Below are positions 1 to 64,000 of a stretch of DNA of 64,000 nucleotides, piece by piece. A program made the translations under genes and the position numbers. The notes below the pieces were generated by a model. That model searched no databases. It was not told the origin of the DNA and worked only from the letters and a program-made list of their open reading frames with translations. The stretch covers positions 327,269 to 391,268 of the forward strand of contig DASPLQ010000012.1 in the NCBI GenBank assembly GCA_035627515.1, written 5' to 3'. Within the stretch, counting starts at the first letter, position 1; every line of letters starts with the position of its first letter. This DNA comes from Vitreimonas sp. Lineage in GTDB: Bacteria; Patescibacteriota; Microgenomatia; UBA1400; PJMF01.

Positions 1-343
1 CATCATCAACTCCCCAGCCAGCTAAATCTCGGCCGACAAAAGTGACGATGGAGGTTTTATCAAGTTGGAAAGGGACGTCTTCGACAGCGTCAAAAAATGG
101 GTCAGTATCTAGAACTAAAGGCGGATGTTCAATCTTAATGATTAAACTAAAGTTACCGGCCAAGGCCAAACCTTTTTCTATATCAGGCAGTTCTTTAGGC
201 AGCTCTCTAGTTAAGAACTGATAAACATATGCCGCTCTGAGGATAAATTCATCTTCAGCAGTACTGATGTCACCGATGTGAGCATCTCTAAACAAATGCC
301 CCACCACCATCTCAGCAGTTTTATACGCTTCATTACTATGCAT
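1..343 (-). CDS. hypothetical protein, N-terminal ~114 codons only (3' end of gene lies beyond window start)
   Basis: Open-ended, so absent from ORF track. Reverse complement of 1-343 reads ATG (343-341) MHSNEAYKTAEMVVGHLFRDAHIGDISTAEDEF... with no stop to position 1. No family recognised. Confidence 0.35.
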   Translation of the reverse strand, partial: MHSNEAYKTAEMVVGHLFRDAHIGDISTAEDEFILRAAYVYQFLTRELPKELPDIEKGLALAGNFSLIIKIEHPPLVLDTDPFFDAVEDVPFQLDKTSIVTFVGRDLAGWGVDD

Positions 344-446
344 AGAGCAGCACCAAGGAAAATTAATAAAAATTTAACCTATATTGTTATACAACGCTTA
401 CATATAGGCTTCAACCAGAGGAAAGTCAGGCTGTAAGGAGCTTTTT

Positions 447-2255
447 TTACATTTGGTCTACGGTTTGAATTCCCAGTAACCCTAAGCCATGCTGAAGGAT
501 CATGCTCACCGCTTGGGTCAAGGCCAACCTGAAGTAAACCTGGTTTGTAACCTGGTCAGTGGTGATATCTTTGGGCAGAATGATCTCATGGTTATAAAAG
601 GTGTTATACGTTTGCGCTAAATTAAAGAGATACGTCGCCAAATGATGCGGAGCATACTCATCAGCGGCCTTTTCCACTATCTCAGAATAGATATAGATAT
701 TTCTTAAGATATCTTTTTCTGTCGGTGCCAACTCGTAACTCTCGCCCAATTGCATCACATTATTAAATAATGAATCTTTATCTATATTAATAGCTTTTTC
801 TGCCTTACTTAAAACGCTCTGAGCACGGACATAGGTATATTGAAGATAGGGGCCTGAATTGCCTTGAATGTTAGTGATTTCGTCAAAATCAAAGGCAATA
901 TCCTTGGCAGACTCACGCCGTAGATCATTCCATTTGACAGCACCCACTGCGATTTTCCAGAGGCTTTGCTCATCCAGCGGTGTTTTAGCCTGGGCTTGGA
1001 CTCGATTAAAGGCTTCTTGCAACACGTCTTCTAACCAAATCACATTCCCCTTCCGAGTGGACATCTTGCCATCTTTAAAACGGTACATACCATGCTTAAC
1101 ATGGATGCGTTGCCCAGGCTGGTACCAACCCGCCAGCTGCTCAGCCGCAAATAATTGTTGGAAATACAGCGCTTGCTCTCCCCCAACTTCATTGACAATC
1201 AAGATATCGTGTCCATAGTGGTGCAAACGGAAATAGTCAGTCGCTAAATCGCGAGTCGCGTATAAGGTCGCACCATCTTTTTTCATCACCATTAGGGGTG
1301 GGTACTGTTCATTGGGGAAGAAAATTAACTTGGCTCCCTCACTTTCTTTAATTAAACCTTTAGCTTCTAGCTCCGCAATGACGGGCGCCATCTTGTCTTC
1401 AAAAAAAGACTCACCATACCCTTTGCCTTCGTTCTCAGTAAAATTCACATCCAACAACTTATAAATGCGCTTAAATTCCTTCCACGACCACTCAATACAT
1501 TTATGCCATAATCGCCGAGCTTCCTCGTCCCCTGCCTCTAATTTTTTAAACCAAGCCCGCCCTTCATCCTCTAACGCCGGATTTTTCTCGGCTTCCTCAT
1601 GGAATTTGACGTAAAGGGCAACGAGGTCTTTGACTGGCTGAGAAGAATTGTCTAAGGCTGCTTCGTCGCCCCAGGTCTTAATCGCGTAAATTTGCTTCCC
1701 AAACTGTGTGCCCCAATCACCAAGATGATTATCTTTGTAGACTGTCCAGCCCACCGCAGACATTAAATTGGCTACCGCATCACCAATGATCGTGGATCGC
1801 AAATGACCAATCGTAAACGGCTTAGCAATATTAGGTGAGGAATACTCTACAATCGCTTTCTTGCCTTCATTTACCTGCTCAACAATCTCACCTCGTTTTT
1901 CGATCACTCGGCCCATTTCAGCCATCAGAAAGTGTTCAGAAAGGTGAAAATTAATAAAGCCAGGACCGGCTACGGTGACAGTAGTGACTAAGCTCGGCTC
2001 TGAACTTGCTTCCAACTGGTGCTGAATAGACTCTTTGATCGCTTCAGCTAATTGGCGCGGATTTTTATACTGAGGAGTGGCGTCACCAACCGGGAGCTGA
2101 GCTAGTTGCCCGATGCTGACCATCGCCACATTGCTCGCATAATCGCCATGGGTAGGATCGGCGGGGTGTTCTAAATGAATCGTAGCCGGAACAGGCAAAG
2201 TCAGATCGGTGAGTGCTTGTGTGATCAGCGTCGTTAAGTAGGTAGTAATCTTCAT
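447..2255 (-). CDS. argS: arginine--tRNA ligase (class I aaRS)
   Basis: Translation has the ArgS-type HIGH region (SSPNIAKPFTIGHLRSTIIGDAV) and the C-terminal anticodon-binding domain; length ~600 aa. Start taken at internal ATG 2255 (MKITTYL...), which has a GGAGG Shine-Dalgarno 5-10 nt upstream. The ORF-track start at 2297 is probably too long. Confidence 0.9.
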   Translation of the reverse strand: MKITTYLTTLITQALTDLTLPVPATIHLEHPADPTHGDYASNVAMVSIGQLAQLPVGDATPQYKNPRQLAEAIKESIQHQLEASSEPSLVTTVTVAGPGFINFHLSEHFLMAEMGRVIEKRGEIVEQVNEGKKAIVEYSSPNIAKPFTIGHLRSTIIGDAVANLMSAVGWTVYKDNHLGDWGTQFGKQIYAIKTWGDEAALDNSSQPVKDLVALYVKFHEEAEKNPALEDEGRAWFKKLEAGDEEARRLWHKCIEWSWKEFKRIYKLLDVNFTENEGKGYGESFFEDKMAPVIAELEAKGLIKESEGAKLIFFPNEQYPPLMVMKKDGATLYATRDLATDYFRLHHYGHDILIVNEVGGEQALYFQQLFAAEQLAGWYQPGQRIHVKHGMYRFKDGKMSTRKGNVIWLEDVLQEAFNRVQAQAKTPLDEQSLWKIAVGAVKWNDLRRESAKDIAFDFDEITNIQGNSGPYLQYTYVRAQSVLSKAEKAINIDKDSLFNNVMQLGESYELAPTEKDILRNIYIYSEIVEKAADEYAPHHLATYLFNLAQTYNTFYNHEIILPKDITTDQVTNQVYFRLALTQAVSMILQHGLGLLGIQTVDQM

Positions 2256-2299
2256 ATCCTCCTTTATATACAAAAACCCCTCCAGTCTCCAAGTCATAC

Positions 2300-2600
2300 T
2301 TAGAAACTAAAGGGGTTCTTGAGTTAATTGAGCTCAGAACGGTACCACCCTTCTTTTCTTGAATGTTACCACTCAAGACTTTTTATCCGGCGCTGTGCGC
2401 GGGACTACAGCGATGATGGGCTGTTCCCAAACTAGATTATCCCTAGTTAGCGTTCTTAGTGATCTAAGATCCCTTGGTGCGAACAAGGTCTGGACGCTTA
2501 GTAATTAGTATACCAAGGTCGTCAATAATAGGTGAGCACATTTATTTTCCGAAATAAATCCGAATTTAGCCTGGATTAAATGAGTAATTTATGTGTTCGA
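2300..2600 (-). promoter_or_regulatory. T-box riboswitch-like leader upstream of argS
   Basis: Minus-strand RNA contains AAGAAGGGUGGUACCGUUCUGAGCUC (plus 2341-2352 ggtaccaccctt). This matches the conserved T-box sequence AGGGUGGNACCG. It overlaps a terminator hairpin (GUUCUGAG...CUCAAGAAC, plus 2315-2340) followed by CCCCUUUAGUUUC. A GC hairpin (gcgcacagcgc, plus ~2390-2402) sits where Stem III is expected. A longer helix (CCUUGGU...ACCAAGG, plus 2474-2520) is followed by AAGAACGCUAAC, which carries Arg codons AGA/CGC where a specifier loop would be. Confidence 0.5.
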
Positions 2601-3121
2601 TGAATTCAGCCTCTTAGTATTAAAAACAAGATTTATATGACTAATATTTTGTACTCAAAAAGAGGCATCTGCCAGGTTATCTTCGCATTTAATTCGGAAA
2701 AATTGTTTCTCTACCCCAATGGATGACTTATAGTGTGAGTACCGACAGTAAATATGCCACCTTAGCGCTCAGAGTGTATGACAATCTGCTGTTGGAGTCA
2801 CTAAAAGACCGGTTGATGCCACCTAACGCGACTAGCTAAGTAAGCATTTTCTCGCTCGAAAATAACGTCTAGTGATTCGTTACTTGCCCCAACTGAGTAG
2901 CTATTCACTCGATATAAAGGCCCCTAATACTCATTAAATGTGCGTGTAACCAACTACTCACCTCCAGCTATTTGTGCCGCTTATTTTCATTACTCAAATT
3001 GCTAGTAGGTTGATCGCTGCTTTATTTCGTATTTTATTCGCCTTATGTCTTAACTGCCACTTGCAGCCACTTTAAAAATATGAAAAAGTAAAAAGCGATG
3101 TTCTTTAACAGATAAAACCCG

Positions 3122-3146
3122 TAAAAAACTGTGTTGTTTACACAGT
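3122..3146 (-). terminator. intrinsic terminator downstream of comEC
   Basis: Plus strand 3128-3146 actgtg-ttgttta-cacagt forms a 6-bp stem with a 7-nt loop. It is preceded on plus by AAAAAA (3123-3128), giving a U-tract after the hairpin on the minus strand. It lies 33 nt past the comEC stop. Confidence 0.5.
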
Positions 3147-3178
3147 GCTTACTTATTTAAGTGCCTAGTTAGTAGTCA

Positions 3179-4159
3179 TTAAGTATCTGACTGCGATCGC
3201 TGAGTCTCAATCCAATACTTTTCTCCATCACTTATTACTTCAACTTCTCCCTGTTGATCAGTTCTCCAGGTTACTGACCCAATAGCTTCTAAATTTTCTA
3301 AAATACTCTGGTGAGGATGACCATATCGATTGTTTTGACCGCAACTTATAATCGAATTTTCGGGTCGAATCTGTTCTAAAAAAGCTGGTGTTGAGCTAGT
3401 TTTTGATCCATGGTGCCCTACTTTTAGGATATCTATATCTGTTGTCATTCCTGTGGACTGGAGTGCTTCCTCCCCGACCATTTCAAGATCAGCTGTTAAC
3501 AATACTTTAATGTTTTTTATAGTTAATAAAAACACGATTGATCCGTCATTATATCTTTCTTCATCCCCTAGTTGCTTTTTGAGTACGTCCAATAACTGTG
3601 CTTCGGGAAAATCAGGTGAAAAAAGCTTTCGAAAATGGTCTACTGAGCTCACTTCTGCCCCTTCTACTTGAGGAGATACAACTGTTAAAGCAGTATAGGG
3701 ATTTAACCTCGCTTGATGGCCTAAAAACGGAGTTTCTACTCGCATGCTTTCTCTTTGTACTTCACTCGTGATTTTAGAACGAAAACTAACAAATTCATTT
3801 GTAGTTTTTACTTGATTAGTCAACCAAAATTTATTCACTTTATATGCATCCAAAACGTCATCAATACCCCCGATGTGATCGGCATCAGCGTGCGTAGCCA
3901 CCACTAGTTCTAACGTTCTATCCCAAAAGGGCATATTTTCTTCGAGGCAGTTTTTGACCTTGTTATCTACTCCTGCATCAATTAGTACTTGAGTAAAACG
4001 ATAGGAAATAAGAGTTGCGTCCCCTTGGCCTACGTCACAAAATACCAGATGTACATATGAATCTGGCCAGCTTTTCCAAACCACAGCGCCTAAACATACA
4101 CTGCAGAAAGTAATCAATAATAATCCATACCAGAGGAAAGCAGGTTGTTTAAACATCAA
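3179..4159 (-). CDS. comEC: ComEC/Rec2 C-terminal half: TM helix plus metallo-beta-lactamase domain
   Basis: N-terminal TM helix, then the MBL signature (VFCDVGQGDATLI ... HADADHIGG ... VGHHGSKTSS). TTG/ATG start at 4159/4156. Overlaps the upstream ORF by 11 nt in a different frame. Confidence 0.8.
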   Translation of the reverse strand: MMFKQPAFLWYGLLLITFCSVCLGAVVWKSWPDSYVHLVFCDVGQGDATLISYRFTQVLIDAGVDNKVKNCLEENMPFWDRTLELVVATHADADHIGGIDDVLDAYKVNKFWLTNQVKTTNEFVSFRSKITSEVQRESMRVETPFLGHQARLNPYTALTVVSPQVEGAEVSSVDHFRKLFSPDFPEAQLLDVLKKQLGDEERYNDGSIVFLLTIKNIKVLLTADLEMVGEEALQSTGMTTDIDILKVGHHGSKTSSTPAFLEQIRPENSIISCGQNNRYGHPHQSILENLEAIGSVTWRTDQQGEVEVISDGEKYWIETQRSQSDT

Positions 4160-5228
4160 AAAGTGAGAGCCGGGCTCTTCTCCTCTGGCGGCCTCGATAG
4201 TAACAATATCCCAGCCCGCAAATGATGTACCAGGCTAAAAAATGCCAAATGCCAAACCCATTTATTATCCATAAACTGCCCTCATATCTCCCAAGCCAAG
4301 TAGCTCCTCCTATAAAGAGTTGTAATCCTAGCCACAAAGGAATAAAAACGAGCCAATGACAGATAATCTCCACGATTGGAACGAAGTTAATAAAACTGAG
4401 GAGCATAAAGACTAAGCCGCCAATTGTTAACAGCGGAGTTAGCCATAGTAATACAGTATTGCTCACTAAACTTAAGGTGCTCAGTTCGCCAAAGTGATAA
4501 AGCACAATCGGGAGGGTCAACATTTGTGCGGCACAGGTTGTGACAAAGGCTTCGCTAAAAATAGAGCGAAGATATGAGCTCGTAGATAATAATGAAGGTG
4601 ACAATGTCTGGCCGGTACTAAGAGCCGTATACCACTGAGCACTGACTTCATTTTTGTTATTCGCCAGCGAAGTAAAAAAAATGATCCCCACACATGCTGC
4701 TGCTGAAAGTTGGTAGGAAATACTACTTATCGTTGTCCAATCACTAAGTGCTCCTACTAGTGTCACTAGTCCCAATGCCCGTAGGGGTGAGTATTGGCGT
4801 AATAAGAGTTGTCTATTAAGTAAGCTAATGATTGCCATAGTGCTAGCCCGAATAATTGAAGGTGTGAGATCAGCCATAAGGGCATAAACAGTCACTACCC
4901 CACACAAGATAACAAGCTCATAAAACCGTTCAAAACGGGTAGTAACCATACTACCGAGACTAACCATTAGGCCCACATTGAAGCCTGAAGCCGACGTCAC
5001 ATGCTGCATCCCAATAACTTTTAATGAGTGATTCAACTCTGTTTCATCTTCTCCGCTTCCGCCAAAAACCATACCATGTAAGAGCTGAGATTCAGTCGTA
5101 GAAAAGTAGCCTATAAGCGACTTGAGAAAGCGGTTTTTGATGGCGATAAGGGGATATTCGCAAATGGTTTTCCAATCATTTACCAAAAGTGTTATTAAAT
5201 ATGTATGGTTTAATAATTGATTTATCAT
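4149..5228 (-). CDS. comEC: ComEC/Rec2 N-terminal half: polytopic membrane competence domain
   Basis: Multi-TM protein with a Competence-domain-like core (GMQHVTSASGFNVGLMVSLG). Ends 11 nt inside the next ORF, which carries the MBL domain. Confidence 0.75.
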   Translation of the reverse strand: MINQLLNHTYLITLLVNDWKTICEYPLIAIKNRFLKSLIGYFSTTESQLLHGMVFGGSGEDETELNHSLKVIGMQHVTSASGFNVGLMVSLGSMVTTRFERFYELVILCGVVTVYALMADLTPSIIRASTMAIISLLNRQLLLRQYSPLRALGLVTLVGALSDWTTISSISYQLSAAACVGIIFFTSLANNKNEVSAQWYTALSTGQTLSPSLLSTSSYLRSIFSEAFVTTCAAQMLTLPIVLYHFGELSTLSLVSNTVLLWLTPLLTIGGLVFMLLSFINFVPIVEIICHWLVFIPLWLGLQLFIGGATWLGRYEGSLWIINGFGIWHFLAWYIICGLGYCYYRGRQRRRARLSLFDV

Positions 5229-5657
5229 ACTTTTTTTACTTACATTTCTCTTATCAAATTCTTGCTCTTTTCCGCCAAAAAAGGCCCAAAAGCCTTAATA
5301 TTAGAATAATTTTGATATCTTTGTGCGTAGCGGCTACTTAGAAAAAGTAGGTATGATGCCTGGAAAGCACTTTGCTTATTACCTTTTTTGTCGTTTCTTA
5401 CATTTCAAAGACATTCGGTGAACGCATCATTAACGCAAATAAAGTGATCTATATTAATAAATCATTTTCTATCAAAATACCTATTAATATCATGGTTTTT
5501 GCTTTGAAAATTTTAATTTCTAAAGATGCGAAAAGCATAGACTTATATTTATTTTGTTATTTTTTAACCTCTTCGAGACTATAATAAGCTACTACATTCG
5601 ATCTTGTACAAATAAACTCAAAAATATTAAGCCTATATTAATTACCTATAGTTTTAT

Positions 5658-6308
5658 CTATAGAGTTATTATATTTTTTATGTCATTAAAAATCCCCTCC
5701 GTTACAACCTCATTACTTAGCAATTGATTTACATCTGTGTATGGACGGTGGTCAATAATCGTCTGAGCCCGTTTTTCACCAATGCCTGGCAAAGCGTCGA
5801 GTTCATCAAGAGTAGCCGAGTTGATAGAAACAGCGCCTCCAACTGTCTTGGAAAGCGATGCATGAGGTTCTGCTGAAGTAGTTAGAGATTTTTCCTCGAG
5901 GAAAGGTATGAAAAACTTTTCCCCATCGGTGAGCTTGGTGGATAAATTTAATTTCTCGGCTACGTAACCAGTATCAGCTTGGCTACTGAAGCCACCTGCC
6001 TGGTAAATAAGCTGAGCAACCCGTGCTCCTATCTCAAGTTCATAAACACCAGGGCGCTGAACGGCACCTGAGACATCAACCCAAATTTTGCCGATCTCAC
6101 CGCGCAAAAAAACACCTTCAGATTCTGTGGGCTCAAAAGCGGCTACTACGGGAAGAGGTTGATAATTAATGCCATAAATTAAATGTAACCACCCCCCAAT
6201 AATCAGCACTAAGCCTACTATATCGAGAATGATTAAATTCCAAATCTTTTTGTCAAATTTCTTGACAATTATTAGAACTCTATTGAGTGTAGGTAGTTCA
6301 TTAAACAT
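5658..6308 (-). CDS. comEA: ComEA-like DNA-binding competence protein (N-terminal TM anchor, C-terminal helix-hairpin-helix)
   Basis: C-terminus INSATLDELDALPGIGEKRAQTIIDHRPYTDVNQL is a typical ComEA HhH motif. An N-terminal hydrophobic anchor is present. Confidence 0.75.
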   Translation of the reverse strand: MFNELPTLNRVLIIVKKFDKKIWNLIILDIVGLVLIIGGWLHLIYGINYQPLPVVAAFEPTESEGVFLRGEIGKIWVDVSGAVQRPGVYELEIGARVAQLIYQAGGFSSQADTGYVAEKLNLSTKLTDGEKFFIPFLEEKSLTTSAEPHASLSKTVGGAVSINSATLDELDALPGIGEKRAQTIIDHRPYTDVNQLLSNEVVTEGIFNDIKNIITL

Positions 6309-6376
6309 GAAGCTACTCTACCCCACCAACCTTGCATAAACTGTAGCGCGGGAGAAAGTTAACAATGTGTGAGGAA

Positions 6377-7162
6377 TTACTTATCTAGAGCACTAATCTG
6401 CTGATCACCTTCATCTCTATTTACTTCGTCTTGTGAATAAACCCGGTAAGTATTCCAGCCTTGATCACGCGGAAAGAGAGCGCTTATATCAAGTTCACGT
6501 AGAGCATTTCGAATATCAGGAATATACGTTTGAGCAATTGTCTGACGACTAACGTTAAATTCTTGACAAAGTTCCATAGGCGAAGATGAGAGAGGGTGCT
6601 TATCAATCAAAAATTTAAGCACCTTGCCAGAGGCTGGAAGCAGGTTTAATTTTTCTCCACCATAAATAAAAGCTGATAAAGATTTCCCCCGTGACAGGTA
6701 CTCAACATACACAAGACCGTAGAAAAATGGTGATAAATTTTCAACCTTTTTAACTTGACTGTTTTCTGGCAAAAAATTGGCTACATCAAGTATTTCATCA
6801 TCACTCTCGCCTACTTCATCTTCTATATCAGAAAAAAGAGTCATCTCGCTCCCTATGACTAATAAATAGAGATTGAGAGCTAAACAGACTTCGTATTCTG
6901 CCTTAAAATCAGCTTCACTCATGCGATCGATATTTCTTTTGAGAGTAATTAGACGTTGCTTAAGGTTGCTTGCGATACTTAATAACTCATCGCTACTAAC
7001 ATCTGAAAAATCACTTACATCATAAACATCACCCACATCACCTAAAAAAGCCTTTGCTACTCGAGAACTTAGTTTCAGGAGCGGCTCATTACTGATCATG
7101 CCCTCTAAAAAAGTGGTGTAATGGCGTTCAAGATATTCGTGGTGTTCAGGTAAAAAAGACAT
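6377..7162 (-). CDS. hypothetical acidic protein; C-terminal region resembles an OmpR/PhoB-type winged helix (Trans_reg_C-like)
   Basis: Tightly packed between leuS and comEA on the same strand. C-terminus ...LLPASGKVLKFLIDKHP...SRQTIAQTYIPDIRNALREL...GWNTYRVY follows the winged-helix pattern ending G-[WY]-x-Y-R-[LV]. No receiver domain. Confidence 0.5.
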   Translation of the reverse strand: MSFLPEHHEYLERHYTTFLEGMISNEPLLKLSSRVAKAFLGDVGDVYDVSDFSDVSSDELLSIASNLKQRLITLKRNIDRMSEADFKAEYEVCLALNLYLLVIGSEMTLFSDIEDEVGESDDEILDVANFLPENSQVKKVENLSPFFYGLVYVEYLSRGKSLSAFIYGGEKLNLLPASGKVLKFLIDKHPLSSSPMELCQEFNVSRQTIAQTYIPDIRNALRELDISALFPRDQGWNTYRVYSQDEVNRDEGDQQISALDK

Positions 7163-7169
7163 ACACTGG

Positions 7170-7889
7170 TTATAGAGAATCCTGATTTGGCGTTATTTTT
7201 TGCAATCGATAGCCACCGTTATGCCCCGGGCGTGGTTCATGAAAAACGAGCTCCAAATTGATCTGGGATAAGATGCGATTAAAGCGGGTAGCAAACTCCT
7301 CAAGACTTTCTTCATGGCCTAATAGACTGGGATAGTTTTCAAATTGGCTGAGAAAAAACATGCTGGTGGGAAATAACAGGTAATCAGTTAACTCAAATAG
7401 CAGCGCATGCTCTTGGATGGTCAAACTTAATCGATCTTCTCCTAGATAAAAAGCTTGTTCGCGCTGATGGTAACGCAAACTTGGATGAATCTGCTCAAAA
7501 CTAATCCAGGCGTTATAAGCCCTGACTTGCTGCTCCCAATTTTTTGTTTCTCTTGACTTATCAGCTAAGACATATGAGCGGCTCCGACCAGGTTTGATAA
7601 CTAACGACACGTTCATGAGTTCAAAGAGCTTGTTTAAACTTGTTACCACATCTCTCAATATTGTCTTCCCCTCTATCAAGGCTGTCAGGTCTTTATCGGG
7701 CAAGGTCTTTTTGCTCATGAGACTCAACAAAACTCGCTCTTGATCAGGGGTTAAACGGAAAGTTTTGGCTTCATAAGAATAGGTGCGGCTGGCTAGTTCA
7801 TAGTTCCAACCGGCAAACTGTTCTAAAATAGCTTGCGGATACTCTGGGTATGATTTTTTTTCGGTTTCCATAGTCCTATATTCTACCAT
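7170..7889 (-). CDS. hypothetical protein; central region resembles an OmpR/PhoB-type winged helix
   Basis: FRLTPDQERVLLSLMSKKTLPDKDLTALIEGKT...RDVVTSLNKLFELMNVSLVIKPGRSRSYVL resembles the Trans_reg_C pattern. The C-terminus has a second RPGHNGGYRL motif. Sits 8 nt from the downstream paralog-like ORF. Confidence 0.5.
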   Translation of the reverse strand: MVEYRTMETEKKSYPEYPQAILEQFAGWNYELASRTYSYEAKTFRLTPDQERVLLSLMSKKTLPDKDLTALIEGKTILRDVVTSLNKLFELMNVSLVIKPGRSRSYVLADKSRETKNWEQQVRAYNAWISFEQIHPSLRYHQREQAFYLGEDRLSLTIQEHALLFELTDYLLFPTSMFFLSQFENYPSLLGHEESLEEFATRFNRILSQINLELVFHEPRPGHNGGYRLQKITPNQDSL

Positions 7890-7995
7890 ACTTACTCATT
7901 AAATGTGTATGTATCATGCGTCGTGGAAGTGTTCTGACCACTAAAAAGGAGGGCATTCGGCCCTCCTTTAAGCGTTGTCTCGATAAATGGGACTG

Positions 7996-10497
7996 CTACC
8001 CGACGACTAGGTTCACAATCTTCCCTGGCACATAAATTTCTTTCTTGAGCGTACCTTGAGACAGCCACTGTTGGACTTTGGCTTCAGCCTTGGCTTTGGC
8101 TAAGATAGCGGCTTGGTCTTGGGCTTCGGTCGGGGTAACGCTCAACTGTTCACGAACTTTGCCATTCACCTGCACCGGAATAATCACTTGCTCTTCTTGA
8201 GCTAGAGCTTCGTCCCAAGTTGGCCAACTGCCGGTGTGAACTGAAACTTGTGGTTGATCGCTCGTACTATTCACAGTTTGCCACAACTCCTCTGCCATAA
8301 ATGGCGCAAACGGAGCCAACATCTGGATCACCATTTTAATTTCATCTGATGATAACGCGCCTTGACCAGCACTTTTATTGGCTTCTTCCCAGACATTCAT
8401 AAACTCCATCATCGAGGCAATAGCGGTGTTGAACTTGAGAGCTGGGATGTCTTGTGTCACTTTACGAATCGTTTGGTGTAACTTGCGGCGAGCGCGAGTC
8501 GCGGTTTCACCCTCGGCTGAGGTAGAGAGTGGTTGAGCGATAGCCTCACTCACTTGTTTATGCACCCGGCTTAAAAAGCGATAGACACCCGCCACGGCCG
8601 TGACACTCCAGGGCTTGTCGGCTTCTAACGGTCCCATGAACATTTCATAGACCCGCAGCGTATCCGCCCCAAATTTCTCGATGACTTCGTCGGGGTTAAT
8701 GACATTACCCTTACTCTTACTCATCTTCTTGCCGTCTGGACCCATGATCATGCCTTGATGGCGCATCTTCATAAATGGCTCATTGAAACTCAGATACCCT
8801 TCATCTCGCAAGAACTTAGTGAAAAAGCGCGAGTATAACAAGTGCAACACAATGTGCTCCGGCCCAATCATATACAAATCAACTGGCAACCATTTCTTAG
8901 CCTGGTCCTTATCCATGAAGGTTTTTTCATTACGCGCACTGACATAGCGCAAGAAGTACCAGCTTGAATCCACAAACGTGTCCATAGTGTCAAACTCTGG
9001 GCGCCAGCCTTTACCGTACAGTTTTTCGGTTCGCTCGATGAATTCTTTCGAGTGGGTCAGCGGCGACTCGCCGGTGGGCTTAAACTCCACGTCGGTAGGG
9101 AGTGTCCATGGCAAGTGTTCTTCCTTGACTGGGTGCGGCTGACCTTCAGGATCATACACAATGGGGATTGGTGCGCCCCAGTAGCGTTGGCGGGAAATCA
9201 ACCAATCGCGAAGTTTGTAGGTGGTTTGCCACTCACCCCATCCCTGTTTAATCATCCAATCGGCCATGTTTTTCTTACCTTTACCCCAAGCGTCCTGCCC
9301 ATCAAACTGCCCTGAGTTGACCAATACACCTTCGCCTTCGAAAGATATCTCGCTAGCAGCGACTTTTTTGTCAATTTCTTTGTCAGAATATGAAACTACT
9401 TGACGCACAGGTAAGTCAAACTTTTTGGCAAACGCAAAATCTCGTTCATCGTGAGCAGGCACGCCCATCACAATCGCGGTCCCGACACCCATCAAAACGT
9501 AATCAGCAATAAATAAGGGCACAGCTTCACCATTGACGGGGTTAACAGCATGTAAACCAGTATCGACACCAGTTTTATCTTTTTGACCAATTTTGCGTTC
9601 TTCTTCAGTTTTATGTTTGGCGGCTTCTAAGTAGTCAGACACAGCTTGCTGACGATCACTTGGCACTAAACCCGTCAATCCTAGTGATTCAAATTTTTCT
9701 GGAGCAATAACTACAAAGGTCGTTCCAAATACCGTTTCCCAAAACTTAGTCCAGATTGTTAAATCGATGGCTTTTTCTTGGAGCTGGAAGGTAATATTCA
9801 GGCCTTGAGCTTTTCCAATCCAATGAAGTTGATGTTGCTTGGTCGCCTCTGGCCAATCGACTTCATTCAAGCCACTAATTAATTCATCCTTATATTGAGT
9901 GATTTTAAAGTACCATTGCTCGAGGTCTTTCTGGACGACAGCGGTACCACAGCGTTCACAAGTACCATCCACGACTTGTTCGTTAGCCAACACCGTCTGG
10001 CAGGATGGGCACCAATTGACCATCCCCTTCCCGCGGTAGGCTAAACCTTTGTTATACATTTGGATAAAGAGCCATTGAGTCCATTGGTAATAATCAGGAT
10101 GGCTGGTAGCTAATTCATTAGCCCAGTCATAAGAAACACCAATGCGTTTGATTTGGCGACGAAAGGTATTAATGGCGCTCTTAGTAGTTTCAGCGGGATG
10201 GATACCTGTTTTAATGGCGTAATTTTCAGCCGGCAGTCCAAAGGCGTCCCACCCGACTGGGAAAAAGACTTGTTTACCATTCATCCGGTAATAACGAGCC
10301 ATGATATCCAGCGCCGTTTTTGATTCGACGTGACCAACATGTAAACCAGATCCAGAAGGATACGCAAAAGCAAATAACAAGTACATTTTGTCCTCAGGAC
10401 TGCCTGCCTGGTTTTCACTCTGCTGGAAAAGACCTTTTTCCTCCCACCATGCTTGCCAGCGTTCTTCGATTGCGGTTGGATTGTAGGTTGTACTCAT
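7996..10497 (-). CDS. leuS: leucine--tRNA ligase
   Basis: 833 aa with HVGHVESKTALD (HIGH), KMSKSKGN (KMSKS), a CP1 editing region and a Zn-like CxxC segment (CPSCQ...CERCG). AAGGAG Shine-Dalgarno 6 nt upstream of the ATG. Confidence 0.92.
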   Translation of the reverse strand: MSTTYNPTAIEERWQAWWEEKGLFQQSENQAGSPEDKMYLLFAFAYPSGSGLHVGHVESKTALDIMARYYRMNGKQVFFPVGWDAFGLPAENYAIKTGIHPAETTKSAINTFRRQIKRIGVSYDWANELATSHPDYYQWTQWLFIQMYNKGLAYRGKGMVNWCPSCQTVLANEQVVDGTCERCGTAVVQKDLEQWYFKITQYKDELISGLNEVDWPEATKQHQLHWIGKAQGLNITFQLQEKAIDLTIWTKFWETVFGTTFVVIAPEKFESLGLTGLVPSDRQQAVSDYLEAAKHKTEEERKIGQKDKTGVDTGLHAVNPVNGEAVPLFIADYVLMGVGTAIVMGVPAHDERDFAFAKKFDLPVRQVVSYSDKEIDKKVAASEISFEGEGVLVNSGQFDGQDAWGKGKKNMADWMIKQGWGEWQTTYKLRDWLISRQRYWGAPIPIVYDPEGQPHPVKEEHLPWTLPTDVEFKPTGESPLTHSKEFIERTEKLYGKGWRPEFDTMDTFVDSSWYFLRYVSARNEKTFMDKDQAKKWLPVDLYMIGPEHIVLHLLYSRFFTKFLRDEGYLSFNEPFMKMRHQGMIMGPDGKKMSKSKGNVINPDEVIEKFGADTLRVYEMFMGPLEADKPWSVTAVAGVYRFLSRVHKQVSEAIAQPLSTSAEGETATRARRKLHQTIRKVTQDIPALKFNTAIASMMEFMNVWEEANKSAGQGALSSDEIKMVIQMLAPFAPFMAEELWQTVNSTSDQPQVSVHTGSWPTWDEALAQEEQVIIPVQVNGKVREQLSVTPTEAQDQAAILAKAKAEAKVQQWLSQGTLKKEIYVPGKIVNLVVG

Positions 10498-10540
10498 TTA
10501 AGCTCCTTTTGATCTCGGAATTACTTCCATAAACTATTTT

Positions 10541-10588
10541 AAAACAAAAAATCCCCTAACGGGGAATTGCACACGACTCACTTCCCCT
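10541..10588 (-). promoter_or_regulatory. leuS 5' leader with mutually exclusive hairpins (terminator/antiterminator-like)
   Basis: Minus-strand RNA reads GGGGAA-N14-UUCCCC-GUUA-GGGGA-UUUUUUGUUUU, ending 40 nt before the leuS AUG. The central UUCCCC can pair with either flanking G-run, and the downstream option is followed by a U-tract. No T-box consensus seen here. Confidence 0.3.
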
Positions 10589-10682
10589 AGGCACTAGCGG
10601 CTAAGAAGGAGAAGTTGAGTTGGGTAATGAGACTTCATAACTTGAGTAGTATACCACTAAAATTGTGTGATATAACACGCAT

Positions 10683-10937
10683 ATGTCAGAAAGATACACA
10701 GTGGATAAGCAACATGCCTACTTAACCTGCGGTGCCGTCGGGCCGGCAGTAGCCACCGCCATCTTCACGGCTTTGATGGTGGCACCTCCAGAGGTGAGAG
10801 CAGCCTTATGGCACTCGAAAGAGCTAGTAACCAAAGAGATTGTAACCACACTCTGCTGTTGTGGAGTGCCCACTGTAGCGGGAGTCACTGGACTAGTGAG
10901 TTACTTGAAACATCGAGCGCACTGGACAGTCAACTAA
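10683..10937 (+). CDS. small hypothetical protein (84 aa, hydrophobic, CCC motif), first gene of plus-strand surface operon
   Basis: ORF track only. Position at the head of a tightly packed operon supports it being real. Confidence 0.35.
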   Translation: MSERYTVDKQHAYLTCGAVGPAVATAIFTALMVAPPEVRAALWHSKELVTKEIVTTLCCCGVPTVAGVTGLVSYLKHRAHWTVN

Positions 10938-10982
10938 ACCTCGATCATTACTCCCCGCCTTAAATCCTGCTATACTGATGTA

Positions 10983-11681
10983 ATGTCTGCCCTAGTTCAC
11001 AGCTTGTCTGTTTTGGTGGCTATCGCCTTAGCCTTTGTGTGGATACAAATCCCTTTCCTGAGTATTTATTCCTTACAAGTTTTTGCGGCTACGATGGCGC
11101 TCTACTTCATCATTAAGCGCCTTAGCCAAGCTAAACTGTGGCACGTGGCTCCTACCTTGTCATCGGTGGAAATGCCGATTCTTACTTTTGGTTTCCAAAT
11201 GCTAATTGGAGCTACTGGCAACTTTCACTCCTTATTTTTTCCCCTGACATTTGTACATTTATTTTTCTTGGTCTTAGCCACTGAAACCACCACTGCGATT
11301 GTTGCTAGTTTAGGCATCATGTTTTTTCACTACCTAATGACTCCAGAACTGTCTGTAGCCATGGTCAGTCAAGCCGCCACTATTCCCATCGTGATGGTCT
11401 TTTTTCTGTTTGCTAAACACCAATATCAAGAAGTTCAGCACGAAACTGCCCTCCTCAATACTCAGGAACAAGCCTTGGTGTCGTGCACCTACCAAGAACA
11501 CGAGTGGCGACAGTTTATGGCAGAGTTCTTGTTGCCAAAGTTGGTGGTTTTAGAAGAACTTGCCCACTCTGCTCAAGAAAATCAGCATACACTCCAGGGA
11601 CAACTCGCCTTACTCCAATCTGAAATCAAAAAAATGTTAGACAAAGTCAAGCACAATGAACTCGACAACCCTCAAGCTTAA
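10983..11681 (+). CDS. polytopic membrane protein (~5 TM) with C-terminal cytoplasmic coiled coil
   Basis: Hydrophobic segments followed by a Q/E-rich helix. The HEWRQFMAEF segment faintly resembles a histidine-kinase H-box, but no ATPase domain follows. Confidence 0.55.
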   Translation: MSALVHSLSVLVAIALAFVWIQIPFLSIYSLQVFAATMALYFIIKRLSQAKLWHVAPTLSSVEMPILTFGFQMLIGATGNFHSLFFPLTFVHLFFLVLATETTTAIVASLGIMFFHYLMTPELSVAMVSQAATIPIVMVFFLFAKHQYQEVQHETALLNTQEQALVSCTYQEHEWRQFMAEFLLPKLVVLEELAHSAQENQHTLQGQLALLQSEIKKMLDKVKHNELDNPQA

Positions 11682-12456
11682 CCAGCCTTTTCTTAAACGC
11701 CACTCGCTAGGCCAGTTTTTTTCTCGATCGGGAGTGGTAATGATGTTGGCTGCAGCTTGGTGGACCGCTCTCCAGCTCCCAGCCCGGCTCAGGGCTGAGC
11801 GCCTCGAATCAGACTCTTACGTCATCCAGTTTGGTAACTTCAATGTCACCAGTGGCGAAAAAGACAGTGCCTCCTACAACGTCACCGACACGGTGGGACA
11901 AACTGGTGCCGGACCGTATGGCCAATATGGCAGCAGCGGCTACTTCGTGGGCTCAGGCTTTCAATATATCTATCAAATTGATGACTTCAACTTCAAAATT
12001 TCCCAAGTGGCCTTGGATTTTGGTGAGCTCATCATTGGCACGCACAAGACAGCTTCGCATACGCTGACGATTACCACCAAAGGCGCTGGGGGCTACACCG
12101 TTTATGCCTATGAACTCCATCCTCTCCGCAGTCCTGCCAACGATACTATTGCTGACACTACCTGTGATGCCGGAACGTGTTCACAAACTACAGCTGGGGT
12201 CTGGAGTAATCAGAGTATTCCGGGCTTAGGGTATAACATGAGTGGGCATGATATTCCCGCTGCTTTTGTGAACAGTACTTACTTCAAGCAATTTGCTGAT
12301 CTTAGTCTGGGCGAAACGATGCAAGCCGTGATGAGTTCCACCAATATCGCTAATCAGCGCCAATCCACTGTTACTTACAAACTCGGTATCAATAGCACCC
12401 AAGCCTCGGGCAAGTATCAAACAGGAGTCGTCTATGTGGCGGTACCAGGGTATTAA
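11656..12456 (+). CDS. secreted surface protein with WxL-like C-terminal domain (CscB/CscC-like)
   Basis: The true start is probably the internal MMLAAAWWTALQLPARLRA signal-like segment near 11737. C-terminal ~150 aa (ALDFGELIIGTHKTASHTLTITTKGAGGYTV...C..GTC...WSN...GLGYNMSG...KQFAD...TYKL...SGKYQTGVVYVAV) is paralogous to the C-terminus of ORF 13425. It starts with the xFGE(L/I) motif typical of WxL domains. Confidence 0.55.
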   Translation: MNSTTLKLNQPFLKRHSLGQFFSRSGVVMMLAAAWWTALQLPARLRAERLESDSYVIQFGNFNVTSGEKDSASYNVTDTVGQTGAGPYGQYGSSGYFVGSGFQYIYQIDDFNFKISQVALDFGELIIGTHKTASHTLTITTKGAGGYTVYAYELHPLRSPANDTIADTTCDAGTCSQTTAGVWSNQSIPGLGYNMSGHDIPAAFVNSTYFKQFADLSLGETMQAVMSSTNIANQRQSTVTYKLGINSTQASGKYQTGVVYVAVPGY

Positions 12457-13450
12457 GCTCTCTCGTCCACCCTTGTTTAAGCGCTGGCTTCAGATTGCTG
12501 TGATGGCCGTGGGCGTGGCACTCGGCTTCACTCTGACCACCACCTCCATTACAGCCCAAACTGCCCCCCTAGAACTATCGATCAACCCCCCGGTGGCTTA
12601 TCTCCATGTCAAGCCTGGTTCCAATCAAACTCACACCCTCACCCTACAGCATCATGGCACTGTACCTCTCGAGGCGATAATAAAAGTCGTCGATTTTGTC
12701 CCGGACGGCGAAACTGGCCAACCAATTTTAACTGATGTCAGCACCTTTCCTTACTTAACATTGCTCAATCCTAACGAACGCCTCGGCGAGCCATTTCCTT
12801 TAGTGCCAGGCAAGGCAAAAAAATTAAGCTTTAATATTGATGTACCAAACTCAGCGACGCAAAAAGAGTACCCTTTGACCATCTTGATTAATACGCAACC
12901 AAACAGTCAGTATTCAGTGGTCCAAACTGGTTCTCAGCTGGGTGGGACCATCGCTAGCAATGTGATTATTCTGGTCTCTGAGTCAGATCGGCTTCCTCGT
13001 CGCTTGACGATTGACTCACTTACCGGACCGCGCTTTCTAGATAGCTTTAGTACCCTCAAGTTTGATCTAAAATTAAAGAATGTGAGTTTACAAGCGGCTC
13101 CCGCTTCTGGGAGCGCCCGACTCAAAAATTGGCAAGGTAAAACGCTCAAGGAATGGCAGCTTTATCCTGATATGGTGCTGGGTTCCGCCACCCGCTTCGC
13201 TCGTGGCCTCGATCCCACTGCCGCCGAACCCACCCCAGTGGAGTTTACCTATCGTGGTTTCTTAATCGGGCCTTATAGCATCGAGGCTCAGCTCAATAAT
13301 CAAGGTGGCCAGCAAGAGCTGCTGACCGTCAAAATGATTGCTTTACCATGGTCACTCGGGTTACTACTTATCATCGGTGTAATCCTACTTGGGTTAGGCA
13401 AATATTTCAGTCAAAAAGATCATCTTGATAAAACTCCAAAAAGTGTTTAA
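12434..13450 (+). CDS. DUF916-like cell-surface protein with signal peptide and C-terminal TM anchor (CscA-like)
   Basis: Signal peptide, then LSINPPVAYLHVKPGSNQTHTLTLQHHGTVPLEAIIKV. A C-terminal TM (LGLLLIIGVILLGLG) is followed by a basic tail. This matches the DUF916 N-terminal pattern (V.P.LPENQ...L.VKPGQ.Q.L.V.V.N). Confidence 0.6.
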   Translation: MWRYQGIKLSRPPLFKRWLQIAVMAVGVALGFTLTTTSITAQTAPLELSINPPVAYLHVKPGSNQTHTLTLQHHGTVPLEAIIKVVDFVPDGETGQPILTDVSTFPYLTLLNPNERLGEPFPLVPGKAKKLSFNIDVPNSATQKEYPLTILINTQPNSQYSVVQTGSQLGGTIASNVIILVSESDRLPRRLTIDSLTGPRFLDSFSTLKFDLKLKNVSLQAAPASGSARLKNWQGKTLKEWQLYPDMVLGSATRFARGLDPTAAEPTPVEFTYRGFLIGPYSIEAQLNNQGGQQELLTVKMIALPWSLGLLLIIGVILLGLGKYFSQKDHLDKTPKSV

Positions 13451-14966
13451 CGTTATAGCTACGTCGTTTTTTTTCGACTATGCTCGCTGTGAACTGCCTA
13501 TGAAAAAAGCCCATCTTCAAAAAGCTCTTGTATTAGTAGGCGTCCTGACCTCATTTTTTGTGGTTGCTCACGTCAACGAACAACTCCGCTCTGCTAGTTT
13601 GACCTCCGTCTCGGTCACCATGTCTAATCCTCGCCCTTCCTTCCGTGGCGCTTTAACCAGTGGCAACACCGTCGGTTCCTCGACTGTCATCATCAACACC
13701 ACCGCTGGTAGTTATCCATCTACATCTTCAGCACAATTGGTCGAAGGTGATGTGGTCCGGATTGGCAGTGCTGGCACGATGGGCACTCATACCGTGGCCA
13801 GTACCAGTTCATTATCTACCTTTACCGTTACCAGCGCCTTGGGCTCCGGTAATGCCGATTCTGGTGATGATGTCATCTCGACTCAATCTGCGACTCACAC
13901 TGTGCGTTTTACTACCGCCAATGCTATTGCCAATGGCCGCTTCCGAGTTTTGGTCCCAGCTTTAACAGACAACGGCGCTTCATCTGATGGTATCCCTGAT
14001 GGCGGCTTCTTTGATTTCAGCACCACTCCCGCGACTATGACCTGTCCTTCAGACGTGGGCTCCACGTATGACTTTGTCTCTGGTGTCGCTTCCGCTTCTT
14101 CTGTGACTGTTAATAACGTCGATTACCACGTGTTCGAGTGTGCTTATTCAGGCACCGGTGGTGTAGGTACCATTTTCGATGGAGGTGGTGGTAACCAAGG
14201 CGTGTTTACTCTGGCTGGTTTAATTAACCCAGCTCCTAAAACCGCTCACACTACGGGCACAGCCGATGCACACAACATCATTGTTCAACACTTGGATAGT
14301 TCCTTCAACGCCATCGATCAAACTACTGTCCAGGTAGGTGTGATTGAAGCTGTTAAATTAACCGCCTCAGTTCCTCCTCAAATTACCTTCCAAATTATTG
14401 GTACTGCGACCGGCACCTCAGCATGTGGTCAAACCACTGACGTGGCCACTACCCCAGCTAGTGTGCCATTTGGAGAAATCTCGATCTCTGCCTTTACCGA
14501 AGCCGCTCATAGCTTGACCGTCTCCACCAACGCGACTGGTGGTTATAGCGTCACAGCCATTGCTAACGACCAAATGGGCCGCAATGGCGGTGTCTGTACT
14601 GGTGATAATACCGGTGTGAACTGTATTCGCGATACGATTGGTAATGGCGGCACGATCACACATACTACCAGTGGTGAGTGGACAAACGTCAGCGCTAAAG
14701 GTTTAGGGTACTCACTTCATGACGTGAATAGTTCGATTACTAACCTACCAGCTGAGGCGTTTTCTTATAATGAGAGTAGTCGCACCTTCTCCACTAAACA
14801 ATTTGCCGATGCTGAAGACGGCCAAGCCGCCCAAGCTATTTTTGGCAGTGGCACCGTGGCTGATAACGAAAACTTATATGTCTGTTACCGGATTGTGGCC
14901 GCCAGTACTACCGCCGCTGGTAACTATGAAAATTACGTCACCTACAATGCGACATCAACCTTTTAA
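13425..14966 (+). CDS. large secreted Thr/Ser/Gly-rich surface protein with WxL-like C-terminal domain
   Basis: Signal-like N-terminus. C-terminal domain (VPFGEISISAFTEAAHSLTVSTNATGGYSV...C..GVNC...WTN...GLGYSLHD...KQFAD...YVCYRI...AGNYENYVTYNATSTF) is paralogous to ORF 11656. Confidence 0.6.
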   Translation: MIKLQKVFNVIATSFFFDYARCELPMKKAHLQKALVLVGVLTSFFVVAHVNEQLRSASLTSVSVTMSNPRPSFRGALTSGNTVGSSTVIINTTAGSYPSTSSAQLVEGDVVRIGSAGTMGTHTVASTSSLSTFTVTSALGSGNADSGDDVISTQSATHTVRFTTANAIANGRFRVLVPALTDNGASSDGIPDGGFFDFSTTPATMTCPSDVGSTYDFVSGVASASSVTVNNVDYHVFECAYSGTGGVGTIFDGGGGNQGVFTLAGLINPAPKTAHTTGTADAHNIIVQHLDSSFNAIDQTTVQVGVIEAVKLTASVPPQITFQIIGTATGTSACGQTTDVATTPASVPFGEISISAFTEAAHSLTVSTNATGGYSVTAIANDQMGRNGGVCTGDNTGVNCIRDTIGNGGTITHTTSGEWTNVSAKGLGYSLHDVNSSITNLPAEAFSYNESSRTFSTKQFADAEDGQAAQAIFGSGTVADNENLYVCYRIVAASTTAAGNYENYVTYNATSTF

Positions 14967-14987
14967 TAACTAACGCTGACACCATTT

Positions 14988-16103
14988 ATGATAACTGCCC
15001 ACCCCACCCCCAAATCTCTTGTTGCTGTGAGCTGTGGTTTACTCATCGCTAGTGTGGTGGCCGGAACATTTGTCAATTCATTTGGTCTTAAAACGAGTTG
15101 GGCTCAGGTGGCTGAACCCACCCCAATTGCTGTCCCTACCACTACTGAAGTACCTGGTATGGCTGATCCTACTGACGTCCATAGCCTGACCGCAATTCCT
15201 CCCCGGTTGGGTGAAAACCGCGAACTCAAAGCCAAGCCTGGTGAGACGATTCAAGCCGTAGTCCGTGTCCGTAACGGCAGTAACAAACCCATTTTTATTA
15301 AAACCAGTGCCCAAGATTTTATCTTGAGTGAAGATGGCCAAACTCCTATTCCTGTCCAAGATAATGTTTCTAACCGCTGGAGTTTAGCTTCATGGATGAC
15401 ATTGTCGACCACTTCACAGCGCTTAGGCCCTAACCAATCAGGGAATGTTAACGTCGTCATCACCGTACCCGCCGATGCCCTGCCTGGTGGTCACTACGCG
15501 ATGGTGATGCACGAGCCCACCACTGCTCCTGCACCAGCTGGAAGCGAAGAAGCGACTGCTAAATCTGCAGCTTTAGTTTCACAACGCGTCGGTACGCTGC
15601 TCTATTTCGAAGTTGAAGGCCCGATCAATGAAGCTGCTTTTGTACGCAACTTCTCGATGCCCAAATTTACTGAGTATGGTCCAGTGCCTTTCAAGTTTAC
15701 CGTCGAAAATATGTCTGATATCCACATCCGACCTCAGGTGGGGGTAGAAATTTATAATATTTTTAATCGTAAAGTCGATACTATCGTGATCGAACCTAAG
15801 AATGTCTTCCCGTTTGTGGCCCGTGAGTTTGAGGGCAAATGGGATCGCGTCTGGGGTATTGGTCCCTATAGAGCTAAGTTAACCATGAGCTACGGCCAAG
15901 CTGGTGCAGTAGTGGTAGCTAAAACCAGTTTTTGGTTAATTCCTATTAAATTAGTCTTGGCTATAACTACTATCTTCATGTCACTGTTAGTAGTCATTAT
16001 TGCCGTCCGCCGTCACCTCTTGCATCGTCAAGATGCTGCTCAAGCCCGCATTGAGATGCTGGAAAAGAAACTTCAAGATCTTGAACACGAGCACGAGCTC
16101 TAG
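14988..16103 (+). CDS. DUF916-like cell-surface protein with C-terminal TM anchor and coiled-coil tail (second CscA-like)
   Basis: AIPPRLGENRELKAKPGETIQAVVRVRNGSNKPIFIKTS closely matches the DUF916 N-terminal pattern. C-terminal TM helix, then a charged helical tail. Confidence 0.6.
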   Translation: MITAHPTPKSLVAVSCGLLIASVVAGTFVNSFGLKTSWAQVAEPTPIAVPTTTEVPGMADPTDVHSLTAIPPRLGENRELKAKPGETIQAVVRVRNGSNKPIFIKTSAQDFILSEDGQTPIPVQDNVSNRWSLASWMTLSTTSQRLGPNQSGNVNVVITVPADALPGGHYAMVMHEPTTAPAPAGSEEATAKSAALVSQRVGTLLYFEVEGPINEAAFVRNFSMPKFTEYGPVPFKFTVENMSDIHIRPQVGVEIYNIFNRKVDTIVIEPKNVFPFVAREFEGKWDRVWGIGPYRAKLTMSYGQAGAVVVAKTSFWLIPIKLVLAITTIFMSLLVVIIAVRRHLLHRQDAAQARIEMLEKKLQDLEHEHEL

Positions 16104-16113
16104 GAGCTAGGCT

Positions 16114-18213
16114 ATGTCAGCTCGTCACCCTCGGACAGCTGCTCACCGAGTTGGCACTCTCACCACTCACTTACTTTTTGTGTTCTTTTCAGTTTTTTTT
16201 GGCTTAGGATCAGGCTTTTTAGGATTTTCTGTCCAAGCTCAAGATGGAGGGATTGGTCCAGGTGAAGATTTTTTAACTAACCCCAAAATAAGAGAAGTAA
16301 ATGTCACGGCGACTGTACCTGATAACTTGCCACCGACAGCTCCGGTCTTGATCTCCCCCAACAACAATTCCTATGTCACCATCAATAAGCCAAGTTTTGT
16401 TTGGCAAGCCTCGAGTGATGACAATGGCATTAGCCACTATAAAATGTCGCTTGATGGCGTCGATTACATCGATAACATTCCTACTACCGCGACTGATAAT
16501 GCGACGTATACGCTGACCTATAACGCCGTTTCTGATGAGTATACGCTGACGCCTAAAACTGGCCTGAGTGAAGGTACTCACACCTGGAAAATTCGCGGCA
16601 CCGATACGCTCGGCAATGGCAGTGATTCTGCTACCTGGACCTTCACCATTGATACCCAGGCTCCAGCTTTTGTGATTACCCAGCTGGGAACCGCCACCAC
16701 CAGTATTTCTAGCCAAGATATCAGTACTATTCCTAGTACACCTCTGGAACTGAGCGCAAATGAACCACTACTGGTGGGCACAGGTGAGGCCAATAGTAGC
16801 GTCCAGCTGACGGTGAGTATTCCAGATGATCCAACTCAAAATTTTAGTTTCAGCATCACAGGCAGTAGTACTTGGGAACAGCAGTTGGGGATCTTGCCTC
16901 GCGACGTCACCATCTTGCTTGATTTTGTGATCACTGACCTAGCTGGCAACGTCTCTATCTTGAGTAATGTGCCGTTTACTATTCCCAGCCCAGTGATCAT
17001 TTTCCCACCTGCCAGTGCTTCTCCTTCTCCATCCCCTACCCCCAGCCCCGCTGCCTCCACCGAGCCAGGAGCTAGCCCTTCACCCACACCAGAGGTTTTT
17101 CCTAATCCCAGTCCTTCACCTTCACCGTTGATTGTGATTCCATACATTCCGCCGCGGGAAGTGGCACACTCTTTTACTCAAGAATTAGCGGAAAACTTAA
17201 GCTTTTTGACCGATGCTGTGCCAGCTCCTATCCGAGAAACCGTAGCTGAAGTGGCTAATACCATTGCACCTACCTCTGGGCTGATTGTGGCCACCTCGAT
17301 TCCGCTAATCTCCACGGTGGCAGTGGCCTCGCAATTTGGCTGGAGTGTCTCTCCAGATCTAATCATTAAAATTCTCCAAGCGTTGGGTCTCTTACCAGCC
17401 GGAAAACCTCAAGGTTTGGTCTATGACAGTGAAACGCGCCAACCAATAGCCTTTGTAGTCTTAACTATCACTAGTCAAGATCCTGAGCACTTAATTAAAG
17501 AGACCGTGGTCACAGATGCCGATGGCGTCTATCGCGGCTTTAAGTTACCACCGGGTAAATATATCCTCGAAGCCAATCAACAAGAATATCGCTTCCCTAC
17601 CCGGCTAGCTCGCCCCCCTTACTTGAGTATGAACGACTTTTACAAAGGTGAGGTCTTTACCGTCACTCAAAATAACCAAGATCAGTTATTCTTAATTCCA
17701 ATGGATCGCCTGACAGAGTTGCCTAATGGGACGTGGAAATCAAAGGGACGAATTTTCTTAGCCCAAATTAATCGTCGTCTGCAGTTTTTAGCTCTGCCTC
17801 TGTTTCTATTCTCGGGTTTCTTGGCCTTGCTCTACCCTTCGATCTGGAATTGGCTGGTGTTTGGCTTTTATTGTTTCTTACTGGGGCGGACAGTCTTGGA
17901 TTGGTTTAAAACTCCCCAGATTACGGGCACTGCTATCGATGAGTTTGGAACCGGGGTGAAAGACGCCGTGATCCGGATTGGGTGGCCAGAAACTAACGAG
18001 CTGGTCAAGATCTTGCTGACAGATAAGAATGGCAACTTCAAAGCCTTCCTGGCGCCTGGGGAGTATCAAATGACAATCATTAAGCTGGGTTACGTCTGGT
18101 ATGAAAAAGACGCTCCGATGAGTTTGTACCAAGTCAAAGCATCTGACAAACCAGTCAACATAGTAGCAGCTCTCCGCTCCACTGAGAGCTTATATAAAGA
18201 GTTGTTTGGGTAG
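16114..18213 (+). CDS. large surface protein: signal peptide, Ig/FN3-like domain, Pro/Ser-rich linker, two TM segments, two CarboxypepD_reg-like beta-sandwich domains
   Basis: Ig/FN3-like domain (PTAPVLISPNNNSYVTINKPSFVWQASSDDNGISHYKMSLDG...) resembles the FN3-like repeats of giant protein 2. PSPSPTPSP linker. GLVYDSETRQPIAFVVLTITS...TDADGVYRGFKLPPGKYILEA and ...TDKNGNFKAFLAPGEYQMTI resemble carboxypeptidase regulatory-like domains. Confidence 0.65.
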   Translation: MSARHPRTAAHRVGTLTTHLLFVFFSVFFGLGSGFLGFSVQAQDGGIGPGEDFLTNPKIREVNVTATVPDNLPPTAPVLISPNNNSYVTINKPSFVWQASSDDNGISHYKMSLDGVDYIDNIPTTATDNATYTLTYNAVSDEYTLTPKTGLSEGTHTWKIRGTDTLGNGSDSATWTFTIDTQAPAFVITQLGTATTSISSQDISTIPSTPLELSANEPLLVGTGEANSSVQLTVSIPDDPTQNFSFSITGSSTWEQQLGILPRDVTILLDFVITDLAGNVSILSNVPFTIPSPVIIFPPASASPSPSPTPSPAASTEPGASPSPTPEVFPNPSPSPSPLIVIPYIPPREVAHSFTQELAENLSFLTDAVPAPIRETVAEVANTIAPTSGLIVATSIPLISTVAVASQFGWSVSPDLIIKILQALGLLPAGKPQGLVYDSETRQPIAFVVLTITSQDPEHLIKETVVTDADGVYRGFKLPPGKYILEANQQEYRFPTRLARPPYLSMNDFYKGEVFTVTQNNQDQLFLIPMDRLTELPNGTWKSKGRIFLAQINRRLQFLALPLFLFSGFLALLYPSIWNWLVFGFYCFLLGRTVLDWFKTPQITGTAIDEFGTGVKDAVIRIGWPETNELVKILLTDKNGNFKAFLAPGEYQMTIIKLGYVWYEKDAPMSLYQVKASDKPVNIVAALRSTESLYKELFG

Positions 18214-19212
18214 GGCTGGTTAAAGGCTTCTTAAGGCTGAGCGGCTGAGAACCGGTACTTATCAGTCACGACTCGGTCTTTCATCTTAAAGTATCCTTCA
18301 ATTGCATGACACTTTTTTGGCTTGTATGATTTTTGCCAATATTCATACAAGTAAAAATTTGGCCACATTTAGGAACATTCCTCCGGGATGCTTTATCATG
18401 GTTAGTGATGTTACTGCAAAAGCTAGCCTGGACACACGTCAAAATGTACGTTTTGTACATAGCCCAGGGGAACTTCTGAAGTAAGTGCTCATGATGTAAG
18501 GCCTTTAAGACGGATTCTTAAGGGGCGCTAAAAAAGAGCCTTATCTTTTTTTGTTTGACAGTGGTTGTTCAAAAAGTGAACTTTGTGAAGGTTGTGCTAT
18601 TTTTGTTAATAATCGCACAAGTCTTATGAATGCGTGTTAATTGTGGTCCAATTCCCCGCCGCTTTTTGTAATGAGCATTACAACTATGAAGCTTTAACCT
18701 ATTTAACGAATGGGTTTAATACCAACCATTCATTTTTTTAAAAGTTACTAATCCTTATTCGCACATTGAACAGCCGGCTAAAAGCCTTTTAAATGGCATG
18801 GATATTTAGAGCCTATATTAATTAAGAAACCCTCTCTCTTCACTCCCTAAAATATAGAGTTTTTCAGTTGGTGATGATTCTCTCCACTAACTGCCTATGG
18901 GTCACTAAAATCACAAAAATCCTCACTTTTGCATCTTTTTCGCACCAATTTAAAGCGAATTTTAACTTAAAATTTAAACATGTTTATTAACGCATGATTA
19001 ATGCTTTATTGTTGCAAGATCTGGTATTTAATACCCGCAAATAAATAATTTAAGTTATTAAGCTATCTTTAGGTATATTTTTGGTTGTCAGTTTTTTATA
19101 AAATCCAATACCCGAAGCAAACAAAACAAATTAACTCTCTACACACATTGTTTAACTAGCTGGGGATAAAAAGTGTTCAGCTTGAGGACGTAAGAAAAAC
19201 GTAAGCGATTTT

Positions 19213-19968
19213 CTATTTTTGTCCTATAAGTATGAGGAGTTCGCGCCATTTACTAAGTATCGCGATTGGTGACTCTTCTTGAGAAACACTTGAGGCAGCA
19301 AGACCCACGTCTTCGTTAAATAAGAAGTAAAAACGATCGTAGATCAGGGCGATTTGCTCTTTTTGCTTGCCGGTCAATTCTTTTTTGTTCTTACAATTCT
19401 CTATCAGAGTTCTTACATCTCTGCTAACTCCAGAGTATCCATTTTTAAGGGTTTGTAAACCAATTAAGCGGTCTAAAAGTAACTGTTGGTCCCCTACTTC
19501 CCAACTCGCAATTTTAAAAATGACAATGGCATTCCCGTATAAGAGCTTACTTTCCTGGAGCACTCTTGAGGGGAACTCTCCCGGATAAAGGTATGCGCCT
19601 CGAGAAAGAGAGATCGCAGTATGCTCAATTAACAACCGTCGCAAATAACGAAAGTTAGGATCGGATTTAGGAGGCTGCAAAAACAACATACATGACCACT
19701 CCCCCTGCCAAGTTAGCCAGTGAGGCTGCAAAGCCGGAAATAAGCTTTCCACTATGTGTTTACCGTGTAGTCCCAGCTTTACACACGGTCCAAGATCGGT
19801 TTTCTCGATGATGATCAAGCCTTCCTTGGTTAATAAATGCAACACTGATCTGAAACCAGGCGCAGTTATTTCGGGAACCAGGAGTGACCAGGTAGTGATC
19901 GGCACAAGATTTGGGTTTTCTTTAGGTGAATACAGAGCGAGCAGGAGCTTTTTTGAAGTACTTTTCAT
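19213..19968 (-). CDS. PaaX-family-like transcriptional regulator (winged helix plus PaaX_C-like domain)
   Basis: W..QGEWSCMLFLQPPKSDPNFRYLRRLLIEHTAISLSRGAYLYP matches the PaaX_C pattern (WDG.WHLV.F..PE...R...R..L...GFG.L..G.W..P). The N-terminus is winged-helix-like (VLHLLTKEGLI). The gene sits in a low-GC island. Confidence 0.45.
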   Translation of the reverse strand: MKSTSKKLLLALYSPKENPNLVPITTWSLLVPEITAPGFRSVLHLLTKEGLIIIEKTDLGPCVKLGLHGKHIVESLFPALQPHWLTWQGEWSCMLFLQPPKSDPNFRYLRRLLIEHTAISLSRGAYLYPGEFPSRVLQESKLLYGNAIVIFKIASWEVGDQQLLLDRLIGLQTLKNGYSGVSRDVRTLIENCKNKKELTGKQKEQIALIYDRFYFLFNEDVGLAASSVSQEESPIAILSKWRELLILIGQK

Positions 19969-20371
19969 CTTTAACGCAAAATAAGTCTAAATATATCTAT
20001 ATTAAAAAGTATCATTTAATTCTTTAATCAATATTCGAGCTACCGAAACTGCTTTTTAAGACTCATTTGTGAATTTAAAAGTAATAATTTTAAATATTAG
20101 CCTGGTAAACAACATTAGAATTATTAAATTTTAGTTTTCTGTTCATAAAGTATACATTTTTTAAACAAATCACAAAAGGGAGACATCGGGTCAGAGTGTG
20201 AGCAAATGTCTGCCCACCTTTTCTAGATTTATTTGGATGATCTCTTTTGTATGAATTTGGTAAGCATGAAAAATCGTGAAAATTAACGCAATTTACGGCC
20301 AGTTTTCGGTTTTTAACAGGCTGTATATACTCTTACGCGCGCACGAAGTTTCCAGGCTAAACTTGAGGGAT

Positions 20372-20400
20372 TGACCTGCCTCCTCGAGTTCCCTAAACTT
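20372..20400 (+). promoter_or_regulatory. candidate sigma70-type promoter for giant gene 1
   Basis: TTGACC (20372-20377), 17-nt spacer, TAAACT (20395-20400), ~60 nt upstream of the ATG at 20462. The -10 is weak. Purely a sequence match. Confidence 0.2.
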
Positions 20401-20461
20401 ATTGAGTGACTTCTAAAGCGTCTAACAAATCTGGATTAGACACTCCCTAACTCACAAACTC

Positions 20462-23400
20462 ATGTCTGCCCCCCTCACTGCCCCTACGAGCTTGCCTGCC
20501 CTTTGGCTGTCTTTTGTCCAAAAACAGGCCGTGAGCGAAAGCGACCAACACTTGCTCATCGGTTATGTATCTAAATTTGCCAGTAGTTTAGCCACCCCCG
20601 CCGATTGGTCTGTTGAATCTCTTACCGAGTTCTTAGCAAAAAACAATTTCAGTGAGTTATCTTTGACACAGCGTCGTACGTGGCTGAGCGAGTTTGTCCG
20701 CTCAATTTCTTCACGCCAGATTGGCGTCACCCTCTACCTTTTCGAATTAGCACTCATCAAAGGTAACTGCTCAAAAGCAACCGTCCGGAATTATCGCAGT
20801 GATATCAATCAATTTTTTGATTTCTGCCAAACTACCGAAGTCTCCGAAGCACTCACCAAACCCAAACTCCAGGCTTTTGAACAGCACCAAAGCCTGAAAG
20901 GTCTTCAACCTTCCAGTATCAAACGCAAAGTTTCTAGTATCACCCAGTTTGGCCAATGGCTGCACAAGGCTGGCTACCCCATCGAACTGGTGGTTGAGAA
21001 CCTTACCGCCGCAGAAGTTATTTCTACTCCGGTAGCAGAGGAAAAAATTGAACACGAAATTTCCTCAAGTCAACTTGAGACAGATAAATTAGCTGAGTTA
21101 TCCCTGCGCGAAGAAGTCGCTGATCTGAAAGCTCAAGTCAAAAGACAAGCCCGTGCCTGGTTCTTACCCTACTTGACCTTAGCCACCCTGATCTTGTTCT
21201 TTGCTGGTCTGGCAGTGTTTGGGTATCGCCAGTTCTTCCGCGACGTGCCTACCCCCTTGGCCTACCCCAGTAGTCCAGTCCGTGCTGATCGAGTGCTGTC
21301 CTTCCAAGGCCGCCTAACTGACACCGCTCAAAACCCGATCACCACCGCCACTAACATGACCTTCAAGCTCTTCGATTCTGGCCCTTCCATCGTGAGCGGC
21401 ACTGAGCTGTGGTCATCCGGCACTTGTAGCGTTACTCCTGATCAAGACGGTATCTTCAACGCCGGGCTTGGTGACGACTGTGGCAGCGAGATCCCTGATG
21501 ACGTTTTCACTGAGAACGCCAATGTCTGGCTCCAAGTCCAGGTGGCAGCTGAAACCCTGTCACCTCGCCAACCGATCCGGACCGTGGCCTACGCCATTAA
21601 CTCTGAGACGGTTCAGGGCTATCCTGTCACCGCCTCCGGATCAGCTACCGTCAATACCTTGCTGACTATGGACTCATCGGGTAACGTGATTTTGGGCGAA
21701 ACCTCACCGAAGCTCAAATCAGTTTCGGGTACTTTTACCCTAGAAGGCCAGACTATTAAGCTTCAAACCACTTCGGGTGGTAATGGCAATATCATCATCG
21801 ATGCCGATGGTACTGGCGGCACCTTCATCAACGATTACCTGAAGGCTCCAGGAGCTACCCTCAGTGCCACTTACGCTGGGGGCGTGCCATTGACGGTCCT
21901 CGGTGGACCAAGTGGTATGGGGAACTTAGCTAACTTCCAAAACAATGGTGGCACCAATTTACTGACCGTCGATGCCTCTGGTAATCTGAGTACAATTGGT
22001 GGGATTGGTCATTCTTTCGGAAACGTGGGTGGTAACCTGACTTTGAACTCAGCTGGGACCATCGAACTGCTTGATGCTACTAACGTCACCGGCGCGTTGT
22101 CAGCTACTGGCAACATCAACTCTTCCGGCGGCAGCTTACAAACGGGCGGCACTTCCCGCATCGACAACTCCGGAAACTTAACCAACATCGGCACCACCCA
22201 ACTCAACGGCATCACCTACACTTGGCCAGGTTCTCAAAACTCAAATTATATTCTTCAAACCAACGGCTCCGGCACTCTCACCTGGGCTGACCCAGCTGCC
22301 TTAGCTGGTGCCTCCACCTTCTGGCTTCAAAACAACGGCGCCCTCTACCCCAAGAACTCGACTGTCGATTTCTTACTCGGCGGCCAAGCTACCTCAAGTG
22401 CCAAGTTCGCTGTCTTGAACTTGAACTCTGGCACGCCAACTGCCACCTTGTCTGGAACCACCACTGGTGCTGCTTTGTACATGACTGGTGAAGGAACGTT
22501 GGCCACCACCCAGAATCGCTCACTGTTGCTTAACCCGACTGGTGGCTTTGTGGGAATTGGGACCAGCAATCCAGCGGCAAAACTGGATGTAGTCGACACT
22601 TTACGAGTAACTTCACTTGATGGCACTAACTGGAGCTCAATAAACACCACTAACGCTGGAAATAGCCGGTGGTCGTATGAGGGAAGCAGCACCTATTTAG
22701 ATTTGAACCAAAACGGGGCGATTACTGCTGGATCCAGATTTATTGTCGGCACAGCTGGAGGCACCGGCGATACCGGTGATTTGGCAGCGGGTGCAAACGG
22801 TGGCTCCCGAATAGCCTGGTTAAGAAGAGTTTCCACGAATAGACCAACTTTGGATTTTTACAACTTGAGCAACGTCCTGGTAAACAGTATTTCTGCCAAT
22901 ACAACTGATCCCACCTACTTCACCGGTGCCCTGTTTGGTATCGGGACTTCAACTCCTACCGCCTTCACTCACATCAACGGCGGCTATGGGGCTAACGATG
23001 CTTTGACTGTCAATCAAACTTTGGGTGGCAACATCTTGAGTGCGTCTTCCTCAGGGACCACACGCTTAATCCTCACCAACGGTGGACAATTGCAAGCTTC
23101 AGCAGGGACTTCTTCTGCTCCAGGCTATTCCTTCCTGAATGCCTCTGGACTTGGTTTCTACTTGACCGGGGGTAATGAAGTTTCCTTGAGTCCAGGTGGC
23201 CACGCTAATCGCCAGATCAGATTTGGTGGCGTTTCAGGCAGTAATTGGGCTGGTACCTACTTCACAAACGATAACTTTGCCACTCACGCTGGTATTGGGC
23301 GAGCCCAAGTCAGCACCACAATTAATGACGGCTTATTCATTGGTGACATTGGGGCTACTGCTACTTTACGAGGTCTAGCTATGTCCTATCTGGCTTTGGG

Positions 23401-26400
23401 CACCCAAGCTGGCAACACTGACGTCTATCTCCAACGCGACGCGGCTCAAACTTTTGGCCAACGTAATAGCACGAATGCTCAGCAATTTAATATTTACAAC
23501 ACGTACACCTCAGCTACCAACTACGAGCGAGCTGAGTTTAACTGGATTGCTAACTCCAATGTCTTCACCATTCAAACTGGTAGAGGTTCGTTGGGTGGCT
23601 CTACTCGTGACATTGCTTTACAACCGACAAGCGGAAAAGTTGGAATCGGTACGATTGCTCCGACAGCGCTACTTCATATCAACGGCGGCTATGGTGCCAA
23701 TGATGCGTTGACTGTCAATCAAACTTTGAGTGGTAATATCTTCAGTGCGAGTGCAAGCGGAACGACCAGAATGGTGCTGACGAACTCGGGTAACCTGGGT
23801 ATTGGAACTACTACTCCAAATCAGCAACTTGAAATTCAGGGTACTACTACCCCAGGCGGAGCTCTCCGTTTATCAAGCGCTGATACCACAGTCTTTACTG
23901 ACGAACATATTGGTCAAATTGATTTCTATTCTAACGATGCCTCGCTTAATGGAGTCGGAGTGGGAGCCTTTGTCAAAGCTATCGCCGAAGATAATGGCAC
24001 CCTGTATGGCTTATCATTTGGAACTGGTCAAGCTTTAGCAGGCGCTACAGAAAAACTTCGGCTGACCAATGATGGCAACTTAGGCATAATGGCTCAAGGG
24101 GACCTCCGCTTGTACGATACAGACTCAAGCAATTACTTGGCTTTCCAAGCTCCAAGTACTGTCGGCAGTAACTTAACCTACACCTTCCCTGGCAGCGTCA
24201 CCAACGGCTACGTCTTACAAACTGATGGTTCCGGTACGCTCACTTGGGCTGATCCAGCTGTTCTGGCTGGCGCCACTGACTACTGGGCTTCCAGCTTAGG
24301 CACTCTTTACCCTAAGAACTCTACGCTCGACTTCTTGTTGGGTGGGCAGGCTACGAGTAGTGCCAAGTTTGCCGTGTTGAATTTAAACTCTGGTACACCA
24401 ACTGCCACTCTCTCTGGCACCACCACCGGGGCTGCCTTGTACATGACTGGTGAAGGCACATTGGCAACCACCCGAAATCGCTCGCTGCTACTTAACCCTA
24501 CTGGCGGCAATGTCGGAATTGGGACAAGCAACCCTAGTTATAAACTTGAGGTAAATGGTCAGACAGCAATTACGCCAACTACTGGAACAGTTTTAAAACT
24601 TGGGGCAAATGTTGATTCATCTACAGCCACCCCGGTTAGTATCGATATGGGGGGAACATATAGCAATACAGCCGGACAAAACCCTAAAATCATGTTATAT
24701 AAAGCCGGGGTATTAGAATTGGGCTTTGGTTTCTCACTGAATGAGTTTGATTATATCGCGCATTCAGCGGGCACACATGTGTTTTGGTCTGGTACCACTA
24801 GAGATGCTAGAATCTATACCGATGGAGTCAGAGTACCCTCAACTAGTGGGTATATCTTCACCAGTGATACTGGTCTAGCTACACCTGATACCGGCATTGC
24901 TCGATCATCGGCAGGAGTTATTAAACTCACAAATGGTAGCTCAGGAGATGGTTCATTATATGCCGGCGGCAGCGCCAATAACTACTTTGCTGGCAACGTT
25001 GGCATCGGTACCACCGGCCCTGACGCCAAGCTCGACTCTCTCTCCACCACCGGTGAACAACTTCGCTTAACGTACACTGATGGCTCAGCTTACACAGGCT
25101 TCACTACTAACTCAGGTGGTGACTTAACCATCGTTCCATCTGGCGGCGATGTAAACATCACAGGAAACTTAGCGTTAACGGGCACTACTACTCTCAACTC
25201 TCAAACCTACACTTGGCCAGGTTCACAAACTGCTAACTACGTCTTACAAACCAATGGTTCGGGAACCTTGAGTTGGGCTGACCCAACTTCATTCGGTTTA
25301 TGGCGCCAAAGTTTGGGTGCCATCTCGCCTATCAACAACACCTTTGATTTATTAGTTGGTTCTAACGCTACCAGCTCAGCCAAGTTTGCCGTCTTGAATG
25401 TGAACAACGGTACGCCAGTGGCTTCCGTGTCATCTGGTGTTAGTGGCACAGCTCTGTCAATGTCTGCAGACGGCACACTGACTACTAGTAGTAACCGCCC
25501 ATTAGCTATCAATCCAACTGGCGGTAACGTGGGCATCGGGACAAGTACTCCAGGGGACAAATTAACTGTTCAAGATGGCAACCTTCGTTTACAACGTTCT
25601 GATACTACCAATACTCGGCTCACTAATTATTGGGGTGGCAGTACTTCATATGGAATGAGTATCGAATCTAATATTAGTTCTGCAACTGCATATTCCAATA
25701 GCTATGGCATTAGATTAGGCACCATTTTTAGTAGTTTGCCTACTTCAGGAACTTATGATCAAGTAAGAATTATTGACAGCTTTGCACCTACCTCTGGAAC
25801 AGCAATTAGTAATGCCTTCACCGTTATGCCAACCATCAACCAAACTGGTGGAGCCAATGGCATTTCTCGAGGTATTTATATTAATCCTACGTTAACTGCT
25901 GCTGCCGATTTTAGAGGTCTGGAAATTGCTAATAATAGTGGCTATGGGATTTATCAAAGTGGAGCCAGTGCAACAAATTACTTCAATGGCACCAGCGGTT
26001 TTGGCACCACCGGACCTGATGCTAAGATTGACTCCCTCTCCACCACCGGTGAACAACTTCGCTTAACCTATACTGATGGCTCAGCTTATACAGGCTTCAC
26101 TACTAGTAGTGGTGGTGACTTAACTGTCGCTCCTTCTGGCAGTGATACTAACATCACCGGCAACCTGGATGTTTCCGGCACCTTCGCCAGTGGCACCGCC
26201 AACGCCCTTACTATAGATGCATCAGGTAATGTGGTTACCACCGGCACTCTCACCGCCAACACCGATGAAACCATCAACGGTATCGATATCAACGCCGGCG
26301 CTGTCTCTGATATCACCACCTTAGCTGCCTCTGGTCAGATTACCTTCTCTACCTTCACTACTAACGGCGGTATCTTATATACCAATGGTTCCGGTGTCTT

Positions 26401-29400
26401 AGCTCAAACCAGTGTCGGCTCTTCTGGCGAGTGTCTCCAATCCAACGGTGGCGGCGCTCCAACCTGGGGTTCGTGTAACGCTACTGCCGTCAATTACTGG
26501 CGCTTAACCAATGGCGCCTTCTCCCCAGTCAATGACACAGCTGATGTGTTGATTGGCTCCACTGCTACTAGTAGTGCAAAATTTGCCTTCTTAAATGTGA
26601 ACAGTGGCACGCCAACTGCTTCAGTCTCTGCTGGCACCACCGGCGCCACCTACATCACTGCTGCCGGGTCATTACAAACCACCGCCCGCCAATCCCTCAA
26701 CTTAGGCGGCACCACCACTGGTAACACTAATGTTCTCAACACTGCTGGCACTGCCATCGCTACCTTTGATGCTACTAATAGTCGGCTTGGTTTAGGTACC
26801 ACCGCTCCTGCTAGTAAATTAGAGGTGGTTGGTGATGATATTCGCGTCAGTAGTGAAGTTGATGCCAATGATGAACAAGGAGCTGGCATTGAGTTCTATA
26901 ACACTCTAGCCCATGCCAATGCTCAAAAAGTCGTGGCTAGTATTACTCCTTCCCGCATGCATAACACTTTCGGTGGCGGTGCGTTACTCTTTAACACAAC
27001 TAATGATGGCGTGGGCGGCACTCCCACTACGCGAATGATTATTGGTACTTCTGGTAACGTGGGTATTGGTGCTACTTCCGATAGCTCTATCAACACTCGC
27101 TCCAAACTAAATGTCTTTGTGGGCAGTGGTGACGGAGTCAGAATTATTAATAGTTCCGGATCAGGTGTGGACTGGTTACTGACTCCAGGTGTGGGCGGCG
27201 TAGACCACGATCGCTTTGGCCTCTACAATGCCGATAGTTCCACTTTCATCTGGAATGCCAAACATACTGGTGACATGGGTATTGGTACTACCGGTCAAGA
27301 TGCCCGCCTTGATGTCTTAACCACCTCTGGCGAACAACTCCGCTTAACCTACACTGATGGTACTGTTTATACCGGCTTTACTACTAATAGTGGTGGAGAC
27401 TTAACCATCGTGCCATCTGGCGGTGACGTCAACATTACTGGTAACTTGGCTTTGACCGGTACCACCACTCTCAATTCACAAACCTACACTTGGCCAGGTT
27501 CACAAACTGCTAACTACGTCCTGCAAACTAATGGTAGTGGTACCTTAAGCTGGACTAACCCTCAAAACTTTGGTCTCTGGAGACAATCACTCGGCGCTCT
27601 CTCCCCAATCAATGACACTATGGATCTCTTGGTTGGTTCCAATGCCTCTAGTTCAGCCAAGTTTGCGGTGTTAAACGTCAACTCAGGCACACCAGTGGCT
27701 TCGATTTCTGCTAACTCTGGAAATATTAATACCTATCTAACAGGTAACGGCACATTAGCGACCACTAATCGTCAAAGTTTAACGATTGGTAACTCAAGCA
27801 CCTATAACACCACTGGTAATGTTTTAATTAATTCTAATGGCCAAGGCTCCGTGGGTATTGGCACTACTACTCCTTCAGAAGAGCTGCATGTGGTGGGCGA
27901 TATTTTAGCTGGAACTAGTTTCAAAATTGGTAGCACCAATACACAAATTGATAAATATGGCGGTTGGTTCAGAATTAATACCACTGGTAGTTATGGTTTA
28001 GTGATTGATAATGCTGCTGCTAGTTTGTCATATAACAGTAATTTAAATAGCACTGGCTTAGCGGGTCTCAAAGTCACTCATGCTGATACTGCTGCTTTCG
28101 CCAATATCGGAGCTTTGAATGCAGTTATTACCAATAACGCCTATATTTCAGGACGAGCCGGTGTCGGCACTACTTCACCTACTGCTGTTTTACACGTCAG
28201 TGGTGGATATGGTGCCAACGATGCGTTCACGGTCAATCAAACTAACTCAGGTAATATCTTTAGTGCGTCTGCTTCTGGCACTACTCGTTTGACGTTAAGT
28301 AACGCTGGCAACTTAATCTTCAATCAAGCTAGTACCATTCAAACCTCCACTGGTAACTTAACTTTGGATAGTACTGGCGGCACCATCGAGTTAATCGACA
28401 ACACCAACATCACTGGCAACTTGGACGTGTCAGGTACCTTTGCCGCTGGCACTGCTGATGCTCTCACCATCGATGCCTCTGGTAACGTCGTCACCTCTGG
28501 CATTTTGACTGCAGCCACCAATGAAACCATCAATGGCATCGATATTAACGCGGGTGCGGTCAGTGACATTACCACCTTAGATGCTTCAAGTACTGTCACC
28601 TTCTCCTCCTTCACCACTGATGGTGGCGTCCTCTACACCAATGGTTCGGGTGTTTTGGCTCAAACGGCGGTTGGCTCATCTGGTCAATGTCTGCAATCAA
28701 ATGGTGGCGGCGCTCCCACTTGGGGTAGTTGTACTGGTGGCGGTAGCTTCAGTAACTGGCGCTTAACTAATGGTGCCTTCTCACCTGTCAATGACACCGC
28801 TGATGTCTTGATCGGTAGCAATGCCACCTCAAGTGCCAAGTTTGCTTTCATGAATGTGAATTCTGGGACGCCAACGGCTTCTATCTCGGCTGGAACTACT
28901 GGTGCCACTTATATCACTGCTGATGGCAAACTCCAAACTACAGCTCGCCAAAACTTGAGTCTCGGTGGCACCACCACTGGTAATACTCAAGTCTTGAACA
29001 CCGCTGGCAGCGCCTTCGCTACCTTTGATGCCACCAACAGTCGCTTAGGCATTGGCACTGCTGCTCCTCTAGCTAAACTTTCTGTGGGCCCAGGAGTAGG
29101 TGAAAAACTTCATCTGTATGATGATGGAGCGGGCACCATCTATGGTATGGGTATTCAAGCTAGCTTGATGCAACTCTATGCCCCTGCTGGCTCTCGCGTT
29201 GGAATCGGTAATGGCAGTAGCGGCAGCTTTACGGAAGCTTTATCTGTAATTGATGGCAAAGTTGGTATTGGCAATACCAGTCCCAACGCTCCATTATCAT
29301 TTGCCAACGCTGTTGGTGAAAAAGTTGTGTTGTTTGACGGTGGTTCAGCTGCTACTCGCATTGGTTCTGCTATCCAGACTAATGACTTCCAACAATATGT

Positions 29401-32400
29401 GGGAGCTTCAACTAATAACTTTACCTTCCGCCAAGGTGGCCAAAATGGGACTGAGTTAATGAGATTATTAGGCACAGGTAACTTAGGAGTGGGAACCACT
29501 GGACCAGATGCTCGTATCGATTCCCTCGCTACCTCTGGTGAACAACTCCGCTTAACGTACACTGATGGCTCTGCCTACACCGGATTCACTACCAATAGTG
29601 GTGGAGACTTAACCATCGTGCCATCTGGCGGCGATGTTAACATCACGGGTAACTTGAGCTTAACTGGCACCACTACCTTCAACTCACAAACCTACACTTG
29701 GCCAGGTTCACAAACTGCTAACTACGTCCTGCAAACCAATGGTACAGGCACCTTGAGTTGGGCTGATCCTACTCAATTTGGTCTGTGGCGACAATCTTTG
29801 GGTGCCATCTCACCGATCAATAACACCTTCGATTTACTAGTCGGTTCCAATGCTACAAGTAGTGCCAAGTTTGCAGTCTTAAATGTGAACTCAGGCACAC
29901 CAACCGCCTCAGTTTCAGCCGGAACCTCTGGAGCTGCTTACCTGACTGCGGCTGGTGCGTTACAAACCACCGCTCGCCAAACCTTAAGTCTAGGTGGCTC
30001 CACCACTGGCAACACGAATGTGCTCAATACTGCTGGCACTGCCTTCACTACCTTTGACGCTACTAACAGTCGTGTGGGCATTGGCACCGCAGCACCTGGG
30101 TTCAACCTCGAAATCGCTGATGCTACTGATCCACAAATGGTGGTGACTGATACTACCAATACCGTGAGAACTCGAGTTCAATCACAAAATACGGTCGGTG
30201 TTCTTGGTACTTCTTCCAATCACGCCTTGCGCATCCAAACTGGATCAACTAACGCCATTTCTATTGATACTAGCCAATTAGTAGGTATTGGCACCACTGC
30301 ACCAGATGCCAGACTTGATTCACTTTCTACCTCCGGTGAGCAGCTCCGCTTAACCTACACCGATGGTTCAGTTTATACGGGCTTTACCACCAACTCGAGT
30401 GGTGACTTAACAGTTGCTCCTTCTGGCAGTGATGCTAACATCACCGGTAACCTCGACGTCTCTGGTACCTTCGCCTCTGGCACTGCCGATGCCCTTACTA
30501 TCGACGCCTCTGGTAACTTAGTTACTACTGGTACCTTAACTGCTAACACCAACGAAACCATTAATGGTATCGATATCAACGCTGGCGCTGTCAGTGACAT
30601 CACTACCCTCTCTGCCTCGAGTACTATCACCTTCTCAAGTTTCACCACCAACGGTGGTGTGCTCTACACCAATGGCTCTGGCGTCTTGGCACAAACTGCT
30701 GTGGGTAGTTCGGGAGAGTGTTTGAAATCAGCTGGTGCTGGCGCTCCAACCTGGGGTAGCTGTACAGCTGGGGCAGGTTCCAGTAACTGGCGCTTAACCA
30801 ATGGTGCCTTCTCACCTATCAACGACACCGCTGACGTCTTGATCGGAAGTACGGCTACTTCGAGTGCTAAGTTTGCCTTCATCAACGTCAATTCTGGTAC
30901 ACCAACTGCCTCTATCTCCGCTGGCACTTCTGGTGCTACCTACATCGCCGCTTCTGGTTTGATCCAAACCACCGCTAACCAAAACTTAACCATCGGCGGT
31001 AACACCACTGGTAACATCACCTTGGCTCCGCTCAATGGCGCTGGCACAGTCAATGTCACCGGCAACGCCGACGTCTCTGGCACGTTCGCTTCTGGCACTG
31101 GCAACGCCTTCACCATCGATGCCACTGGGAACACTGTCACTTCTGGTACTGTCACTGCTGCTACTAACGAAACTATCAACGGAGTCGATATTAACAATGG
31201 CGCCATCAGTGACGTCACTACCCTCAGTGCCTCAAGTACCATCAACACGACAGGCGGTACCATCCAAACTAACTCTACGAGTCGCATCGATAACTCGGGT
31301 AACTTGACTAACATTGGCACCACTCAATTGAACGGTCAAACCTACACTTGGCCAGGTTCTATTACTGCTGGTGGCGTCTTACAAACCTCAGGTGGTGGCG
31401 CCTTGAGTTGGGCTGATCCAGCAGGCTTCGGTCAATGGCGCTATGGCAATGGTGCCATCTCCCCAATCAACAATACTTACGATCTCTTAGTTGGTTCCAA
31501 TGCTTCCAGCTCAGCCAAGTTTGCTGTCTTGAACGTCAACTCTGGCACACCTACAGCCTCAGTCTCAGCCGGTACAGCTGGCGGTGCCTATATCACTGCC
31601 GATGGTAAATTAGCCACTACTGCCAAACAAACCTTAACGCTCGGTGACACCAATACTGGCAATGTAGTCATCCCTAGCTCCAACTTAGGCATTGGTAACA
31701 CTCAACCTTTCGCTCAATTACACTTGACCGCTACTGGAGAAAGCGGCGTTGCCCGAGGCTTACAAGTTAATGCCAACGATTTAAATACTAATGCTACCAT
31801 TACCAAATATGGCAACAATGGTGGCCTTGATCTCCGCACAGCTTGGACTGGTAACAGTAATATTACTTCTGGCATTACTCTGGGTGAAGGCAATGCCTGG
31901 AGTCCTGACATTCGCTTCTACACCGCCTTCCAAGGTGCGACCCGCAGTGAGCGAATGAGAATTACTGATATTGGTAATATTGGTATCGGAACCACTACAC
32001 CTACTTCCTTGTTCCACGTTAACGGTGGTTACGCCAACAACGCTCTCGCCACCTTCAATCAACTTAACTCCGGTGATATCCTGACCGCTTCAGCATCTGG
32101 TGCGACTCGCATGCGCTTGACCAACAACGGCAACATGATCATTGGTCCTTCCACAGCGGCTATTAACTACAACATGATCTCTCAAAGTGGCACGGCTTCC
32201 TTTGCTAGCACCAACAACGACCTCTATATCGAGGATATCCTCGAGGTCGGCGGCAGTATCGTGTTGGGTGGCAACCAATTGATGGCTAATGCCCTCTGGC
32301 AAAATAATGGTAATGTTTACTCACCAATTGGTGCTTACGGCAGCGTGGCTGACCTGGCTATCGGTGGCACTGCGACCTCGAGTGCTAAGTTCCAAATCTT

Positions 32401-35218
32401 TGGTAACAGTGGTGTGGCCAGTTCCTCTGGAACACTCACCTTCCGTGGCACTACTGATCCTAAGATCGATATCTTAAACGGTGAAAACTTCGGCATTCGC
32501 TTCAGCCCCGGTGGTGACGCCGGCGTGAGTGAGAAGTTCACTATCTTAGCCAACGGCAACGTCGGTATTGGCGACACTAACCCTGCTTCCCGCTTGAGTA
32601 TTGGTGGCTCCACCTCTAGTATCACTAACACCTCTGGAGACATCACGATTGATGCCACCAGCAACACCATCAGTTTTGCCGGTGACTTGATCACCAACTT
32701 CTCAGCTGCTCAAGGCACCAATGGTTCGACTAGCGCACCGACCTTCTCGTTCACCTCTGATACTGATACCGGTATGTACATGCCGACGATTGGTGAGTTT
32801 GGCTTCGTGACTGCTGGTGGTGAGCGAATGAGAATTGATAGTGCTGGCAAAGTCGCGATTGGCCTGACCAGTCCTACTGGTTTATTCCACGTCTCGGGTA
32901 AAGTGACGGGTAAAGCCCTAGCTATCTTCAATGAAACTGGCAATCAAGACATTATCGTCGCCTCTGCCTCTGGCACTACTCGTTTCCGCGTCGCCAATGA
33001 CGGTCACGTCTACGCTCAACGCTTCGTCGATACCAGTAGTAATAGTTTCTATCTGGACCCAGCTGATGGCACCACCAGTTTAGCCATTGCCGGTGACATC
33101 ACGCTCGATTCGGGTGGCACGATTGAATCAACGGGCAACAACAATATTGACATCGATGCTGGCTCAGGCAACGTCTTGATCGGTGGCGGTACCGGTAAAC
33201 TCGATGCCGGTACCATCGACCCTCCATACTGGATTGAAGGTAAAGGCTACGCTACCTACGTGGCTAGTATGGTGGGCTTAAATGAAGAAATTGCTTCAAC
33301 TGTGACCTTGCAACCAAGTGGTACTCCAGGCTTATACAAGTATGTGATCGATTTCCCGAACTTAAATAAAGACACTCAAACTGACTTATGGTTGTTTGGT
33401 CGTATCATCGATATGGGTGACAACATGGAGAACTTAGTGGTCTTGCTCTCTCAACACGGTTCTGGCCAAGTCATGTACAAAAAAGATGCCGCTAAACAAC
33501 AATTAATCATCTACGGCGCCGCTCCGACTGAAGTATCATTCCGCTTGACCGCGCCTCGCTTCAACCACGAGCAGTTTGGCACTGTCCGCTCTCGCCAAGA
33601 TGGCCGCGGCTTCCAACCAGTTAATCCTAATTACCAGGCTACTGGCACCGGCAGTTCCGACACTGATCTCTTAGCTAGCTTGACACAAAACCCAACTGTT
33701 TCCTTCACTGACCTAGGAACCGTGGTCATCGGTGATGCTGGCACTACAGTCACCACTGCTGATAACACAGCCGTAACTCGAGTGGAAGCATTCTGGGGAG
33801 CAGTGATTGGTCGCTTACGAGCTGGCTTAGTGGACGCACAACAATTAGTAGCCAGCATGATCGTGATCTCACCAGAGGTGAAGACTGATGTGATCACCCC
33901 GATGAACAGTGGTGACTTAGAAATTAACTTGACAGCTCCAAATGGTATCGAATCTGGTGAACTAGCGATCGTCAATCACGCTGGCGAAAAAGCTATTACG
34001 CTCGATGGTGATGGTAATATCTCAGCTTTAGGTGACTTGATTGCTCAAGACGCTTCATTCTCAGGTGAAGTAGTCGCTGAAGGCATCACCGCCACCTCTG
34101 CTCGCTTAGATCAACTCGAGTCCAAACTGGCTGAACTAGAAAGTGTCCGCGCTCAAACTGCCGAGATCATCACCGCCACTATCTCTGGCACACTCTACGC
34201 TGATAATATCGATGGCTTTGATTCCAAAGTAGCTAACGCCTTACAGCAACCAAGCTTACTCGAGCAATTGATGGGTGACGATCCAGCTGAGGCCAGCTTA
34301 TCAGCCTCGATGGCTTCTCTCTTCAACGTCATCGATGAAGCCGGCTTCACCGCCAGCGGCTCGGGTAGTTTGAACCGCTCTCTCGAGGATCTGGCTTTGG
34401 CTACCGATGACTTGAGCTTGGGCGCCACCGCCGTCTTCGTCAACAAATACTTCGAGGTCAACGGCACTGGTTACATTTCTGAGTCATTAGGAGTGGGTGA
34501 AGAAATCTTGATTGGTGAAGGTATGCGCGTCGCTGATGGTTTCATCAACTACACCTCACCAACTAACCCTGCTGCCAGTGTCTTACACTTACAACCTTCT
34601 GGCCAAGGCTCAGTCTCGATCTTGGCTGGCGCTTTGACCATCAATCAAGGTGGTCAGGTCATCGTCACTGGCGACCTGACAGTGGCCGGTAACTTGAGAG
34701 TGGAAAACACCTTGTTAGCCAGCTTGATCCAACCTACTGACTTCGCTAACCCGTTACAAGTTAAGTTAGCTACCAGATCAGGTGAGGTCAATGGTGACGC
34801 CACTGAATCAGCTCAGGTGACTGAGTCCCGCTTCGAGATCGTCAACGAGCTGGGTGTCCCAGTCGCCACCATCTCTGGCCAAGGCCGAGCCGAGTTTGCA
34901 GGTGGCTTAGGCATTGGCGCTGAAGACTTATCCGCTGCTGCTGCCAGCACCACCAGTGGCGAAGTTGCTACCCAACGTACATCTGGTAAAGCTTTGATCC
35001 CAGCTGGCTCAACTGAGATCATGATCCGCGCCACTCAAGTCACCGCTGAGTCCTTGATCCAAGTTACTCCTCAAGGCTCCACCAACAACCAAGTCATGTA
35101 CGTCAAAGCTCAAGTGGCTGATGATATTTCTACCCCAGAAAATGAAGCTCACTTCGTGGTCGGCTTCGACGCACCGTTGGCCACCGATGCCAACTTCAAC
35201 TGGTGGATCGTGAATTAG
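20462..35218 (+). CDS. giant (4918 aa) membrane-anchored surface protein: N-terminal tyrosine-recombinase core-binding (Phage_int_SAM-like) domain, one TM helix, ~4500 aa of Gly/Thr/Ser/Asn-rich beta-repeat modules, C-terminal coiled coil
   Basis: Uninterrupted 14.7-kb ORF. N-terminal ~180 aa (KATVRNYRSDINQFFDFC ... SSIKRKVSSITQFGQWLHKAGY) resembles the XerD N-terminal SAM-like core-binding domain. TM helix WFLPYLTLATLILFFAGLAVFGY. Recurrent modules follow: IGTTGPDAKLDSLSTTGEQLRLTYTDG..., TYTWPGSQTANYVLQTNGSGTLSWADP, GIGT..P...LH[VI].GGYGANDA.TVNQT..GNI.SASASGTTR. C-terminal coiled coil SARLDQLESKLAELESVRAQTAEI. Confidence 0.85.
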   Translation: MSAPLTAPTSLPALWLSFVQKQAVSESDQHLLIGYVSKFASSLATPADWSVESLTEFLAKNNFSELSLTQRRTWLSEFVRSISSRQIGVTLYLFELALIKGNCSKATVRNYRSDINQFFDFCQTTEVSEALTKPKLQAFEQHQSLKGLQPSSIKRKVSSITQFGQWLHKAGYPIELVVENLTAAEVISTPVAEEKIEHEISSSQLETDKLAELSLREEVADLKAQVKRQARAWFLPYLTLATLILFFAGLAVFGYRQFFRDVPTPLAYPSSPVRADRVLSFQGRLTDTAQNPITTATNMTFKLFDSGPSIVSGTELWSSGTCSVTPDQDGIFNAGLGDDCGSEIPDDVFTENANVWLQVQVAAETLSPRQPIRTVAYAINSETVQGYPVTASGSATVNTLLTMDSSGNVILGETSPKLKSVSGTFTLEGQTIKLQTTSGGNGNIIIDADGTGGTFINDYLKAPGATLSATYAGGVPLTVLGGPSGMGNLANFQNNGGTNLLTVDASGNLSTIGGIGHSFGNVGGNLTLNSAGTIELLDATNVTGALSATGNINSSGGSLQTGGTSRIDNSGNLTNIGTTQLNGITYTWPGSQNSNYILQTNGSGTLTWADPAALAGASTFWLQNNGALYPKNSTVDFLLGGQATSSAKFAVLNLNSGTPTATLSGTTTGAALYMTGEGTLATTQNRSLLLNPTGGFVGIGTSNPAAKLDVVDTLRVTSLDGTNWSSINTTNAGNSRWSYEGSSTYLDLNQNGAITAGSRFIVGTAGGTGDTGDLAAGANGGSRIAWLRRVSTNRPTLDFYNLSNVLVNSISANTTDPTYFTGALFGIGTSTPTAFTHINGGYGANDALTVNQTLGGNILSASSSGTTRLILTNGGQLQASAGTSSAPGYSFLNASGLGFYLTGGNEVSLSPGGHANRQIRFGGVSGSNWAGTYFTNDNFATHAGIGRAQVSTTINDGLFIGDIGATATLRGLAMSYLALGTQAGNTDVYLQRDAAQTFGQRNSTNAQQFNIYNTYTSATNYERAEFNWIANSNVFTIQTGRGSLGGSTRDIALQPTSGKVGIGTIAPTALLHINGGYGANDALTVNQTLSGNIFSASASGTTRMVLTNSGNLGIGTTTPNQQLEIQGTTTPGGALRLSSADTTVFTDEHIGQIDFYSNDASLNGVGVGAFVKAIAEDNGTLYGLSFGTGQALAGATEKLRLTNDGNLGIMAQGDLRLYDTDSSNYLAFQAPSTVGSNLTYTFPGSVTNGYVLQTDGSGTLTWADPAVLAGATDYWASSLGTLYPKNSTLDFLLGGQATSSAKFAVLNLNSGTPTATLSGTTTGAALYMTGEGTLATTRNRSLLLNPTGGNVGIGTSNPSYKLEVNGQTAITPTTGTVLKLGANVDSSTATPVSIDMGGTYSNTAGQNPKIMLYKAGVLELGFGFSLNEFDYIAHSAGTHVFWSGTTRDARIYTDGVRVPSTSGYIFTSDTGLATPDTGIARSSAGVIKLTNGSSGDGSLYAGGSANNYFAGNVGIGTTGPDAKLDSLSTTGEQLRLTYTDGSAYTGFTTNSGGDLTIVPSGGDVNITGNLALTGTTTLNSQTYTWPGSQTANYVLQTNGSGTLSWADPTSFGLWRQSLGAISPINNTFDLLVGSNATSSAKFAVLNVNNGTPVASVSSGVSGTALSMSADGTLTTSSNRPLAINPTGGNVGIGTSTPGDKLTVQDGNLRLQRSDTTNTRLTNYWGGSTSYGMSIESNISSATAYSNSYGIRLGTIFSSLPTSGTYDQVRIIDSFAPTSGTAISNAFTVMPTINQTGGANGISRGIYINPTLTAAADFRGLEIANNSGYGIYQSGASATNYFNGTSGFGTTGPDAKIDSLSTTGEQLRLTYTDGSAYTGFTTSSGGDLTVAPSGSDTNITGNLDVSGTFASGTANALTIDASGNVVTTGTLTANTDETINGIDINAGAVSDITTLAASGQITFSTFTTNGGILYTNGSGVLAQTSVGSSGECLQSNGGGAPTWGSCNATAVNYWRLTNGAFSPVNDTADVLIGSTATSSAKFAFLNVNSGTPTASVSAGTTGATYITAAGSLQTTARQSLNLGGTTTGNTNVLNTAGTAIATFDATNSRLGLGTTAPASKLEVVGDDIRVSSEVDANDEQGAGIEFYNTLAHANAQKVVASITPSRMHNTFGGGALLFNTTNDGVGGTPTTRMIIGTSGNVGIGATSDSSINTRSKLNVFVGSGDGVRIINSSGSGVDWLLTPGVGGVDHDRFGLYNADSSTFIWNAKHTGDMGIGTTGQDARLDVLTTSGEQLRLTYTDGTVYTGFTTNSGGDLTIVPSGGDVNITGNLALTGTTTLNSQTYTWPGSQTANYVLQTNGSGTLSWTNPQNFGLWRQSLGALSPINDTMDLLVGSNASSSAKFAVLNVNSGTPVASISANSGNINTYLTGNGTLATTNRQSLTIGNSSTYNTTGNVLINSNGQGSVGIGTTTPSEELHVVGDILAGTSFKIGSTNTQIDKYGGWFRINTTGSYGLVIDNAAASLSYNSNLNSTGLAGLKVTHADTAAFANIGALNAVITNNAYISGRAGVGTTSPTAVLHVSGGYGANDAFTVNQTNSGNIFSASASGTTRLTLSNAGNLIFNQASTIQTSTGNLTLDSTGGTIELIDNTNITGNLDVSGTFAAGTADALTIDASGNVVTSGILTAATNETINGIDINAGAVSDITTLDASSTVTFSSFTTDGGVLYTNGSGVLAQTAVGSSGQCLQSNGGGAPTWGSCTGGGSFSNWRLTNGAFSPVNDTADVLIGSNATSSAKFAFMNVNSGTPTASISAGTTGATYITADGKLQTTARQNLSLGGTTTGNTQVLNTAGSAFATFDATNSRLGIGTAAPLAKLSVGPGVGEKLHLYDDGAGTIYGMGIQASLMQLYAPAGSRVGIGNGSSGSFTEALSVIDGKVGIGNTSPNAPLSFANAVGEKVVLFDGGSAATRIGSAIQTNDFQQYVGASTNNFTFRQGGQNGTELMRLLGTGNLGVGTTGPDARIDSLATSGEQLRLTYTDGSAYTGFTTNSGGDLTIVPSGGDVNITGNLSLTGTTTFNSQTYTWPGSQTANYVLQTNGTGTLSWADPTQFGLWRQSLGAISPINNTFDLLVGSNATSSAKFAVLNVNSGTPTASVSAGTSGAAYLTAAGALQTTARQTLSLGGSTTGNTNVLNTAGTAFTTFDATNSRVGIGTAAPGFNLEIADATDPQMVVTDTTNTVRTRVQSQNTVGVLGTSSNHALRIQTGSTNAISIDTSQLVGIGTTAPDARLDSLSTSGEQLRLTYTDGSVYTGFTTNSSGDLTVAPSGSDANITGNLDVSGTFASGTADALTIDASGNLVTTGTLTANTNETINGIDINAGAVSDITTLSASSTITFSSFTTNGGVLYTNGSGVLAQTAVGSSGECLKSAGAGAPTWGSCTAGAGSSNWRLTNGAFSPINDTADVLIGSTATSSAKFAFINVNSGTPTASISAGTSGATYIAASGLIQTTANQNLTIGGNTTGNITLAPLNGAGTVNVTGNADVSGTFASGTGNAFTIDATGNTVTSGTVTAATNETINGVDINNGAISDVTTLSASSTINTTGGTIQTNSTSRIDNSGNLTNIGTTQLNGQTYTWPGSITAGGVLQTSGGGALSWADPAGFGQWRYGNGAISPINNTYDLLVGSNASSSAKFAVLNVNSGTPTASVSAGTAGGAYITADGKLATTAKQTLTLGDTNTGNVVIPSSNLGIGNTQPFAQLHLTATGESGVARGLQVNANDLNTNATITKYGNNGGLDLRTAWTGNSNITSGITLGEGNAWSPDIRFYTAFQGATRSERMRITDIGNIGIGTTTPTSLFHVNGGYANNALATFNQLNSGDILTASASGATRMRLTNNGNMIIGPSTAAINYNMISQSGTASFASTNNDLYIEDILEVGGSIVLGGNQLMANALWQNNGNVYSPIGAYGSVADLAIGGTATSSAKFQIFGNSGVASSSGTLTFRGTTDPKIDILNGENFGIRFSPGGDAGVSEKFTILANGNVGIGDTNPASRLSIGGSTSSITNTSGDITIDATSNTISFAGDLITNFSAAQGTNGSTSAPTFSFTSDTDTGMYMPTIGEFGFVTAGGERMRIDSAGKVAIGLTSPTGLFHVSGKVTGKALAIFNETGNQDIIVASASGTTRFRVANDGHVYAQRFVDTSSNSFYLDPADGTTSLAIAGDITLDSGGTIESTGNNNIDIDAGSGNVLIGGGTGKLDAGTIDPPYWIEGKGYATYVASMVGLNEEIASTVTLQPSGTPGLYKYVIDFPNLNKDTQTDLWLFGRIIDMGDNMENLVVLLSQHGSGQVMYKKDAAKQQLIIYGAAPTEVSFRLTAPRFNHEQFGTVRSRQDGRGFQPVNPNYQATGTGSSDTDLLASLTQNPTVSFTDLGTVVIGDAGTTVTTADNTAVTRVEAFWGAVIGRLRAGLVDAQQLVASMIVISPEVKTDVITPMNSGDLEINLTAPNGIESGELAIVNHAGEKAITLDGDGNISALGDLIAQDASFSGEVVAEGITATSARLDQLESKLAELESVRAQTAEIITATISGTLYADNIDGFDSKVANALQQPSLLEQLMGDDPAEASLSASMASLFNVIDEAGFTASGSGSLNRSLEDLALATDDLSLGATAVFVNKYFEVNGTGYISESLGVGEEILIGEGMRVADGFINYTSPTNPAASVLHLQPSGQGSVSILAGALTINQGGQVIVTGDLTVAGNLRVENTLLASLIQPTDFANPLQVKLATRSGEVNGDATESAQVTESRFEIVNELGVPVATISGQGRAEFAGGLGIGAEDLSAAAASTTSGEVATQRTSGKALIPAGSTEIMIRATQVTAESLIQVTPQGSTNNQVMYVKAQVADDISTPENEAHFVVGFDAPLATDANFNWWIVN
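22215..24540 (+). repeat. pair of ~330-nt near-identical direct repeats inside giant gene 1 (22215-22570 and 24180-24540)
   Basis: Both encode YT[WF]PGS...YVLQT[ND]GSGTLTWADPA[AV]LAGA...LYPKNST.DFLLGGQATSSAKFAVLNLNSGTPTATLSGTTTGAALYMTGEGTLATT.NRSLLLNPTGG with long identical nucleotide runs. Confidence 0.75.
24950..31500 (+). repeat. array of ~1.0-1.3 kb near-identical tandem coding repeats inside giant gene 1
   Basis: Five copies of ggtgaacaacttcgcttaac[c/g]ta[ct]actgatgg at ~25050, 26045, 27335, 29540 and 30335. Three copies of tacacttggccaggttcacaaactgctaactacgtc at ~25211, 27487 and 29693. Two module types alternate: A with TYTWPGS...LSWADP, B with TGNLDVSGTFASGTA.ALTIDASGN...ILYTNGSGVLAQT...GGGAPTWGSC. 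Confidence 0.8.
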
Positions 35219-35300
35219 CCTGGAAAAACAAAAAGATCTCTAATGATAGAGTATGAGAAATTTAAAAAAGTATTGAAACTAGGTAAGATTAAAGAAGCGC

Positions 35301-38300
35301 ATGTTGCAGTCGTTGTTAGCAAAACTAGCTCAAAAAATCGCCCCCCACCGCACGGCTTGGGACCGGGCTGTGAGGTTGGTGCAGCACACGACCCGGCCGG
35401 CCCGGCACGAGGCTCGGCGGCGGCTGAGCTATGCGTGGGCTTCTACCTATAATCGCGTCCATCACCGCTGGCACATTTTTTCGCAGACCCCCCGGGGCAA
35501 AAAAGTGAAAAAACTGCTGGAAAAACTGCCATTTGTAACGCCTCAAAAACGGGCTTTTATTCATCAGCACCCACAGTTAGTCAGCGTCGGCACCGGTTTA
35601 GCACTGGCCGTGTTGGTCCTTAGTGGCCTCTACTATCGCTGGTGGTACTCTCCTTCTCCTCGCTTTAAGCCTAACTTCTTCAATCCGGGTACTTTCTCAG
35701 GGCAAAACCCTACCAGTCCTCTGGTGGCTAACATCGCTAAAACCAAGACCGGCGCCCAAGTTCAGATTCTGAATGGTAATTCGGGGATCGAGTTTATCAC
35801 CCCAATTATCAAAGCCGAGATGAAGATAGCTCAAGACAAGGCTATTTTTAAAGACAAAAACCAAGCTCAAGAGGTGCGATACCAATTAATTGATAAAGGT
35901 ATCAAAGAAGAAATCATTCTTCATACTGATCCGCAAACCAATACCTTCACCAGCGGTCTCCAAACTAAAGACGCCACTCCGGCCTTGACTGCTGATCAAC
36001 AAATTATTTTCCTTAATGACCAAAACGAGTACGTTTTTCACCTCGAGAAACCCTGGGCTAAAGATGCTAATGGGGACATAACGTATGCAGTTTCATACAA
36101 ATTGGTTCCAAAAGAAAAACCTGGACTATTCAATCTAAATAAGCAGACTGAACAAAATACTGCTCTTTCACCTCTTGGCCAACTCAATGCCAGTACGGTT
36201 GATTTAATGGGTGGTGTCTCACAGTTAGCCAGCCCTACCTCGGCCGCTATCACACCTGATGGCGCTTATGACTTAGTGATGGAGATCGATCCCCGGTGGA
36301 TGAGCGCTCCCGAGCGCGTTTACCCGATTACTATTGATCCAACGGTAATTTATGAGGTCAGCTCAGAGTATGCAAGTGGAGAGTATAACCGCGCATATGA
36401 TGCTGGGTACAACCGCACTCCAGATTCTAACAATAACAATCGTGAACTGTCTGCCGACACTAATACGATCGGTCTGTGGCATTTGAATGAAATTGGGGCA
36501 GCCACCCACATTGATTCTTCAGGTAACGGCAACACCGGCACTTCAAGCAATGCCACGGTGGTAGATGCTCAAATTAATAAAGGTTTGAGCTTTAATGGCT
36601 CCAGCACTATCGTCTCAGTAGCCGACTCAACTTCTCTCGATTCCATCACCAACAACATGACTATTGAGATGTGGATTAATCCTGGTTCCACGCAAAATGC
36701 CTTCTCAACCATTATGAGTAAACATAGTACGGGAACCGGAGTCTTTTCTCTGGAGCAAAATAATACCAGTACTAATGTTTACAACATGTGGTTTAGTGGG
36801 AATACCTGTACTGACATCCTGACACTGACTGCTAATAAATGGCAACATATTGCCGTAGTCAAAAATGGCACCAGTGTTAATAGTTATATTGATGGTCATT
36901 TTCATCGGAGTTGTACGCTAGCTTCCTCCACTATCACTCCTAATAATGACCTTCTCTACTTTGGCCGCTGGTCTTCTGGCGGCGGTCGGTTTTTTACTGG
37001 CCGGATGGACGAAATTCGGCTCTCCAACTCTGCCCGGACTCAAATCGAAATCAAAGAAGCTGCCCAAAAAGGCCCCAGCATTGAAAGCTTCTATCAAGAA
37101 CTTCCCGCTGATGAACACACCTTGGGTTTATGGCACATGAATGAGGGCACAGATAATACTTGTAGTGGTGGTCAAGACCTGTGTGATGTTTCTGGCAATA
37201 GTCTGCACGCTACATTTAATGGTAATGCGGCTTTTACTACCAATGGCCGACTGGGAACCTATGGTATGAATCTCGATGGTAATGCTGATTATGCAGAGTT
37301 TCCGGATAGTTCATTACTCGATTTAGGCACCAGTGATTTTACTCTGGAAACGTGGGCGTATGCCAATAGCTTTACCACCAATAATACCTATATGGAGCTT
37401 GGTTCTTGGCCAAGCGCTATGATATTTCGGCAAGATAGTGCCAGTGTGCTCGGCTTCTATACCATGAGTGGATCATATACCTTTTCCTACTCCCCACCTA
37501 CTAAACAGTGGTATCACGTAGCATTAGTGAGAAACAAAGGTGTTTTGACACTTTATGCTGATGGCAAGTTTGTGGGCAATCAACTGAGCGATGCCACGAT
37601 CACCGTAGCTGGTGTTAATCGCTTTGGTTCTTCTGTTCATACCACTGCCCAGTACTTCAATGGTTCTCTTGATGAAATTCGCATTTCAGGAGTAGCGCGC
37701 AGTGCTGATGAAATTAAACTCAATGCCCAGCGCCGGCCGTACGCTATCTATACTTCACCTGTTATCGATTTGACTCAAAATTTAGATGATGGCTCAAAAG
37801 GAGAGCTGCTCATGGATAACACTAGTTTAGTCGCCCAATGGAACTTCAATGAAACTTCTGGTACGAATGTTAATAGTTTAGCTGGCTCATGTGGTAATAA
37901 CTGTAACGGGACTTTGTATAACGCAGCAGACACCAGCGGACAGGATAAAGTGGTTGGTAGTGGCTGGACTAATACCAATAAAAAATGGGGGCAAAGTAGT
38001 TTGATGCTCGATGGAAGTAATGATTATGTGAGTATGGGTGTGAACTCAAATCTGAACTTCACCACTCAAAATTTCACTATGGAAGGGTGGTTTAAATTTG
38101 ATAGTTTAGCTAGTACTCAAGTTCTGATGGGTAATGGAACTGGTAACCAAAATGGTTATTTCCTATATTGGGAATCTTCTTCAGGAACCTTGTCTTTTGC
38201 TACGGCACAAAGTGGTACAACACAAGTTAGTTTCTCAACAGCTTCTCCCATAACAACAGGCCAGTGGTACCATCTTGCAGTAAGCAGAAATGGCTCAACA

Positions 38301-41300
38301 GGGAAAATATATGTTAATGGAACGGATGTAACTAGCTTTAGTGGTAATCATATTAACCCCACTTCCTCTACCTATCCATTTGCAATTGGTGTCTCTTCGT
38401 TTAATCTAATTACGTTTCCTATGGATGGCGCAGTGGATTCGGTCCGCGTGTACACCCGCGTCCTCTCCGCCAGCGAACTCCTCACCAACTACCAAGCCAA
38501 CGCCAATCGCAACATCGTGGATTGGGGCGGAAATGGCGAAAGTTTAAATAGTACTACTGGCTTAGTGGCTCAGTGGGATTTTAATGAAACCTCAGGGACC
38601 ACCGCGTCAGTGACAGCTGGTTCATGTGGAGTTAGTTGCAACGCCACTTTGACTAGTTTTGCCAATACATCAGGCCAAGACGTGGTAGCTAACTCAGGAT
38701 GGACAGCAACCAATAAACGCTGGGGTACTGGGGCGGTGATGCTGGATGGTAGTGATGATTATTTGACCGATGCTTCGCCAGGTACCTTACCTACTGGAGC
38801 TACTGCACGCACTATCGAGATGTGGGTTAAACCCTCTAATTTATCAACCGGTGGAGCGTTATTTCACTACGGGAATGGCGCTACAGCCGGGCAAGAATTT
38901 ATTCTGCAATTCACTAATCTTTCGGGGGATCTTTATTTGTTTACTGATGGCACTAATGCTGCCAATAATATTGCCGTCCAACCAAGTGAAGCTCCCGCTA
39001 TTGGCGAGTGGAACCATGTAGTCTTTACTTTAGATGGCGCTAATAACTGGGTCTATTATCTCAATGGTGTCCGGCGACTATCTGGTACTTTCAGTGTAGC
39101 CATTAATACAGTAACGCCGACTGTGATGAACATTGGCGACCGCACTGATGTAGCAAACACTAATTTCCCAGGAGTGATTGATAGTACACGTGTCTATTCT
39201 CGGGCTCTTACTCCAGCTGAAATCATTGAAAACTACAAAGTCAGTGAGTTAGCTTGGCTCGAACGTGGTGTAGCTACTGGTGATGGTGAAACCCCAGCTA
39301 ACTCGAGTGGGCTAACTGCCGAATGGTATTTCAATCAAACCTCTGGCACTACTGCCAATGCTGGTGGCAGTTGTGGTGCTACTTGTAATGGCACACTTAC
39401 CAACTTTGCTTCTACCGGCTCTCAGGATGCTGCTGCAGGGACTGGTTGGACCGCCGCCAATCGCCGCTGGGGTGCCGGTGCTATTGCCTTTGATGGCACA
39501 GATGATTATGTGAGCGTGCCAGATAGTTCTGTGTATGAAACCTCTACCGGCAGTATTGAGTTATGGTTTAAGACCTCCACTAGCCAAGGGCCTCGCTATA
39601 TATTCAGCAAAAGCCAAACTGTTAACCAAGCCTTTAACTTCTATCAAGACACCTCTAACCGGTTGGCATTTTGGATCCGCAATACTGCCGGGACCAGCAG
39701 TATCACTATTACCTCTCAAAACGCCATTCATGATGGCGAGTGGCATCACGCAGTAGGAATTTGGGGCAGTAGTGGCATGAGGTTATACCTAGACGGTAAG
39801 CTGCAAAGCTCTAACACTTACACCGGGTGGTGGGATGGGACTACCGCTGCTTTGCAGTTTGGGCGTGAAGCCACTACACCTGGCTTCTATTGGAAAGGGA
39901 GCATGGATGCGGTACGGATGTACTCACGTGTGTTAACGCCTGAAGAGATTTTGTCCAACTACAATGCTGGTAACATCGAGTTACAAACCCGGACCAGCAG
40001 CGATGGCTCTACTTGGGGGGCTTGGTCACCGGTCAGTAGTGAGACAGCAATTGAAAGTTTTGATACCAATACTAGTGTGGCAACACCGAGCGCTCAGACC
40101 AATCTGACTTGGTATAAATACGATAATACACTCCCTCCTCAGACTTCAGATAGTGACAGTACCAATGGCCGGATTTTCTTAGGTAGTGCTGGCCGTGGTG
40201 ATGCAAGTGGAACGCTCGTTCCCCGAGTAATCTATGATGGCGGTGTCTACAAAATGTGGTATGCAGCTCTTAGTGGCAGTGGGTGGATGGGCTATCACGC
40301 TACCTCCCCCGATGGTTTGACTTGGACCAAATATGACAACGTTATTCCCACTACATCCAACACCACCGGCACCGGTGGGCGTTTACCATTAGGTGTAGGC
40401 GGTACTGGTGATGATGGTGGCGTTTATCCAGGGCCCGTGATCAAAGATGGTAATGAGTACAAAATGTGGTATCAAGGCGACGATGGAGCTAATTCTCGTG
40501 GATATATGGCCACATCAACAGACGGCATTAATTGGAATAAAGTCAATAATGGCATACCTGGCACTTCTAATACCACCGGCAGCAATGGCCAGCTTCCTTT
40601 GGGTGCTAGTAATGGTGATATCACTCATACTGTACCTGGTAGTGTCATTAAAGAAGGCTCCACTTTAAGGATGTGGTACAGCGGGTACAACGCTGCTTGG
40701 CGCATCTTCTATGCTGAGTCAACTGATGGTGGATATACCTGGACTAAGCAAGGTAATACGGCAGCTGGCACTTGTGATACAGTCTGTACTGAGGGGGCCG
40801 GCCGGCTGGGTCTGGGAACTAGTGGTAAGGGTGATGATAACGGTGTCTATGCTCCAATGGTGATTAAAGATGGCTCTACGTATAAGATGTGGTATGCGGG
40901 TCATGATGGCAGTACCGGTTGGCGCATTTTCTATGCTACCTCGCCCGATGGTTTGATTTGGACCAAGTACGACAATAATCTTCCGGGCCGTTCTGATAGT
41001 ATGGGCACTAACGGACGAATTGGCCATGGGAACACTGGTAAAAGTGATAATGGTACTGAACTCTATGGCATCAGTGTAGTGGATACCGGGACCCAGCTTA
41101 AAGCCTGGTATCACACCTATTACTCCGATGGCGTGAGCGTTAACACTCACTACATCAATCATGCCTACATGGATAAAGCAAACTCGCCGACTATCACCAA
41201 AGCGGACAGTAGCGCCATCAAAATGGAAGGTAGTAACGCCCTCAAACTCAATACTGCCACACCTCAGATTGACTCAAGCACTGTGGGTTATTGGAGCTTT

Positions 41301-44300
41301 GATGAAACGGGTGGCACCGGGGCTTATCTCCGAGACCAATCATATACCGCACCAGCAACTCCTGATGTCGGCGACGGTGCCGATGGCGCTATTACCGTTA
41401 GTGCCAATCGTAATATCAATACAGATAACATGATTAGTGGTCGCAGTTGTGCTGATGGTGGTGATGCTGTTAATTATTCTTCTACAGTTAATACAGCCAC
41501 AGGGTCAGCTTCAATTACGCTCTCCTCTACTCCTTCTACGGGCTGTTTAGCGGTTGGTGATGAGGTCCTGATTATTAATCAACAACTGATTGGGAGTCCC
41601 ATTGATTATGATCAGGTGGGGCAATGGGAAACTAAAACCATTCAATCTATTTCAACTAACACTCTCAACTTCGCTACTGGTTTAAGTAATGAGTACCGCG
41701 GGGCCACCCAAAGAATTATGGTGCAGCGAGTTCCCAACTATACCAATGTCACCATTAACTCTACCTTTACTTTGACTGCTAATGCCTGGAACGGCGTCAA
41801 GGGTGGAGTCCTTTTCTTCCGCGCTAATGGCACGGTTAGCAATAGTGGCACGATTGATATGAATGGCAAAGGGTACCGTGGGGCACCTAGAAGACAAGTA
41901 GGCGTTGATTATACATATGGCTGGATGGGCGAATCGGAAGCCGTGGGTTATCAGGCAATAGCTCAAGCAGCCAGCATTGCTTCAGGGGGTGGGGGTGGAA
42001 ATGGACAAGGCGGCGGTGCTGGTGGTAGTTACGGAACATTGGGTGTGGATGGTGTAGCTGCTGGTTGTACGGTGGGCGCACCTTTTACTACCGGTCGCAT
42101 TAAAGGTGATGCTGCATTAACCAAACTTCACTTTGGCGGAAGTGGTGGCGCCGCTGGCTCACATAATGGTGGCGGTCGTGATGGTGCTATCGGTGGAGCT
42201 AGTGGTGGCATTCTAGGCATTGCGGCTACCACTTTAACTAATAGTGGTACGATCCGAGCCAATGGTAGTGCCGGTGAAAATGGTTACTTCGCCGCTGGCG
42301 CCAACCAACCTATGGGTGGTGGTGGTGGTGGTGCCGGCGGTAGTGTGCTGATTCAAACTACAACTTTAACCACCGGCACTATTACTGCTAGTGGAGGTGC
42401 CGGTGGTTCGGCTTCTGCTACCGGAGCTGGCTGTACTCCTAGTGGTGCTGGCGGTGCCGGTGGCCAAGGTCGAATTAAAGTTGATACCACTTCAGCTCTC
42501 GGTGGGACAACTACACACCCTCTAACCTCTTCTTCTCCAGATCATGCTACTCCTACCGGCACTACCGTAGTAGACGGTGTAGTCGGCAAAGCTCGCAGCT
42601 TCAATGGCACTAGTGATTACTTGGAAATTCCTGACAGTGGCCAAATCAGAGTTGGTGAACCTCATTTTACGTTTGAAGGCTGGATTAATCCGAGCTCGTA
42701 CTCAGGTTGTGGGACAGATGGATCAGGCGCAACATGCATGATCGCCAACAAAGAAAACGTGTATGAGTTTGCTATGGCTAGTAACGGCAACGTTAACTGG
42801 GCTATTAATAATACCAGCCCTGGCTGGGCCTGGATTAGCACAGGAGCGAACCTTCCTCTAAATACTTGGACCCACATTGCCATTGTGTATGACGGTCAAT
42901 TCGTCTACACCTATAAAAATGGCCAACAAGTTCATATGAATGCCGCCAGTGGTGTTATCAATCACCAAACGGCTCGGGCGGCTCTCAGAATAGGGGCTCG
43001 TAATGCTCCGCTGGCAGCCAACTCATTTTTCCCAGGCAAAATGGATGAAATTAGTTTGTCATCTAGAGCCAAAACCAAAGAAGAAATTGACATGAGCTAC
43101 CGCCTGGGAGCAAATCAAACTGTCACTAAAACTATCTCCACTACTGATCTCTCAGGTAAAACTCAACTACCTTTTTATGTGGCTGCCGACCGACCTGGCA
43201 CCTACCTTCAGCCCACCCTCGGTGAAAATAGTTATGTTAACTATGACCCTGATTCAACCACGATTGCGCATTGGAAGTTTGAAGAGAATCTTAACTCATG
43301 GGGTGATTACTTCTTTGGCACCACTCTTGATAGTTCAAAGTGGATTGAGATTGATCCTGGAGGTAAGCTCGCCCAAAGCAATGGTATGATTCTTAGCGCA
43401 GGTTCAACTGGGGCCAACTGGGATGCGGGTTTAATTTCTAAACAGAAGTTTACTCGAGATCAAACTACTGTCTTGTATGCCAGATTCATAACTGGCTCCA
43501 CTGTGGCTTCACCCAATCATATGATGATCGGTTTTGCCCAAGATCAAACCGCGAGTGGTGCTTTTGGTACTATTTCTCATGCACTTTATTTTAATGCTGG
43601 AACTTTTTATATGTTCCAAGATGGAGCTAACGTAGGTGGCCCTCTCGGTAGTGGCTACGTCGCCAACACATTGTATGAGATTTCCGTTCAACTTAATTCA
43701 AATGGGACCGCCACCTATTATGTAAAAGGTGGGGTCTATACCAACTGGACAGCGTTAGGTACTGACACTGCCAAAACCAACTCTCCACTTAGAGTTCAAA
43801 TCTCTAACTATCAACACACAGGGTATTTTAGTGAAATTGCAGTAGGTGTCCCTGATCGATTAGTGACCGATAGCAGTGGCTATGACAATCATGGCCAAGT
43901 CTATAATGCCAAAACTTTTCCGGGTAAATTGGGTTCGGGCCGCAATTTTAATGGCATGGATAGTTTTATCTGGGTTCCTCCGTCTAATATTAGATACAAT
44001 TTTTTTCAATCCGATCCTTTTACTATAGAAGCCTGGGTAAGGCCAACTGCTGTGAGTAGCACCGACCGGTACATCTTTAACAAACAACAAAATGTCACTA
44101 ATGAATTCGTTTTCGCCCTTAATTTAACTTCAGGTAATAAATTTAACCTGGCTCTATCAAAACAAAATATTAGCGGACAAAACATCACTGGAACCAGTAC
44201 ACCTGTAGCTGGCCAGTGGTACCATGTAGTAGGCGTCAGCAACGGCACGACTGCCTCTTTATATGTAAATGGGCAGCTAGAGGCCAGTAGTGCTATTAGC

Positions 44301-46442
44301 ATTACGAGCACTACTCAATCTAAAGCAGATATCCAAATTGGTCGTTTATACACCGGAGCAAATTACTTTGCCGGCGAAATGGATGAAATTCGCATCTCCA
44401 ACATCGCCCGCACTGCGGATGAGATTCGCCAAGCTTATGAAGTTGGTAAACGCTCTTACCCTATTACCATTGATTTCACTGCCGATCTTGATTCAGGAAA
44501 TTTGATCACTAATTCGGGCGATACTTCATTTACAGTTGATGGCACTGCTTGGGGTATGGGTAGCAAGGGCAACAACCTGTACGTAGGTGAGAAAGTCATC
44601 ATCAAAGAAAATTACGATGGTACTGAGTACATTGCTCAGGGTATAGTAACCACTGTCAATGCTTCTACGGGTGCAGTTAATGTGAGTAGCTGGGATGCCG
44701 GTTCTACTTTCCCTTCCGGCGGCTTCACCACCAATGCCATTGTTTTCAAATGGCAACGAGAGTATTGGGACATTACAGGAGCGTTTGATTCGCATCTCAA
44801 TGCCACTACCGATCTCAGTTTACGCGTCACTAATGGTCTGGAAGGCCGCACCATTTGGATCGATGATCTCAAATCAAACGCCGGTTATATGAGCACTGCT
44901 ACTGGTACTGATGTTACCTCTTCACCAAATCGTTACATTCAATACCGAGCCATTATTTCCAGTAGCGATACAAATGTCTCTCCTGCTATGCGGACTGTAG
45001 CTATGACATATGAGGAAAATGTCGCTCCCAACACACCCACATTAGATTCACCTGCTAATGCGGCCACTGGCGTCACCACCAGTCCAACTCTACAAACCAC
45101 CGCTACCGATACTGAAAGTGATTACTTGCGCTATAAGATCGAGCTTTGTACTGATTTAGCTATGACCACTGGCTGCCAAACCTTTGACCAAACCAGCTCC
45201 CAAACGGGATGGAGTGGTCAGAATGCCCAAACCAGTACCGCTTATAATTCTGGGTCTCAAGCTAGTTACACCCTACAAACACCACTCACCTCCAACACTA
45301 CCTATTACTGGCGCTCCTACGCCATCGATCCCGGCGGCCGCTATGCGTGGAGCAGCACCCAAGGTACGCCGTACTCCTTTACCACCAATAAAGCTCCCAA
45401 TGTGCCCACGCTCGACGCGCCTACCGACACTGCCACTAATCAACTGCTACTGCCGCTCTTGCACACCACTGCCACCGATGACAACAGTGATTACCTACGC
45501 TATAAAATCGAACTCTGTACCAATGTCGGTATGACCACGAGCTGCCAAACTTTTGATCAAACCAGTTCCCAAACGGGTTGGAGCGGTCAAAATGCCCAAA
45601 CCAGTACTGCCTATACTTCGGGCACTCAGGCAACGTACACCATTCAGTCTGCCCTCAGTCCCAACACCACCTACTATTGGCGCTCTTACGCCATTGATCC
45701 AGGCGGGTCTAATAGTTGGGGAGCTACACAAGGTACCCCCTACTCCTTTACCACTTCGGCAGTACCTACCGCTCCTAATCTACTAGAAGCTGAAGCCACC
45801 ACTAATCCCACTGGCGTCACCGACATTACACCAGAATTCACGGCTATTTATAACGATCCCAATAGTGGTGACTTAGCCAATAAATATCAAATTCAAGTCG
45901 CCACCGCGGCGGATTTTAGTGGCACGTTGATGTGGGACTCAGGGTCAGTATCAATGTCTAATCTCACTCAAGGCACTCGCTCAACCGCTGTCTCGTATGC
46001 AGGTACAGCCTTAACCTACAACGGCGCCACGTATTACTGGCGAATCCGTTTCACCGATGTGGCTGGCAATGTAGGAGCCTGGAGCAACGAAACTGCCACC
46101 TTTACCATGTACAACTTATTGACTCCGTCTTCCTGTACTCTGGCGAAAACTATCCCCAACACGCAAATCACCGTCAGCTGGAATGATCCTAATAGTGGTG
46201 AAGATGGCTATGAGGTGCAAAAGAGTCTCAATGGGGGGGCTTTTGGTGCTTTGACCACTACTGCTGCTAACGCTACTTCCTATCCAGATAACACTACGAG
46301 CGATGGTAATACCTACCAATACCGCGTCCGCGCCACCATGAACAGTCAAACCTCGAACTGGTGCACAACTGCTACATTGTCACTTGATACTGACTACTTA
46401 AGATTGGAAGGCGTCAAGCTCGATGGTTTACAACTCAATTAA
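35301..46442 (+). CDS. giant (3713 aa) membrane-anchored multidomain surface protein: at least 7 LamG/ConA-like lectin modules, 5 beta-propeller-blade-like repeats, glycine-rich beta-helix-like block, 4 C-terminal FN3-like domains
   Basis: Uninterrupted 11.1-kb ORF starting 83 nt after giant gene 1. Basic N-terminal tail and TM (LVSVGTGLALAVLVLSGLYY). LamG-type C-terminal motifs recur (GRMDEIRLSNSARTQIEIKEA, GSLDEIRISGVARSADEI, MDGAVDSVRVYTRVLSASELLTNY, GVIDSTRVYSRALTPAEIIENY, GSMDAVRMYSRVLTPEEILSNY, GKMDEISLSSRAKTKEEI, GEMDEIRISNIARTADEIRQAYE). ~55-aa repeats with ...DGG.YKMWY... occur five times between 40100 and 41150. Poly-Gly/Ala/Ser block at 41950-42480. FN3-like repeats at 45000-46400. 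Confidence 0.85.
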   Translation: MLQSLLAKLAQKIAPHRTAWDRAVRLVQHTTRPARHEARRRLSYAWASTYNRVHHRWHIFSQTPRGKKVKKLLEKLPFVTPQKRAFIHQHPQLVSVGTGLALAVLVLSGLYYRWWYSPSPRFKPNFFNPGTFSGQNPTSPLVANIAKTKTGAQVQILNGNSGIEFITPIIKAEMKIAQDKAIFKDKNQAQEVRYQLIDKGIKEEIILHTDPQTNTFTSGLQTKDATPALTADQQIIFLNDQNEYVFHLEKPWAKDANGDITYAVSYKLVPKEKPGLFNLNKQTEQNTALSPLGQLNASTVDLMGGVSQLASPTSAAITPDGAYDLVMEIDPRWMSAPERVYPITIDPTVIYEVSSEYASGEYNRAYDAGYNRTPDSNNNNRELSADTNTIGLWHLNEIGAATHIDSSGNGNTGTSSNATVVDAQINKGLSFNGSSTIVSVADSTSLDSITNNMTIEMWINPGSTQNAFSTIMSKHSTGTGVFSLEQNNTSTNVYNMWFSGNTCTDILTLTANKWQHIAVVKNGTSVNSYIDGHFHRSCTLASSTITPNNDLLYFGRWSSGGGRFFTGRMDEIRLSNSARTQIEIKEAAQKGPSIESFYQELPADEHTLGLWHMNEGTDNTCSGGQDLCDVSGNSLHATFNGNAAFTTNGRLGTYGMNLDGNADYAEFPDSSLLDLGTSDFTLETWAYANSFTTNNTYMELGSWPSAMIFRQDSASVLGFYTMSGSYTFSYSPPTKQWYHVALVRNKGVLTLYADGKFVGNQLSDATITVAGVNRFGSSVHTTAQYFNGSLDEIRISGVARSADEIKLNAQRRPYAIYTSPVIDLTQNLDDGSKGELLMDNTSLVAQWNFNETSGTNVNSLAGSCGNNCNGTLYNAADTSGQDKVVGSGWTNTNKKWGQSSLMLDGSNDYVSMGVNSNLNFTTQNFTMEGWFKFDSLASTQVLMGNGTGNQNGYFLYWESSSGTLSFATAQSGTTQVSFSTASPITTGQWYHLAVSRNGSTGKIYVNGTDVTSFSGNHINPTSSTYPFAIGVSSFNLITFPMDGAVDSVRVYTRVLSASELLTNYQANANRNIVDWGGNGESLNSTTGLVAQWDFNETSGTTASVTAGSCGVSCNATLTSFANTSGQDVVANSGWTATNKRWGTGAVMLDGSDDYLTDASPGTLPTGATARTIEMWVKPSNLSTGGALFHYGNGATAGQEFILQFTNLSGDLYLFTDGTNAANNIAVQPSEAPAIGEWNHVVFTLDGANNWVYYLNGVRRLSGTFSVAINTVTPTVMNIGDRTDVANTNFPGVIDSTRVYSRALTPAEIIENYKVSELAWLERGVATGDGETPANSSGLTAEWYFNQTSGTTANAGGSCGATCNGTLTNFASTGSQDAAAGTGWTAANRRWGAGAIAFDGTDDYVSVPDSSVYETSTGSIELWFKTSTSQGPRYIFSKSQTVNQAFNFYQDTSNRLAFWIRNTAGTSSITITSQNAIHDGEWHHAVGIWGSSGMRLYLDGKLQSSNTYTGWWDGTTAALQFGREATTPGFYWKGSMDAVRMYSRVLTPEEILSNYNAGNIELQTRTSSDGSTWGAWSPVSSETAIESFDTNTSVATPSAQTNLTWYKYDNTLPPQTSDSDSTNGRIFLGSAGRGDASGTLVPRVIYDGGVYKMWYAALSGSGWMGYHATSPDGLTWTKYDNVIPTTSNTTGTGGRLPLGVGGTGDDGGVYPGPVIKDGNEYKMWYQGDDGANSRGYMATSTDGINWNKVNNGIPGTSNTTGSNGQLPLGASNGDITHTVPGSVIKEGSTLRMWYSGYNAAWRIFYAESTDGGYTWTKQGNTAAGTCDTVCTEGAGRLGLGTSGKGDDNGVYAPMVIKDGSTYKMWYAGHDGSTGWRIFYATSPDGLIWTKYDNNLPGRSDSMGTNGRIGHGNTGKSDNGTELYGISVVDTGTQLKAWYHTYYSDGVSVNTHYINHAYMDKANSPTITKADSSAIKMEGSNALKLNTATPQIDSSTVGYWSFDETGGTGAYLRDQSYTAPATPDVGDGADGAITVSANRNINTDNMISGRSCADGGDAVNYSSTVNTATGSASITLSSTPSTGCLAVGDEVLIINQQLIGSPIDYDQVGQWETKTIQSISTNTLNFATGLSNEYRGATQRIMVQRVPNYTNVTINSTFTLTANAWNGVKGGVLFFRANGTVSNSGTIDMNGKGYRGAPRRQVGVDYTYGWMGESEAVGYQAIAQAASIASGGGGGNGQGGGAGGSYGTLGVDGVAAGCTVGAPFTTGRIKGDAALTKLHFGGSGGAAGSHNGGGRDGAIGGASGGILGIAATTLTNSGTIRANGSAGENGYFAAGANQPMGGGGGGAGGSVLIQTTTLTTGTITASGGAGGSASATGAGCTPSGAGGAGGQGRIKVDTTSALGGTTTHPLTSSSPDHATPTGTTVVDGVVGKARSFNGTSDYLEIPDSGQIRVGEPHFTFEGWINPSSYSGCGTDGSGATCMIANKENVYEFAMASNGNVNWAINNTSPGWAWISTGANLPLNTWTHIAIVYDGQFVYTYKNGQQVHMNAASGVINHQTARAALRIGARNAPLAANSFFPGKMDEISLSSRAKTKEEIDMSYRLGANQTVTKTISTTDLSGKTQLPFYVAADRPGTYLQPTLGENSYVNYDPDSTTIAHWKFEENLNSWGDYFFGTTLDSSKWIEIDPGGKLAQSNGMILSAGSTGANWDAGLISKQKFTRDQTTVLYARFITGSTVASPNHMMIGFAQDQTASGAFGTISHALYFNAGTFYMFQDGANVGGPLGSGYVANTLYEISVQLNSNGTATYYVKGGVYTNWTALGTDTAKTNSPLRVQISNYQHTGYFSEIAVGVPDRLVTDSSGYDNHGQVYNAKTFPGKLGSGRNFNGMDSFIWVPPSNIRYNFFQSDPFTIEAWVRPTAVSSTDRYIFNKQQNVTNEFVFALNLTSGNKFNLALSKQNISGQNITGTSTPVAGQWYHVVGVSNGTTASLYVNGQLEASSAISITSTTQSKADIQIGRLYTGANYFAGEMDEIRISNIARTADEIRQAYEVGKRSYPITIDFTADLDSGNLITNSGDTSFTVDGTAWGMGSKGNNLYVGEKVIIKENYDGTEYIAQGIVTTVNASTGAVNVSSWDAGSTFPSGGFTTNAIVFKWQREYWDITGAFDSHLNATTDLSLRVTNGLEGRTIWIDDLKSNAGYMSTATGTDVTSSPNRYIQYRAIISSSDTNVSPAMRTVAMTYEENVAPNTPTLDSPANAATGVTTSPTLQTTATDTESDYLRYKIELCTDLAMTTGCQTFDQTSSQTGWSGQNAQTSTAYNSGSQASYTLQTPLTSNTTYYWRSYAIDPGGRYAWSSTQGTPYSFTTNKAPNVPTLDAPTDTATNQLLLPLLHTTATDDNSDYLRYKIELCTNVGMTTSCQTFDQTSSQTGWSGQNAQTSTAYTSGTQATYTIQSALSPNTTYYWRSYAIDPGGSNSWGATQGTPYSFTTSAVPTAPNLLEAEATTNPTGVTDITPEFTAIYNDPNSGDLANKYQIQVATAADFSGTLMWDSGSVSMSNLTQGTRSTAVSYAGTALTYNGATYYWRIRFTDVAGNVGAWSNETATFTMYNLLTPSSCTLAKTIPNTQITVSWNDPNSGEDGYEVQKSLNGGAFGALTTTAANATSYPDNTTSDGNTYQYRVRATMNSQTSNWCTTATLSLDTDYLRLEGVKLDGLQLN
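45010..45760 (+). repeat. tandem duplicated ~375-nt FN3-like coding repeat near the 3' end of giant gene 2
   Basis: Two adjacent copies (NVAPNTPTLDSPAN...DYLRYKIELCTDLAMTTGCQTFDQTSSQTGWSGQNAQTSTAYNSGSQASYTLQ...TTYYWRSYAIDPGG and KAPNVPTLDAPTD...DYLRYKIELCTNVGMTTSCQTFDQTSSQTGWSGQNAQTSTAYTSGTQATYTIQ...TTYYWRSYAIDPGG) with long identical nucleotide runs, e.g. cagtgattac[ct]t[gc]cgctata[ak]a[ag]atcga[ga]ct[tc]tgtac. Confidence 0.7.
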
Positions 46443-46514
46443 CCACCGGACAAAAGCCCTGCTTGCAGGAGGTTTAAAAAATACCGTATTATTACTACTA
46501 TACATCTGATTGCC

Positions 46515-47270
46515 ATGCACACTTCTCGGCATACAAAAAAGAAACATCCAACTAAAGTTTCTTCTCATAGGAGCACGCTTCGTATGTCTACATCCACCTC
46601 ATCTCGAGGCTTAATTTCTTTTCAACAAGTCCGCTTAGTAGTGCTGATACTCATTTTGGTACTATTGCTTGGCTTATGCGCCTTTTTATGGAAGATGTAC
46701 ACTACTCCCGCTCAAGTACGAATGTTACGCGGCAATGACCTCGCTCATTCAAATCCTACTGAAACCCAACCTACCATTGATAGTTTTATTAAGCAGCCTG
46801 AAGGTTCGCAACCTGCTCCCGGTGAGTTAAACAGCTTATTGGCTGCCCCCTCTGCCGCACCTACCACTACTAATCCTCCTTCACCTACAACTGCGGCACC
46901 TTCTGCAAAACCTATTGTTACTCCCTTAGCTAAAGGCCCCCAAACGTACTTTGTGCGCAGTGGCAACACGGTTGGTCCCCAAATTCTGCAAGTTGATATT
47001 AGTGAGTTTGACCCTGCTCCCAATACCATGCAGAGTTTTACCGTCAAATTACGTAACCTCAGTCCCCAACCTATCACTAAAGTCTCGATTGAATTAAGTA
47101 CTGATAATGGCACTAAAACATACCCTCTATCGCTTAGTGAAGGTAGCGCTGAAGCTGGTATCTGGAAAGGCAGCTGGTCCACGACTGATACACATAATCG
47201 TATTTATACAGCTAAAGTGGTGGCAGCGGATGGCAATAATAGCGGAAGTGTTGTCTTGACATTCAGATAA
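46515..47270 (+). CDS. membrane-anchored secreted protein with Pro/Thr/Ala-rich linker and C-terminal beta-rich domain
   Basis: Basic N-terminus, TM (LVVLILILVLLLGLCAFLW), APSAAPTTTNPPSPTTAAPS linker. No family recognised. Confidence 0.5.
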   Translation: MHTSRHTKKKHPTKVSSHRSTLRMSTSTSSRGLISFQQVRLVVLILILVLLLGLCAFLWKMYTTPAQVRMLRGNDLAHSNPTETQPTIDSFIKQPEGSQPAPGELNSLLAAPSAAPTTTNPPSPTTAAPSAKPIVTPLAKGPQTYFVRSGNTVGPQILQVDISEFDPAPNTMQSFTVKLRNLSPQPITKVSIELSTDNGTKTYPLSLSEGSAEAGIWKGSWSTTDTHNRIYTAKVVAADGNNSGSVVLTFR

Positions 47271-47300
47271 AAAACAGCCATCCTTATAGGAGCTTCACTC

Positions 47301-48320
47301 ATGAAAATTACCTCATTCACCAAAATTTTAAGCTCTAGTCTTATATTATTCAGTTTGTTACTCATTCTTCCCACTTCTGTCCAGGCTGTGGCTTGTGAAC
47401 CACAGCAACGTGGCAACACCACGTTTAATTCGAGCTGTGCTTTTGATGGCGAAGTCCATGGTGTGTATGAAGGTGATTTAATCTTATCTGAAGGTGCCAC
47501 ATTGACTATTAATGCTGGCCAAACGATTTACTGGGGAGCCACCAATAAAATTGATTTGACCCCGGGTGGAGCAATTGCTATTAACGCCACTGGCCAAATG
47601 AAACAAGGCGATTTACAAGAATTCAATATGGCTCGCTTTGGTTTCGATACCTATGGCGCAGCCTTGCCCGTACGCATTTTTGAAAATAACATGTTCGTTT
47701 GTACAGGTACTTCTTGTCAAGCTACCGCCCCTAGCGCCGCTGGTAACTTGATTGTGGAAGGTGTCATCAAAATGACCGGTGGCACTCCTGGTGCCGGTAA
47801 AGTCTTAACCTCCGATGCCAATGGCGTCGCTAGTTGGCAAACCGTTTCAGGAATTCCTTCTGGTTTAATTGCAGCTTTCGCCTCAGCCTGCCCTTCTGGC
47901 TGGACAGAGTACACTGCCGCTCGAGGTCGCTATGTGGTCGGTGTCGTTAATGGCGGAACTGTAGAAGCCACGGTAGGAACTGCTTTTACCACCAACCAAG
48001 AAAGCCGACCCGTGGGTCAACATAATCATTCAATTGACCCTCCTAATACAGTTACAGATAACCAAGGCTCACATGCTCATAACGTTTATACTCGTAAAGA
48101 AGAAGACAACGGCACCTGGGGTTTTGATTGGGCACAAGGTGGCTATGATTACTACACTTGCTGCCGCTTTGGCCGACCTGGTGTATTCTTCGGCACTACT
48201 GATTCCCAAGGCTTACATGGTCATAACTTAAATATTGCTGCCTTTAACAGTGCGGATTCTGGTGCTGTAGCTGGCACCAATGCTCCCTATATCCAACTTC
48301 GTTACTGTAAAAAAGATTAG
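47301..48320 (+). CDS. secreted phage tail-collar domain protein (MdpB / Phage_T4_gp36-like)
   Basis: Signal peptide MKITSFTKILSSSLILFSLLLILPTSVQA. C-terminal GIPSGLIAAFASACPSGWTEYTAARGRYVVGVVNGG...GQHNHSIDPP...GSHAHN matches the tail-collar pattern (PSGW..CDG......RGRF.VG, then H.H motifs). Confidence 0.6.
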   Translation: MKITSFTKILSSSLILFSLLLILPTSVQAVACEPQQRGNTTFNSSCAFDGEVHGVYEGDLILSEGATLTINAGQTIYWGATNKIDLTPGGAIAINATGQMKQGDLQEFNMARFGFDTYGAALPVRIFENNMFVCTGTSCQATAPSAAGNLIVEGVIKMTGGTPGAGKVLTSDANGVASWQTVSGIPSGLIAAFASACPSGWTEYTAARGRYVVGVVNGGTVEATVGTAFTTNQESRPVGQHNHSIDPPNTVTDNQGSHAHNVYTRKEEDNGTWGFDWAQGGYDYYTCCRFGRPGVFFGTTDSQGLHGHNLNIAAFNSADSGAVAGTNAPYIQLRYCKKD

Positions 48321-48331
48321 TTAGGCTGGTT

Positions 48332-48958
48332 GTGAAAACTCTATTTTCATCGCAAGGTTTAATGGTGACTGCAGTCTGCTTAGTTGTTATCTTGGTAGGC
48401 AGCGCTTTTATTCTCGGCAGAGATTCAAGACAAAGCGTTTCGTCAGTGGTTGACCCACTTTCCCTTACCCAACAGTTATCACGCCACATTGTGCTTCCAG
48501 CCGAACTACCGGAAGTGATTAAAATTGACGATCCACGAGCTTACATGAATGAAAATGCCACTTTTTTTGGAGAAGCTAAAGTAGGAGAGGTATGGTTCAA
48601 ATATCCCGAAATGGACATTTTATTTGACCCAGAGCGCGATAAAATCACCAAAATTGCTCTCAGTTCACGGTCTCGCCCACCACTCAAAATCGCCCTGCGC
48701 TATAACGAAAATGAAAAGAACCGTGTAGATGAGTTTGCAACTCAATTAAGCTCTGTATCAAGTTTGTATAGCATTGTGGAATCAGCCCCAGAAAAAACTC
48801 GCTATGATGGTGATTATGTGATTGTGAATAATCAAAATCGCTTAGAAGAAATTAAAATCTTGGGAGCGGTGTTACAAAGCCCCGTCCTTCCCACCAAACC
48901 ACCTATGGTCGCCTCCACCAGCGCGGATGTGATTCTGACGTTTGGCACTCCTCAGTAA
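48332..48958 (+). CDS. hypothetical N-terminally anchored protein
   Basis: ORF track; N-terminal TM helix; last gene of the plus-strand giant-gene block. Confidence 0.45.
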   Translation: MKTLFSSQGLMVTAVCLVVILVGSAFILGRDSRQSVSSVVDPLSLTQQLSRHIVLPAELPEVIKIDDPRAYMNENATFFGEAKVGEVWFKYPEMDILFDPERDKITKIALSSRSRPPLKIALRYNENEKNRVDEFATQLSSVSSLYSIVESAPEKTRYDGDYVIVNNQNRLEEIKILGAVLQSPVLPTKPPMVASTSADVILTFGTPQ

Positions 48959-48965
48959 CCATTCA

Positions 48966-49595
48966 CTAAAGTGAGCTCAAGTAAACTTGCTGCAAGATAG
49001 TGCTCCATTCTTGATTTTGGGCTAACACTCGAGTAGTAAGCTTTTGCTGAATCGGATCGTTACCGGTATTCAAAAAGACATACAAGGCAATTTCTTTGTT
49101 GGCAAGTTCACCATTGTTGAGCATATCCACTATCACAGCTTGACCTACACTTGAAGTTAAATCCATCTGAGCGGTGACGGTATAACCATTCCCCACTTTC
49201 TCTACCTGGGCATCTCCCATCGAAAAAAGCCAAGGAGTCTCTAGCTCAGTGGTGCCAGTTTTTTGAGGAAAACCCAAACCTACTTTCGGCTCTACAAATA
49301 ATCGTCTTTGAGGTTCATCGCTGGTTACACTCAGCATCACAGAATATTTATATTTATTATTTGTACCTGGAAGTAACTCTAAGTTCTCATCTACGACCTC
49401 GATGTGAGGCAGACTCACCGGAGTAGGAGCCAAAAATGACAGCCAACCGGTTTTCGGCAAAGCCGCAATCACTAAGCCTACTCCCCCAATAACTGCTATC
49501 CCAGCTACTATGCCCAAGCTCCAAATCACCTTTTTGTACTGACTCAAAAAAGTAGGTGAAGTAGTAGCGGTATCAGTGGGTTGCTCGGGTGGCAT
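48966..49595 (-). CDS. bitopic membrane protein encoded downstream of the pilin genes (possible pilus-associated protein)
   Basis: Single TM (VIWSLGIVAGIAVIGGVGLVIAAL) then a periplasmic/extracellular beta-rich domain. Same strand as the three pilins, 12 nt from the upstream gene. Confidence 0.5.
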   Translation of the reverse strand: MPPEQPTDTATTSPTFLSQYKKVIWSLGIVAGIAVIGGVGLVIAALPKTGWLSFLAPTPVSLPHIEVVDENLELLPGTNNKYKYSVMLSVTSDEPQRRLFVEPKVGLGFPQKTGTTELETPWLFSMGDAQVEKVGNGYTVTAQMDLTSSVGQAVIVDMLNNGELANKEIALYVFLNTGNDPIQQKLTTRVLAQNQEWSTILQQVYLSSL

Positions 49596-49607
49596 AGCTT
49601 CCTCCTT

Positions 49608-50135
49608 CTAATCCTCACACATAAAATAATCTAACGAACTCGGCGTCCCAGTGTATTGGCCGTACCCATGGCCACTTGGTACGCATCGTTGTTGGCTCTT
49701 GATAATATCCTCATCAGAAGCATTTTCTAGTTGTGTCCGTAATAAAAATTTATTACCGACATAGGGATTTTCCGTGTAATACGAAAACGTGCCTGTGGTG
49801 GGTAATTCTTTCATATAAACAGTTGGGCCACTGCCAGCACTAAAAGTAATGGCACAATTGCCACTCGGTGTACAAGTACATTGAGTGACCCCCAAGAGGC
49901 CACAGCCTACAATAGCGGTATTTGCACCGGCTGAAGCTGGATACTTCTGATAATCGTTGTAGTACAAGCGCAAAGCGGTTTTTAAGTTGCGCAGATCACT
50001 CTTTTTCTTCGCGTCAGCGGCGCGGCTGCGGACTCCCACAAAGTTGGGCAGCAGCATGGCAGCCAACACCCCAATTACCGAGATGACAACCAATAACTCG
50101 ATTAAAGTAAACCCTCGCCGTGACCATGTTTTCAT
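49608..50135 (-). CDS. type IV pilin/pseudopilin (class III signal peptide)
   Basis: MKTWSRRG-FTLIELLVVISVIGVLAAML: prepilin cleavage motif G/FTLIE with Glu at +5. Cys pairs in the C-terminal domain. Confidence 0.8.
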   Translation of the reverse strand: MKTWSRRGFTLIELLVVISVIGVLAAMLLPNFVGVRSRAADAKKKSDLRNLKTALRLYYNDYQKYPASAGANTAIVGCGLLGVTQCTCTPSGNCAITFSAGSGPTVYMKELPTTGTFSYYTENPYVGNKFLLRTQLENASDEDIIKSQQRCVPSGHGYGQYTGTPSSLDYFMCED

Positions 50136-50144
50136 TACTACTCC

Positions 50145-50708
50145 TTACAAACTCGTATTGGTGCTAGTGACTACGTAGTTGCACTCATAAGCGCCACAGT
50201 CGTAACCACTATCCTCCGCGTTAATATCGGTATCCAGATCGTTTTCTAAATATGCATAGAGATGAAAGATTTTGCGTGAGCCATCAGTATAATAATAATA
50301 GGTGTACGTCGACCGAGGATCTTCAGGCAGCTTCACCATATAAATGGTTCTAGCTGTCACTCCGGTTACGGTTTCTTCGAAGGCCTCTCCCCACTCGCAT
50401 ACCGTTTTGCCAGTGTCATTGGTAGATTTGGTACCACAACCATAAATTTTGCCTGAATCGGAACCATCATCGGGATATTTACTTTTGTCGTTATAGTACA
50501 CCTCGAGAGCACTGGCTATATTTTTCAAATCTGACTTGCGGCGAGCATCACGGCTTTTTTGCTGGGTAGAACGATAACTCCCTACCCCAATAGTGGACAG
50601 CACCCCAATAATCACCATCACAATCATGATTTCCATCAAGGTAAAACCTGCTTGCGCGACGCGATGCCGATAAGTATGAGAGCTGTGAGAGGGGAAAATA
50701 CTAAGCAT
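50145..50708 (-). CDS. type IV pilin/pseudopilin
   Basis: AQAG-FTLMEIMIVMVIIGVLSTIG prepilin motif; four Cys in the C-terminal globular domain. Confidence 0.8.
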   Translation of the reverse strand: MLSIFPSHSSHTYRHRVAQAGFTLMEIMIVMVIIGVLSTIGVGSYRSTQQKSRDARRKSDLKNIASALEVYYNDKSKYPDDGSDSGKIYGCGTKSTNDTGKTVCEWGEAFEETVTGVTARTIYMVKLPEDPRSTYTYYYYTDGSRKIFHLYAYLENDLDTDINAEDSGYDCGAYECNYVVTSTNTSL

Positions 50709-50713
50709 AATTA

Positions 50714-51420
50714 TTATTCGTCACACCTAAATTCTGAGTAAATACACATATTCTGACAGTTACTTTCGGAAAAGCTTTGGGGACAGCCTTTATCAGCCGC
50801 GTTTTGAGGGTCTCCATAGTTATTGCAGGCTCCAGAAGTACCAGGTGCACACGCCCAGACACCGTTATATTCGCCATTAGGTTGGGTGGGAGCGGCACTA
50901 GCCGGCGGTGTATAAGAACCATCATTGGGTACTGGTATCCCTGCCGAGATACCGTAATTCAAACCCTCTCCATAGCCACACCCTTCTGGTCCACTACATC
51001 CCACCGCACTAATAGAGTGATCATTGCCATCTTCTAAAATAGCCAAAACCCGATAACTCTTCTTGCAGACTGACTCATCCACTTGAATGTACCGATACGG
51101 ATCTTTAGTCAATGGATCACAAGGAATTGAAGCTAAGTAAGGAGCAAAATCAGCGCTATTGCAGTTATCAAGACTGTTTTCCTCTGGATAACAGCGATTG
51201 TCGTTGTAGTAATCCTCAAACGCAACTCGAATTCTCTCCAGATCAGCTTTGCGGCGAGCATCTCGAGCACGCGCGAGTTGTAACTGCAGAGCCAAAAATA
51301 ACACCACAGCCAATACCCCAATAATAGCAGCTACTATCAGCAACTCGATCATGGTGATACCAGAGCTGGATTGACGACGAGGTCGGATGAGGCTCAACAG
51401 TCGAGTGATCATAACTACTA
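50714..51420 (-). CDS. type IV pilin/pseudopilin (larger, Cys-rich C-terminal domain)
   Basis: RPRRQSSSG-ITMIELLIVAAIIGVLAVVL prepilin motif with Glu at +5. Start taken at ATG 51420 (MITRLL...) rather than the ORF-track TTG at 51481. At least 8 Cys in the C-terminal half. Confidence 0.7.
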
Positions 51421-51537
51421 CTATACCAACTTTTTGACCTGCAAGGCAATCAATAACCTGTTGCGCCGATGGTATGTACAACAGAGACCTAGTGAGTCAC
51501 CCTTCCCAAACCTCTCAAAATTTGTTTCAATAGAGGT

Positions 51538-53682
51538 ATGTCCCATTTCGAAGATACTCACTCCTCTGTTTCTGTACTGCCCGCAGGGGTAACCGCTTTC
51601 GCGGAAAAGGCTCTCTTGAGTCTCGGTGTGTTGACGCTCCTCTTAGTCATCCCTTTCTTCGTTAACTTCATGATTACAACTAAAGTTTTAGTCCTGTTAG
51701 TCGGAGCAATTGTGCTGATGGCGTTATTTGTGTTTTCGAGCATTTCTTCTCGGAGCTTACGTTTACCTACTCATCCATTCTTGCTGCCTTTGTTGCTGTT
51801 CGGGATTAGTTCGATTATTTCCAGTTTAACTACCAATAGTTACCCCATTGAAAATTTATTAGGTTTCGGTGGCGTATACATTAGTTTTGTCGTGATTGCC
51901 TTTTGTGGTGGTTTAGTTCTGACTCCCCGCAGTAGTACTACTTTAGTGAATTACCTCAGTGTTGGTTTGATCATTCTGGCTGTCAGCACCATGTTACAGT
52001 TCGTTGGTTTTGGGCCCTCTCGCCTCCTCAATTTAATATCCACCAATAGTACTCCTGACGTTAATATCTTTAACCTCAGTGGCTCAGTCTTTATTGCTGC
52101 CCAAGTGTTTGGCTTAGGTGTACTGATGCTCGGCTATGAAGCCCTTCGTCACCGCAAACTCAATAGTCTTGAAGTAGCAGCCTTAGTAATGAGTGCGATT
52201 GGTCTGGCACTGAGTGTTTATCTATCTTTACCAGGTCAAGACGGAGCACCTTTAATTTTACCGCTCAGTATCAGTTGGTCGATGGCACTCGATGCCTTAC
52301 ATAACTTGCGCACCGCTATCGTCGGCGTCGGCCCTGAGCAATATATCTCGGTTTACTCTCAGTTCCGACCTCTGTGGACGAATGATCAAACCTGGTGGAA
52401 TGTTTTGTTCTCACAAGGCAGTAACTTACCACTGACATTGATGGTCACTCACGGTTTGGTGGGCTTGGCAGCGTGGGGTTTCTTAGCCGTACGGATGGTG
52501 TTACAAGCTCGAACTCGGGCAGGAGTCATTACACCAGTCATGACCTTGAGTTTAGGTATCTTAGTATTGCAGCTCATCTTCCCTAATAACATTGTCTTGA
52601 TCACCCTCCAAGCTTTAGGGCTGGCCGCGTGGATCGCTAGTGAGAAAGCTGAGTACCCAGAAGTTGATTTGCGCTTACTCCATATCATTAAAAGACCTCA
52701 CCGCGAAGAAACAGCTGGGAATCCTTCACAGCTCAGTGGCTTAATCGCGATCGTGGTAGCAGTCCTTATTGGTGGCAGTGGTTTGTACTTTGTCGGTCGC
52801 GCCTATGCTGCTTCTGTCGCCTTTTATCGTGCTTCAGTTGCTCTTCAGAATAACGACGGCGCCGAAGGCTACCGCCTCCAACAGCAAGCTGTTAACCTCA
52901 ATCCTTACATTAGTAGTTACCGCAACAGTTATGCGCTGACTAACTTAGCCATTGCTGCTGCTCTCTCTAATAAAGCTGACTTAACCGCAGAAGAGCGCTC
53001 TCAAGTCGCTCAGCTCCTCCAACAAGCCGTGAGAGAAGGCCGAGCTGCTACCGTTTTACGCCCTGATCTGAGTAATAACTGGCAGGTCTTAGGCCAAATC
53101 TATCGCAACTTAATTGGCTCAGCTGAAGGTGCCGAAGACTGGACTATCACCTCCTACTCCACCGCCGCTCAGACAGCTCCTACTGATCCGCAAATCCGGG
53201 TGGAACTAGGATTAATTATGTTCCAACTCCAACGCTACCAAGAAGCAGGCTTGCTGTTCCAACAAGCAGCCGAACTAAAACCCGACTTAGCTAGTGCTTA
53301 CTACAACTTAGCTCGGGTTTACAAAGAACTGAAACAATGGGAATTAGCCCAAGCCGCCTACCAACAAACCCTGACACTAATCGAGCCCAATACTGATGCC
53401 TATACCGTGACAACTGCTGAGTTGGAAGAAGTAGAAAAAGAAGTGGCTAAGCTGCCACCAGCTCAAGGCCAAGGTTCACAACAAGGCAGCAGTACTGGTC
53501 AAAATCGCCAGCCAAGTAGCTCACCTACTCCGTCCGCAGCACCCGCTGCCAGTCCCGCTGCTGATTTACCACCCATTACCCAACAAAACCTGACTAACTC
53601 AGATGCCGACGTGGTTAATCAACCCGGTGAACAACCATTAACTGTCCAACCACCGAGCTCGCTACCCCAAACCGATCTCTAA
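51538..53682 (+). CDS. polytopic membrane protein of the O-antigen ligase/Wzy_C-like type fused to C-terminal TPR repeats
   Basis: At least 10 predicted TM helices with one large extracytoplasmic loop, then TPR-like helices (AYYNLARVYKELKQWELAQAAYQQTLTLIEP) and a Pro/Ser/Ala-rich tail. Divergently transcribed from the pilin operon, with only 117 bp between starts. Confidence 0.5.
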   Translation: MSHFEDTHSSVSVLPAGVTAFAEKALLSLGVLTLLLVIPFFVNFMITTKVLVLLVGAIVLMALFVFSSISSRSLRLPTHPFLLPLLLFGISSIISSLTTNSYPIENLLGFGGVYISFVVIAFCGGLVLTPRSSTTLVNYLSVGLIILAVSTMLQFVGFGPSRLLNLISTNSTPDVNIFNLSGSVFIAAQVFGLGVLMLGYEALRHRKLNSLEVAALVMSAIGLALSVYLSLPGQDGAPLILPLSISWSMALDALHNLRTAIVGVGPEQYISVYSQFRPLWTNDQTWWNVLFSQGSNLPLTLMVTHGLVGLAAWGFLAVRMVLQARTRAGVITPVMTLSLGILVLQLIFPNNIVLITLQALGLAAWIASEKAEYPEVDLRLLHIIKRPHREETAGNPSQLSGLIAIVVAVLIGGSGLYFVGRAYAASVAFYRASVALQNNDGAEGYRLQQQAVNLNPYISSYRNSYALTNLAIAAALSNKADLTAEERSQVAQLLQQAVREGRAATVLRPDLSNNWQVLGQIYRNLIGSAEGAEDWTITSYSTAAQTAPTDPQIRVELGLIMFQLQRYQEAGLLFQQAAELKPDLASAYYNLARVYKELKQWELAQAAYQQTLTLIEPNTDAYTVTTAELEEVEKEVAKLPPAQGQGSQQGSSTGQNRQPSSSPTPSAAPAASPAADLPPITQQNLTNSDADVVNQPGEQPLTVQPPSSLPQTDL

Positions 53683-53854
53683 ACTCACTTCGGTCTTACG
53701 TTCTCACACTATCACTCATTACCACCGCGGGTCTTTGGTTGCTGTTTTTCCAAACGCACATCATTGCCCATGGTAATAGAGGAAATGCTATAAAAAGCAT
53801 CAATTTATATAAAATGTTAGACAATGTAAGCAAAAATAAGCTTTAAAGATCAAA

Positions 53855-55120
53855 CTATGCTTTATTAATAATAAAGGCTATTTTTTGTCTCAATTTTTCA
53901 AGACCTTGTTGAGTAGCAGCGCTTAAAAAGAGCAATTGGTCTGGAGAGCTGGGCCATAATTGTCTAATAGCTGTTTCCAGCTCTGGCGTCAATAAATCTG
54001 CTTTATTAATCACCATCACTGCTTCTTTTTCTAGTAACGCCGGTGAGTACGTTTCTAGCTCATGTTGCAAACTCTCCAATTGAGAGAGGAGCTGTTGGGC
54101 TTTGTCTTGATCACTCAGTTCGGTATTAAAGATAGTCACTTCATCGAGAGCCAAGAGATATACCAACACCCGACAGGCCTCGACGTGGCGCAAGAACTGT
54201 AATCCCAGTCCTTTTCCTTGACTGGCCCCTTCAATTAATCCGGGGATGTCAGCCATCACGGCATCGAGGTCTTTCATCACGCCTAAGTGAGGTTCCAAGG
54301 TCGTAAAAGGGTAATTAGCGATTTTGGGTTGTGCGTTAGTCATTCGCGAGAGAAGCGTGCTTTTACCGGCATTAGGAAAGCCCACCAGGCCCACATCGGC
54401 TAATAGTCTCAGCTCAAAAATGACATGCTTAATCTCACCAAACGTGCCGTACTCAGCTAACAACGGCGTGGTTCGCTCTGAGCCTTTGAACGCTTCATTC
54501 CCTCGCCCACCAAAGCCGCCCTGAGCAATAATAACTTCTTGGCCATCCTGAGTAATATCAATCAGCTTCAATTTAGGTACCTCACGGATATCAAAATCAC
54601 TGGCTTCAGGTTTCAGTGCTGACAAAGACTCTGCCTCGAACTCCTCCAGGCTTTCTTCTCTGTCTTGGCCACGCGGATCACGAATGGGCTCAGCCTCATC
54701 ACTTTCTCGCTCGGGAATTCGTTGGCCCTCTTGCTCCAAGTAATATTGTTCAAACTCGACGTCACCTTTACCCAACGTTTGATCCAAACCCACCCGGCGA
54801 TGTCGCCGACGACTAATCCTGTTCTCTTCGACCAGCCAAATAGTGGTGCCAACTGGCACCTCAATCACTACACTCTCACCTTTGGCGCCAAAGCGACGCT
54901 GCTTCCCACCGGCCTGGCCGGGTGGAGCCACAATTTCTTTGATACCAGCTAAGTGTTTGAGGGTACTGAGAGCCGAACTCCCACGGATGATAATACTGCC
55001 GCCATCCCCACCTTTGCCACCATCGGGGCCACCTTTGGGTACAAATTTTTCGCGCCGAAACGAGACGCGGCCATGTCCACCATCGCCGGCTTTAAGAAGT
55101 AAGGAAACAAGATCGATCAT
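53855..55120 (-). CDS. obg: GTPase Obg, with a large insertion in the N-terminal Obg fold
   Basis: Gly-rich Obg fold (AGDGGHGRVSFRREKFVPKGGPDGGKGGDGG), G1 motif GFPNAGKST, DIPG (G3), NKAD (G4). About 85 extra acidic residues lie between VPVGTTIWLVEEN and GGFGGRGN. Confidence 0.85.
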   Translation of the reverse strand: MIDLVSLLLKAGDGGHGRVSFRREKFVPKGGPDGGKGGDGGSIIIRGSSALSTLKHLAGIKEIVAPPGQAGGKQRRFGAKGESVVIEVPVGTTIWLVEENRISRRRHRRVGLDQTLGKGDVEFEQYYLEQEGQRIPERESDEAEPIRDPRGQDREESLEEFEAESLSALKPEASDFDIREVPKLKLIDITQDGQEVIIAQGGFGGRGNEAFKGSERTTPLLAEYGTFGEIKHVIFELRLLADVGLVGFPNAGKSTLLSRMTNAQPKIANYPFTTLEPHLGVMKDLDAVMADIPGLIEGASQGKGLGLQFLRHVEACRVLVYLLALDEVTIFNTELSDQDKAQQLLSQLESLQHELETYSPALLEKEAVMVINKADLLTPELETAIRQLWPSSPDQLLFLSAATQQGLEKLRQKIAFIINKA

Positions 55121-55187
55121 ATAAGTAACTAAGTCTTTAAGTAATTAAGTAATTGAGTCCCTGAATGTGACTCATAAATTAAGCACT

Positions 55188-56315
55188 CTACCTCAAGAAG
55201 TTCCCTGGATTCAATAAATTACCACCCTGGCGAACTTCAAAGTGTAAGTGTGTACCCGTCGACCGACCGGTGCTACCCATTTGGCCGAGCAGATCACCAC
55301 GGTTGACGCGTTGCCCACTCTGCACTTGGACCACGCTCATGTGAGCATAGAGTGTAACATAGCCATTGCCATGGTCTACCATCACTCGGTTACCATAGCC
55401 ACTGTTATCAATCCACCCAGCTACGACCACAGTGCCACTGTCGGCGGCCAAGATAGGACCGCCACCTTTGTTAGCGATATCAAATGCTTTGTGGTAAAAC
55501 TGGTAACCCTGCGTAATCCGACCCGCAGCTGGCCAGACAAACGACCCCGTCGCCGCCACTGAGCCAGCATCTGGCGTAAAGCGTGTCGCCACCCGCGAGA
55601 CTGGTCGGGCCACAGGATCATCAGGTTTCACACCTTCAGGCACCACCAAAAATTGGCCGGTGGCTAACTCAAAGGTTTCATCATTAGAAAACTCGTTGAA
55701 TGGATAGTCGACAATGCTCTGCAACTCGGCTTCATCTTCTAAGCCGTATTTTTTACCAATCGATTGGATGGTTTCACCGCGCTGCACTTTGTGACGGACA
55801 CCGTTGACGGGTAAAATTCGCAACTCTTGTCCAGGCTTTAGTTTAGGATTTTTGTCTAAGTTGTTTTCCCACTGGATGGTAGAGATATCGAGGCCATAAC
55901 GCTCAGCAATTGAACTCAAGGTCTCCCCTTCTTGGACCACATGGGTGACGATTTCTCCGCCGCGGTATTGGCGAACTTGCTCAGCTTGGACGGTTTGAAA
56001 GTTTTCGCCATAGGCATTGGCCGTCAACACACCACCTTTGATTTCAGCTTGGGTGTTCTCTTCAGCCTGTCGCAAAATAAAGGGGCCAAAGGTAATCACA
56101 AAAAAGACTAAGCCAATGGTGCCAAAGTGGAGAAAAGGCCGGGTGTACTTCCCGCGCTGTTTGTACAGCAAATCAACTAAGGCGTCCTTGAGGATTTCAA
56201 AGCGAGAAAACCAGCGATACCCTCGAGTCCGAATATAGCGCCGCACAAAAACACCAAACTGTCCAAAATCGGAGACCACAGCCGGAGTTTTGATTTCAAA
56301 TTGAATGCGCGGCAT
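55188..56315 (-). CDS. cell-wall peptidase: N-terminal TM, two LysM domains, C-terminal M23 (LytM-type) metallopeptidase
   Basis: LysM motifs HVVQEGETLSSIAERYGLD and HKVQRGETIQSIGKKYGLE. M23 signature GNRVMVDHGNGYVTLYAHM...GSTGRSTGTHLHFEV. Confidence 0.8.
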   Translation of the reverse strand: MPRIQFEIKTPAVVSDFGQFGVFVRRYIRTRGYRWFSRFEILKDALVDLLYKQRGKYTRPFLHFGTIGLVFFVITFGPFILRQAEENTQAEIKGGVLTANAYGENFQTVQAEQVRQYRGGEIVTHVVQEGETLSSIAERYGLDISTIQWENNLDKNPKLKPGQELRILPVNGVRHKVQRGETIQSIGKKYGLEDEAELQSIVDYPFNEFSNDETFELATGQFLVVPEGVKPDDPVARPVSRVATRFTPDAGSVAATGSFVWPAAGRITQGYQFYHKAFDIANKGGGPILAADSGTVVVAGWIDNSGYGNRVMVDHGNGYVTLYAHMSVVQVQSGQRVNRGDLLGQMGSTGRSTGTHLHFEVRQGGNLLNPGNFLR

Positions 56316-56461
56316 GAGTTGAGTAATCGAGTAATTTAGTAATTGAGTAATTAAGACGACGAGAATTGAGTATACACCACTTTTACCTCAAGAGCCAATT
56401 GCGCCCTGGATAATAAGTTACTCATCCGCCAGCTGGCGGACTTAATTACTTATTTACTTCC

Positions 56462-57994
56462 TTACGCTGCTTTCAGTGAAGCCAAGAATTCTTTGTTGGA
56501 TTTGCTGCGTTTGAGTTGGTCCACAAAGGTGCTGGTCCGCTCTTCTTTATCGAGGGTGTCCAACATCCGTTGTAAGGTCATGACTGATTGATACGTCATG
56601 GAATCCATCAGTAAGTCATCGCGGCGGGTGCCAGAACGTTGCACATCAATAGCTGGATAGATACGGCGTTCAGCCAAGCGACGATCAAGGTGTACTTCTT
56701 GGTTACCAGTGCCCTTGAACTCCTCATAAACCAAGTCATCCATCCGTGAGCCAGTATCAACTAGAGCGGTACCGACAATTGTCAGTGAACCATTAACTTC
56801 GAAGTTACGCGCAGCTCCGAAAAACTTCTTAGGTGGGAACAAGGCTGCAGGGTCGAAACCACCAGACAAGGTTCTTCCAGAAGTGGGAATCGATAAGTTA
56901 TACGCCCGAGCCAAACGAGTAATTGAGTCTAATAAAATGACCACGTCCTTGCCCATCTCCACTAAGCGTTTAGCACGCTCGAGAGCGAGTTCAGCTACAC
57001 GACATTGATCTTCAGCGGGCTCATCGAAGTTACTGGCGGCCACTTCACCGGTGCCTTTAGTAATTCTCTCGATATGACGACGAATATCAGTCACCTCTTC
57101 AGGCCGCTCGCCTACCAACACAGCCATCAAATGCACCTCTGGGTGATTGGCGGCAATACCAGTGGCAATATCTTTGAGCAAGGTTGTTTTACCAGCTTTA
57201 GGTGGTGAGACGATTAAACTCCGTTGACCTTTACCAATCGGCGCAATCAAATCAATGATGCGTAAGGATAATGGTTCATCACCATTTTCTAAATTAATTT
57301 GCGAATCAGGATAGACTGGAGTTAAGCTATGAAACTTGACACGGTCACTGTTCATGACCTCTTCAACTGGTCGGCCATTGACGGTGTCAACTTTCAATAA
57401 GCCCCAATACCGTTCGTTTTCTTTAGGTTCACGGCCTGGCCCTTCCACTACGTCACCAGGACGCAGCTTGAAACGGCGAATTTGTGAGGTGGAGATATAT
57501 GCGTCTTTTTCTTCGGTGGAAGTTAAACTGACGCGCAACACACCATGACCATCTTTGGAGGTATCGAGGATACCCCGGATCGTATGGGTAGGTACATCGC
57601 GTAAACTGGCTTCGTTGTACTCTTGGTAATCTTGATCATCATTATTATTATTGCGAGGTGATTTGTGATTAAAGTTGGGGCGGCGGCGGTCGCGATCGCC
57701 ATCACCATTAGAACGACGCATGGTGTTCATACCATTGGAGCGTGCAGCTGGGCGAGGAGGTGCTGAGCGAGGGCGTAAGGGCTCGACAGGAATATCTTTG
57801 ACGGCAGCGACAGGAGCGGGAGCAACGGGAGCTTCGGCCACAGGTGCCTCTGCAACAGAACCACCACTGACAAAATCAGCGGCAGCTTTCTTACTACTCT
57901 CAGTGGGAGCAGCTTTAGATGATGATTCTTCAGAAGTTGCTTCAGCAACAGTTCCGACTAATTCCTCGACAGCCTTGGTGGAGGTACGGGGCAT
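56462..57994 (-). CDS. rho: transcription termination factor Rho with ~130-aa low-complexity N-terminal extension
   Basis: Rho RNA-binding and RecA-like domains (DLIAPIGKGQRSLIVSPPKAGKTTLL, SGGFDPAALFPPKKFFGAARNFE, RRDDLLMD). N-terminus is A/P/S/R/N/D-rich. Confidence 0.9.
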   Translation of the reverse strand: MPRTSTKAVEELVGTVAEATSEESSSKAAPTESSKKAAADFVSGGSVAEAPVAEAPVAPAPVAAVKDIPVEPLRPRSAPPRPAARSNGMNTMRRSNGDGDRDRRRPNFNHKSPRNNNNDDQDYQEYNEASLRDVPTHTIRGILDTSKDGHGVLRVSLTSTEEKDAYISTSQIRRFKLRPGDVVEGPGREPKENERYWGLLKVDTVNGRPVEEVMNSDRVKFHSLTPVYPDSQINLENGDEPLSLRIIDLIAPIGKGQRSLIVSPPKAGKTTLLKDIATGIAANHPEVHLMAVLVGERPEEVTDIRRHIERITKGTGEVAASNFDEPAEDQCRVAELALERAKRLVEMGKDVVILLDSITRLARAYNLSIPTSGRTLSGGFDPAALFPPKKFFGAARNFEVNGSLTIVGTALVDTGSRMDDLVYEEFKGTGNQEVHLDRRLAERRIYPAIDVQRSGTRRDDLLMDSMTYQSVMTLQRMLDTLDKEERTSTFVDQLKRSKSNKEFLASLKAA

Positions 57995-58174
57995 AAAAAC
58001 CTTTAGGTAAATGAAGTGATTAATACTAATTGATACTGCAACATGAAAAAGGTGTGGTTATTACGAATCTCGTCTGCAATTCAGCGGAAACCGATTTGTG
58101 TGTGGAAACACTGAAGTAGCCACTATTATACAAAAAAAGCTAAAAATGTCAAAATGGTCTGGTGATGAGCGTGC

Positions 58175-59170
58175 TTAAACCTGAATTAACTGTCGACGAA
58201 AAATCCAACCTTTTTTGCCTGATTTAGAATCAATCGTCCTCTCAAGCTTAAAAACAACTGGATTTTCCCAACCCAGTGACACATAATCCCCTTCGCATAC
58301 CAAGTGTTTATCTCCTGGTGTGAGACGAAAATATCCTCTCATTTGATTTGCTGAAGGATAAATATAGGTACCATACTCAGAGTTCATATCTACTACCTGA
58401 ATCTGATCTGCTGCTGTAACTTTAAAAGCGAAATGAGGATTAGAAACCTGACTTTCCTGTTGCTTACTGGCCGTGTCTTTTAACTCAATAGACCAACAAT
58501 TTTTAACTTCAACTTGCCCAAGTTCGCTAGCCGCTGCGCCAACTGCAACCTGGCCTTCAAAGCCAGGGTCGAGAATAATATTATTGAGTTTATCTGCTTT
58601 TACTGGCACTTCTTTGATCTTATGTTCTTGTCGAAGTCTTTCATAAGCCTCAACTCTAAAAGTTTCTACAAAACGAGGCAAAGATAACCTGGTCTCTGCT
58701 GTCATGAGATCAGGTGTCCTCTGAGTAATTAATCGATTGCTCTTTATTCCTACCCATAAATCTTTGAGCACAACTCGTAACTTTATATATGGCAACTCTC
58801 GATCTTGCTCATCAGCAACTTCTAATAAATTATCGATGAAATAAATGCCCACAATTCCTTCTAGAGCACTTTTAATCACACGATTAACCTGAGTAGCTGA
58901 TGCTAGATCAGCACGCCACCTACCTCGAAAATCATAGAGTGGAACCATCATCGGTTCTTGGATAATCCTTTGAACAGTTTCGATGTCATCAGTGCCATCT
59001 AGACGTTCTTGTTTAGATTTAAAGCTTGTGGCTAAGCCTTCCAAAGTAAATTTAACTGCTGGGTCAGGATGCTCCCAAACTCCGCCTAGGCTTTGAATAA
59101 CTACTGAACGTAAATTAGCCATCGCTAAGCGATGTTCTTCAATAGTAATTGGGGCAATGCTTTCAACCAT
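58175..59170 (-). CDS. hypothetical protein, possible FHA-like C-terminal domain
   Basis: C-terminus FAFKVTAADQIQVVDMNSEYGTYIYPSANQ...LTPGDKHLVCEGDYVSLGWENPVVFKLE loosely follows the FHA pattern (G-x-x-N-G-T-x-V/I ... GD-x-I-x-LG). Confidence 0.45.
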   Translation of the reverse strand: MVESIAPITIEEHRLAMANLRSVVIQSLGGVWEHPDPAVKFTLEGLATSFKSKQERLDGTDDIETVQRIIQEPMMVPLYDFRGRWRADLASATQVNRVIKSALEGIVGIYFIDNLLEVADEQDRELPYIKLRVVLKDLWVGIKSNRLITQRTPDLMTAETRLSLPRFVETFRVEAYERLRQEHKIKEVPVKADKLNNIILDPGFEGQVAVGAAASELGQVEVKNCWSIELKDTASKQQESQVSNPHFAFKVTAADQIQVVDMNSEYGTYIYPSANQMRGYFRLTPGDKHLVCEGDYVSLGWENPVVFKLERTIDSKSGKKGWIFRRQLIQV

Positions 59171-59182
59171 GATGTTTAATCT

Positions 59183-60052
59183 TTACTGCGTATTCTTAGT
59201 TGGGTCGATCAACCGCGCATAGCGGAAGTGACGGACTGATGAGTTTAAAAATTTACAGGTGTACATGATCATGTCGGCATCGTAATCAGAGATCTCTGTC
59301 CCCTCTTCACCGGCATAGATTTCATAGACCCATTTCTTTTGGTCGGCAATGATTTCGACAGTATCGCCAGGCTCTAGCTCAGGTAATAGATAAAAAGTGT
59401 TGTACTTCCAGTACTCGTTTTGCCACATCCAGTCCCAGCCATACCGGTGAGCAGCCACAATCATCGGCTGTTTTTTGTCACCAGGTTGACCGTACCCTGG
59501 CACCATCCATACACCTTTATTCAAAGCTTCATCAGGATTTTCTGTTTCTCTCAGCTCAGTGCGGACCCCAATGCGAGGAATCACGATCCAGCGGCCTTGC
59601 GGCAATGTTGGATCAGTAGGCGGCTCATAAGCAGGGGCTGTCACTTCTGGTGCCGTTTGAGCTTGGTCAAAGTTGCCACCTAAGGGTGTTCCACCTTCAG
59701 CAGGCAACGCCACTACTTCTGCCGGAAAGACTGTGTAGTACAGCGCTGGCACCACCACTGCACTGGCAATAATCAACGATAACGCAATAATGGTGTTTAA
59801 CACGCCATTTTTCAGCGTGGACCACACACTGGATTTGGTTTTAGTTTTAGCTACGAAAGGTTGAGCACTCACTGATGAACTGGAATTTGGTCCGCCAGCC
59901 GGCGGATGAGATTTGGGATTTTCAATAGTTTGAGGGTACAGCTGCTCGACAGGTTCTCCGTCCCCCACCAATGCCCGACGAGTATAAGCCTGAGAGATTC
60001 TCAAGAAACTCGGCAGGGTCATCAATTGATATTTTCTAACAACACTCGACAT
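59183..60052 (-). CDS. sortase-family transpeptidase (membrane-anchored)
   Basis: N-terminal TM (LNTIIALSLIIASAVVVPALYY). Candidate catalytic His in IVAAHRYG. Cys in IMYTCKF matches the TLxTC box position, with Arg 8-11 residues downstream (VRHFRYARL). Confidence 0.5.
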   Translation of the reverse strand: MSSVVRKYQLMTLPSFLRISQAYTRRALVGDGEPVEQLYPQTIENPKSHPPAGGPNSSSSVSAQPFVAKTKTKSSVWSTLKNGVLNTIIALSLIIASAVVVPALYYTVFPAEVVALPAEGGTPLGGNFDQAQTAPEVTAPAYEPPTDPTLPQGRWIVIPRIGVRTELRETENPDEALNKGVWMVPGYGQPGDKKQPMIVAAHRYGWDWMWQNEYWKYNTFYLLPELEPGDTVEIIADQKKWVYEIYAGEEGTEISDYDADMIMYTCKFLNSSVRHFRYARLIDPTKNTQ

Positions 60053-60362
60053 AATTAGCTCATATTATATCTTATAATGAGCAAAATATCAAGTTATAGG
60101 CTGTTTGGGTGTTAATAACCCCGAGGCCAAAAGGTATAAAAAAAGGGCAAAAAGTGGAGTAAAGGCCTGCCCAACCCCTACCCCACTTTCCACCCTTTTT
60201 AAAAATGACCCAATTTACACTTCTTAATAGCAGTAAGATATAATTTACTTTGGGCTATTTCCGCGTAAACTTATGTACTATTGAGTTGTTCATTCAAGAA
60301 TCTTAAGGAATGAACCTATTCACCTAAACAGTGAACTAAAAAAAACTCAACATTAAGAAAAA

Positions 60363-60407
60363 AGCATTGTTACTCGTGGTCTGTCCAGCGGTAATAATGC
60401 TTTTTTT
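60363..60407. terminator. orphan bidirectional intrinsic-terminator-like hairpin in the sortase / virD4-like divergent intergenic region
   Basis: agcattgttac (60363-60373) pairs with gtaataatgct (60391-60401): 11 bp with one G-U and a 17-nt loop. TTTTTTGTTT follows on plus. AAGAAAAAA precedes on plus, which gives a U-tract on the minus strand as well. No annotated gene ends nearby. Confidence 0.45.
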
Positions 60408-60691
60408 GTTTATACTCCCTTTTCCGACTTTTGTAAAAAAAATATCAACAAGTTCCTTAACGCAACTTGAAGTATAACGGCGGATGTTTTTGACGTCAAC
60501 CTATAATTTATTGTTAACAAGCATTATCTAAGTCTTATAACAATAATTTTGTTCAATTTAAAGACTAAGAACTTAATTTTATTAACAGTGTTAAATTCTG
60601 AAATAGTCGCTGTGGATAACTTGTGCGCTTCTGGCTTGCCTGGGGTTTCTTCTCTAGTCGACGCCCAGTTAGATAGCTATACTATAAGAGT

Positions 60692-62896
60692 ATGTCCAGT
60701 CCCCATGTGGTTCTCGATATCAGAACTGCCCGCAATTCCGAAACAACTGCTGAAGCACTGACTCAATTTTTTGCGACTCTCCCCTATTTATATGATCAAC
60801 CCTGGTACACGGCTCTAGGACAAGATGAACACTTGTCGCTAGAAATTGTGGTCCTCAACCAAACTATTTATTTTTTAGCGTATGTCCCGGTCCGAGTTCA
60901 AAATTACTTCACCTCTTTGATTCAGGCTACTTACCCCGAGTCTTTAATTACTCCCCTCGATTTTGATCCTCTAGTCAGTTACCTAGTAGAAGGGGCACCA
61001 CTCACGCCTGAAGCTACTCCCACACATCTGGAAATTGGTCATTTAACTCTCAGTGAACACAATCATTATCCTCTGAAAACGATTCACCAGTTTAAAGACA
61101 CTGATTCTTTGTCTCACGTCTTGTCCCTGTTATCTAAGACTGACCCCCAGGATATGATCGGCATCCAAATTGTCCTTCGAGATAGTGGTGAACGCTGGAA
61201 AAATGGGGCACCTCTTTCTCTGTCTAGCCTCGCCCAAGCTACTCTGGCTACAGCGCCAGCTGAAGGCAACACAGCCGAAAAAAGTTCTGGTACCTCTGAT
61301 CAAAAACTTGCCAGTACTGCTTGGCAAACTAGCATCAAACTCTTAGTCCGCTCCAGTAACTATGATCAAGCTTACCTACTACTCGAGACGATTGCTTCGG
61401 CTTACCAATCAACTTCGCATAGTGAGGGGAATACCTTAGTCCTTAAACAACCTTGGTTTTTTAAAAACTGGTTCCTTAACCGAGTCAAAAACCGGACAAT
61501 TGGGTGGGGACCGCGACAACCGCTGACGCTTGAGGAAATGGCTGCTATTTACCATTTCCCTAACAAAAAATTGACCCCCATTCACAACATCGCTTGGGGG
61601 AAACTGCTGCTCGGCGAACCTCCGGAAAACTTGCCGGTGGTCACGAAAGATATGGCAGAAAATCTAAAACGAGATATTAACCCTTTTGCTCGAGTCCTTT
61701 ATAAAAACTCCCATGTGGTCTATGGCCTCAAGCGCGCTGATCGTCGCCGCCACATGTATGTCATCGGAAAAACCGGCACTGGTAAGTCTACCCTTTTGGC
61801 TAACATGGCAATTAATGATCTGAAGAATGATGAGGGGTTGTGTGTCATCGACCCCCATGGTGATTTAGTGGAAACATTACTCAATTACATCCCTTCGCGC
61901 CGGATCAATGATGTGGTGTACTTCGATCCTTCAGACCCTGACCGAACAGTCAAAATTAACCTCTTTGAAGGGCAAAATGTGGTACATCGAGAATTAATTG
62001 CTTCCGGCATTGTCTCGGTCTTCCAGAAGTTGTACTCATACTCATGGGGGCCACGACTTGAGTACATTTTGCGTAATGCGCTGCTGACACTGCTCAAAAC
62101 AGAGAATGCCCGCATGTCGGATATCGTAGATTTATTAGTGGATGATAAATTCCGTGCCAAAACTATCGAAAATCTCGACGACCCCATCTTGCAAACCTTC
62201 TGGACTAAAGAGTTTGATCAAATGCCACCTCGGCTGCGGAGCGAGGCCATCGCTCCGATTCTAAATAAAGTGGGACAATTTGTCTCCTCTCCCCTAGTAC
62301 GCAACGTAGTGAATGCTCACAAAAGTTCTTTTAGCATCGAAGATATTATGGATCAAGGTAAGATCTTATTAGTTAATCTTTCTCAAGGTCGCTTGGGTGA
62401 GGATAATGCTACCCTGCTTGGGGCGATGCTGATCACCAAAATTCAGTTAGCCGCCATGAGCCGCGTCAATGTTGCCGAGGAAGAACGCAAAGATTTTTAC
62501 CTGTATGTGGACGAGTTCCAAAACTTCGCTACACAATCTTTCAACAAAATTCTCTCTGAAGCTCGTAAATACCGTCTTAATTTAACACTGGCTAATCAAT
62601 ACATTGCCCAAATTCCTGAAGATGTGCAGAAAGCTATCTTTGGTAACTGCGGCAGTATTATTAGTTTTGTAATGGGCGCTGATGACGCAGCGGTATTCGA
62701 AAAAGAGTATGGCGAAAAATACAGCAAAGAAGACCTCGTCACGCTCAGTCGCTATCAAATCATCAATAAAATCACTGTCGATGACATCGTCTCACTCCCC
62801 TTCCCTGCTTTGACGTTACCAATTGCTAAGAGTAGCAACCACAATCGCGACAAAGTGGTCAAAGTCAGTCGAGAGCGGTGGGCGACGAAGAAGTAA
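60692..62896 (+). CDS. VirD4/TraG/TrwB-like (TrwB_AAD_bind-type) P-loop ATPase
   Basis: Walker A YVIGKTGTGKSTLL, then CVIDPHGDL. Walker B-like LYVDEFQNF. All-alpha insertion between the motifs. ~730 aa, typical for coupling-protein-like ATPases. Confidence 0.55.
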   Translation: MSSPHVVLDIRTARNSETTAEALTQFFATLPYLYDQPWYTALGQDEHLSLEIVVLNQTIYFLAYVPVRVQNYFTSLIQATYPESLITPLDFDPLVSYLVEGAPLTPEATPTHLEIGHLTLSEHNHYPLKTIHQFKDTDSLSHVLSLLSKTDPQDMIGIQIVLRDSGERWKNGAPLSLSSLAQATLATAPAEGNTAEKSSGTSDQKLASTAWQTSIKLLVRSSNYDQAYLLLETIASAYQSTSHSEGNTLVLKQPWFFKNWFLNRVKNRTIGWGPRQPLTLEEMAAIYHFPNKKLTPIHNIAWGKLLLGEPPENLPVVTKDMAENLKRDINPFARVLYKNSHVVYGLKRADRRRHMYVIGKTGTGKSTLLANMAINDLKNDEGLCVIDPHGDLVETLLNYIPSRRINDVVYFDPSDPDRTVKINLFEGQNVVHRELIASGIVSVFQKLYSYSWGPRLEYILRNALLTLLKTENARMSDIVDLLVDDKFRAKTIENLDDPILQTFWTKEFDQMPPRLRSEAIAPILNKVGQFVSSPLVRNVVNAHKSSFSIEDIMDQGKILLVNLSQGRLGEDNATLLGAMLITKIQLAAMSRVNVAEEERKDFYLYVDEFQNFATQSFNKILSEARKYRLNLTLANQYIAQIPEDVQKAIFGNCGSIISFVMGADDAAVFEKEYGEKYSKEDLVTLSRYQIINKITVDDIVSLPFPALTLPIAKSSNHNRDKVVKVSRERWATKK

Positions 62897-62904
62897 AAAA
62901 TCAC

Positions 62905-62928
62905 AAATTCCAAATTACAAATTTCAAA
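62905..62928. repeat. left arm of 24-bp perfect inverted repeat flanking the four-helix-bundle gene
   Basis: aaattccaaattacaaatttcaaa at 62905-62928. Its exact reverse complement is at 63456-63479. Similarity extends to ~30 bp with 2 mismatches. Starts 9 nt after the virD4-like stop. Confidence 0.7.
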
Positions 62929-62962
62929 TCCCAAACTCAAAACTAGAAATCTTATGCACACA

Positions 62963-63331
62963 TTACTTGTGACTACTTCTTTGTGCCTGCCGCACTCTAG
63001 ACATACTAGCTAGAATAAGTAAAATTTCGTGCGTTTCCTTCCAAAGTTCTCTTAAGTCACTAGACTTTTCAGGATTAGTTTGGGCTAATAGATTTAGCCA
63101 ATACTTTGTTTCCCGAGCTTCTTTTCGGCACACATAAATTTTATGAACAAAGTCTTTTCGACTTTCTGATTCACTAGCTTCACAATAATTAGCTCCAATC
63201 GATGTGCTAGATCTAAGTAACTGTGAAATAATAGCCCGGTTAAGCAGGGTTATATTAATAGTCTTAATAAGCTCAATAATACTAATTGAAAAGTTTCTTG
63301 TTCGTAATTCTAGTGATAGGTAATGAGTCAC
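62963..63331 (-). CDS. four-helix-bundle protein (TIGR02436-like, the family often encoded in 23S rRNA intervening sequences)
   Basis: ...TSIGANYCEASESESRKDFVHKIYVCRKEARETKYWLNLL... is the hallmark motif of this family. 122 aa. Confidence 0.7.
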   Translation of the reverse strand: MTHYLSLELRTRNFSISIIELIKTINITLLNRAIISQLLRSSTSIGANYCEASESESRKDFVHKIYVCRKEARETKYWLNLLAQTNPEKSSDLRELWKETHEILLILASMSRVRQAQRSSHK

Positions 63332-63455
63332 ATTTTAATTTTGCAACTAAAACCTTTACTTTAGCTTTACTTAGGTCTTTTGAGTGTGTCTGGTGAAAGT
63401 TAAAATTGTGGCCTTTGTGATTTGAAACTCTGATAAGCCAGCTGGTAAATTGGAT

Positions 63456-63479
63456 TTTGAAATTTGTAATTTGGAATTT
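63456..63479. repeat. right arm of the 24-bp inverted repeat
   Basis: tttgaaatttgtaatttggaattt at 63456-63479. Ends 4 nt before the radA stop codon (63484-63486). Confidence 0.7.
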
Positions 63480-63483
63480 AGAC

Positions 63484-64000
63484 TCAAATCAACCCCAGTT
63501 CCTTCAACACTTCCCTCACTCGCCCATGAGTTTTTCGGGAAATGATTTTGGTAAAGCCGAGGCGCTGGGCTTCTTTGACTCGCTGCTCGAGGTAACTAAC
63601 CGAACGGATCTCCCCGAGTAAACCAACTTCGCCGATAAATACCGTTTTATCCGACAGCGGTTTATTTTTAAGTGAGCTGGCTACAGCTACCGCCAGTCCC
63701 AAATCGACAGCTGGTTCCCGAATCGTGAAGCCACCTGCAGCAGAGAGAAAAATGTCAGTTGTGCCCAGAGGTAAACCACAATGTTTTTGCAAGACAGCGG
63801 CTAACACTTGAATCCGGTTGAGTTCTATCCCCCGCCCCACCCGTCGTGGCATAGCCAGTTGAGAGCTGACAACTAAGGCTTGAACCTCAGCTAATAAAGG
63901 CCGAGTGCCTTCCATCACACACACCGTGGAGGAACCTGGCACGGGTTTGTCAGTATGTTCCAAAAATAATTCACTGGGATTAGCGACCTCCTCTAAGCCA
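63484..64000 (-). CDS. radA: DNA repair protein RadA/Sms, C-terminal part (gene start lies beyond the window end)
   Basis: ...DKPVPGSSTVCVMEGTRPLLAEVQALVVSS...PRRVGRGIELNRIQVLAAVLQKH...LPLGTTDIFLSAAGGFTIREPAVDLGLAVAVASS is the RadA ATPase-to-Lon-like-domain junction and Lon-like C-terminal domain. The reading frame stays open through position 64000. Confidence 0.7.
   Translation of the reverse strand, partial: GLEEVANPSELFLEHTDKPVPGSSTVCVMEGTRPLLAEVQALVVSSQLAMPRRVGRGIELNRIQVLAAVLQKHCGLPLGTTDIFLSAAGGFTIREPAVDLGLAVAVASSLKNKPLSDKTVFIGEVGLLGEIRSVSYLEQRVKEAQRLGFTKIISRKTHGRVREVLKELGLI

Follow-up and report, generated by a model that had tools for sequence, protein, structure and literature searches.

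The leader of argS in a Patescibacteria genome (about 2500..2256, minus strand) is very likely a transcription-attenuating T-box with an "ultrashort" decoding arm, as judged from its sequence, its predicted folds and its comparison with related leaders. Transcriptional control of argS by a T-box whose Stem I is ultrashort looks like a new combination; the architecture is otherwise reported only for the translational ileS leaders of Actinobacteria. The T-box is the textbook example of one RNA reading another, and Patescibacteria rely on their hosts for amino acids. To our knowledge, gene regulation in these bacteria is almost unknown, and the argS leader would extend the T-box family to them.

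The window, that is, the whole stretch of DNA analyzed, consists of 64,000 nt of this genome. Leader coordinates are given on its minus strand, and the features are collected in Table 1.

The argS Locus and Its Core Motif

The argS open reading frame was listed as 447..2297, and the ATG at 2255, which is preceded by AAGGAGG, is considered the likelier start. The domains Arg_tRNA_synt_N, tRNA-synt_1d and DALR_1 are found on a database protein that is 100% identical to the ArgS of the window. Upstream of the gene and directly 5′ of the terminator hairpin lies AGGGTGGTACCG (2351..2340, minus strand), which has no second match in the 64 kb. When one mismatch at most is allowed, 0.09 matches to this motif are expected by chance, and shuffling the window 100 times yields at least one such match in 8 cases. 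The longer window sequence AGGGUGGUACCGUU agrees at 12 of 14 positions with the T-box consensus AGGGUGGNACCGCG (PMC11297988).

Folding of the leader (2520..2256, minus strand) gives a z-score of −7.2, equaled by none of 200 shuffles, and no structured RNA is indicated by folding of the non-coding stretch further upstream (2660..3125; z = 0.15). In a scan of the window for bulged UGGNAYY helices, the argS leader is the single match outside the coding sequence of large ORFs. The other T-box-like bulged helices all lie within such coding sequence and were rejected.

The 9-mer TGGTATACT, a probable extended −10 promoter element, occurs twice in the window, and its second copy precedes the leuS leader. 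Elements of the TGnTAYAMT type are present at the equivalent place in the related contigs L011, L013 and L014. The argS transcript is predicted, from sequence, to start a few bases ahead of P1. Attenuation of argS through a leader peptide was ruled out, as the leader contains neither a start codon nor a small Arg-rich ORF.

Table 1. Features of the argS leader and gene in the window
Feature	Position	Strand	Remark
Extended −10 promoter element TGGTATACT	2507..2515	-	probable, inferred from sequence
P1, 5′ strand AGCGU, paired with 2449..2453	2494..2498	-	
K-turn-like element, 5′ side: 3-nt bulge CCA, then GA	2489..2493	-	
Ultrashort Stem I: 5-bp stem CCUUG/CAAGG with 7-nt loop UUCGCAC	2472..2488	-	
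Proposed specifier CGC (Arg codon), followed by purine A2478	2479..2481	-	
K-turn-like motif, 3′ GA	2470..2471	-	
Hairpin UCUUAG-AUCA-CUAAGA, inserted 3′ of the GA (2470..2471) and 5′ of the P1 3′ strand	2454..2469	-	
P1, 3′ strand ACGCU	2449..2453	-	
Short Stem II hairpin CUAG-GGAUAAU-CUAG, A-rich loop	2432..2446	-	
Stem IIA hairpin UGGG-AACAG-CCCA with F-box-like CCAUCA	2414..2429	-	
G+C-rich linker hairpin CGCUGU-AGUCCCGCGC-ACAGCG	2391..2412	-	varies in length and sequence among the six related leaders
Possible Stem IIB strand CUGU; could pair with ACAG of the Stem IIA loop as a pseudoknot	2407..2410	-	inferred
AAG ("RAG" purines), then Stem III UCUUGA-GUGGUAACAU-UCAAGA (hairpin 2378..2357)	2357..2381	-	
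Antiterminator: A1 (AGGG/CCCU), 7-nt bulge UGGUACC (2347..2341), A2 (GUUCUGAG.../...CUCAAGAAC)	2311..2351	-	predicted −8.7 kcal/mol
Intrinsic terminator: long hairpin and UUUUU (2276..2272)	2272..2320	-	20 pairs counted for the hairpin at 2318..2274; predicted −26.3 kcal/mol
Shine-Dalgarno AAGGAGG (2264..2258) and argS start codon ATG (2255..2253)	2253..2264	-	both outside the terminator hairpin
argS, regulated gene (arginine--tRNA ligase, 602 aa)	447..2255	-	likely start ATG 2255

Homologous Leaders and Comparative Evidence

Homologous leaders are found upstream of argS in six further Patescibacteria contigs (L001, L013, L014, L100, L221 and L222), whose ArgS proteins are 56–60% identical to that of the window, and GUGGUA is identical in all seven leaders. 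The distribution is patchy, since the leader is present at 7 and absent from 20 of the 27 argS loci examined. A metagenome scan with an ArgS alignment (at least 80 loci) showed only this patchiness: among the matches listed, 12 loci reach at least 46% identity and include upstream sequence, and the leader is missing from every one of them. In viral contigs, a loose pattern that combines the Stem I loop with the T-box core gave only chance matches, without antiterminator or terminator.

Base pairing was counted on a hand-registered composite alignment of the seven leaders that comprises P1, Stem I, Stem II, Stem III, A1 and A2, with variable loops replaced by AAAA placeholders. In this alignment 98.9% of the cells are paired and both sides change in 23 of the 25 pairs, part of this "covariation" in P1, Stem II and Stem III arising by construction because those helices were picked by eye. 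None of 500 shuffles was as good, and when the partners were slid by 1–3 columns the pairing fell to 39–51%. An RNAalifold consensus from the raw MAFFT alignment of the antiterminators was discarded as meaningless because the 3′ arms were misaligned, the A2 loops having any length between 6 and 19 nt; the discriminators, too, were put out of register by MAFFT.

The sequence-only reading had noticed a T-box core 5′ of argS that overlaps a terminator, and this observation holds, as the motif is unique in the 64 kb and the terminator arm overlaps the helix that bears it. The wider proposal of that reading, a tRNA-sensing leader of the T-box type on argS outside the classical T-box phyla, appears to be borne out by the comparison of the seven loci.

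Stem I, Proposed Specifier and K-Turn-Like Base

Both sides of P1 change: its pairing is GCGU/ACGC in five of the seven leaders, L014 has ACGC/GCGU, and L013 has CUAC/GUAG. Above it stands a K-turn-like element in which the 5′ GA is present in six leaders, a bulge of 2–3 nt in all seven, and either GA (four leaders) or AA (three leaders) on the 3′ side. The element of L013 has the sequence arrangement of a textbook K-turn (CUAC-AUU-GA...GA-GUAG), and that of L100 is non-consensus (CA/AA). In six leaders the non-bulged strand carries an inserted hairpin of 16 to about 60 nt, which is lacking in L013; in the window, this insertion (2454..2469) turns the Stem I base into a three-way junction.

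Stem I consists of 5 bp and a 7-nt loop of the form N-U-CGC-R-N in all seven leaders. The stem sequences vary and their complementarity is kept: CCUUG/CAAGG, CCAAG/CUUGG, CAGUG/CACUG, CCUAA/UUAGG, CUUAG/CUAAG and (C)CGGC/GCCG(C) are observed. A regular expression for this hairpin, applied to 836 kb counting both strands, recovers the seven leaders and just three chance matches. The loop triplet CGC is followed by A or G in every leader, and as an Arg codon it agrees with the downstream argS. In T-boxes the third specifier position is normally C, and the codon is normally followed by a purine (PMC7583486). None of the seven leaders has a long Stem I, a distal AG bulge or interdigitated T-loops.

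Stem II, F-Box, Linker and Stem III

The S-turn that T-boxes form in Stem II from a GAA/AGUA internal loop is absent from the leaders, its position being held by a hairpin of 3–6 bp with an A-rich loop of 6–8 nt. Outside the window these loops read GGAAAU, GGAAAAU, CAAAAU or ACUAAAUA. The Rfam alignment places GGAA on the GAA half of the S-turn and deletes the AGUA half.

The sequence of the F-box-like segment that follows differs between leaders: L001 and L014 have CCGUCA, the window has CCAUCA, and L100, L221 and L222 have UCGUUA, with L013 being ambiguous; CCGUCA is also the F-box of N. farcinica (PMC7583486). The loop of Stem IIA can pair with the linker over 3–6 bp, of which the cases of 3–4 bp could be due to chance. 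A compensatory change in this putative pseudoknot distinguishes GUGAA/UUCAC (L100, L221) from GAUGAA/UUCAUC (L222). The pairing is weak in the window, L001, L014 and L013, and in the window it competes with the linker hairpin.

AAG or GAG stands directly 5′ of Stem III in six of the seven leaders, with L014 as the exception; the window has AAAAG, and the 3′ flank is A-rich. T-box Stem III is likewise flanked by purine motifs, described as RAG and as RRRxG-Stem III-AA (PMC11297988, PMC7583486).

Antiterminator versus Terminator

In the window, the 5′ arm of the terminator reuses the A2 and A1 3′ strands of the helix that bears the motif. The same relation is present in all seven leaders, where antiterminator and terminator compete for the A1 3′ strand together with a portion of the A2 3′ strand, and where the terminator hairpin is followed by 5–8 U. 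Predicted energies over the seven leaders range from −5.9 to −10.9 kcal/mol for the antiterminators and from −17 to −28.8 kcal/mol for the terminators. The switch is considered to act on transcription and not by sequestration of the Shine-Dalgarno (SD) sequence, because SD and ATG lie 8–20 nt or more beyond the hairpin.

The antiterminator bulge is UGGUACC in six leaders and UGGUAUC in one, and the eight bulge-proximal pairs of A1 and A2 are paired in 96–100% of cases, with changes on both sides in seven of the eight. The A2 pair next to the bulge is G-C in six leaders and A-U in L013, the conserved G-U being absent; in T-boxes, a G-U wobble at this place serves as the steric sensor of the aminoacyl group (PMC7583486). 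The UGGU of the bulge is complementary to the A73-CCA end of two tRNA-Arg genes found in relatives, with the anticodons CCG (L001) and CCU (L005). The tRNA-Arg that would read CGC is one with the anticodon ICG or GCG; a search of the 64-kb window for tRNA genes found none.

Rfam Detection and Alternative Explanations

The covariance search with the Rfam T-box model RF00230 that had been proposed as a check on the sequence-only reading finds no T-box in the window, an outcome which that reading had counted against itself. With cmscan, nothing is reported at the gathering score for the whole window, and no T-box match appears at E ≤ 10 on 1.1 kb or on just the 244-nt leader; the matches on the window terminator hairpin are spurious miRNA and terminator-like ones only. 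In the relatives, RF00230 gives weak and correctly placed matches (19.3 bits, E 0.04, in L001 and 18.2 bits in L100, against a gathering score of 93 bits) in which distal Stem I is deleted, the deletion amounting to 76 Stem I positions in the alignment to L001. The miss in the window is read as a false negative because the model is built around a long Stem I and a complete Stem II. RF00230 thus misses the ultrashort Patescibacteria branch, and T-box surveys under-count it.

The sequence-only reading had drawn a canonical class I T-box, with a long Stem I, an internal specifier loop containing AGA/CGC and the GC hairpin as Stem III, and this drawing has become very improbable. In its favor are an AGA-A that immediately precedes the ACGC strand in the window, L001 and L100, and the stability of the GC hairpin at 2412..2391. 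However, the AGA (about 2456..2454) is conserved in only three of the seven leaders and was rejected as the specifier; its position reads UGG, AAA or ACU in other leaders, and L013 lacks the segment altogether. The adjacent ACGC is a strand of P1 that pairs with GCGU. The distal Stem I, the AG bulge and the T-loops are absent, in keeping with the Stem I deletions in L001. The GC hairpin is an unconserved, variable linker, whereas a hairpin preceded by AAG lies directly 5′ of the T-box in six of seven leaders and marks 2378..2357 as the equivalent of Stem III. The proposed specifier CGC (2481..2479) occupies the 7-nt terminal loop of a hairpin of just 5 bp, rather than an internal loop that follows an extended helix.

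A translational T-box that sequesters and releases the SD, with the hairpin and U-run being incidental, is unlikely on the present evidence. Every T-box with an ultrashort Stem I described to date is translational, and the SD of the window lies just 8 nt past the U-run. Against this stand the competing hairpin followed by 5–8 U in every leader, the place where the hairpin ends (8 nt before the SD in the window and roughly 45–70 nt short of the start codon in L001, L014, L100, L221 and L222) and the SD AAGGAGG itself, which is unpaired in the predicted folds. Slightly less probable still is an attenuator that does not sense tRNA, whether through autoregulation by ArgRS binding an anticodon-arm mimic (cf. 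E. coli thrS) or as a constitutive or Rho-assisted terminator with a relic T-box core. Stem I does have the size of an anticodon arm (5-bp stem, 7-nt loop, U at position 2, purine at position 6), the Rfam T-box model fails on the window leader, and rho is encoded within the window. In the anticodon register, however, the loop presents CGC, which would be an Ala anticodon and lacks C35. In tRNA-Arg, C35 is a main identity element for ArgRS. The relic version is further contradicted by the selection that has maintained the F-box, the AAG-Stem III unit, A1/A2 and the UGGUAYC bulge across seven diverged leaders, as would not be expected of a relic; in addition, UGGU fits the A73-CCA end of tRNA-Arg. 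Finally, a chance 12-mer beside an ordinary terminator has a negligible probability. The 8 shuffles in 100 that hold the motif with at most one mismatch and the lack of an Rfam match would suit it, but chance is effectively excluded because the motif recurs in equal context upstream of argS in six other contigs, where the whole architecture is repeated with compensatory changes, and this explanation is regarded as already refuted.

Proposed Mechanism and Implications

In the preferred reading, a tRNA-sensing transcriptional attenuator, the default state would be that in which the terminator hairpin (2320..2277) and the U-run form and RNA polymerase halts ahead of argS. When uncharged tRNA-Arg accumulates, its anticodon would pair with the CGC that the Stem I loop presents in a codon-like manner on the K-turn-like base, a contact which the short Stem II hairpin and the Stem IIA/B-like element probably assist. 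The free A73-CCA end may then pair with UGGU in the 7-nt antiterminator bulge. Stabilized in this way by the tRNA, the weak A1/A2 helix would hold back the 5′ arm of the terminator and allow readthrough into argS. Charged tRNA-Arg would be unable to make the second, 3′-end contact.

It is a tentative and somewhat doubtful proposal that these leaders represent a previously unrecognized class of T-box, common in Patescibacteria: a minimal and terminating one that has a 17-nt hairpin the size of an anticodon arm and a short Stem II, and that dispenses with the elbow platform, the S-turn and the G-U steric sensor. If such a class exists, either fast co-transcriptional capture of tRNA needs no elbow docking, or a lineage-specific feature (the inserted junction hairpin, a K-turn-binding protein or a slow RNA polymerase) substitutes for docking. 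The same scaffold with other codons in the loop would also be expected ahead of other aminoacyl-tRNA synthetase genes. The shortest leader, that of L014 (P1 to U-run, about 190 nt), would be an attractive minimal scaffold for the engineering of tRNA-responsive switches; the shortest leaders would also permit a direct test of which portion of a T-box is needed for kinetic control.

Comparison with Known Systems

The closest known systems are the Actinobacteria T-boxes with an ultrashort (US) Stem I, for example, the ileS leaders of Mycobacterium and Nocardia (Sherwood et al. 2015; 6UFG, 6UFM). The US Stem I class was defined in bioRxiv 10.1101/2023.02.28.530422, and its reported members are translational, all belong to ileS and read tRNA-Ile. 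The Stem I architecture of this class is found in the argS leaders, all seven of which have 5 bp and a 7-nt loop. Common to both are a Stem I cut down to a short helix (on a base that is K-turn-like in the argS leaders), a terminal loop that holds the specifier and the lack of a double T-loop that binds the tRNA elbow, as well as Stem II and a discriminator with Stem III and a UGGN bulge; a Stem IIA/B-like element with an F-box of the CCGUCA type also follows in the argS leaders. In contrast to the ileS T-boxes, the argS leader has an Arg codon, an intrinsic terminator with a U-run in place of an SD sequestrator, and a Patescibacteria host; for Stem II it has only a simple, short hairpin whose loop is A-rich and which shows no S-turn internal loop, and an extra junction hairpin is present in six of the seven leaders.

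With the transcriptional T-boxes of class I (RF00230; B. subtilis tyrS and glyQS), the argS leader shares the choice between a terminator and a weak A1/bulge/A2 antiterminator, the 12 of 14 T-box positions, a UGGN that would pair with the NCCA of tRNA, a putative K-turn at the base of Stem I, the purine after the codon and the purines at Stem III. It differs from them in lacking the long Stem I, the internal specifier loop, the AG bulge and the distal T-loops, and in having G-C instead of G-U in A2. Firmicutes argS T-boxes carry a long class I Stem I. The gene they control (TBDB) is the same, and the ligand, uncharged tRNA-Arg, is presumably the same as well. The short-Stem-I model of TBDB was used only on Actinobacteria and on class I hits; leaders like the Patescibacteria argS one would therefore not have been collected.

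A long Stem I with an elbow-binding double T-loop has been called essential for transcriptional T-boxes in the literature. Current reviews associate transcriptional control with a long, elbow-gripping Stem I and the ultrashort Stem I with translational ileS leaders of Actinobacteria, and an ultrashort argS T-box that terminates transcription would break both associations.

The argS Leader and Its Probable T-Box Core

The 12-mer AGGGTGGTACCG, which the sequence-only reading had taken for a T-box antiterminator core overlapping a terminator-type hairpin upstream of argS, occurs once in the 64-kb window, where 0.09 matches with at most one mismatch are expected. That observation was correct, because the 12-mer is unique, a long terminator hairpin (2318..2274) followed by TTTTT adjoins it, and the leader (2520..2256), compared with dinucleotide shuffles, has a folding z of -7.2, versus 0.15 (no excess folding) for the 466 noncoding nt lying farther upstream. 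Taken with the evidence below, the argS leader is probably a T-box.

The sequence-only reading had also looked to a match with the Rfam T-box model. No Rfam 15 family reached its gathering score anywhere in the window, tRNA included, and at E<=10 the T-box model matched neither 2150..3250 nor the 244-nt leader by itself. Read literally, this is the result that the sequence-only reading had named as a refutation; homologous leaders were therefore sought. In two relatives, the model gave just 18-19 bits, with distal Stem I deleted.

The mechanical ORF listing over-extends argS: it begins at 2297, 14 codons before the ATG and within the terminator hairpin. Other calls of argS likewise reach back into the leader and translate its terminator and U-run; besides 447..2297, examples are the proteins P0015 and P0017, whose extended N-termini read MLLDSFSVGGKRGFFS..., and P0036, which has MGLFCRQ...

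Elements of the argS leader and neighbouring features (window coordinates)
Feature	Position	Strand	Description
argS	2255..447	minus	602 aa from ATG 2255; AAGGAGG just upstream of start
Extended -10 element TGGTATACT	2515..2507	minus	likely promoter
P1	2498..2494/2453..2449	minus	AGCGU pairs with ACGCU
K-turn-like base, 5' side	2493..2489	minus	2-3 nt bulge + GA
K-turn-like base, 3' side	2471..2470	minus	GA or AA
Stem I	2488..2472	minus	5-bp stem, 7-nt loop
Inserted variable hairpin	2469..2454	minus	between 3' GA and P1 3' strand; 6/7 leaders
Stem II	2446..2432	minus	short hairpin, A-rich loop
F-box-like CCAUCA, with Stem IIA	2419..2414	minus	
Linker GC hairpin	2412..2391	minus	inside variable linker
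AAG or GAG, then Stem III	2381..2357	minus	
12-mer	2351..2340	minus	
Antiterminator	2351..2311	minus	A1 AGGG/CCCU, bulge UGGUACC 2347..2341, then A2
Terminator	2320..2272	minus	hairpin directly 3' of 12-mer, then TTTTT; 5' arm = A2 + A1 3' strands
A/T-rich module	~2530..2660	minus	
Terminator-like hairpin + T-run	3128..3146	minus	
Lactamase_B-domain ORF	3179..4159		
Competence-domain ORF	4149..5228		
leuS	7996..10497	minus	
Candidate leuS attenuator region	10546..10656	minus	upstream of leuS
Second TGGTATACT copy	10656..10648	minus	ahead of leuS; only other copy in window
Candidate Leu leader ORF	from 10638		14 codons, MKSHYPTQLLLLSR
Candidate leuS leader terminator	10568..10550		AAUUCCCC-GUUA-GGGGAUU, then UUUUUG
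Giant ORF	20462..35218	plus	4918 aa
Giant ORF	35301..46442	plus	3713 aa

Homologous Leaders and Host Lineage

The upstream DNA of argS was inspected at 27 loci whose ArgS is 46-66% identical to that of the window. The leader is present in seven (the window, L001, L013, L014, L100, L221, and L222) and absent from 20, among them the locus with the closest ArgS (L011, 66%), so its distribution is patchy. L221 and L222 were chosen because their called proteins carry N-terminal extensions resembling a translated terminator (...GGKRGFF...); this heuristic, successful both times, is a useful flag for leader-bearing loci.

The window's ArgS and LeuS match, at 100% identity, proteins from a 1.41-Mb contig labelled "MAG TPA: Vitreimonas sp.," Vitreimonas being an alphaproteobacterium. 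The label looks wrong, and the genome is treated as Patescibacteria, because all named close relatives of both proteins are Patescibacteria, Paceibacterota/Pacebacteria, or Woesebacteria and because the window has traits called typical of CPR (ORFs of 4918 and 3713 aa; comEC adjoining argS). The two giant ORFs are neighbours and occupy 40% of the window. The label of L001, "uncultured Pseudomonadales," likewise looks wrong, its ArgS being 96% identical to a Candidatus Woesebacteria protein.

Shared Structure

The Stem I loops of the seven leaders are UUCGCAC, UUCGCGC, GUCGCGA, or CUCGCAA, that is, N-U-CGC-R-N, on stems that differ in sequence (CCUUG/CAAGG, CCAAG/CUUGG, CAGUG/CACUG, CCUAA/UUAGG, CUUAG/CUAAG, and (C)CGGC/GCCG(C)). 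L013 lacks the inserted hairpin and has a textbook K-turn, CUAC-AUU-GA...GA-GUAG. As F-box-like sequence, L001 and L014 carry CCGUCA, the same as the N. farcinica F-box (PMC7583486), and L100, L221, and L222 carry UCGUUA. Pairing of the Stem IIA loop with the downstream linker, best supported by GUGAA/UUCAC (L100, L221) versus GAUGAA/UUCAUC (L222), may form a pseudoknot.

The registers of Stem I and A1/A2 are not free choices, because they are anchored on the invariant loop and the invariant bulge. The expression "NA, 5 bp, N-TCGC-R-N, 5 bp, NA" matches the seven leaders and just three other sites in 836 kb, both strands counted. A gapless composite alignment was built with actual sequence for P1, Stem I and its loop, Stem II, Stem III, A1, the bulge, and A2, and with AAAA in place of variable loops. 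In it, 98.9% of cells are paired, partly by construction for P1, Stem II, and Stem III because these were found by eye in each sequence; both partners vary in 23 of 25 pairs. Of 500 shuffles, none equals this. When partners are shifted by 1-3 columns, pairing falls to 39-51%. The weight of this comparative argument lies on Stem I, A1, and A2 rather than on the helices placed by eye. MAFFT with RNAalifold fails on the unedited sequences because A2 loop lengths vary.

Switch Logic, Specificity, and Alternative Readings

Predicted energies give all seven leaders a weak antiterminator (-5.9 to -10.9 kcal/mol) and, overlapping it, a strong terminator (-17 to -28.8 kcal/mol) with 5-8 U after it. The hairpin of this terminator ends before the Shine-Dalgarno sequence and start codon, by 8 nt in the window and by tens of nt in the other leaders. 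This is the signature of attenuation: termination would be the default, and transcription would be attenuated upstream of argS without SD sequestration. Both the U-runs and the SD position speak against translational control.

CGC is the sole invariant loop triplet besides the overlapping UCG. It is an Arg codon, ends in C, and is followed by a purine, in agreement with T-box rules, by which a purine stacks beneath the codon and a third-position C is preferred (PMC7583486). The AGA that had been offered as specifier sits before the P1 3' strand and is found in just three of the seven leaders. The UGGU bulge would pair with tRNA A73-CCA; both tRNA-Arg genes adjacent to argS in relatives end in A-CCA (anticodon CCG in L001, CCU in L005). 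These genes lie on the opposite strand, 1.3-2.2 kb downstream of argS (L001 5619..5693; L005 6574..6646). That the leader binds tRNA and senses its charge is inferred, as are the parts that the individual decoding elements play.

Were the leader instead an anticodon-arm mimic bound by ArgRS, its Stem I loop would present an Ala anticodon, and the conservation of the UGGUAYC bulge would be left unexplained. Chance occurrence is excluded by the six homologous leaders, and a T-box with canonical long Stem I anatomy is contradicted by the conservation pattern. The GC hairpin that the sequence-only reading proposed as Stem III sits in the variable linker.

Neighbouring Features

The leader of leuS looks like a classical Leu leader-peptide attenuator, judging by its nucleotide sequence. 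Its short ORF contains four consecutive Leu codons (CUU CUC CUU CUU), and overlapping 1:2, 2:3, and 3:4 helices lie downstream; the Leu-codon region pairs with AGGGGAAGUGAGU, and GGGGAA pairs with UUCCCC as candidate antiterminator. If so, two synthetase genes of this genome would be attenuated by different mechanisms.

A conserved A/T-rich module precedes the clade's argS promoters with or without a T-box. It is also present in L001, L011, L012, L013, L014, L015, L023, L096, L097, L099, L100, and L221; where both elements are matched, it consists of GAGTACAAA(AT), ~80-90 nt, the direct repeat TTCGN-N6-8-TTCGN, ~45-70 nt, and a -10 element. The module may bind a regulator or belong to the promoter architecture. 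Further upstream, the Competence-domain ORF is followed by the Lactamase_B-domain ORF, a pair that resembles comEC. A terminator-like hairpin with a T-run sits just past this pair; argS therefore seems to be driven by a promoter of its own, 600 nt downstream.

Comparison with Known T-Boxes

No paper in the library searched links the Candidate Phyla Radiation to the T-box or Patescibacteria to the T-box riboswitch; among the ten papers listed by a looser search on CPR lineage names, none contained the T-box term. The TBDB short-Stem-I model was applied just to Actinobacteria and class I matches. The discriminator half of the argS leader is that of a normal T-box, with a match to the consensus AGGGUGGNACCGCG (as quoted in PMC11297988) at 12 of 14 positions, a 7-nt bulge, and purines around Stem III. 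The decoding half matches the "ultrashort" class in its much shorter helix, its specifier in the terminal loop, and its lack of the elbow-binding double T-loop. According to a 2023 preprint on the ileS T-box (bioRxiv 10.1101/2023.02.28.530422), that class is translational, and all its members regulate ileS. Transcriptional T-boxes generally require, for kinetic reasons, a long Stem I with a T-loop platform (2020 review).

Unlike both known kinds, the argS leaders join an ultrashort Stem I to an intrinsic terminator, govern argS and bear an Arg codon, have a plain hairpin without S-turn internal loop as Stem II, and in most cases carry a three-way junction at the K-turn. In place of the conserved G-U steric sensor, the bulge-adjacent pair of A2 is G-C (A-U in L013). 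The argS leader is filed with the T-boxes on the strength of its mechanism and of homology in the discriminator and F-box regions, and it is outside both described T-box classes as now defined.

Follow-up and report, generated by a model that had tools for sequence, protein, structure and literature searches.

The question raised by this locus is what kind of surface structure is encoded by a run of seven co-directional genes (g1 to g7, positions 10683–18213), which an earlier note had taken for a WxL/csc-type cell-surface complex. The window, i.e., the whole stretch of DNA that was analysed, is 64,000 nt long. We consider it likely (roughly 70%) that g2 to g7 constitute the operon of a Pam-type pilus, a predicted surface filament. 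The Pam pilus was described in Candidatus Mycosynbacter amalyticus (Saccharimonadia) as an usher-less system with membrane-anchored chaperones, composed of the pilins PamA, PamB, PamE and PamT, the chaperones PamC and PamD, and the anchor PamR; its pilins are experimentally filamentous, and homologs are reported from Microgenomatia, where ATP synthase and tail-fibre-like genes lie nearby (bioRxiv 10.64898/2026.03.03.709456). The cluster type most likely belongs to this 'Pam' pilus system of the CPR. The idea that such a locus is new outside low-GC Gram-positives is outdated, given that paper, the Pam models already in NCBIfam, and Patescibacteria orthologs that carry the DUF916 name at NCBI.

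Conservation of the cluster and identity of the host

An ORF check of the window recovered seven co-directional ORFs with the sizes previously given, and successive inter-gene distances from g1 to g7 (longest ORFs) are +45, −26, −23, −26, +21 and +10 nt (Table 1). The seven-gene unit proposed earlier is thus real as a set of ORFs, but g1 has no counterpart in the relatives: no equivalent gene is called in five syntenic loci, and tblastn searches there returned only E > 2. Judged by sequence comparison, g1 probably lies outside the conserved unit. In contrast, g2 to g7 (10983–18213) occur in identical order in all five syntenic contigs that we fetched (L001 and L003–L006), where the cluster invariably opens with g2 and closes with g7. 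Database searches with g3, g5 and g6 yielded 646, 865 and 557 homolog clusters, respectively, and the best 120 of each are 48–76% identical to the window proteins (58–76% for g3 orthologs, 54–76% for g5 homologs). Because homolog clusters are many and gene order is kept, the sequences clearly indicate more than chance ORFs.

The host is a Patescibacterium (CPR, an ultrasmall bacterium) of Microgenomatia type and not a member of the Lactobacillales, as the earlier note had also held. The labels of named homologs read Ca. Pacebacteria, Woesebacteria, Microgenomates group and Patescibacteria group, and one of the five syntenic contigs is linked to an ortholog labelled Ca. Pacebacteria. A leucyl-tRNA synthetase (LeuRS) gene occupies the same place in all five relatives, with products 58–65% identical to that of the window.

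Table 1. Positions of the cluster genes, their domains and neighbouring genes in the window
Feature	Position (nt)	Strand	Description
LeuRS	7996..10497	-	Divergently oriented gene, conserved to the left of the cluster
g1	10683..10937	+	84-aa hydrophobic ORF, two hydrophobic segments; doubtful
g2	10983..11681	+	Conserved polytopic membrane protein; 3–5 hydrophobic segments
g3	11656..12456	+	Small pilin-like subunit, 266 aa
g3 residues 45–116	11788..12003	+	Glycine/aromatic-rich N-terminal extension, ~70 aa
g3 residues 117–266	12004..12453	+	C-terminal domain; beta-sandwich (truncated-Ig-like), common to g5
g4	12434..13450	+	WxLIP/DUF916-like helper protein A; candidate chaperone or anchor
g5	13425..14966	+	Large pilin-like subunit, 513 aa
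g5 residues ~344–513	14454–14963	+	C-terminal domain, homologous to that of g3
g6	14988..16103	+	WxLIP/DUF916-like helper protein B
g6 residues ~63–178	15174–15521	+	DUF916-like domain
g6 residues ~201–317	15588–15938	+	Second beta-sandwich
g6 from residue ~320	15945 onward	+	C-terminal TM helix
g7	16114..18213	+	699-aa conserved membrane-embedded surface protein
~250-aa gene	19213..19968	-	Conserved; between cluster and giant gene
Giant gene	20462..35218	+	4918-aa protein; downstream of cluster, in relatives too

Secreted subunits

The proteins encoded by g3 and g5 are paralogous, in agreement with the earlier reading, and have a C-terminal domain (CTD) of ~150 aa in common (33% identity over 166 aa, BLASTP E = 1e-19; hhalign probability between the families 98.9%, E = 1e-17). 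Its first residues are LDFGELI (g3) and VPFGEIS (g5). The domain is preceded in g3 by a signal/anchor helix and a highly conserved extension, and in g5, which has seven Cys, by a signal peptide, a ~280-aa N-terminal domain and a linker. Going by database versions of 238 and 488 aa, the true starts are probably at 11740 for g3 and 13500 for g5.

The CTD is homologous to the Pam pilin model of NCBIfam (NF058581, CPR_Pam_pilin_C). The g3 domain matches profile positions 4–148 of 148 with E = 3.2e-6, at 27.3 bits and hence below the curated cut-off of 55 bits, and the whole 148-position profile is matched, likewise below the cut-off, by 44 of 44 g3-family members (E = 3e-6 to 1e-11). CPR_pilus_PamT is matched by 17 of these 44, and the match of g5 to NF058581 is weak (E = 0.014). 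With scores below the cut-off, and none of 125 diverse family representatives reaching ~1e-14 on the Pam pilin model, strict membership of the Pam pilin family is therefore not demonstrated. The fold of the domain resembles the donor-strand pilins of chaperone-usher systems, and dozens of pilins are among its top 50–60 structural neighbours.

Of the family's 56 invariant columns, 32 fall within residues 45–116 of g3 (0.44 per residue, vs 0.16 in the CTD), a segment that is disordered in the AF2 monomer model (pLDDT < 50). The donated linker of PamA and PamB is described as the most conserved part of these pilins, yet disordered in the monomer model (bioRxiv 10.64898/2026.03.03.709456). By analogy, this extension of g3 is a candidate donor-strand or inter-subunit segment.

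Helper proteins related to WxLIP

[quoted passage not shown] The g4 and g6 proteins are true homologs of the DUF916/WxLIP proteins encoded in WxL clusters of Enterococcus and Lactobacillus, and the earlier identification of two DUF916-like proteins with C-terminal TM anchors holds. Both proteins, and five of five orthologs of each, have a hydrophobic segment at the N-terminus and a TM segment at the C-terminus, and g4 is predicted to comprise a signal peptide and two beta-sandwich domains ahead of its TM helix. The g6 protein itself matches DUF916 (PF06030) below the cut-off (E = 1.5e-4), and 31 of 43 g6 orthologs match it (best E = 4e-8). Profile comparisons with 55 Firmicute WxLIPs gave hhalign probabilities of 96.4% for the g6 family (E = 1.2e-9) and 95% for the g4 family (E = 3.9e-8, 159 columns), and the two families are paralogs of each other (98.1%, E = 1.2e-13, 265 columns). 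Their 'P..L....LKaKPGe.Q...V.N' pattern lines up with the part of true WxLIPs that holds the DUF916 motif. A check for DUF3324 (PF11797) detected nothing at the sequence level in the helper proteins.

The AF2 model of g6 (pLDDT 83) has its best Foldseek PDB matches in E. faecium WxLIP (9i1y_A and 9i25_C, E ~7e-12, ~270 columns). These are followed by the chaperones CfaA, DraB, CsuC, SafB, FimC and Caf1M (E = 1e-9 to 1e-7, target-normalised TM-scores up to 0.56), and also by RbmA, a fold ascribed to the anchor PamR (bioRxiv 10.64898/2026.03.03.709456). As g6 resembles RbmA as well as chaperones, g4 and g6 are candidates for either role, chaperone or anchor. Some orthologs are already named 'DUF916 domain-containing protein [Patescibacteria group bacterium]' by NCBI. 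The interesting residue of the cluster is the homology between CPR chaperone-like helpers and WxLIP, which we did not find in the literature searched.

Proposed assembly model and alternatives

We hypothesize that the subunits g3 and g5 are exported via Sec, and that g4 and g6 face outward, held in the cytoplasmic membrane by their C-terminal helix. By analogy with chaperones, each helper would cap the groove of a subunit CTD with a beta-strand of its own, and the strand of the next subunit would then take over the groove (donor-strand exchange). The filament would grow at the membrane, usher-less; Pfam and motif scans of the cluster found no usher, sortase motif or LPXTG. Either the g5 linker or the conserved extension of g3 could supply the donated strand. 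One helper (g4 or g6) and/or g7 may terminate and anchor the fibre, which would probably serve in contact with host or prey cells.

Alternatively, g3 and g5 could be bound to peptidoglycan as a non-filamentous WxL/Csc-type complex stabilised by WxLIP-like g4 and g6, with no polymer formed. The true homology of g4 and g6 to WxLIP favours this, as does a parts list that fits the WxL cluster of PMC10599100 (two subunits, one small and one large, with a common CTD, and a protein of two Ig domains with a TM helix at the C-terminus) in an alternating subunit/helper order whose resemblance to WxL/csc clusters had rightly been pointed out. There is also a faint colinear likeness to WxL at two motif positions, 'xFGxL' in the first strand and 'aGxYxxxhxY/W' in the last, and among Firmicute proteins the CPR CTD profile scores best against two divergent WxL proteins. 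However, g3 and g5 are not recognisable WxL-domain proteins, and the common domain is not 'typical of WxL' as had been thought: PF13731 has no match at E ≤ 1 in g3, g5 or the 44 g3-family members, a WxL HMM run on the window found nothing, a motif scan found no W-x-L in g3 or g5, and hhalign gave 1–8%. The best reciprocal HMM score, 12.5 bits, is little higher than the 11.3 of shuffled and the 10.4 of reversed controls, and the top 50–60 structural neighbours, with their dozens of pilins, include no WxL chain. Considering also that the CTD matches the model of pilins that form filaments experimentally, we regard a non-polymeric complex as unlikely.

Still less probable is that g3 to g7 are not an independent pilus, and instead form a membrane-anchored scaffold for export, anchoring or display of the adhesin-like 4918-aa protein and a second giant protein of 3713 aa. 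A giant ORF lies downstream in all five syntenic loci with only the conserved ~250-aa gene between, the second protein carries seven ConA-like lectin domains, and a 'tail fibre-like' neighbour is conserved in the Pam paper too. The basis is adjacency only, and an opposite-strand gene and a gap of 1–2 kb separate cluster and giant genes. Moreover, g3 to g7 bear no likeness to known secretion or anchoring systems of large adhesins, and the folds of subunits and helpers indicate self-polymerising pilins.

Comparison with known systems

Compared through the paper's description and the NCBIfam models, the cluster shares with Pam a CPR host, several Sec-exported subunits in which a common truncated-Ig CTD of detectable homology (NF058581) follows differing N-terminal parts, alternating subunit and helper genes, large fibre-like neighbours, and the lack of usher, sortase and ATPase. 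The g5 architecture is that of PamA as described, and PamC and PamD, like the helpers here, combine two beta-sandwich domains with a TM helix at the C-terminus (bioRxiv 10.64898/2026.03.03.709456). Besides the low model score (27 vs 55 bits), the cluster differs in having two subunit genes rather than four, a conserved glycine-rich extension on the small subunit, the accessory g2 and g7, undescribed for M. amalyticus, and no obvious separate RbmA-like PamR, unless g4 or g6 fills that role.

WxL/csc clusters resemble the locus in the helpers' DUF916 homology, structural similarity across both domains (PDB 9i1y, 9i25), N-terminal signal and C-terminal TM helix, and in small and large secreted partners with a common CTD. 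In Firmicute WxLIPs, solved and AF2-modelled, a strand is predicted to enter a gap of the WxL partner (PMC10599100), and the partner beta-sandwich here would similarly be completed by a helper strand. Differences include the partner domain, the unrecognisable DUF3324, the WxLIP motif NQIDKxxxYFDLK (here PPRLG..(d)..LKAKPGE), two helpers in place of the single WxLIP of the commonest cluster type, and another host phylum; by published accounts, WxL complexes are platforms bound to peptidoglycan rather than filaments. With chaperone-usher systems the cluster shares the pilin fold of the subunit CTD, the PapD-like chaperone fold of the helpers and, putatively, assembly by donor-strand complementation and exchange. 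Here, however, outer membrane and usher are absent, the chaperone-like proteins are membrane-anchored, the subunits carry an extra N-terminal domain or extension, and there is no Pfam-level similarity to PapD_N/C or fimbrial subunits.

Accessory and neighbouring genes

The g2 protein has a cytoplasmic, coiled-coil-like C-terminal tail, and the motifs YSLQ.F, GxTGN, HLFF and HY are kept across its alignment. A weak match to Wzy_C (E = 0.0017) is absent from the orthologs. The g7 protein consists of a signal/anchor, two Ig-like domains (Big_13, PF19077, E = 5e-12), a Pro/Ser-rich linker, and TM segments interleaved with the two carboxypeptidase-regulatory-like domains previously reported (CarboxypepD_reg, PF13620, in two stretches, E = 1.5e-15). 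Hydrophobic segments at residues ~13–40, 387–408 and 555–578 are found in orthologs as well. We propose g7 as a candidate base or anchor component of the fibre.

Downstream, the ~250-aa product has no Pfam match in its window copy, and the syntenic loci have a minus-strand gene of 248–256 aa at its position. The window copy of the giant protein begins with a Phage_int_SAM_1-like domain, and the copy in L003 has a Peptidase_S74 domain; the gene may be the counterpart of the 'tail fibre-like' neighbour in the Pam paper. In L001, an ATP synthase adjoins the cluster.

A conserved six-gene cluster

Seven co-directional ORFs, here called g1 to g7, occupy positions 10683-18213 of the window, and their sizes are those that an earlier note on this DNA had given (see the table). 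When the longest ORFs are taken, the spacings between successive genes are +45, -26, -23, -26, +21 and +10 nt. In the database versions, g3 begins 28 codons and g5 25 codons downstream of the longest-ORF start, and the choice of start codon may therefore account for some of the overlaps. The genes of the cluster are real genes. Database searches returned 646 clusters of homologs for g3, 865 for g5 and 557 for g6, and identity is 48-76% among the best 120 homologs listed for each of the three.

Five contigs fetched by means of g6 orthologs share one gene order: LeuRS on the minus strand, g2 to g7 on the plus strand, a gene of ~250 aa on the minus strand and a giant ORF on the plus strand. To the left of LeuRS, the window and the syntenic loci also agree, with ArgRS, a metallo-beta-lactamase-fold protein, ComEC and ComEA. 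No counterpart of g1 was found in the five syntenic loci, either by gene call or by tblastn. The conserved unit is therefore g2-g7, and of the seven-gene operon that the earlier note had proposed, the six genes g2 to g7 stand whereas g1 drops out as a member. Promoter and terminator scans gave results at chance level and hence do not define the operon boundaries, and no RNA families of Rfam were detected across the window.

Genes of the cluster, its surroundings and the divergent WxL-family proteins used in comparison (window positions, except where locus L043 of Lactiplantibacillus songbeiensis is named)
Feature	Coordinates	Strand	Size	Remarks
LeuRS	7996-10497	-		left neighbour of cluster
g1		+	84 aa	
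g2		+	232 aa	polytopic membrane protein
g3	11656-12456	+	266 aa	secreted subunit
g4		+	338 aa	TM-anchored helper
g5		+	513 aa	secreted subunit
g6		+	371 aa	TM-anchored helper
g7		+	699 aa	large surface protein
Gene without family assignment	19213-19968	-	~250 aa	between cluster and giant gene, in the window and every syntenic locus
Giant ORF 1	20462-35218	+	4918 aa	N-terminal Phage_int_SAM_1-like domain (E 3e-8)
Giant ORF 2	35301-46442	+	3713 aa	seven Laminin_G_3 (ConA-like lectin) stretches (E 8e-178); Ig_Rha78A_N domain
Small protein with type IV pilin N-terminal methylation motif	49608-50135	-		PF07963, E 6e-8
Adjoining small protein with the same motif	50145-50708	-		PF07963, E 6e-7
VirD4/TrwB-like type IV secretion coupling protein	60692-62896	+		PF10412, E 4e-10; TraG-D_C
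Short divergent WxL-family protein	L043:5202-5777		191 aa	directly upstream of WxLIP gene
Short divergent WxL-family protein	L043:5874-6458		194 aa	directly upstream of WxLIP gene

The outer genes of the conserved unit, g2 and g7, encode membrane-associated proteins. The g7 protein is conserved and consists of a signal or anchor segment, two Big_13-type Ig domains, a Pro/Ser-rich linker and then TM segments alternating with two CarboxypepD_reg domains, the pair of carboxypeptidase-regulatory-like domains that had been noticed from the sequence. Matches to SpaA and SdrD_B overlap a CarboxypepD_reg domain. Plausibly, g7 is a candidate base or anchor component. The g2 protein, likewise conserved, is polytopic with a coiled-coil-like tail and has no reproducible family match. 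A reading of g2 as a Wzy_C/O-antigen-ligase-like enzyme, which would point to pilin glycosylation, was rejected because the weak match was not reproduced in the five orthologs.

Host of the cluster

The metagenome-assembled genome from which the window comes (a 1.41-Mb contig, locus tags VD999_*; the g3 protein is NCBI HYD34816.1) is labelled by NCBI as 'Vitreimonas sp.', an alphaproteobacterial genus. Other named homologs come from Ca. Pacebacteria, Ca. Woesebacteria, the Microgenomates group and the Patescibacteria group, the exceptions being a few equally odd labels of metagenome-assembled genomes. Synteny extends to the locus encoding a Pacebacteria-labelled DUF916 ortholog (L006), and LeuRS of the window is 58-65% identical to LeuRS of the syntenic contigs. 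Because ortholog names and synteny, including that Pacebacteria-labelled contig, disagree with the 'Vitreimonas sp.' label, the label is likely to be wrong. The remainder of the window, with giant surface proteins, type IV pilin-like genes and a VirD4-like coupling protein, fits a CPR genome. We conclude from source-given taxon names and synteny, rather than phylogeny, that the host is a Patescibacterium of Microgenomatia type. An origin in the Lactobacillales, which would have made a cluster of this kind ordinary, is contradicted by the ortholog names and the synteny. Contig look-ups with the exact sequences of the window's g3 and g6 gave no match. A close ortholog lies on a 1.08-Mb contig that NCBI labels 'Pseudomonadales bacterium'.

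Membrane-anchored helpers related to WxLIPs

The helper proteins g4 and g6 are full-length paralogs (hhalign 98.1%, E 1e-13, 265 columns), and both, along with all five orthologs of each, have a hydrophobic segment at the N-terminus and a TM segment at the C-terminus. The earlier note had called them DUF916-like. DUF916 (PF06030, WxLIP_PGBD) is the first domain of the Firmicute WxLIPs, TM-anchored proteins of WxL/csc clusters that also carry DUF3324 (PF11797, WxLIP_HBD). PF06030 matches g6 at E 1.5e-4 (22.2 bits, below the cut-off of 27.3) and gives no match in g4. It is matched by 31 of 43 g6 orthologs at E<=0.01 (best 4e-8). Several orthologs come with a precomputed PF06030 annotation or are named 'DUF916 domain-containing protein' by NCBI.

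For comparison, a scan for the WxLIP motif NQIDKxxxYFDLK in genomes of Enterococcus, Listeria, Companilactobacillus, Bacillus, Lysinibacillus and others supplied 68 real WxL loci, from which we drew a reference set of 71 small WxL proteins and 55 WxLIPs. In a Pfam check on a sample of this set, PF13731 scored E 1e-49 to 1e-70, and PF06030 and PF11797 were present. In hhalign against the 55 WxLIPs, the g6 family reached 96.4% (E 1.2e-9) and the g4 family 95% (E 3.9e-8), in an alignment that includes the region of the DUF916 pattern recognized earlier in both proteins. Likewise, 39 of the top 50 Firmicute ORFs found with the g6-family HMM are WxLIPs. The resemblance does not extend to DUF3324 at the sequence level: PF11797 had no match in g4, g6 or the 43 orthologs, and hhalign of the second helper domain against DUF3324 gave a non-significant 8%.

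In the AF2 model of g6 (pLDDT 83), two beta-sandwich domains are followed by a long C-terminal helix that begins at residue 320. The top three Foldseek matches of the model in the PDB are 9i1y_A, 9i25_C and 9i1y_B (E 7e-12 to 2e-11, probability 1.00), described as 'WxLIP from Enterococcus faecium' (9i1y) and 'WxLIP ... locus A bound to long WxL' (9i25), and the ~270 columns aligned with 9i1y_A and 9i25_C cover both domains. The next neighbours are RbmA and then the pilus chaperones CfaA, DraB, CsuC, SafB, FimC and Caf1M. Homology of g4 and g6 to the Firmicute WxLIPs is essentially shown by these comparisons, although g6 stays below the PF06030 cut-off and g4 does not match that model.

Subunits related to Pam pilins

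A cryo-EM study of filaments from the CPR bacterium Ca. Mycosynbacter amalyticus identified the pilins PamA and PamB (bioRxiv 10.64898/2026.03.03.709456). Both pilins begin with a beta-sandwich and end in a truncated-Ig domain, and the linker strand between the two domains is donated to the following subunit; the same operon encodes the putative chaperones PamC and PamD, with a FimC/PapD fold and a C-terminal TM helix (bioRxiv 10.64898/2026.03.03.709456). Homologs of the Pam system were reported only in CPR, chiefly Saccharimonadia and Microgenomatia, those in Microgenomatia having been found by language-model search alone at ~21% identity (bioRxiv 10.64898/2026.03.03.709456).

The secreted proteins g3 and g5 share a C-terminal domain of ~150 aa (CTD) that is 33% identical between them in BLASTP (E 1e-19) and aligns at 98.9% (E 1e-17) between the two family profiles. 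The NCBIfam model NF058581 (CPR_Pam_pilin_C, 'Pam pilus system pilin subunit') matches g3 at E 3.2e-6 over profile positions 4-148 of 148, with a score of 27.3 bits that is below the curated cut-off of 55, and matches g5 at E 0.014. The sub-threshold match is consistent across the family: all 44 g3-family members hit NF058581 (best 1e-11), and 17 of the 44 also hit CPR_pilus_PamT. Judged by these profile matches, the g3 family is homologous to the curated Pam pilin family, yet lies outside its boundary. None of 125 diverse family representatives reaches ~1e-14 on NF058581, which indicates that the g3/g5 family is a distant sister of the curated, Saccharimonadia-based Pam families. The family is also large, since a combined g3 and g5 profile retrieved 2024 clusters (50% identity) at E<=1e-3 among 1.8 billion representatives.

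In the AF2 model of g3 the CTD is confident (residues ~110-266, pLDDT >90) and residues 45-107 are disordered. The nearest neighbours of the subunit CTD in fold searches are donor-strand pilins. Searches of PDB sequences with the g3 and g6 family profiles returned nothing meaningful, and a real WxL protein used as query found no PDB chain by sequence either. The disordered segment is the most conserved part of g3, with 32 of 56 invariant columns within 72 residues, a pattern that the preprint also describes for the linker donated by PamA and PamB (bioRxiv 10.64898/2026.03.03.709456). Across this lineage g3 is conserved to the same degree as LeuRS (58-76% identity among the g3 orthologs listed, compared with 58-65% for LeuRS), which is unusual for a surface protein.

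The subunits and the WxL domain

The earlier note had read g3 and g5 as WxL-like proteins. The alternating arrangement it described is correct, with a small and a large paralog encoded beside WxLIP-like genes in the order g3-g4-g5-g6; the assignment of the subunits themselves is not supported. PF13731 has no match at E<=1 in g3, g5 or the 44 g3-family members, the W-x-L motif is absent from g3 and g5, no WxL chain occurs in the top lists of the fold searches with the subunits, and in the reciprocal search the WxL HMM finds no match anywhere in the window. Comparison of the CPR CTD with WxL domains by hhalign gave probabilities of only 0.2-8%, with family, six-ortholog and 148-sequence (Neff 5) alignments of the CTD, broader and divergent WxL sets, and relaxed settings.

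When 571 Firmicute ORFs were ranked with the CTD HMM, the top two were divergent WxL proteins of Lactiplantibacillus songbeiensis. The alignment pairs 'xFGxL' in the first strand and 'aGxYxxxhxY/W' in the last, and the weakly aligning W-x-L positions hold GYTV and VVYV in the CPR sequences. The scores, 12.5 and 9.9 bits, are not significant and lie near those of controls (up to 11.3 for shuffled and 10.4 for reversed sequences). The two short WxL-family proteins of L. songbeiensis, which themselves reach only E ~1e-12 on the WxL HMM, are possible bridging sequences between WxL and the CPR CTD. WxL membership of the g3/g5 CTD is not supported, while a very remote relationship would still be compatible with these results.

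A probable Pam-type pilus and its rivals

The reading of g2-g7 that has the best support is a pilus of the Pam type, built by membrane-anchored chaperones without an usher. The likeness to the Pam system lies in several subunits that share a truncated-Ig CTD with a pilin-like fold, in the operon-encoded, two-domain, TM-anchored helpers g4 and g6, matched to PamC and PamD by description, and in the CPR/Patescibacteria host. The similarity to chaperone-usher pili is at the level of fold only: Usher (PF00577), PapD_N/C and Fimbrial Pfam models had no match at E<=1 in g1-g7. The cluster contains no usher, sortase signal or ATPase, and an [LIV]PX[TAS]G sorting motif is absent from g2-g7.

By analogy with M. 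amalyticus and the chaperone-usher systems, the subunits would polymerise by donor-strand exchange, for which the conserved disordered extension of g3 offers indirect support. The same analogy suggests which strand may be donated, how the helpers might divide into chaperone and anchor, what parts g2 and g7 could play, and that the filament may serve in host contact. Candidates for the strand passed between subunits are g3 residues 45-116 and the g5 linker (~320-345), and a candidate helper strand for the CTD groove is g6 residues ~199-209 ('QRVGTLLYFEV'). Two rivals compete with the pilus. One is a non-filamentous WxL-like complex, the reading of the earlier note, which would share with the pilus its WxLIP-related helpers and the alternating gene order; its subunits, however, would be expected among WxL proteins, where the searches did not place g3 and g5. 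The other is a scaffold for the neighbouring giant adhesins, with which the conserved order of the five contigs, ending in a giant ORF, is consistent; the folds of subunits and helpers suggest instead pilins that polymerise by themselves.

On the Pam-type reading, the cluster type is less novel than had been supposed. The earlier note took such a complex to be not normally reported outside low-GC Gram-positives, but NCBIfam models and the 2026 preprint already cover the type; the locus adds a member to the Pam-type clusters, of the divergent Microgenomatia type. The preprint makes no mention of WxL, DUF916 or DUF3324 (bioRxiv 10.64898/2026.03.03.709456), and the literature searched yielded no paper joining WxL with Patescibacteria or linking WxL clusters to donor-strand assembly. 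What appears to be new, within that literature, is that Pam-type helpers are homologous to Firmicute WxLIPs and that both systems are built from the same set of parts.

The WxLIP comprises two Ig-like domains and a TM helix, and AF2 predictions place one of its strands in a gap of the WxL sandwich (PMC10599100). This insertion is chaperone-type donor-strand complementation in all but name. We tentatively propose, while considering the odds to be somewhat against it, that WxL/csc clusters and CPR Pam pili both descend from a single ancient system for surface assembly in bacteria that have no outer membrane. At its core, a membrane-anchored chaperone with two Ig domains (of the WxLIP or g4/g6 type, and presumably PamC/D-like) would complete an incomplete beta-sandwich subunit and then hand it over. 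If this is so, a single subunit domain would have diverged into the Pam-type CTD and the WxL domain, donor-strand exchange may be how WxL proteins assemble as well, and the term 'peptidoglycan-bound platform' may not describe them fully.

On the Pam-type reading, six 'hypothetical proteins' of the window become a filament by which an uncultivated, ultrasmall bacterium probably contacts its host. The helpers among them connect the CPR Pam pilus, resolved by cryo-EM in 2026, with the WxL/WxLIP complexes of enterococci, listeriae and lactobacilli, which have been studied for virulence and gut adhesion and for which WxLIP-WxL structures have been solved; the literature searched does not cite the two together. 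Should the link reach the subunits, it would suggest a testable assembly mechanism for WxL proteins and hint that surface assembly aided by chaperones but lacking an usher arose once in bacteria that have no outer membrane.

Neighbouring genes

The minus-strand gene of ~250 aa that separates the cluster from the giant genes might be a regulator of either neighbour; one ortholog shows a faint PaaX_M match. A giant ORF stands at the same place in all five syntenic loci, and the copy in one of them (L003) carries Peptidase_S74. G+C content is 0.39-0.40 at 18001-20000 and 2001-8000, compared with 0.46-0.50 in the cluster and the giant genes. The PF07963 matches of two adjoining small proteins indicate that type IV pilin-like or pseudopilin proteins are encoded in this genome as well, near the Pam-type cluster. 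The VirD4/TrwB-like coupling protein agrees with the monoderm-type T4SS reported for Patescibacteria.

Follow-up and report, generated by a model that had tools for sequence, protein, structure and literature searches.

Bd2133 of Bdellovibrio bacteriovorus is a mosaic adhesive trimer (MAT), an intertwined trimeric beta-helix fibre (PDB 8OND; PMC10769870). MAT proteins are ~1,000 aa long and have a signal peptide, a surface anchor that is unknown and variable C-terminal tips. SPbeta MrpR (PMC10516654) and phi3T SroF (PDB 9rd5) have a recombinase fold and act as DNA-binding regulators without recombinase activity; both are soluble and keep a degenerate catalytic domain. ToxR/CadC-type regulators and eukaryotic MyRF place a nucleic-acid-binding fold at a cytoplasmic N-terminus, followed by one transmembrane (TM) helix and an extracytoplasmic C-terminus. 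MyRF, in which a DNA-binding domain is combined with a TM helix and an S74 trimerisation domain of phage type, is an example of a tail-fibre trimerisation module coupled to DNA binding. MyRF is also mentioned in PMC10769870.

We analysed a stretch of 64,000 nucleotides (hereafter the window) from a Patescibacteria contig, in which one ORF (20462..35218, forward strand) encodes a giant protein that compares with parts of all these systems (Table 1). Our ORF check recovered 4,918 codons from an ATG start without an internal stop, bearing out the single uninterrupted frame reported in the initial annotation. We consider it fairly likely that the product is a homotrimeric, type II membrane-anchored attachment fibre whose basic cytoplasmic core-binding (CB) domains bind DNA or a partner protein.

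Table 1. Features of the giant gene and of its divergent neighbour, in window coordinates.
Feature	Position	Residues	Strand	Basis
PaaX-like protein, 251 aa, likely wHTH regulator, divergent	19213..19968		-	synteny, Pfam in relatives
N1, cytoplasmic four-helix bundle, no known family	20462..20719	1-86	+	AF2
Tyrosine-recombinase core-binding (CB, SAM-like) domain; cytoplasmic, non-catalytic, basic	20720..20986	87-175	+	Pfam, fold
Acidic, disordered cytoplasmic linker	20987..21076	176-205	+	AF2
Continuous helix: amphipathic juxtamembrane segment and single TM helix (core ~232-256)	21077..21235	206-258	+	AF2, hydropathy
Extracellular beta-sandwich next to the membrane, probably related to the MAT-fibre N-domain	21257..21661	266-400	+	
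Mosaic repeat zone, at least 5 module types	21950..33187	~497-4242	+	fragment-versus-self BLASTP
Stretch matching phage tail-fibre families	32615..33022	4052-4187	+	PHROG
Conserved C-terminal module	33188..35215	4243-4918	+	

With MAT fibres, the giant protein shares 'GN(V/L)GIGTxxPxxxLxV' beta-helix units, and phmmer matched PDB 8OND to several of its repeat units (E = 4.5e-4 and 7.8e-7), the matches falling on 'RMxIxxxGNxGIGTxxPxxxLHV' units. It probably also has a cell-proximal N-domain related to NCBIfam NF053851 (Bdello_MAT_N), a model that matched 32 of 38 relatives (best E = 3e-8) and reached E = 0.002 and 18 bits on the window copy, against a cut-off of 60, over model positions 116-146 of 162. 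Both are products of small bacteria living on other cells, and Peptidase_S74 occurs among relatives of the giant protein. In contrast to MAT proteins, it is 4-5 times longer, carries its own TM anchor and cytoplasmic N1 and CB domains, and has a C-terminal module that is conserved, not variable; Pfam found no Peptidase_S74 match in the window protein. Phage tail-fibre families in PHROG also matched (phrog_18345, E = 2.8e-17; phrog_9942, E = 4e-10; phrog_28766, E = 1.3e-5), with the phrog_18345 similarity confined to the single stretch given in Table 1. Together with 8OND and the MAT N-domain model, these matches support the tail-fibre-like ectodomain first proposed from the sequence. Unlike phage tail-fibre genes, however, the giant gene is chromosomal and syntenic, its product is membrane-anchored, and no baseplate or tail genes lie near it.

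The ectodomain that follows the TM helix consists of a MAT-N-like beta-sandwich and then ~3,750 aa of mosaic repeats, including three super-repeats of ~740-760 aa each. Recurring modules rich in Gly, Thr, Ser and Asn had been noted earlier; these four residues make up 44% of the protein, and the quoted motifs are indeed repeated (YTWPGS-type 6 times, GIGT 13, YTNGSG 3 and SSAKF 10). Residues 1-490 and 4250-4918 are unique and lie outside the repeats, and the repeat zone probably forms a trimeric beta-helix or beta-prism shaft. The C-terminal module, kept in 71 of 91 long relatives and modelled by AF2 at low confidence, comprises a TIDPPY domain (4251-4366), helical segments (4548-4643) and a terminal beta-sandwich (4831-4918). 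A coiled coil, with which the protein was initially said to end, is contradicted by this layout, given that the helical segments lie in that internal stretch and the last ~275 aa are beta-rich, up to the conserved end FNWWIVN. We also considered FNWW(I/L)VN as a WxL-type cell-wall-binding domain, an idea prompted by a sub-threshold WxLIP_PGBD match in the upstream operon, and dropped it for want of Pfam support at E <= 0.1. In some relatives, collagen triple-helix repeats replace the mosaic repeats: P0204 (1,087 aa) is composed of CB, TM, collagen and C-terminal module, and P0115 has 377 GXY triplets. These collagen repeats and the Peptidase_S74 trimerisation-chaperone domain found in one relative lend indirect support to a trimer.

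A single TM helix with the N-terminal domain on the cytoplasmic side, as proposed in the initial annotation, agrees with the sole hydropathy peak of the whole protein (~232-256) and with the charge distribution around it. Among 82 relatives, K+R averaged 3.3 before the TM helix and 0.8 after it, and 72 of them obey the positive-inside rule; this excess on the N-terminal side supports an N-in topology. The TM sequence is itself conserved among relatives (LPYLNLAxxxLFxxGLGxFGYQQF). Beyond it, residues 266-400 are the best-conserved part of the protein (62-66% identity in 76-77 of 80 loci), with strands predicted by AF2 at 279-372 (pLDDT ~90), and this juxtamembrane beta-sandwich is present in 87 of the 91 long relatives.

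An exhaustive HMMER search recovered 182 cluster representatives at E < 1e-3, 89 of them at E < 1e-10, mostly 1,000-7,700 aa long (up to 7,697 aa) and of the same layout: one or two CB copies, exactly one TM helix and a remainder rich in G, T, S and N. The full layout recurs in at least 90 long representatives. A word-indexed homolog search with the first 270 aa found nothing, and the family was recovered only by exhaustive HMMER or with a longer query that included the juxtamembrane domain. A genome scan yielded 247 loci that share this layout and a conserved chromosomal synteny, nearly all in Patescibacteria; within the fetched flanks of related loci, complete ORFs ranged from 317 to 3,387 aa. 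The domain combination, which had been called unusual, is so relative to the literature but is not unique, given this large Patescibacteria family. In the literature, of which our coverage is incomplete, we found a description neither of the family, including in a giant-gene preprint (10.1101/2023.11.21.568195), nor of any fusion of a fibre to a cytoplasmic recombinase CB domain; we read this as absence of evidence only.

The genes appear to be cell-anchored counterparts of phage tail fibres and Bdellovibrio MAT fibres, and much of the coding capacity goes into them (14.7 kb in this case, on a 1.41-Mb contig). Patescibacteria (CPR bacteria) are ultra-small, mostly uncultured and thought to be attached to other cells, by means that are largely unknown. 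Given its likeness to these fibres, the family is a prime candidate for a host-attachment organelle.

At the N-terminus, the recombinase core-binding-like domain suggested by the initial annotation is supported by profile models and fold. Checked against SAM-like models as had been proposed, the protein matched Pfam Phage_int_SAM_1 over residues 99-170 at 41.1 bits (gathering cut-off 22.3) and Phage_int_SAM_4 at 30.3 bits (cut-off 27). Six CB residues are invariant among relatives, including T, Y, D and R, which XerD has at the aligned positions; two tandem CB copies occur in some relatives, and the median pI across relatives is 9.5 for the cytoplasmic domain compared to 4.4 for the ectodomain. 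These features suggest selection on the cytoplasmic domain. With XerC/XerD-type tyrosine recombinases, the giant protein thus shares the CB fold and hallmark residues; in contrast to them, its CB domain is membrane-tethered, in one or two copies, and it lacks a catalytic domain and so any recombinase chemistry. This lack, also part of the initial reading, is evident from NCBIfam XerC and XerD models, which reached 43 and 37 bits (cut-offs 335 and 330) and matched at model positions 10-94 only, and from Pfam, in which no Phage_integrase match (R-K-H-R-H/W-Y active site) was found anywhere in the 4,918 aa. MrpR and SroF differ in the same respect, as the giant protein keeps the CB domain only, fused to a transmembrane fibre. 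Preceding the CB domain, the N1 helices (11-22, 26-42, 51-61 and 69-81; AF2 pLDDT ~80-90) align to the N-termini of several relatives; we rejected N1 as a degenerate second CB copy, given an hhalign probability of 0.4% against the CB domain. The linker that follows has pLDDT <50 over 182-205 and differs in length between relatives.

The fusion of fibre and CB domain suggests a physical link of the fibre base to DNA or to a cytoplasmic partner, and we infer that the CB domain probably binds one of the two. Trimerisation would gather three basic CB domains beneath the membrane, where they would most likely bind DNA, the only known activity of the CB fold, which would let the base of the fibre tether nucleic acid or read it out. 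The main alternative, possible though doubtful, is that the cytoplasmic CB domain serves for protein docking or assembly in a fibre otherwise as proposed, with a chaperone, the export machinery or the PaaX-like neighbour as example partners, or with clustering of fibre bases as its role. In Xer and lambda Int, the catalytic domain is needed besides the CB domain to clamp DNA. Here the CB domain stands alone, and on its own it may bind DNA weakly; a flexible linker holds it ~60-100 residues away from the membrane, the N1 bundle beside it lacks a nucleic-acid-binding signature, and a PaaX-like partner gene is almost always adjacent (just upstream on the opposite strand in 77 of 80 related loci, the most constant neighbour).

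For the fibre as a whole, we propose that it is encoded on the chromosome of a Patescibacteria (CPR, Microgenomates-type) cell and displayed on the cell surface; export would be via Sec, with the TM helix as signal-anchor. Three chains would assemble into a homotrimer, by analogy with Bdellovibrio MAT and phage tail fibres, and would project ~150-200 nm (at the ~0.04 nm per residue of Bd2133) from a cell about as wide as the fibre is long, and would attach that cell to a host cell or a surface. A host- or cell-attachment fibre, the hypothesis of the initial annotation, would fit the CB, TM and tail-fibre findings. The gene sits among those for LeuRS, ArgRS, ComEA/ComEC, Obg and Rho, and the chromosomal synteny around it is conserved across species. 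Given these housekeeping neighbours and this synteny, the gene is chromosomal and cellular, not phage, and we rejected a prophage or mobile-element origin on the same grounds.

A fibre in such a setting could also be mainly a structural envelope component (a cell-surface layer, spacer or sheath fibre) and not a host adhesin, which we consider unlikely. It would suit this role that the gene lies in a core chromosomal block, next to type IV pilin-like genes and a conserved operon of six envelope genes, that both ends are conserved among relatives with only the middle varying in length, and that there is neither a variable tip nor, among the window ORFs scanned, a diversity-generating element. 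The conserved distal C-terminal module, atypical for the receptor-binding tips of phages and MAT fibres, likewise weighs against attachment and could mean a structural or self-assembly role. However, MAT and phage tail fibres, the nearest characterised relatives, serve in recognition and adhesion, and the several-fold variation in length between species is more typical of host-interaction proteins.

The attachment fibre might additionally act as a transmembrane coupling device, a distinctly improbable extension. Contact with a host, or tension on the ~150-200 nm trimer, would then be passed on by the conserved juxtamembrane and TM helix bundle to three (or six) recombinase-derived CB domains that would bind specific chromosomal DNA, so that contact would switch expression in a ToxR- or MyRF-like manner, possibly after proteolytic release, or would position the nucleoid at the attachment site of the episymbiotic cell. 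By hydropathy, the positive-inside rule and fold, the giant protein has the corresponding topology of a cytoplasmic CB fold, one TM helix and an extracytoplasmic domain. It has no sequence relationship to ToxR, CadC or MyRF, its DNA-binding fold is different, and its ectodomain is a 4,600-aa fibre instead of a sensor domain. If true, the family would form a new, CPR-specific class of membrane-tethered DNA-binding proteins.

An assembly artefact, by collapsed or expanded repeats or a chimeric join, would be a natural suspicion for a highly repetitive gene on a metagenome-assembled contig, but we consider it very improbable. DNA repeat families in the gene are spaced 2208-2277 nt apart, and their copies share 83-90% protein identity at 72-82% DNA identity, thus differing by 18-28% in DNA. 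Only 14 exact 40-mers recur within the gene, and between copies 36-57% of identical residues are encoded by different codons, a sign that the copies have long evolved independently under purifying selection. Given this divergence, short-read collapse is unlikely, and many independent assemblies hold relatives of 1,000-7,700 aa with conserved N- and C-terminal modules.

Almost surely wrong, finally, is the reading as a genuine tyrosine recombinase or integrase, or as a tail-fibre gene of a prophage with an accidentally fused integrase remnant, since the NCBI naming ('site-specific integrase' for HYD34822.1 and many fragments) and the joint matches of phrog_1 (integrase) and tail-fibre PHROGs that speak for it are outweighed by XerC/XerD scores far below cut-off, a linker and TM helix after the CB domain, housekeeping flanks without phage genes in a synteny kept across species, and a fusion retained with its invariant residues in more than 90 diverged relatives. 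For the window copy, the integrase reading is refuted, since no RKHRHY catalytic domain is present. The NCBI name is wrong. Such mislabelling raises the apparent number of mobile-element genes in CPR genomes and lets a major surface structure go unnoticed.

Expression of the fibre is probably under the control of the divergent PaaX-like gene. Of 19 members of its family, 14 match Pfam PaaX_M (best E = 1.1e-5); the window copy had no Pfam match and a weak profile match to PDB 3kfw (E = 0.15). Scans of the window for tRNAs and Rfam families returned nothing. In the 490-bp intergenic region upstream of the giant gene, a promoter scan located one weak sigma-70-like site, fewer than expected by chance.

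The giant protein is a membrane-anchored, fibre-like protein whose N-terminus had been described in the initial annotation as similar to the core-binding (CB) domain of tyrosine recombinases, without a catalytic domain. Both halves of this description held. Pfam Phage_int_SAM_1 matched with 41.1 bits (gathering cut-off 22.3), Phage_int_SAM_4 was likewise above its cut-off, PHROG phrog_1 (integrase) covered the same stretch, and the NCBIfam XerC and XerD equivalog models reached 43 and 37 bits (cut-offs 335 and 330), confined to the first ~90 model positions. Given that recombinase N-terminal models were recovered by HMM search, the claimed likeness stands; given that no catalytic domain was detected, with the XerC/XerD models aligning over the N-terminal part only, we reject the reading of the protein as a recombinase. 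An AlphaFold2 model of residues 1–500, built from a 38-sequence alignment (mean pLDDT 75), placed helical bundles at the N-terminus, and a Foldseek search with this multi-domain model gave no informative result.

Features of the window (nucleotides, strand) and of the giant protein (residues)
Feature	Position	Order in syntenic block	Details
Split ComEC	3179-5228 (-)		overlapping ORFs: Lactamase_B part 3179-4159, Competence part 4149-5228
ComEA	5658-6308 (-)		adjoins split ComEC (whole region 3179-6308)
LeuRS		1	
Six-gene envelope operon	10983-18213 (+)	2	34-51/80 loci
PaaX-like 251-aa gene	19213-19968 (-)	3	divergent; 77/80 loci
Giant gene	20462-35218 (+)	4	4,918 aa
Second giant ORF	35301-46442 (+)		3,713 aa
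Secreted protein	47301-48320 (+)		339 aa
Type IV pilin-like genes	49608-51481 (-)	5	three paralogs with N_methyl motif
TPR protein	51538-53682	6	adjoins pilin-like trio
Obg		7	
Unique parts	residues 1-490, 4250-4918		fragment-versus-self BLASTP
N1 four-helix bundle	residues 11-81		AlphaFold2
Second four-helix bundle	residues 87-169		AlphaFold2, pLDDT ~90
Phage_int_SAM_1 match	residues 99-170		Pfam
Disordered linker	residues 176-205		AlphaFold2
Single continuous helix	residues 206-258		AlphaFold2
Hydropathy peak (TM helix)	residues ~232-256		only strong peak in 4,918 aa
Juxtamembrane domain	residues 266-400		most conserved part
Beta-sandwich	residues 279-372		AlphaFold2, pLDDT ~90
Repeat zone	residues ~497-4242		fragment-versus-self BLASTP
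PHROG tail-fibre matches	residues 4052-4187		three families

The initial placement of the recombinase-like domain in the cytoplasm, before one TM helix, agrees with the single hydropathy peak and with the charge bias around it: across 82 long relatives, the 15 flanking residues carried a mean of 3.3 K+R before the helix and 0.8 after it, the N-terminal flank being more basic in 72. This concentration of basic residues supports an N-in, C-out orientation. The helix sequence itself is conserved (LPYLNLAxxxLFxxGLGxFGYQQF); this is not typical of a passive anchor and points to specific packing of the helices.

Six CB residues were invariant in a 50-member alignment (T107, Y111, D114, Q117, R155 and W166, window numbering), four of which (T, Y, D and R) have identical counterparts at the aligned XerD positions. 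The domain is basic (median pI 9.5, net charge +5), as against an ectodomain pI of 4.4. Given this fold, charge and these hallmark residues, and with MrpR as a precedent for nucleic-acid binding by a recombinase-related fold (PMC10516654), the cytoplasmic CB domains probably bind nucleic acid; the main rival explanation is that they serve protein docking. It is rather improbable that the whole protein acts as a contact-responsive DNA-binding device tethered to the membrane.

An exhaustive HMMER search with residues 1–270 against 1.84 billion cluster representatives returned 182 proteins at E < 1e-3, 89 of them at E < 1e-10. Among the best 150 matches, nearly all long members (1,000–7,697 aa) had a common layout: a single N-terminal CB domain or two tandem copies, exactly one TM helix 60–100 residues beyond it, and a remainder of ~40% G/T/S/N. 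In some relatives other modules substitute for the repeats, such as Peptidase_S74 in P0202 and collagen in P0204 (1,087 aa; CB, TM, collagen repeats, conserved C-terminal module) and P0115 (377 GXY triplets). Collagen and S74 are both trimer-forming modules. Collagen triple-helix repeats instead of beta-helix repeats were seen in P0204, P0115 and P0176, and Hint/intein domains directly after the juxtamembrane domain in P0174, P0175 and P0183; the fibre shaft is therefore modular.

The juxtamembrane domain was found in 87 of 91 long relatives, with 62–66% identity in 76–77 of 80 related loci. NF053851, which in NCBIfam represents the N-terminal domain of mosaic adhesive trimer (MAT) fibres from Bdellovibrio, gave matches in 32 of 38 relatives (lowest E = 3e-8), with the window copy reaching only E = 0.002 (18 bits; cut-off 60). 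Repeat units of the form RMxIxxxGNxGIGTxxPxxxLHV matched the solved MAT fibre Bd2133 (PDB 8OND; E = 7.8e-7 and 4.5e-4), which, together with the PHROG tail-fibre matches (lowest E = 2.8e-17), bears out the earlier description of tail-fibre-like repeats. The Bd2133 structure is a trimeric intertwined beta-helix with an invariant cell-proximal N-domain (Caulton et al., PMC10769870). The fibre part is thus of a known type, MAT- or tail-fibre-like. The C-terminal ~675 residues are conserved among relatives (41–45% identity over ~500 aa), and the terminal ~100 aa, ending FNWW(I/L)VN, were present in 71 of 91 long relatives, the match stopping 0–6 residues from the C-terminus in 68 of these. Helical segments lie upstream of this conserved, beta-rich terminal domain, so the C-terminal end is not the coiled coil that had been proposed.

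Because the solved trimers are homologous and relatives carry collagen and S74 modules, we infer that the giant fibre would assemble as a homotrimer. Scaled from Bd2133, in which 370 residues span 142–150 Å (PMC10769870), it would be ~150–200 nm long. Such a fibre probably functions in attachment, the main rival being a structural, non-adhesive role. In contrast to MAT and tail fibres, this family has an integral TM anchor, cytoplasmic N1 and CB domains, and a conserved C-module, together with restriction to Patescibacteria; a literature search found no description of the CB-fibre family.

The window is cellular DNA, encoding ArgRS, LeuRS, ComEA, a split ComEC, Obg, an M23 peptidase, Rho, a sortase and a VirD4-like ATPase, and the genes surrounding the giant gene form a block whose synteny holds between species. 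Given this chromosomal synteny and that no phage gene occurred among the window ORFs scanned, we reject a prophage origin; these ORFs include no reverse transcriptase either. The 251-aa neighbor is likely a transcription regulator, judging from PaaX_M matches in 14 of 19 members of its family.

An assembly artefact is also rejected. The frame is uninterrupted and rich in T (13.4%), G (13.0%), S (10.2%) and N (7.7%), and the Gly/Thr/Ser/Asn-rich motifs first noted in it do recur. Repeat copies share only 60–82% DNA identity, and only 14 exact 40-mers recur within the gene. In seven well-aligned pairs, protein identity (83–90%) exceeded nucleotide identity (72–82%), and 36%–57% of identical residues were encoded by differing codons. 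These patterns indicate old repeats under purifying selection, and such divergence makes short-read collapse unlikely.

A scan with one genome per GTDB species yielded 247 loci. Informatively named records (Microgenomates, Woesebacteria, Pacebacteria, 'Patescibacteria group') were all Patescibacteria, apart from one 'TM6' genome and a small number of MAGs that are probably mislabelled. The TM6 genome (CP011212.1, 'candidate division TM6 bacterium GW2011_GWF2_28_16') carries a 3,294-aa member with N-terminal, juxtamembrane and C-terminal modules at its very start (positions 531-10415 of a complete genome); either horizontal transfer or a wrong label on the record could account for this. NCBI annotates family fragments as 'site-specific integrase, partial', and the window protein, on a 1.41-Mb contig, as HYD34822.1, 'site-specific integrase [Vitreimonas sp.]'; both labels look wrong, since gene content and synteny disagree. 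The record titles of many related MAGs read 'uncultured Pseudomonadales', 'Methylococcaceae' or 'Limisphaerales', yet gene content and synteny are Patescibacteria-like; systematic taxonomy and annotation errors are probable.

Several neighbors deserve mention. The second giant ORF, adjoining the giant gene at its 3' side, combines seven Laminin_G_3 (concanavalin-like lectin) domains and an Ig_Rha78A_N domain with a TM helix at the N-terminus. In L010, L053 and L048 the CB-fibre gene is followed by partial homologs of this ORF, which is missing elsewhere, e.g., L009. The envelope operon encodes a multi-TM protein, beta-rich secreted proteins, a Big_13 + CarboxypepD_reg protein, and a WxLIP_PGBD-like protein (sub-threshold match) whose C-terminus has a TM helix; identity of the operon's 266-aa member across related loci reaches 73%. 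The pilin-like genes and TPR protein are kept downstream wherever related-locus flanks extend that far, and related loci arrange ComEA and ComEC alike. In the 339-aa secreted protein, the motif 'GKVLTSDANGVASWQ' is similar to the giant-fibre 'YVLQTNGSGTLSWADP' modules; this protein has a Cys/His-rich C-terminal half and gave no significant Pfam match. Finally, among PDB sequences the CB profile matched 9i5v chain 14 best (E = 1.2e-5). This 401-aa chain was deposited under the name 'Ribosome-associated translation inhibitor RaiA' and resembles a recombinase CB domain over its first ~96 residues; it would be a further non-recombinase setting of this fold, or a misnamed fusion.
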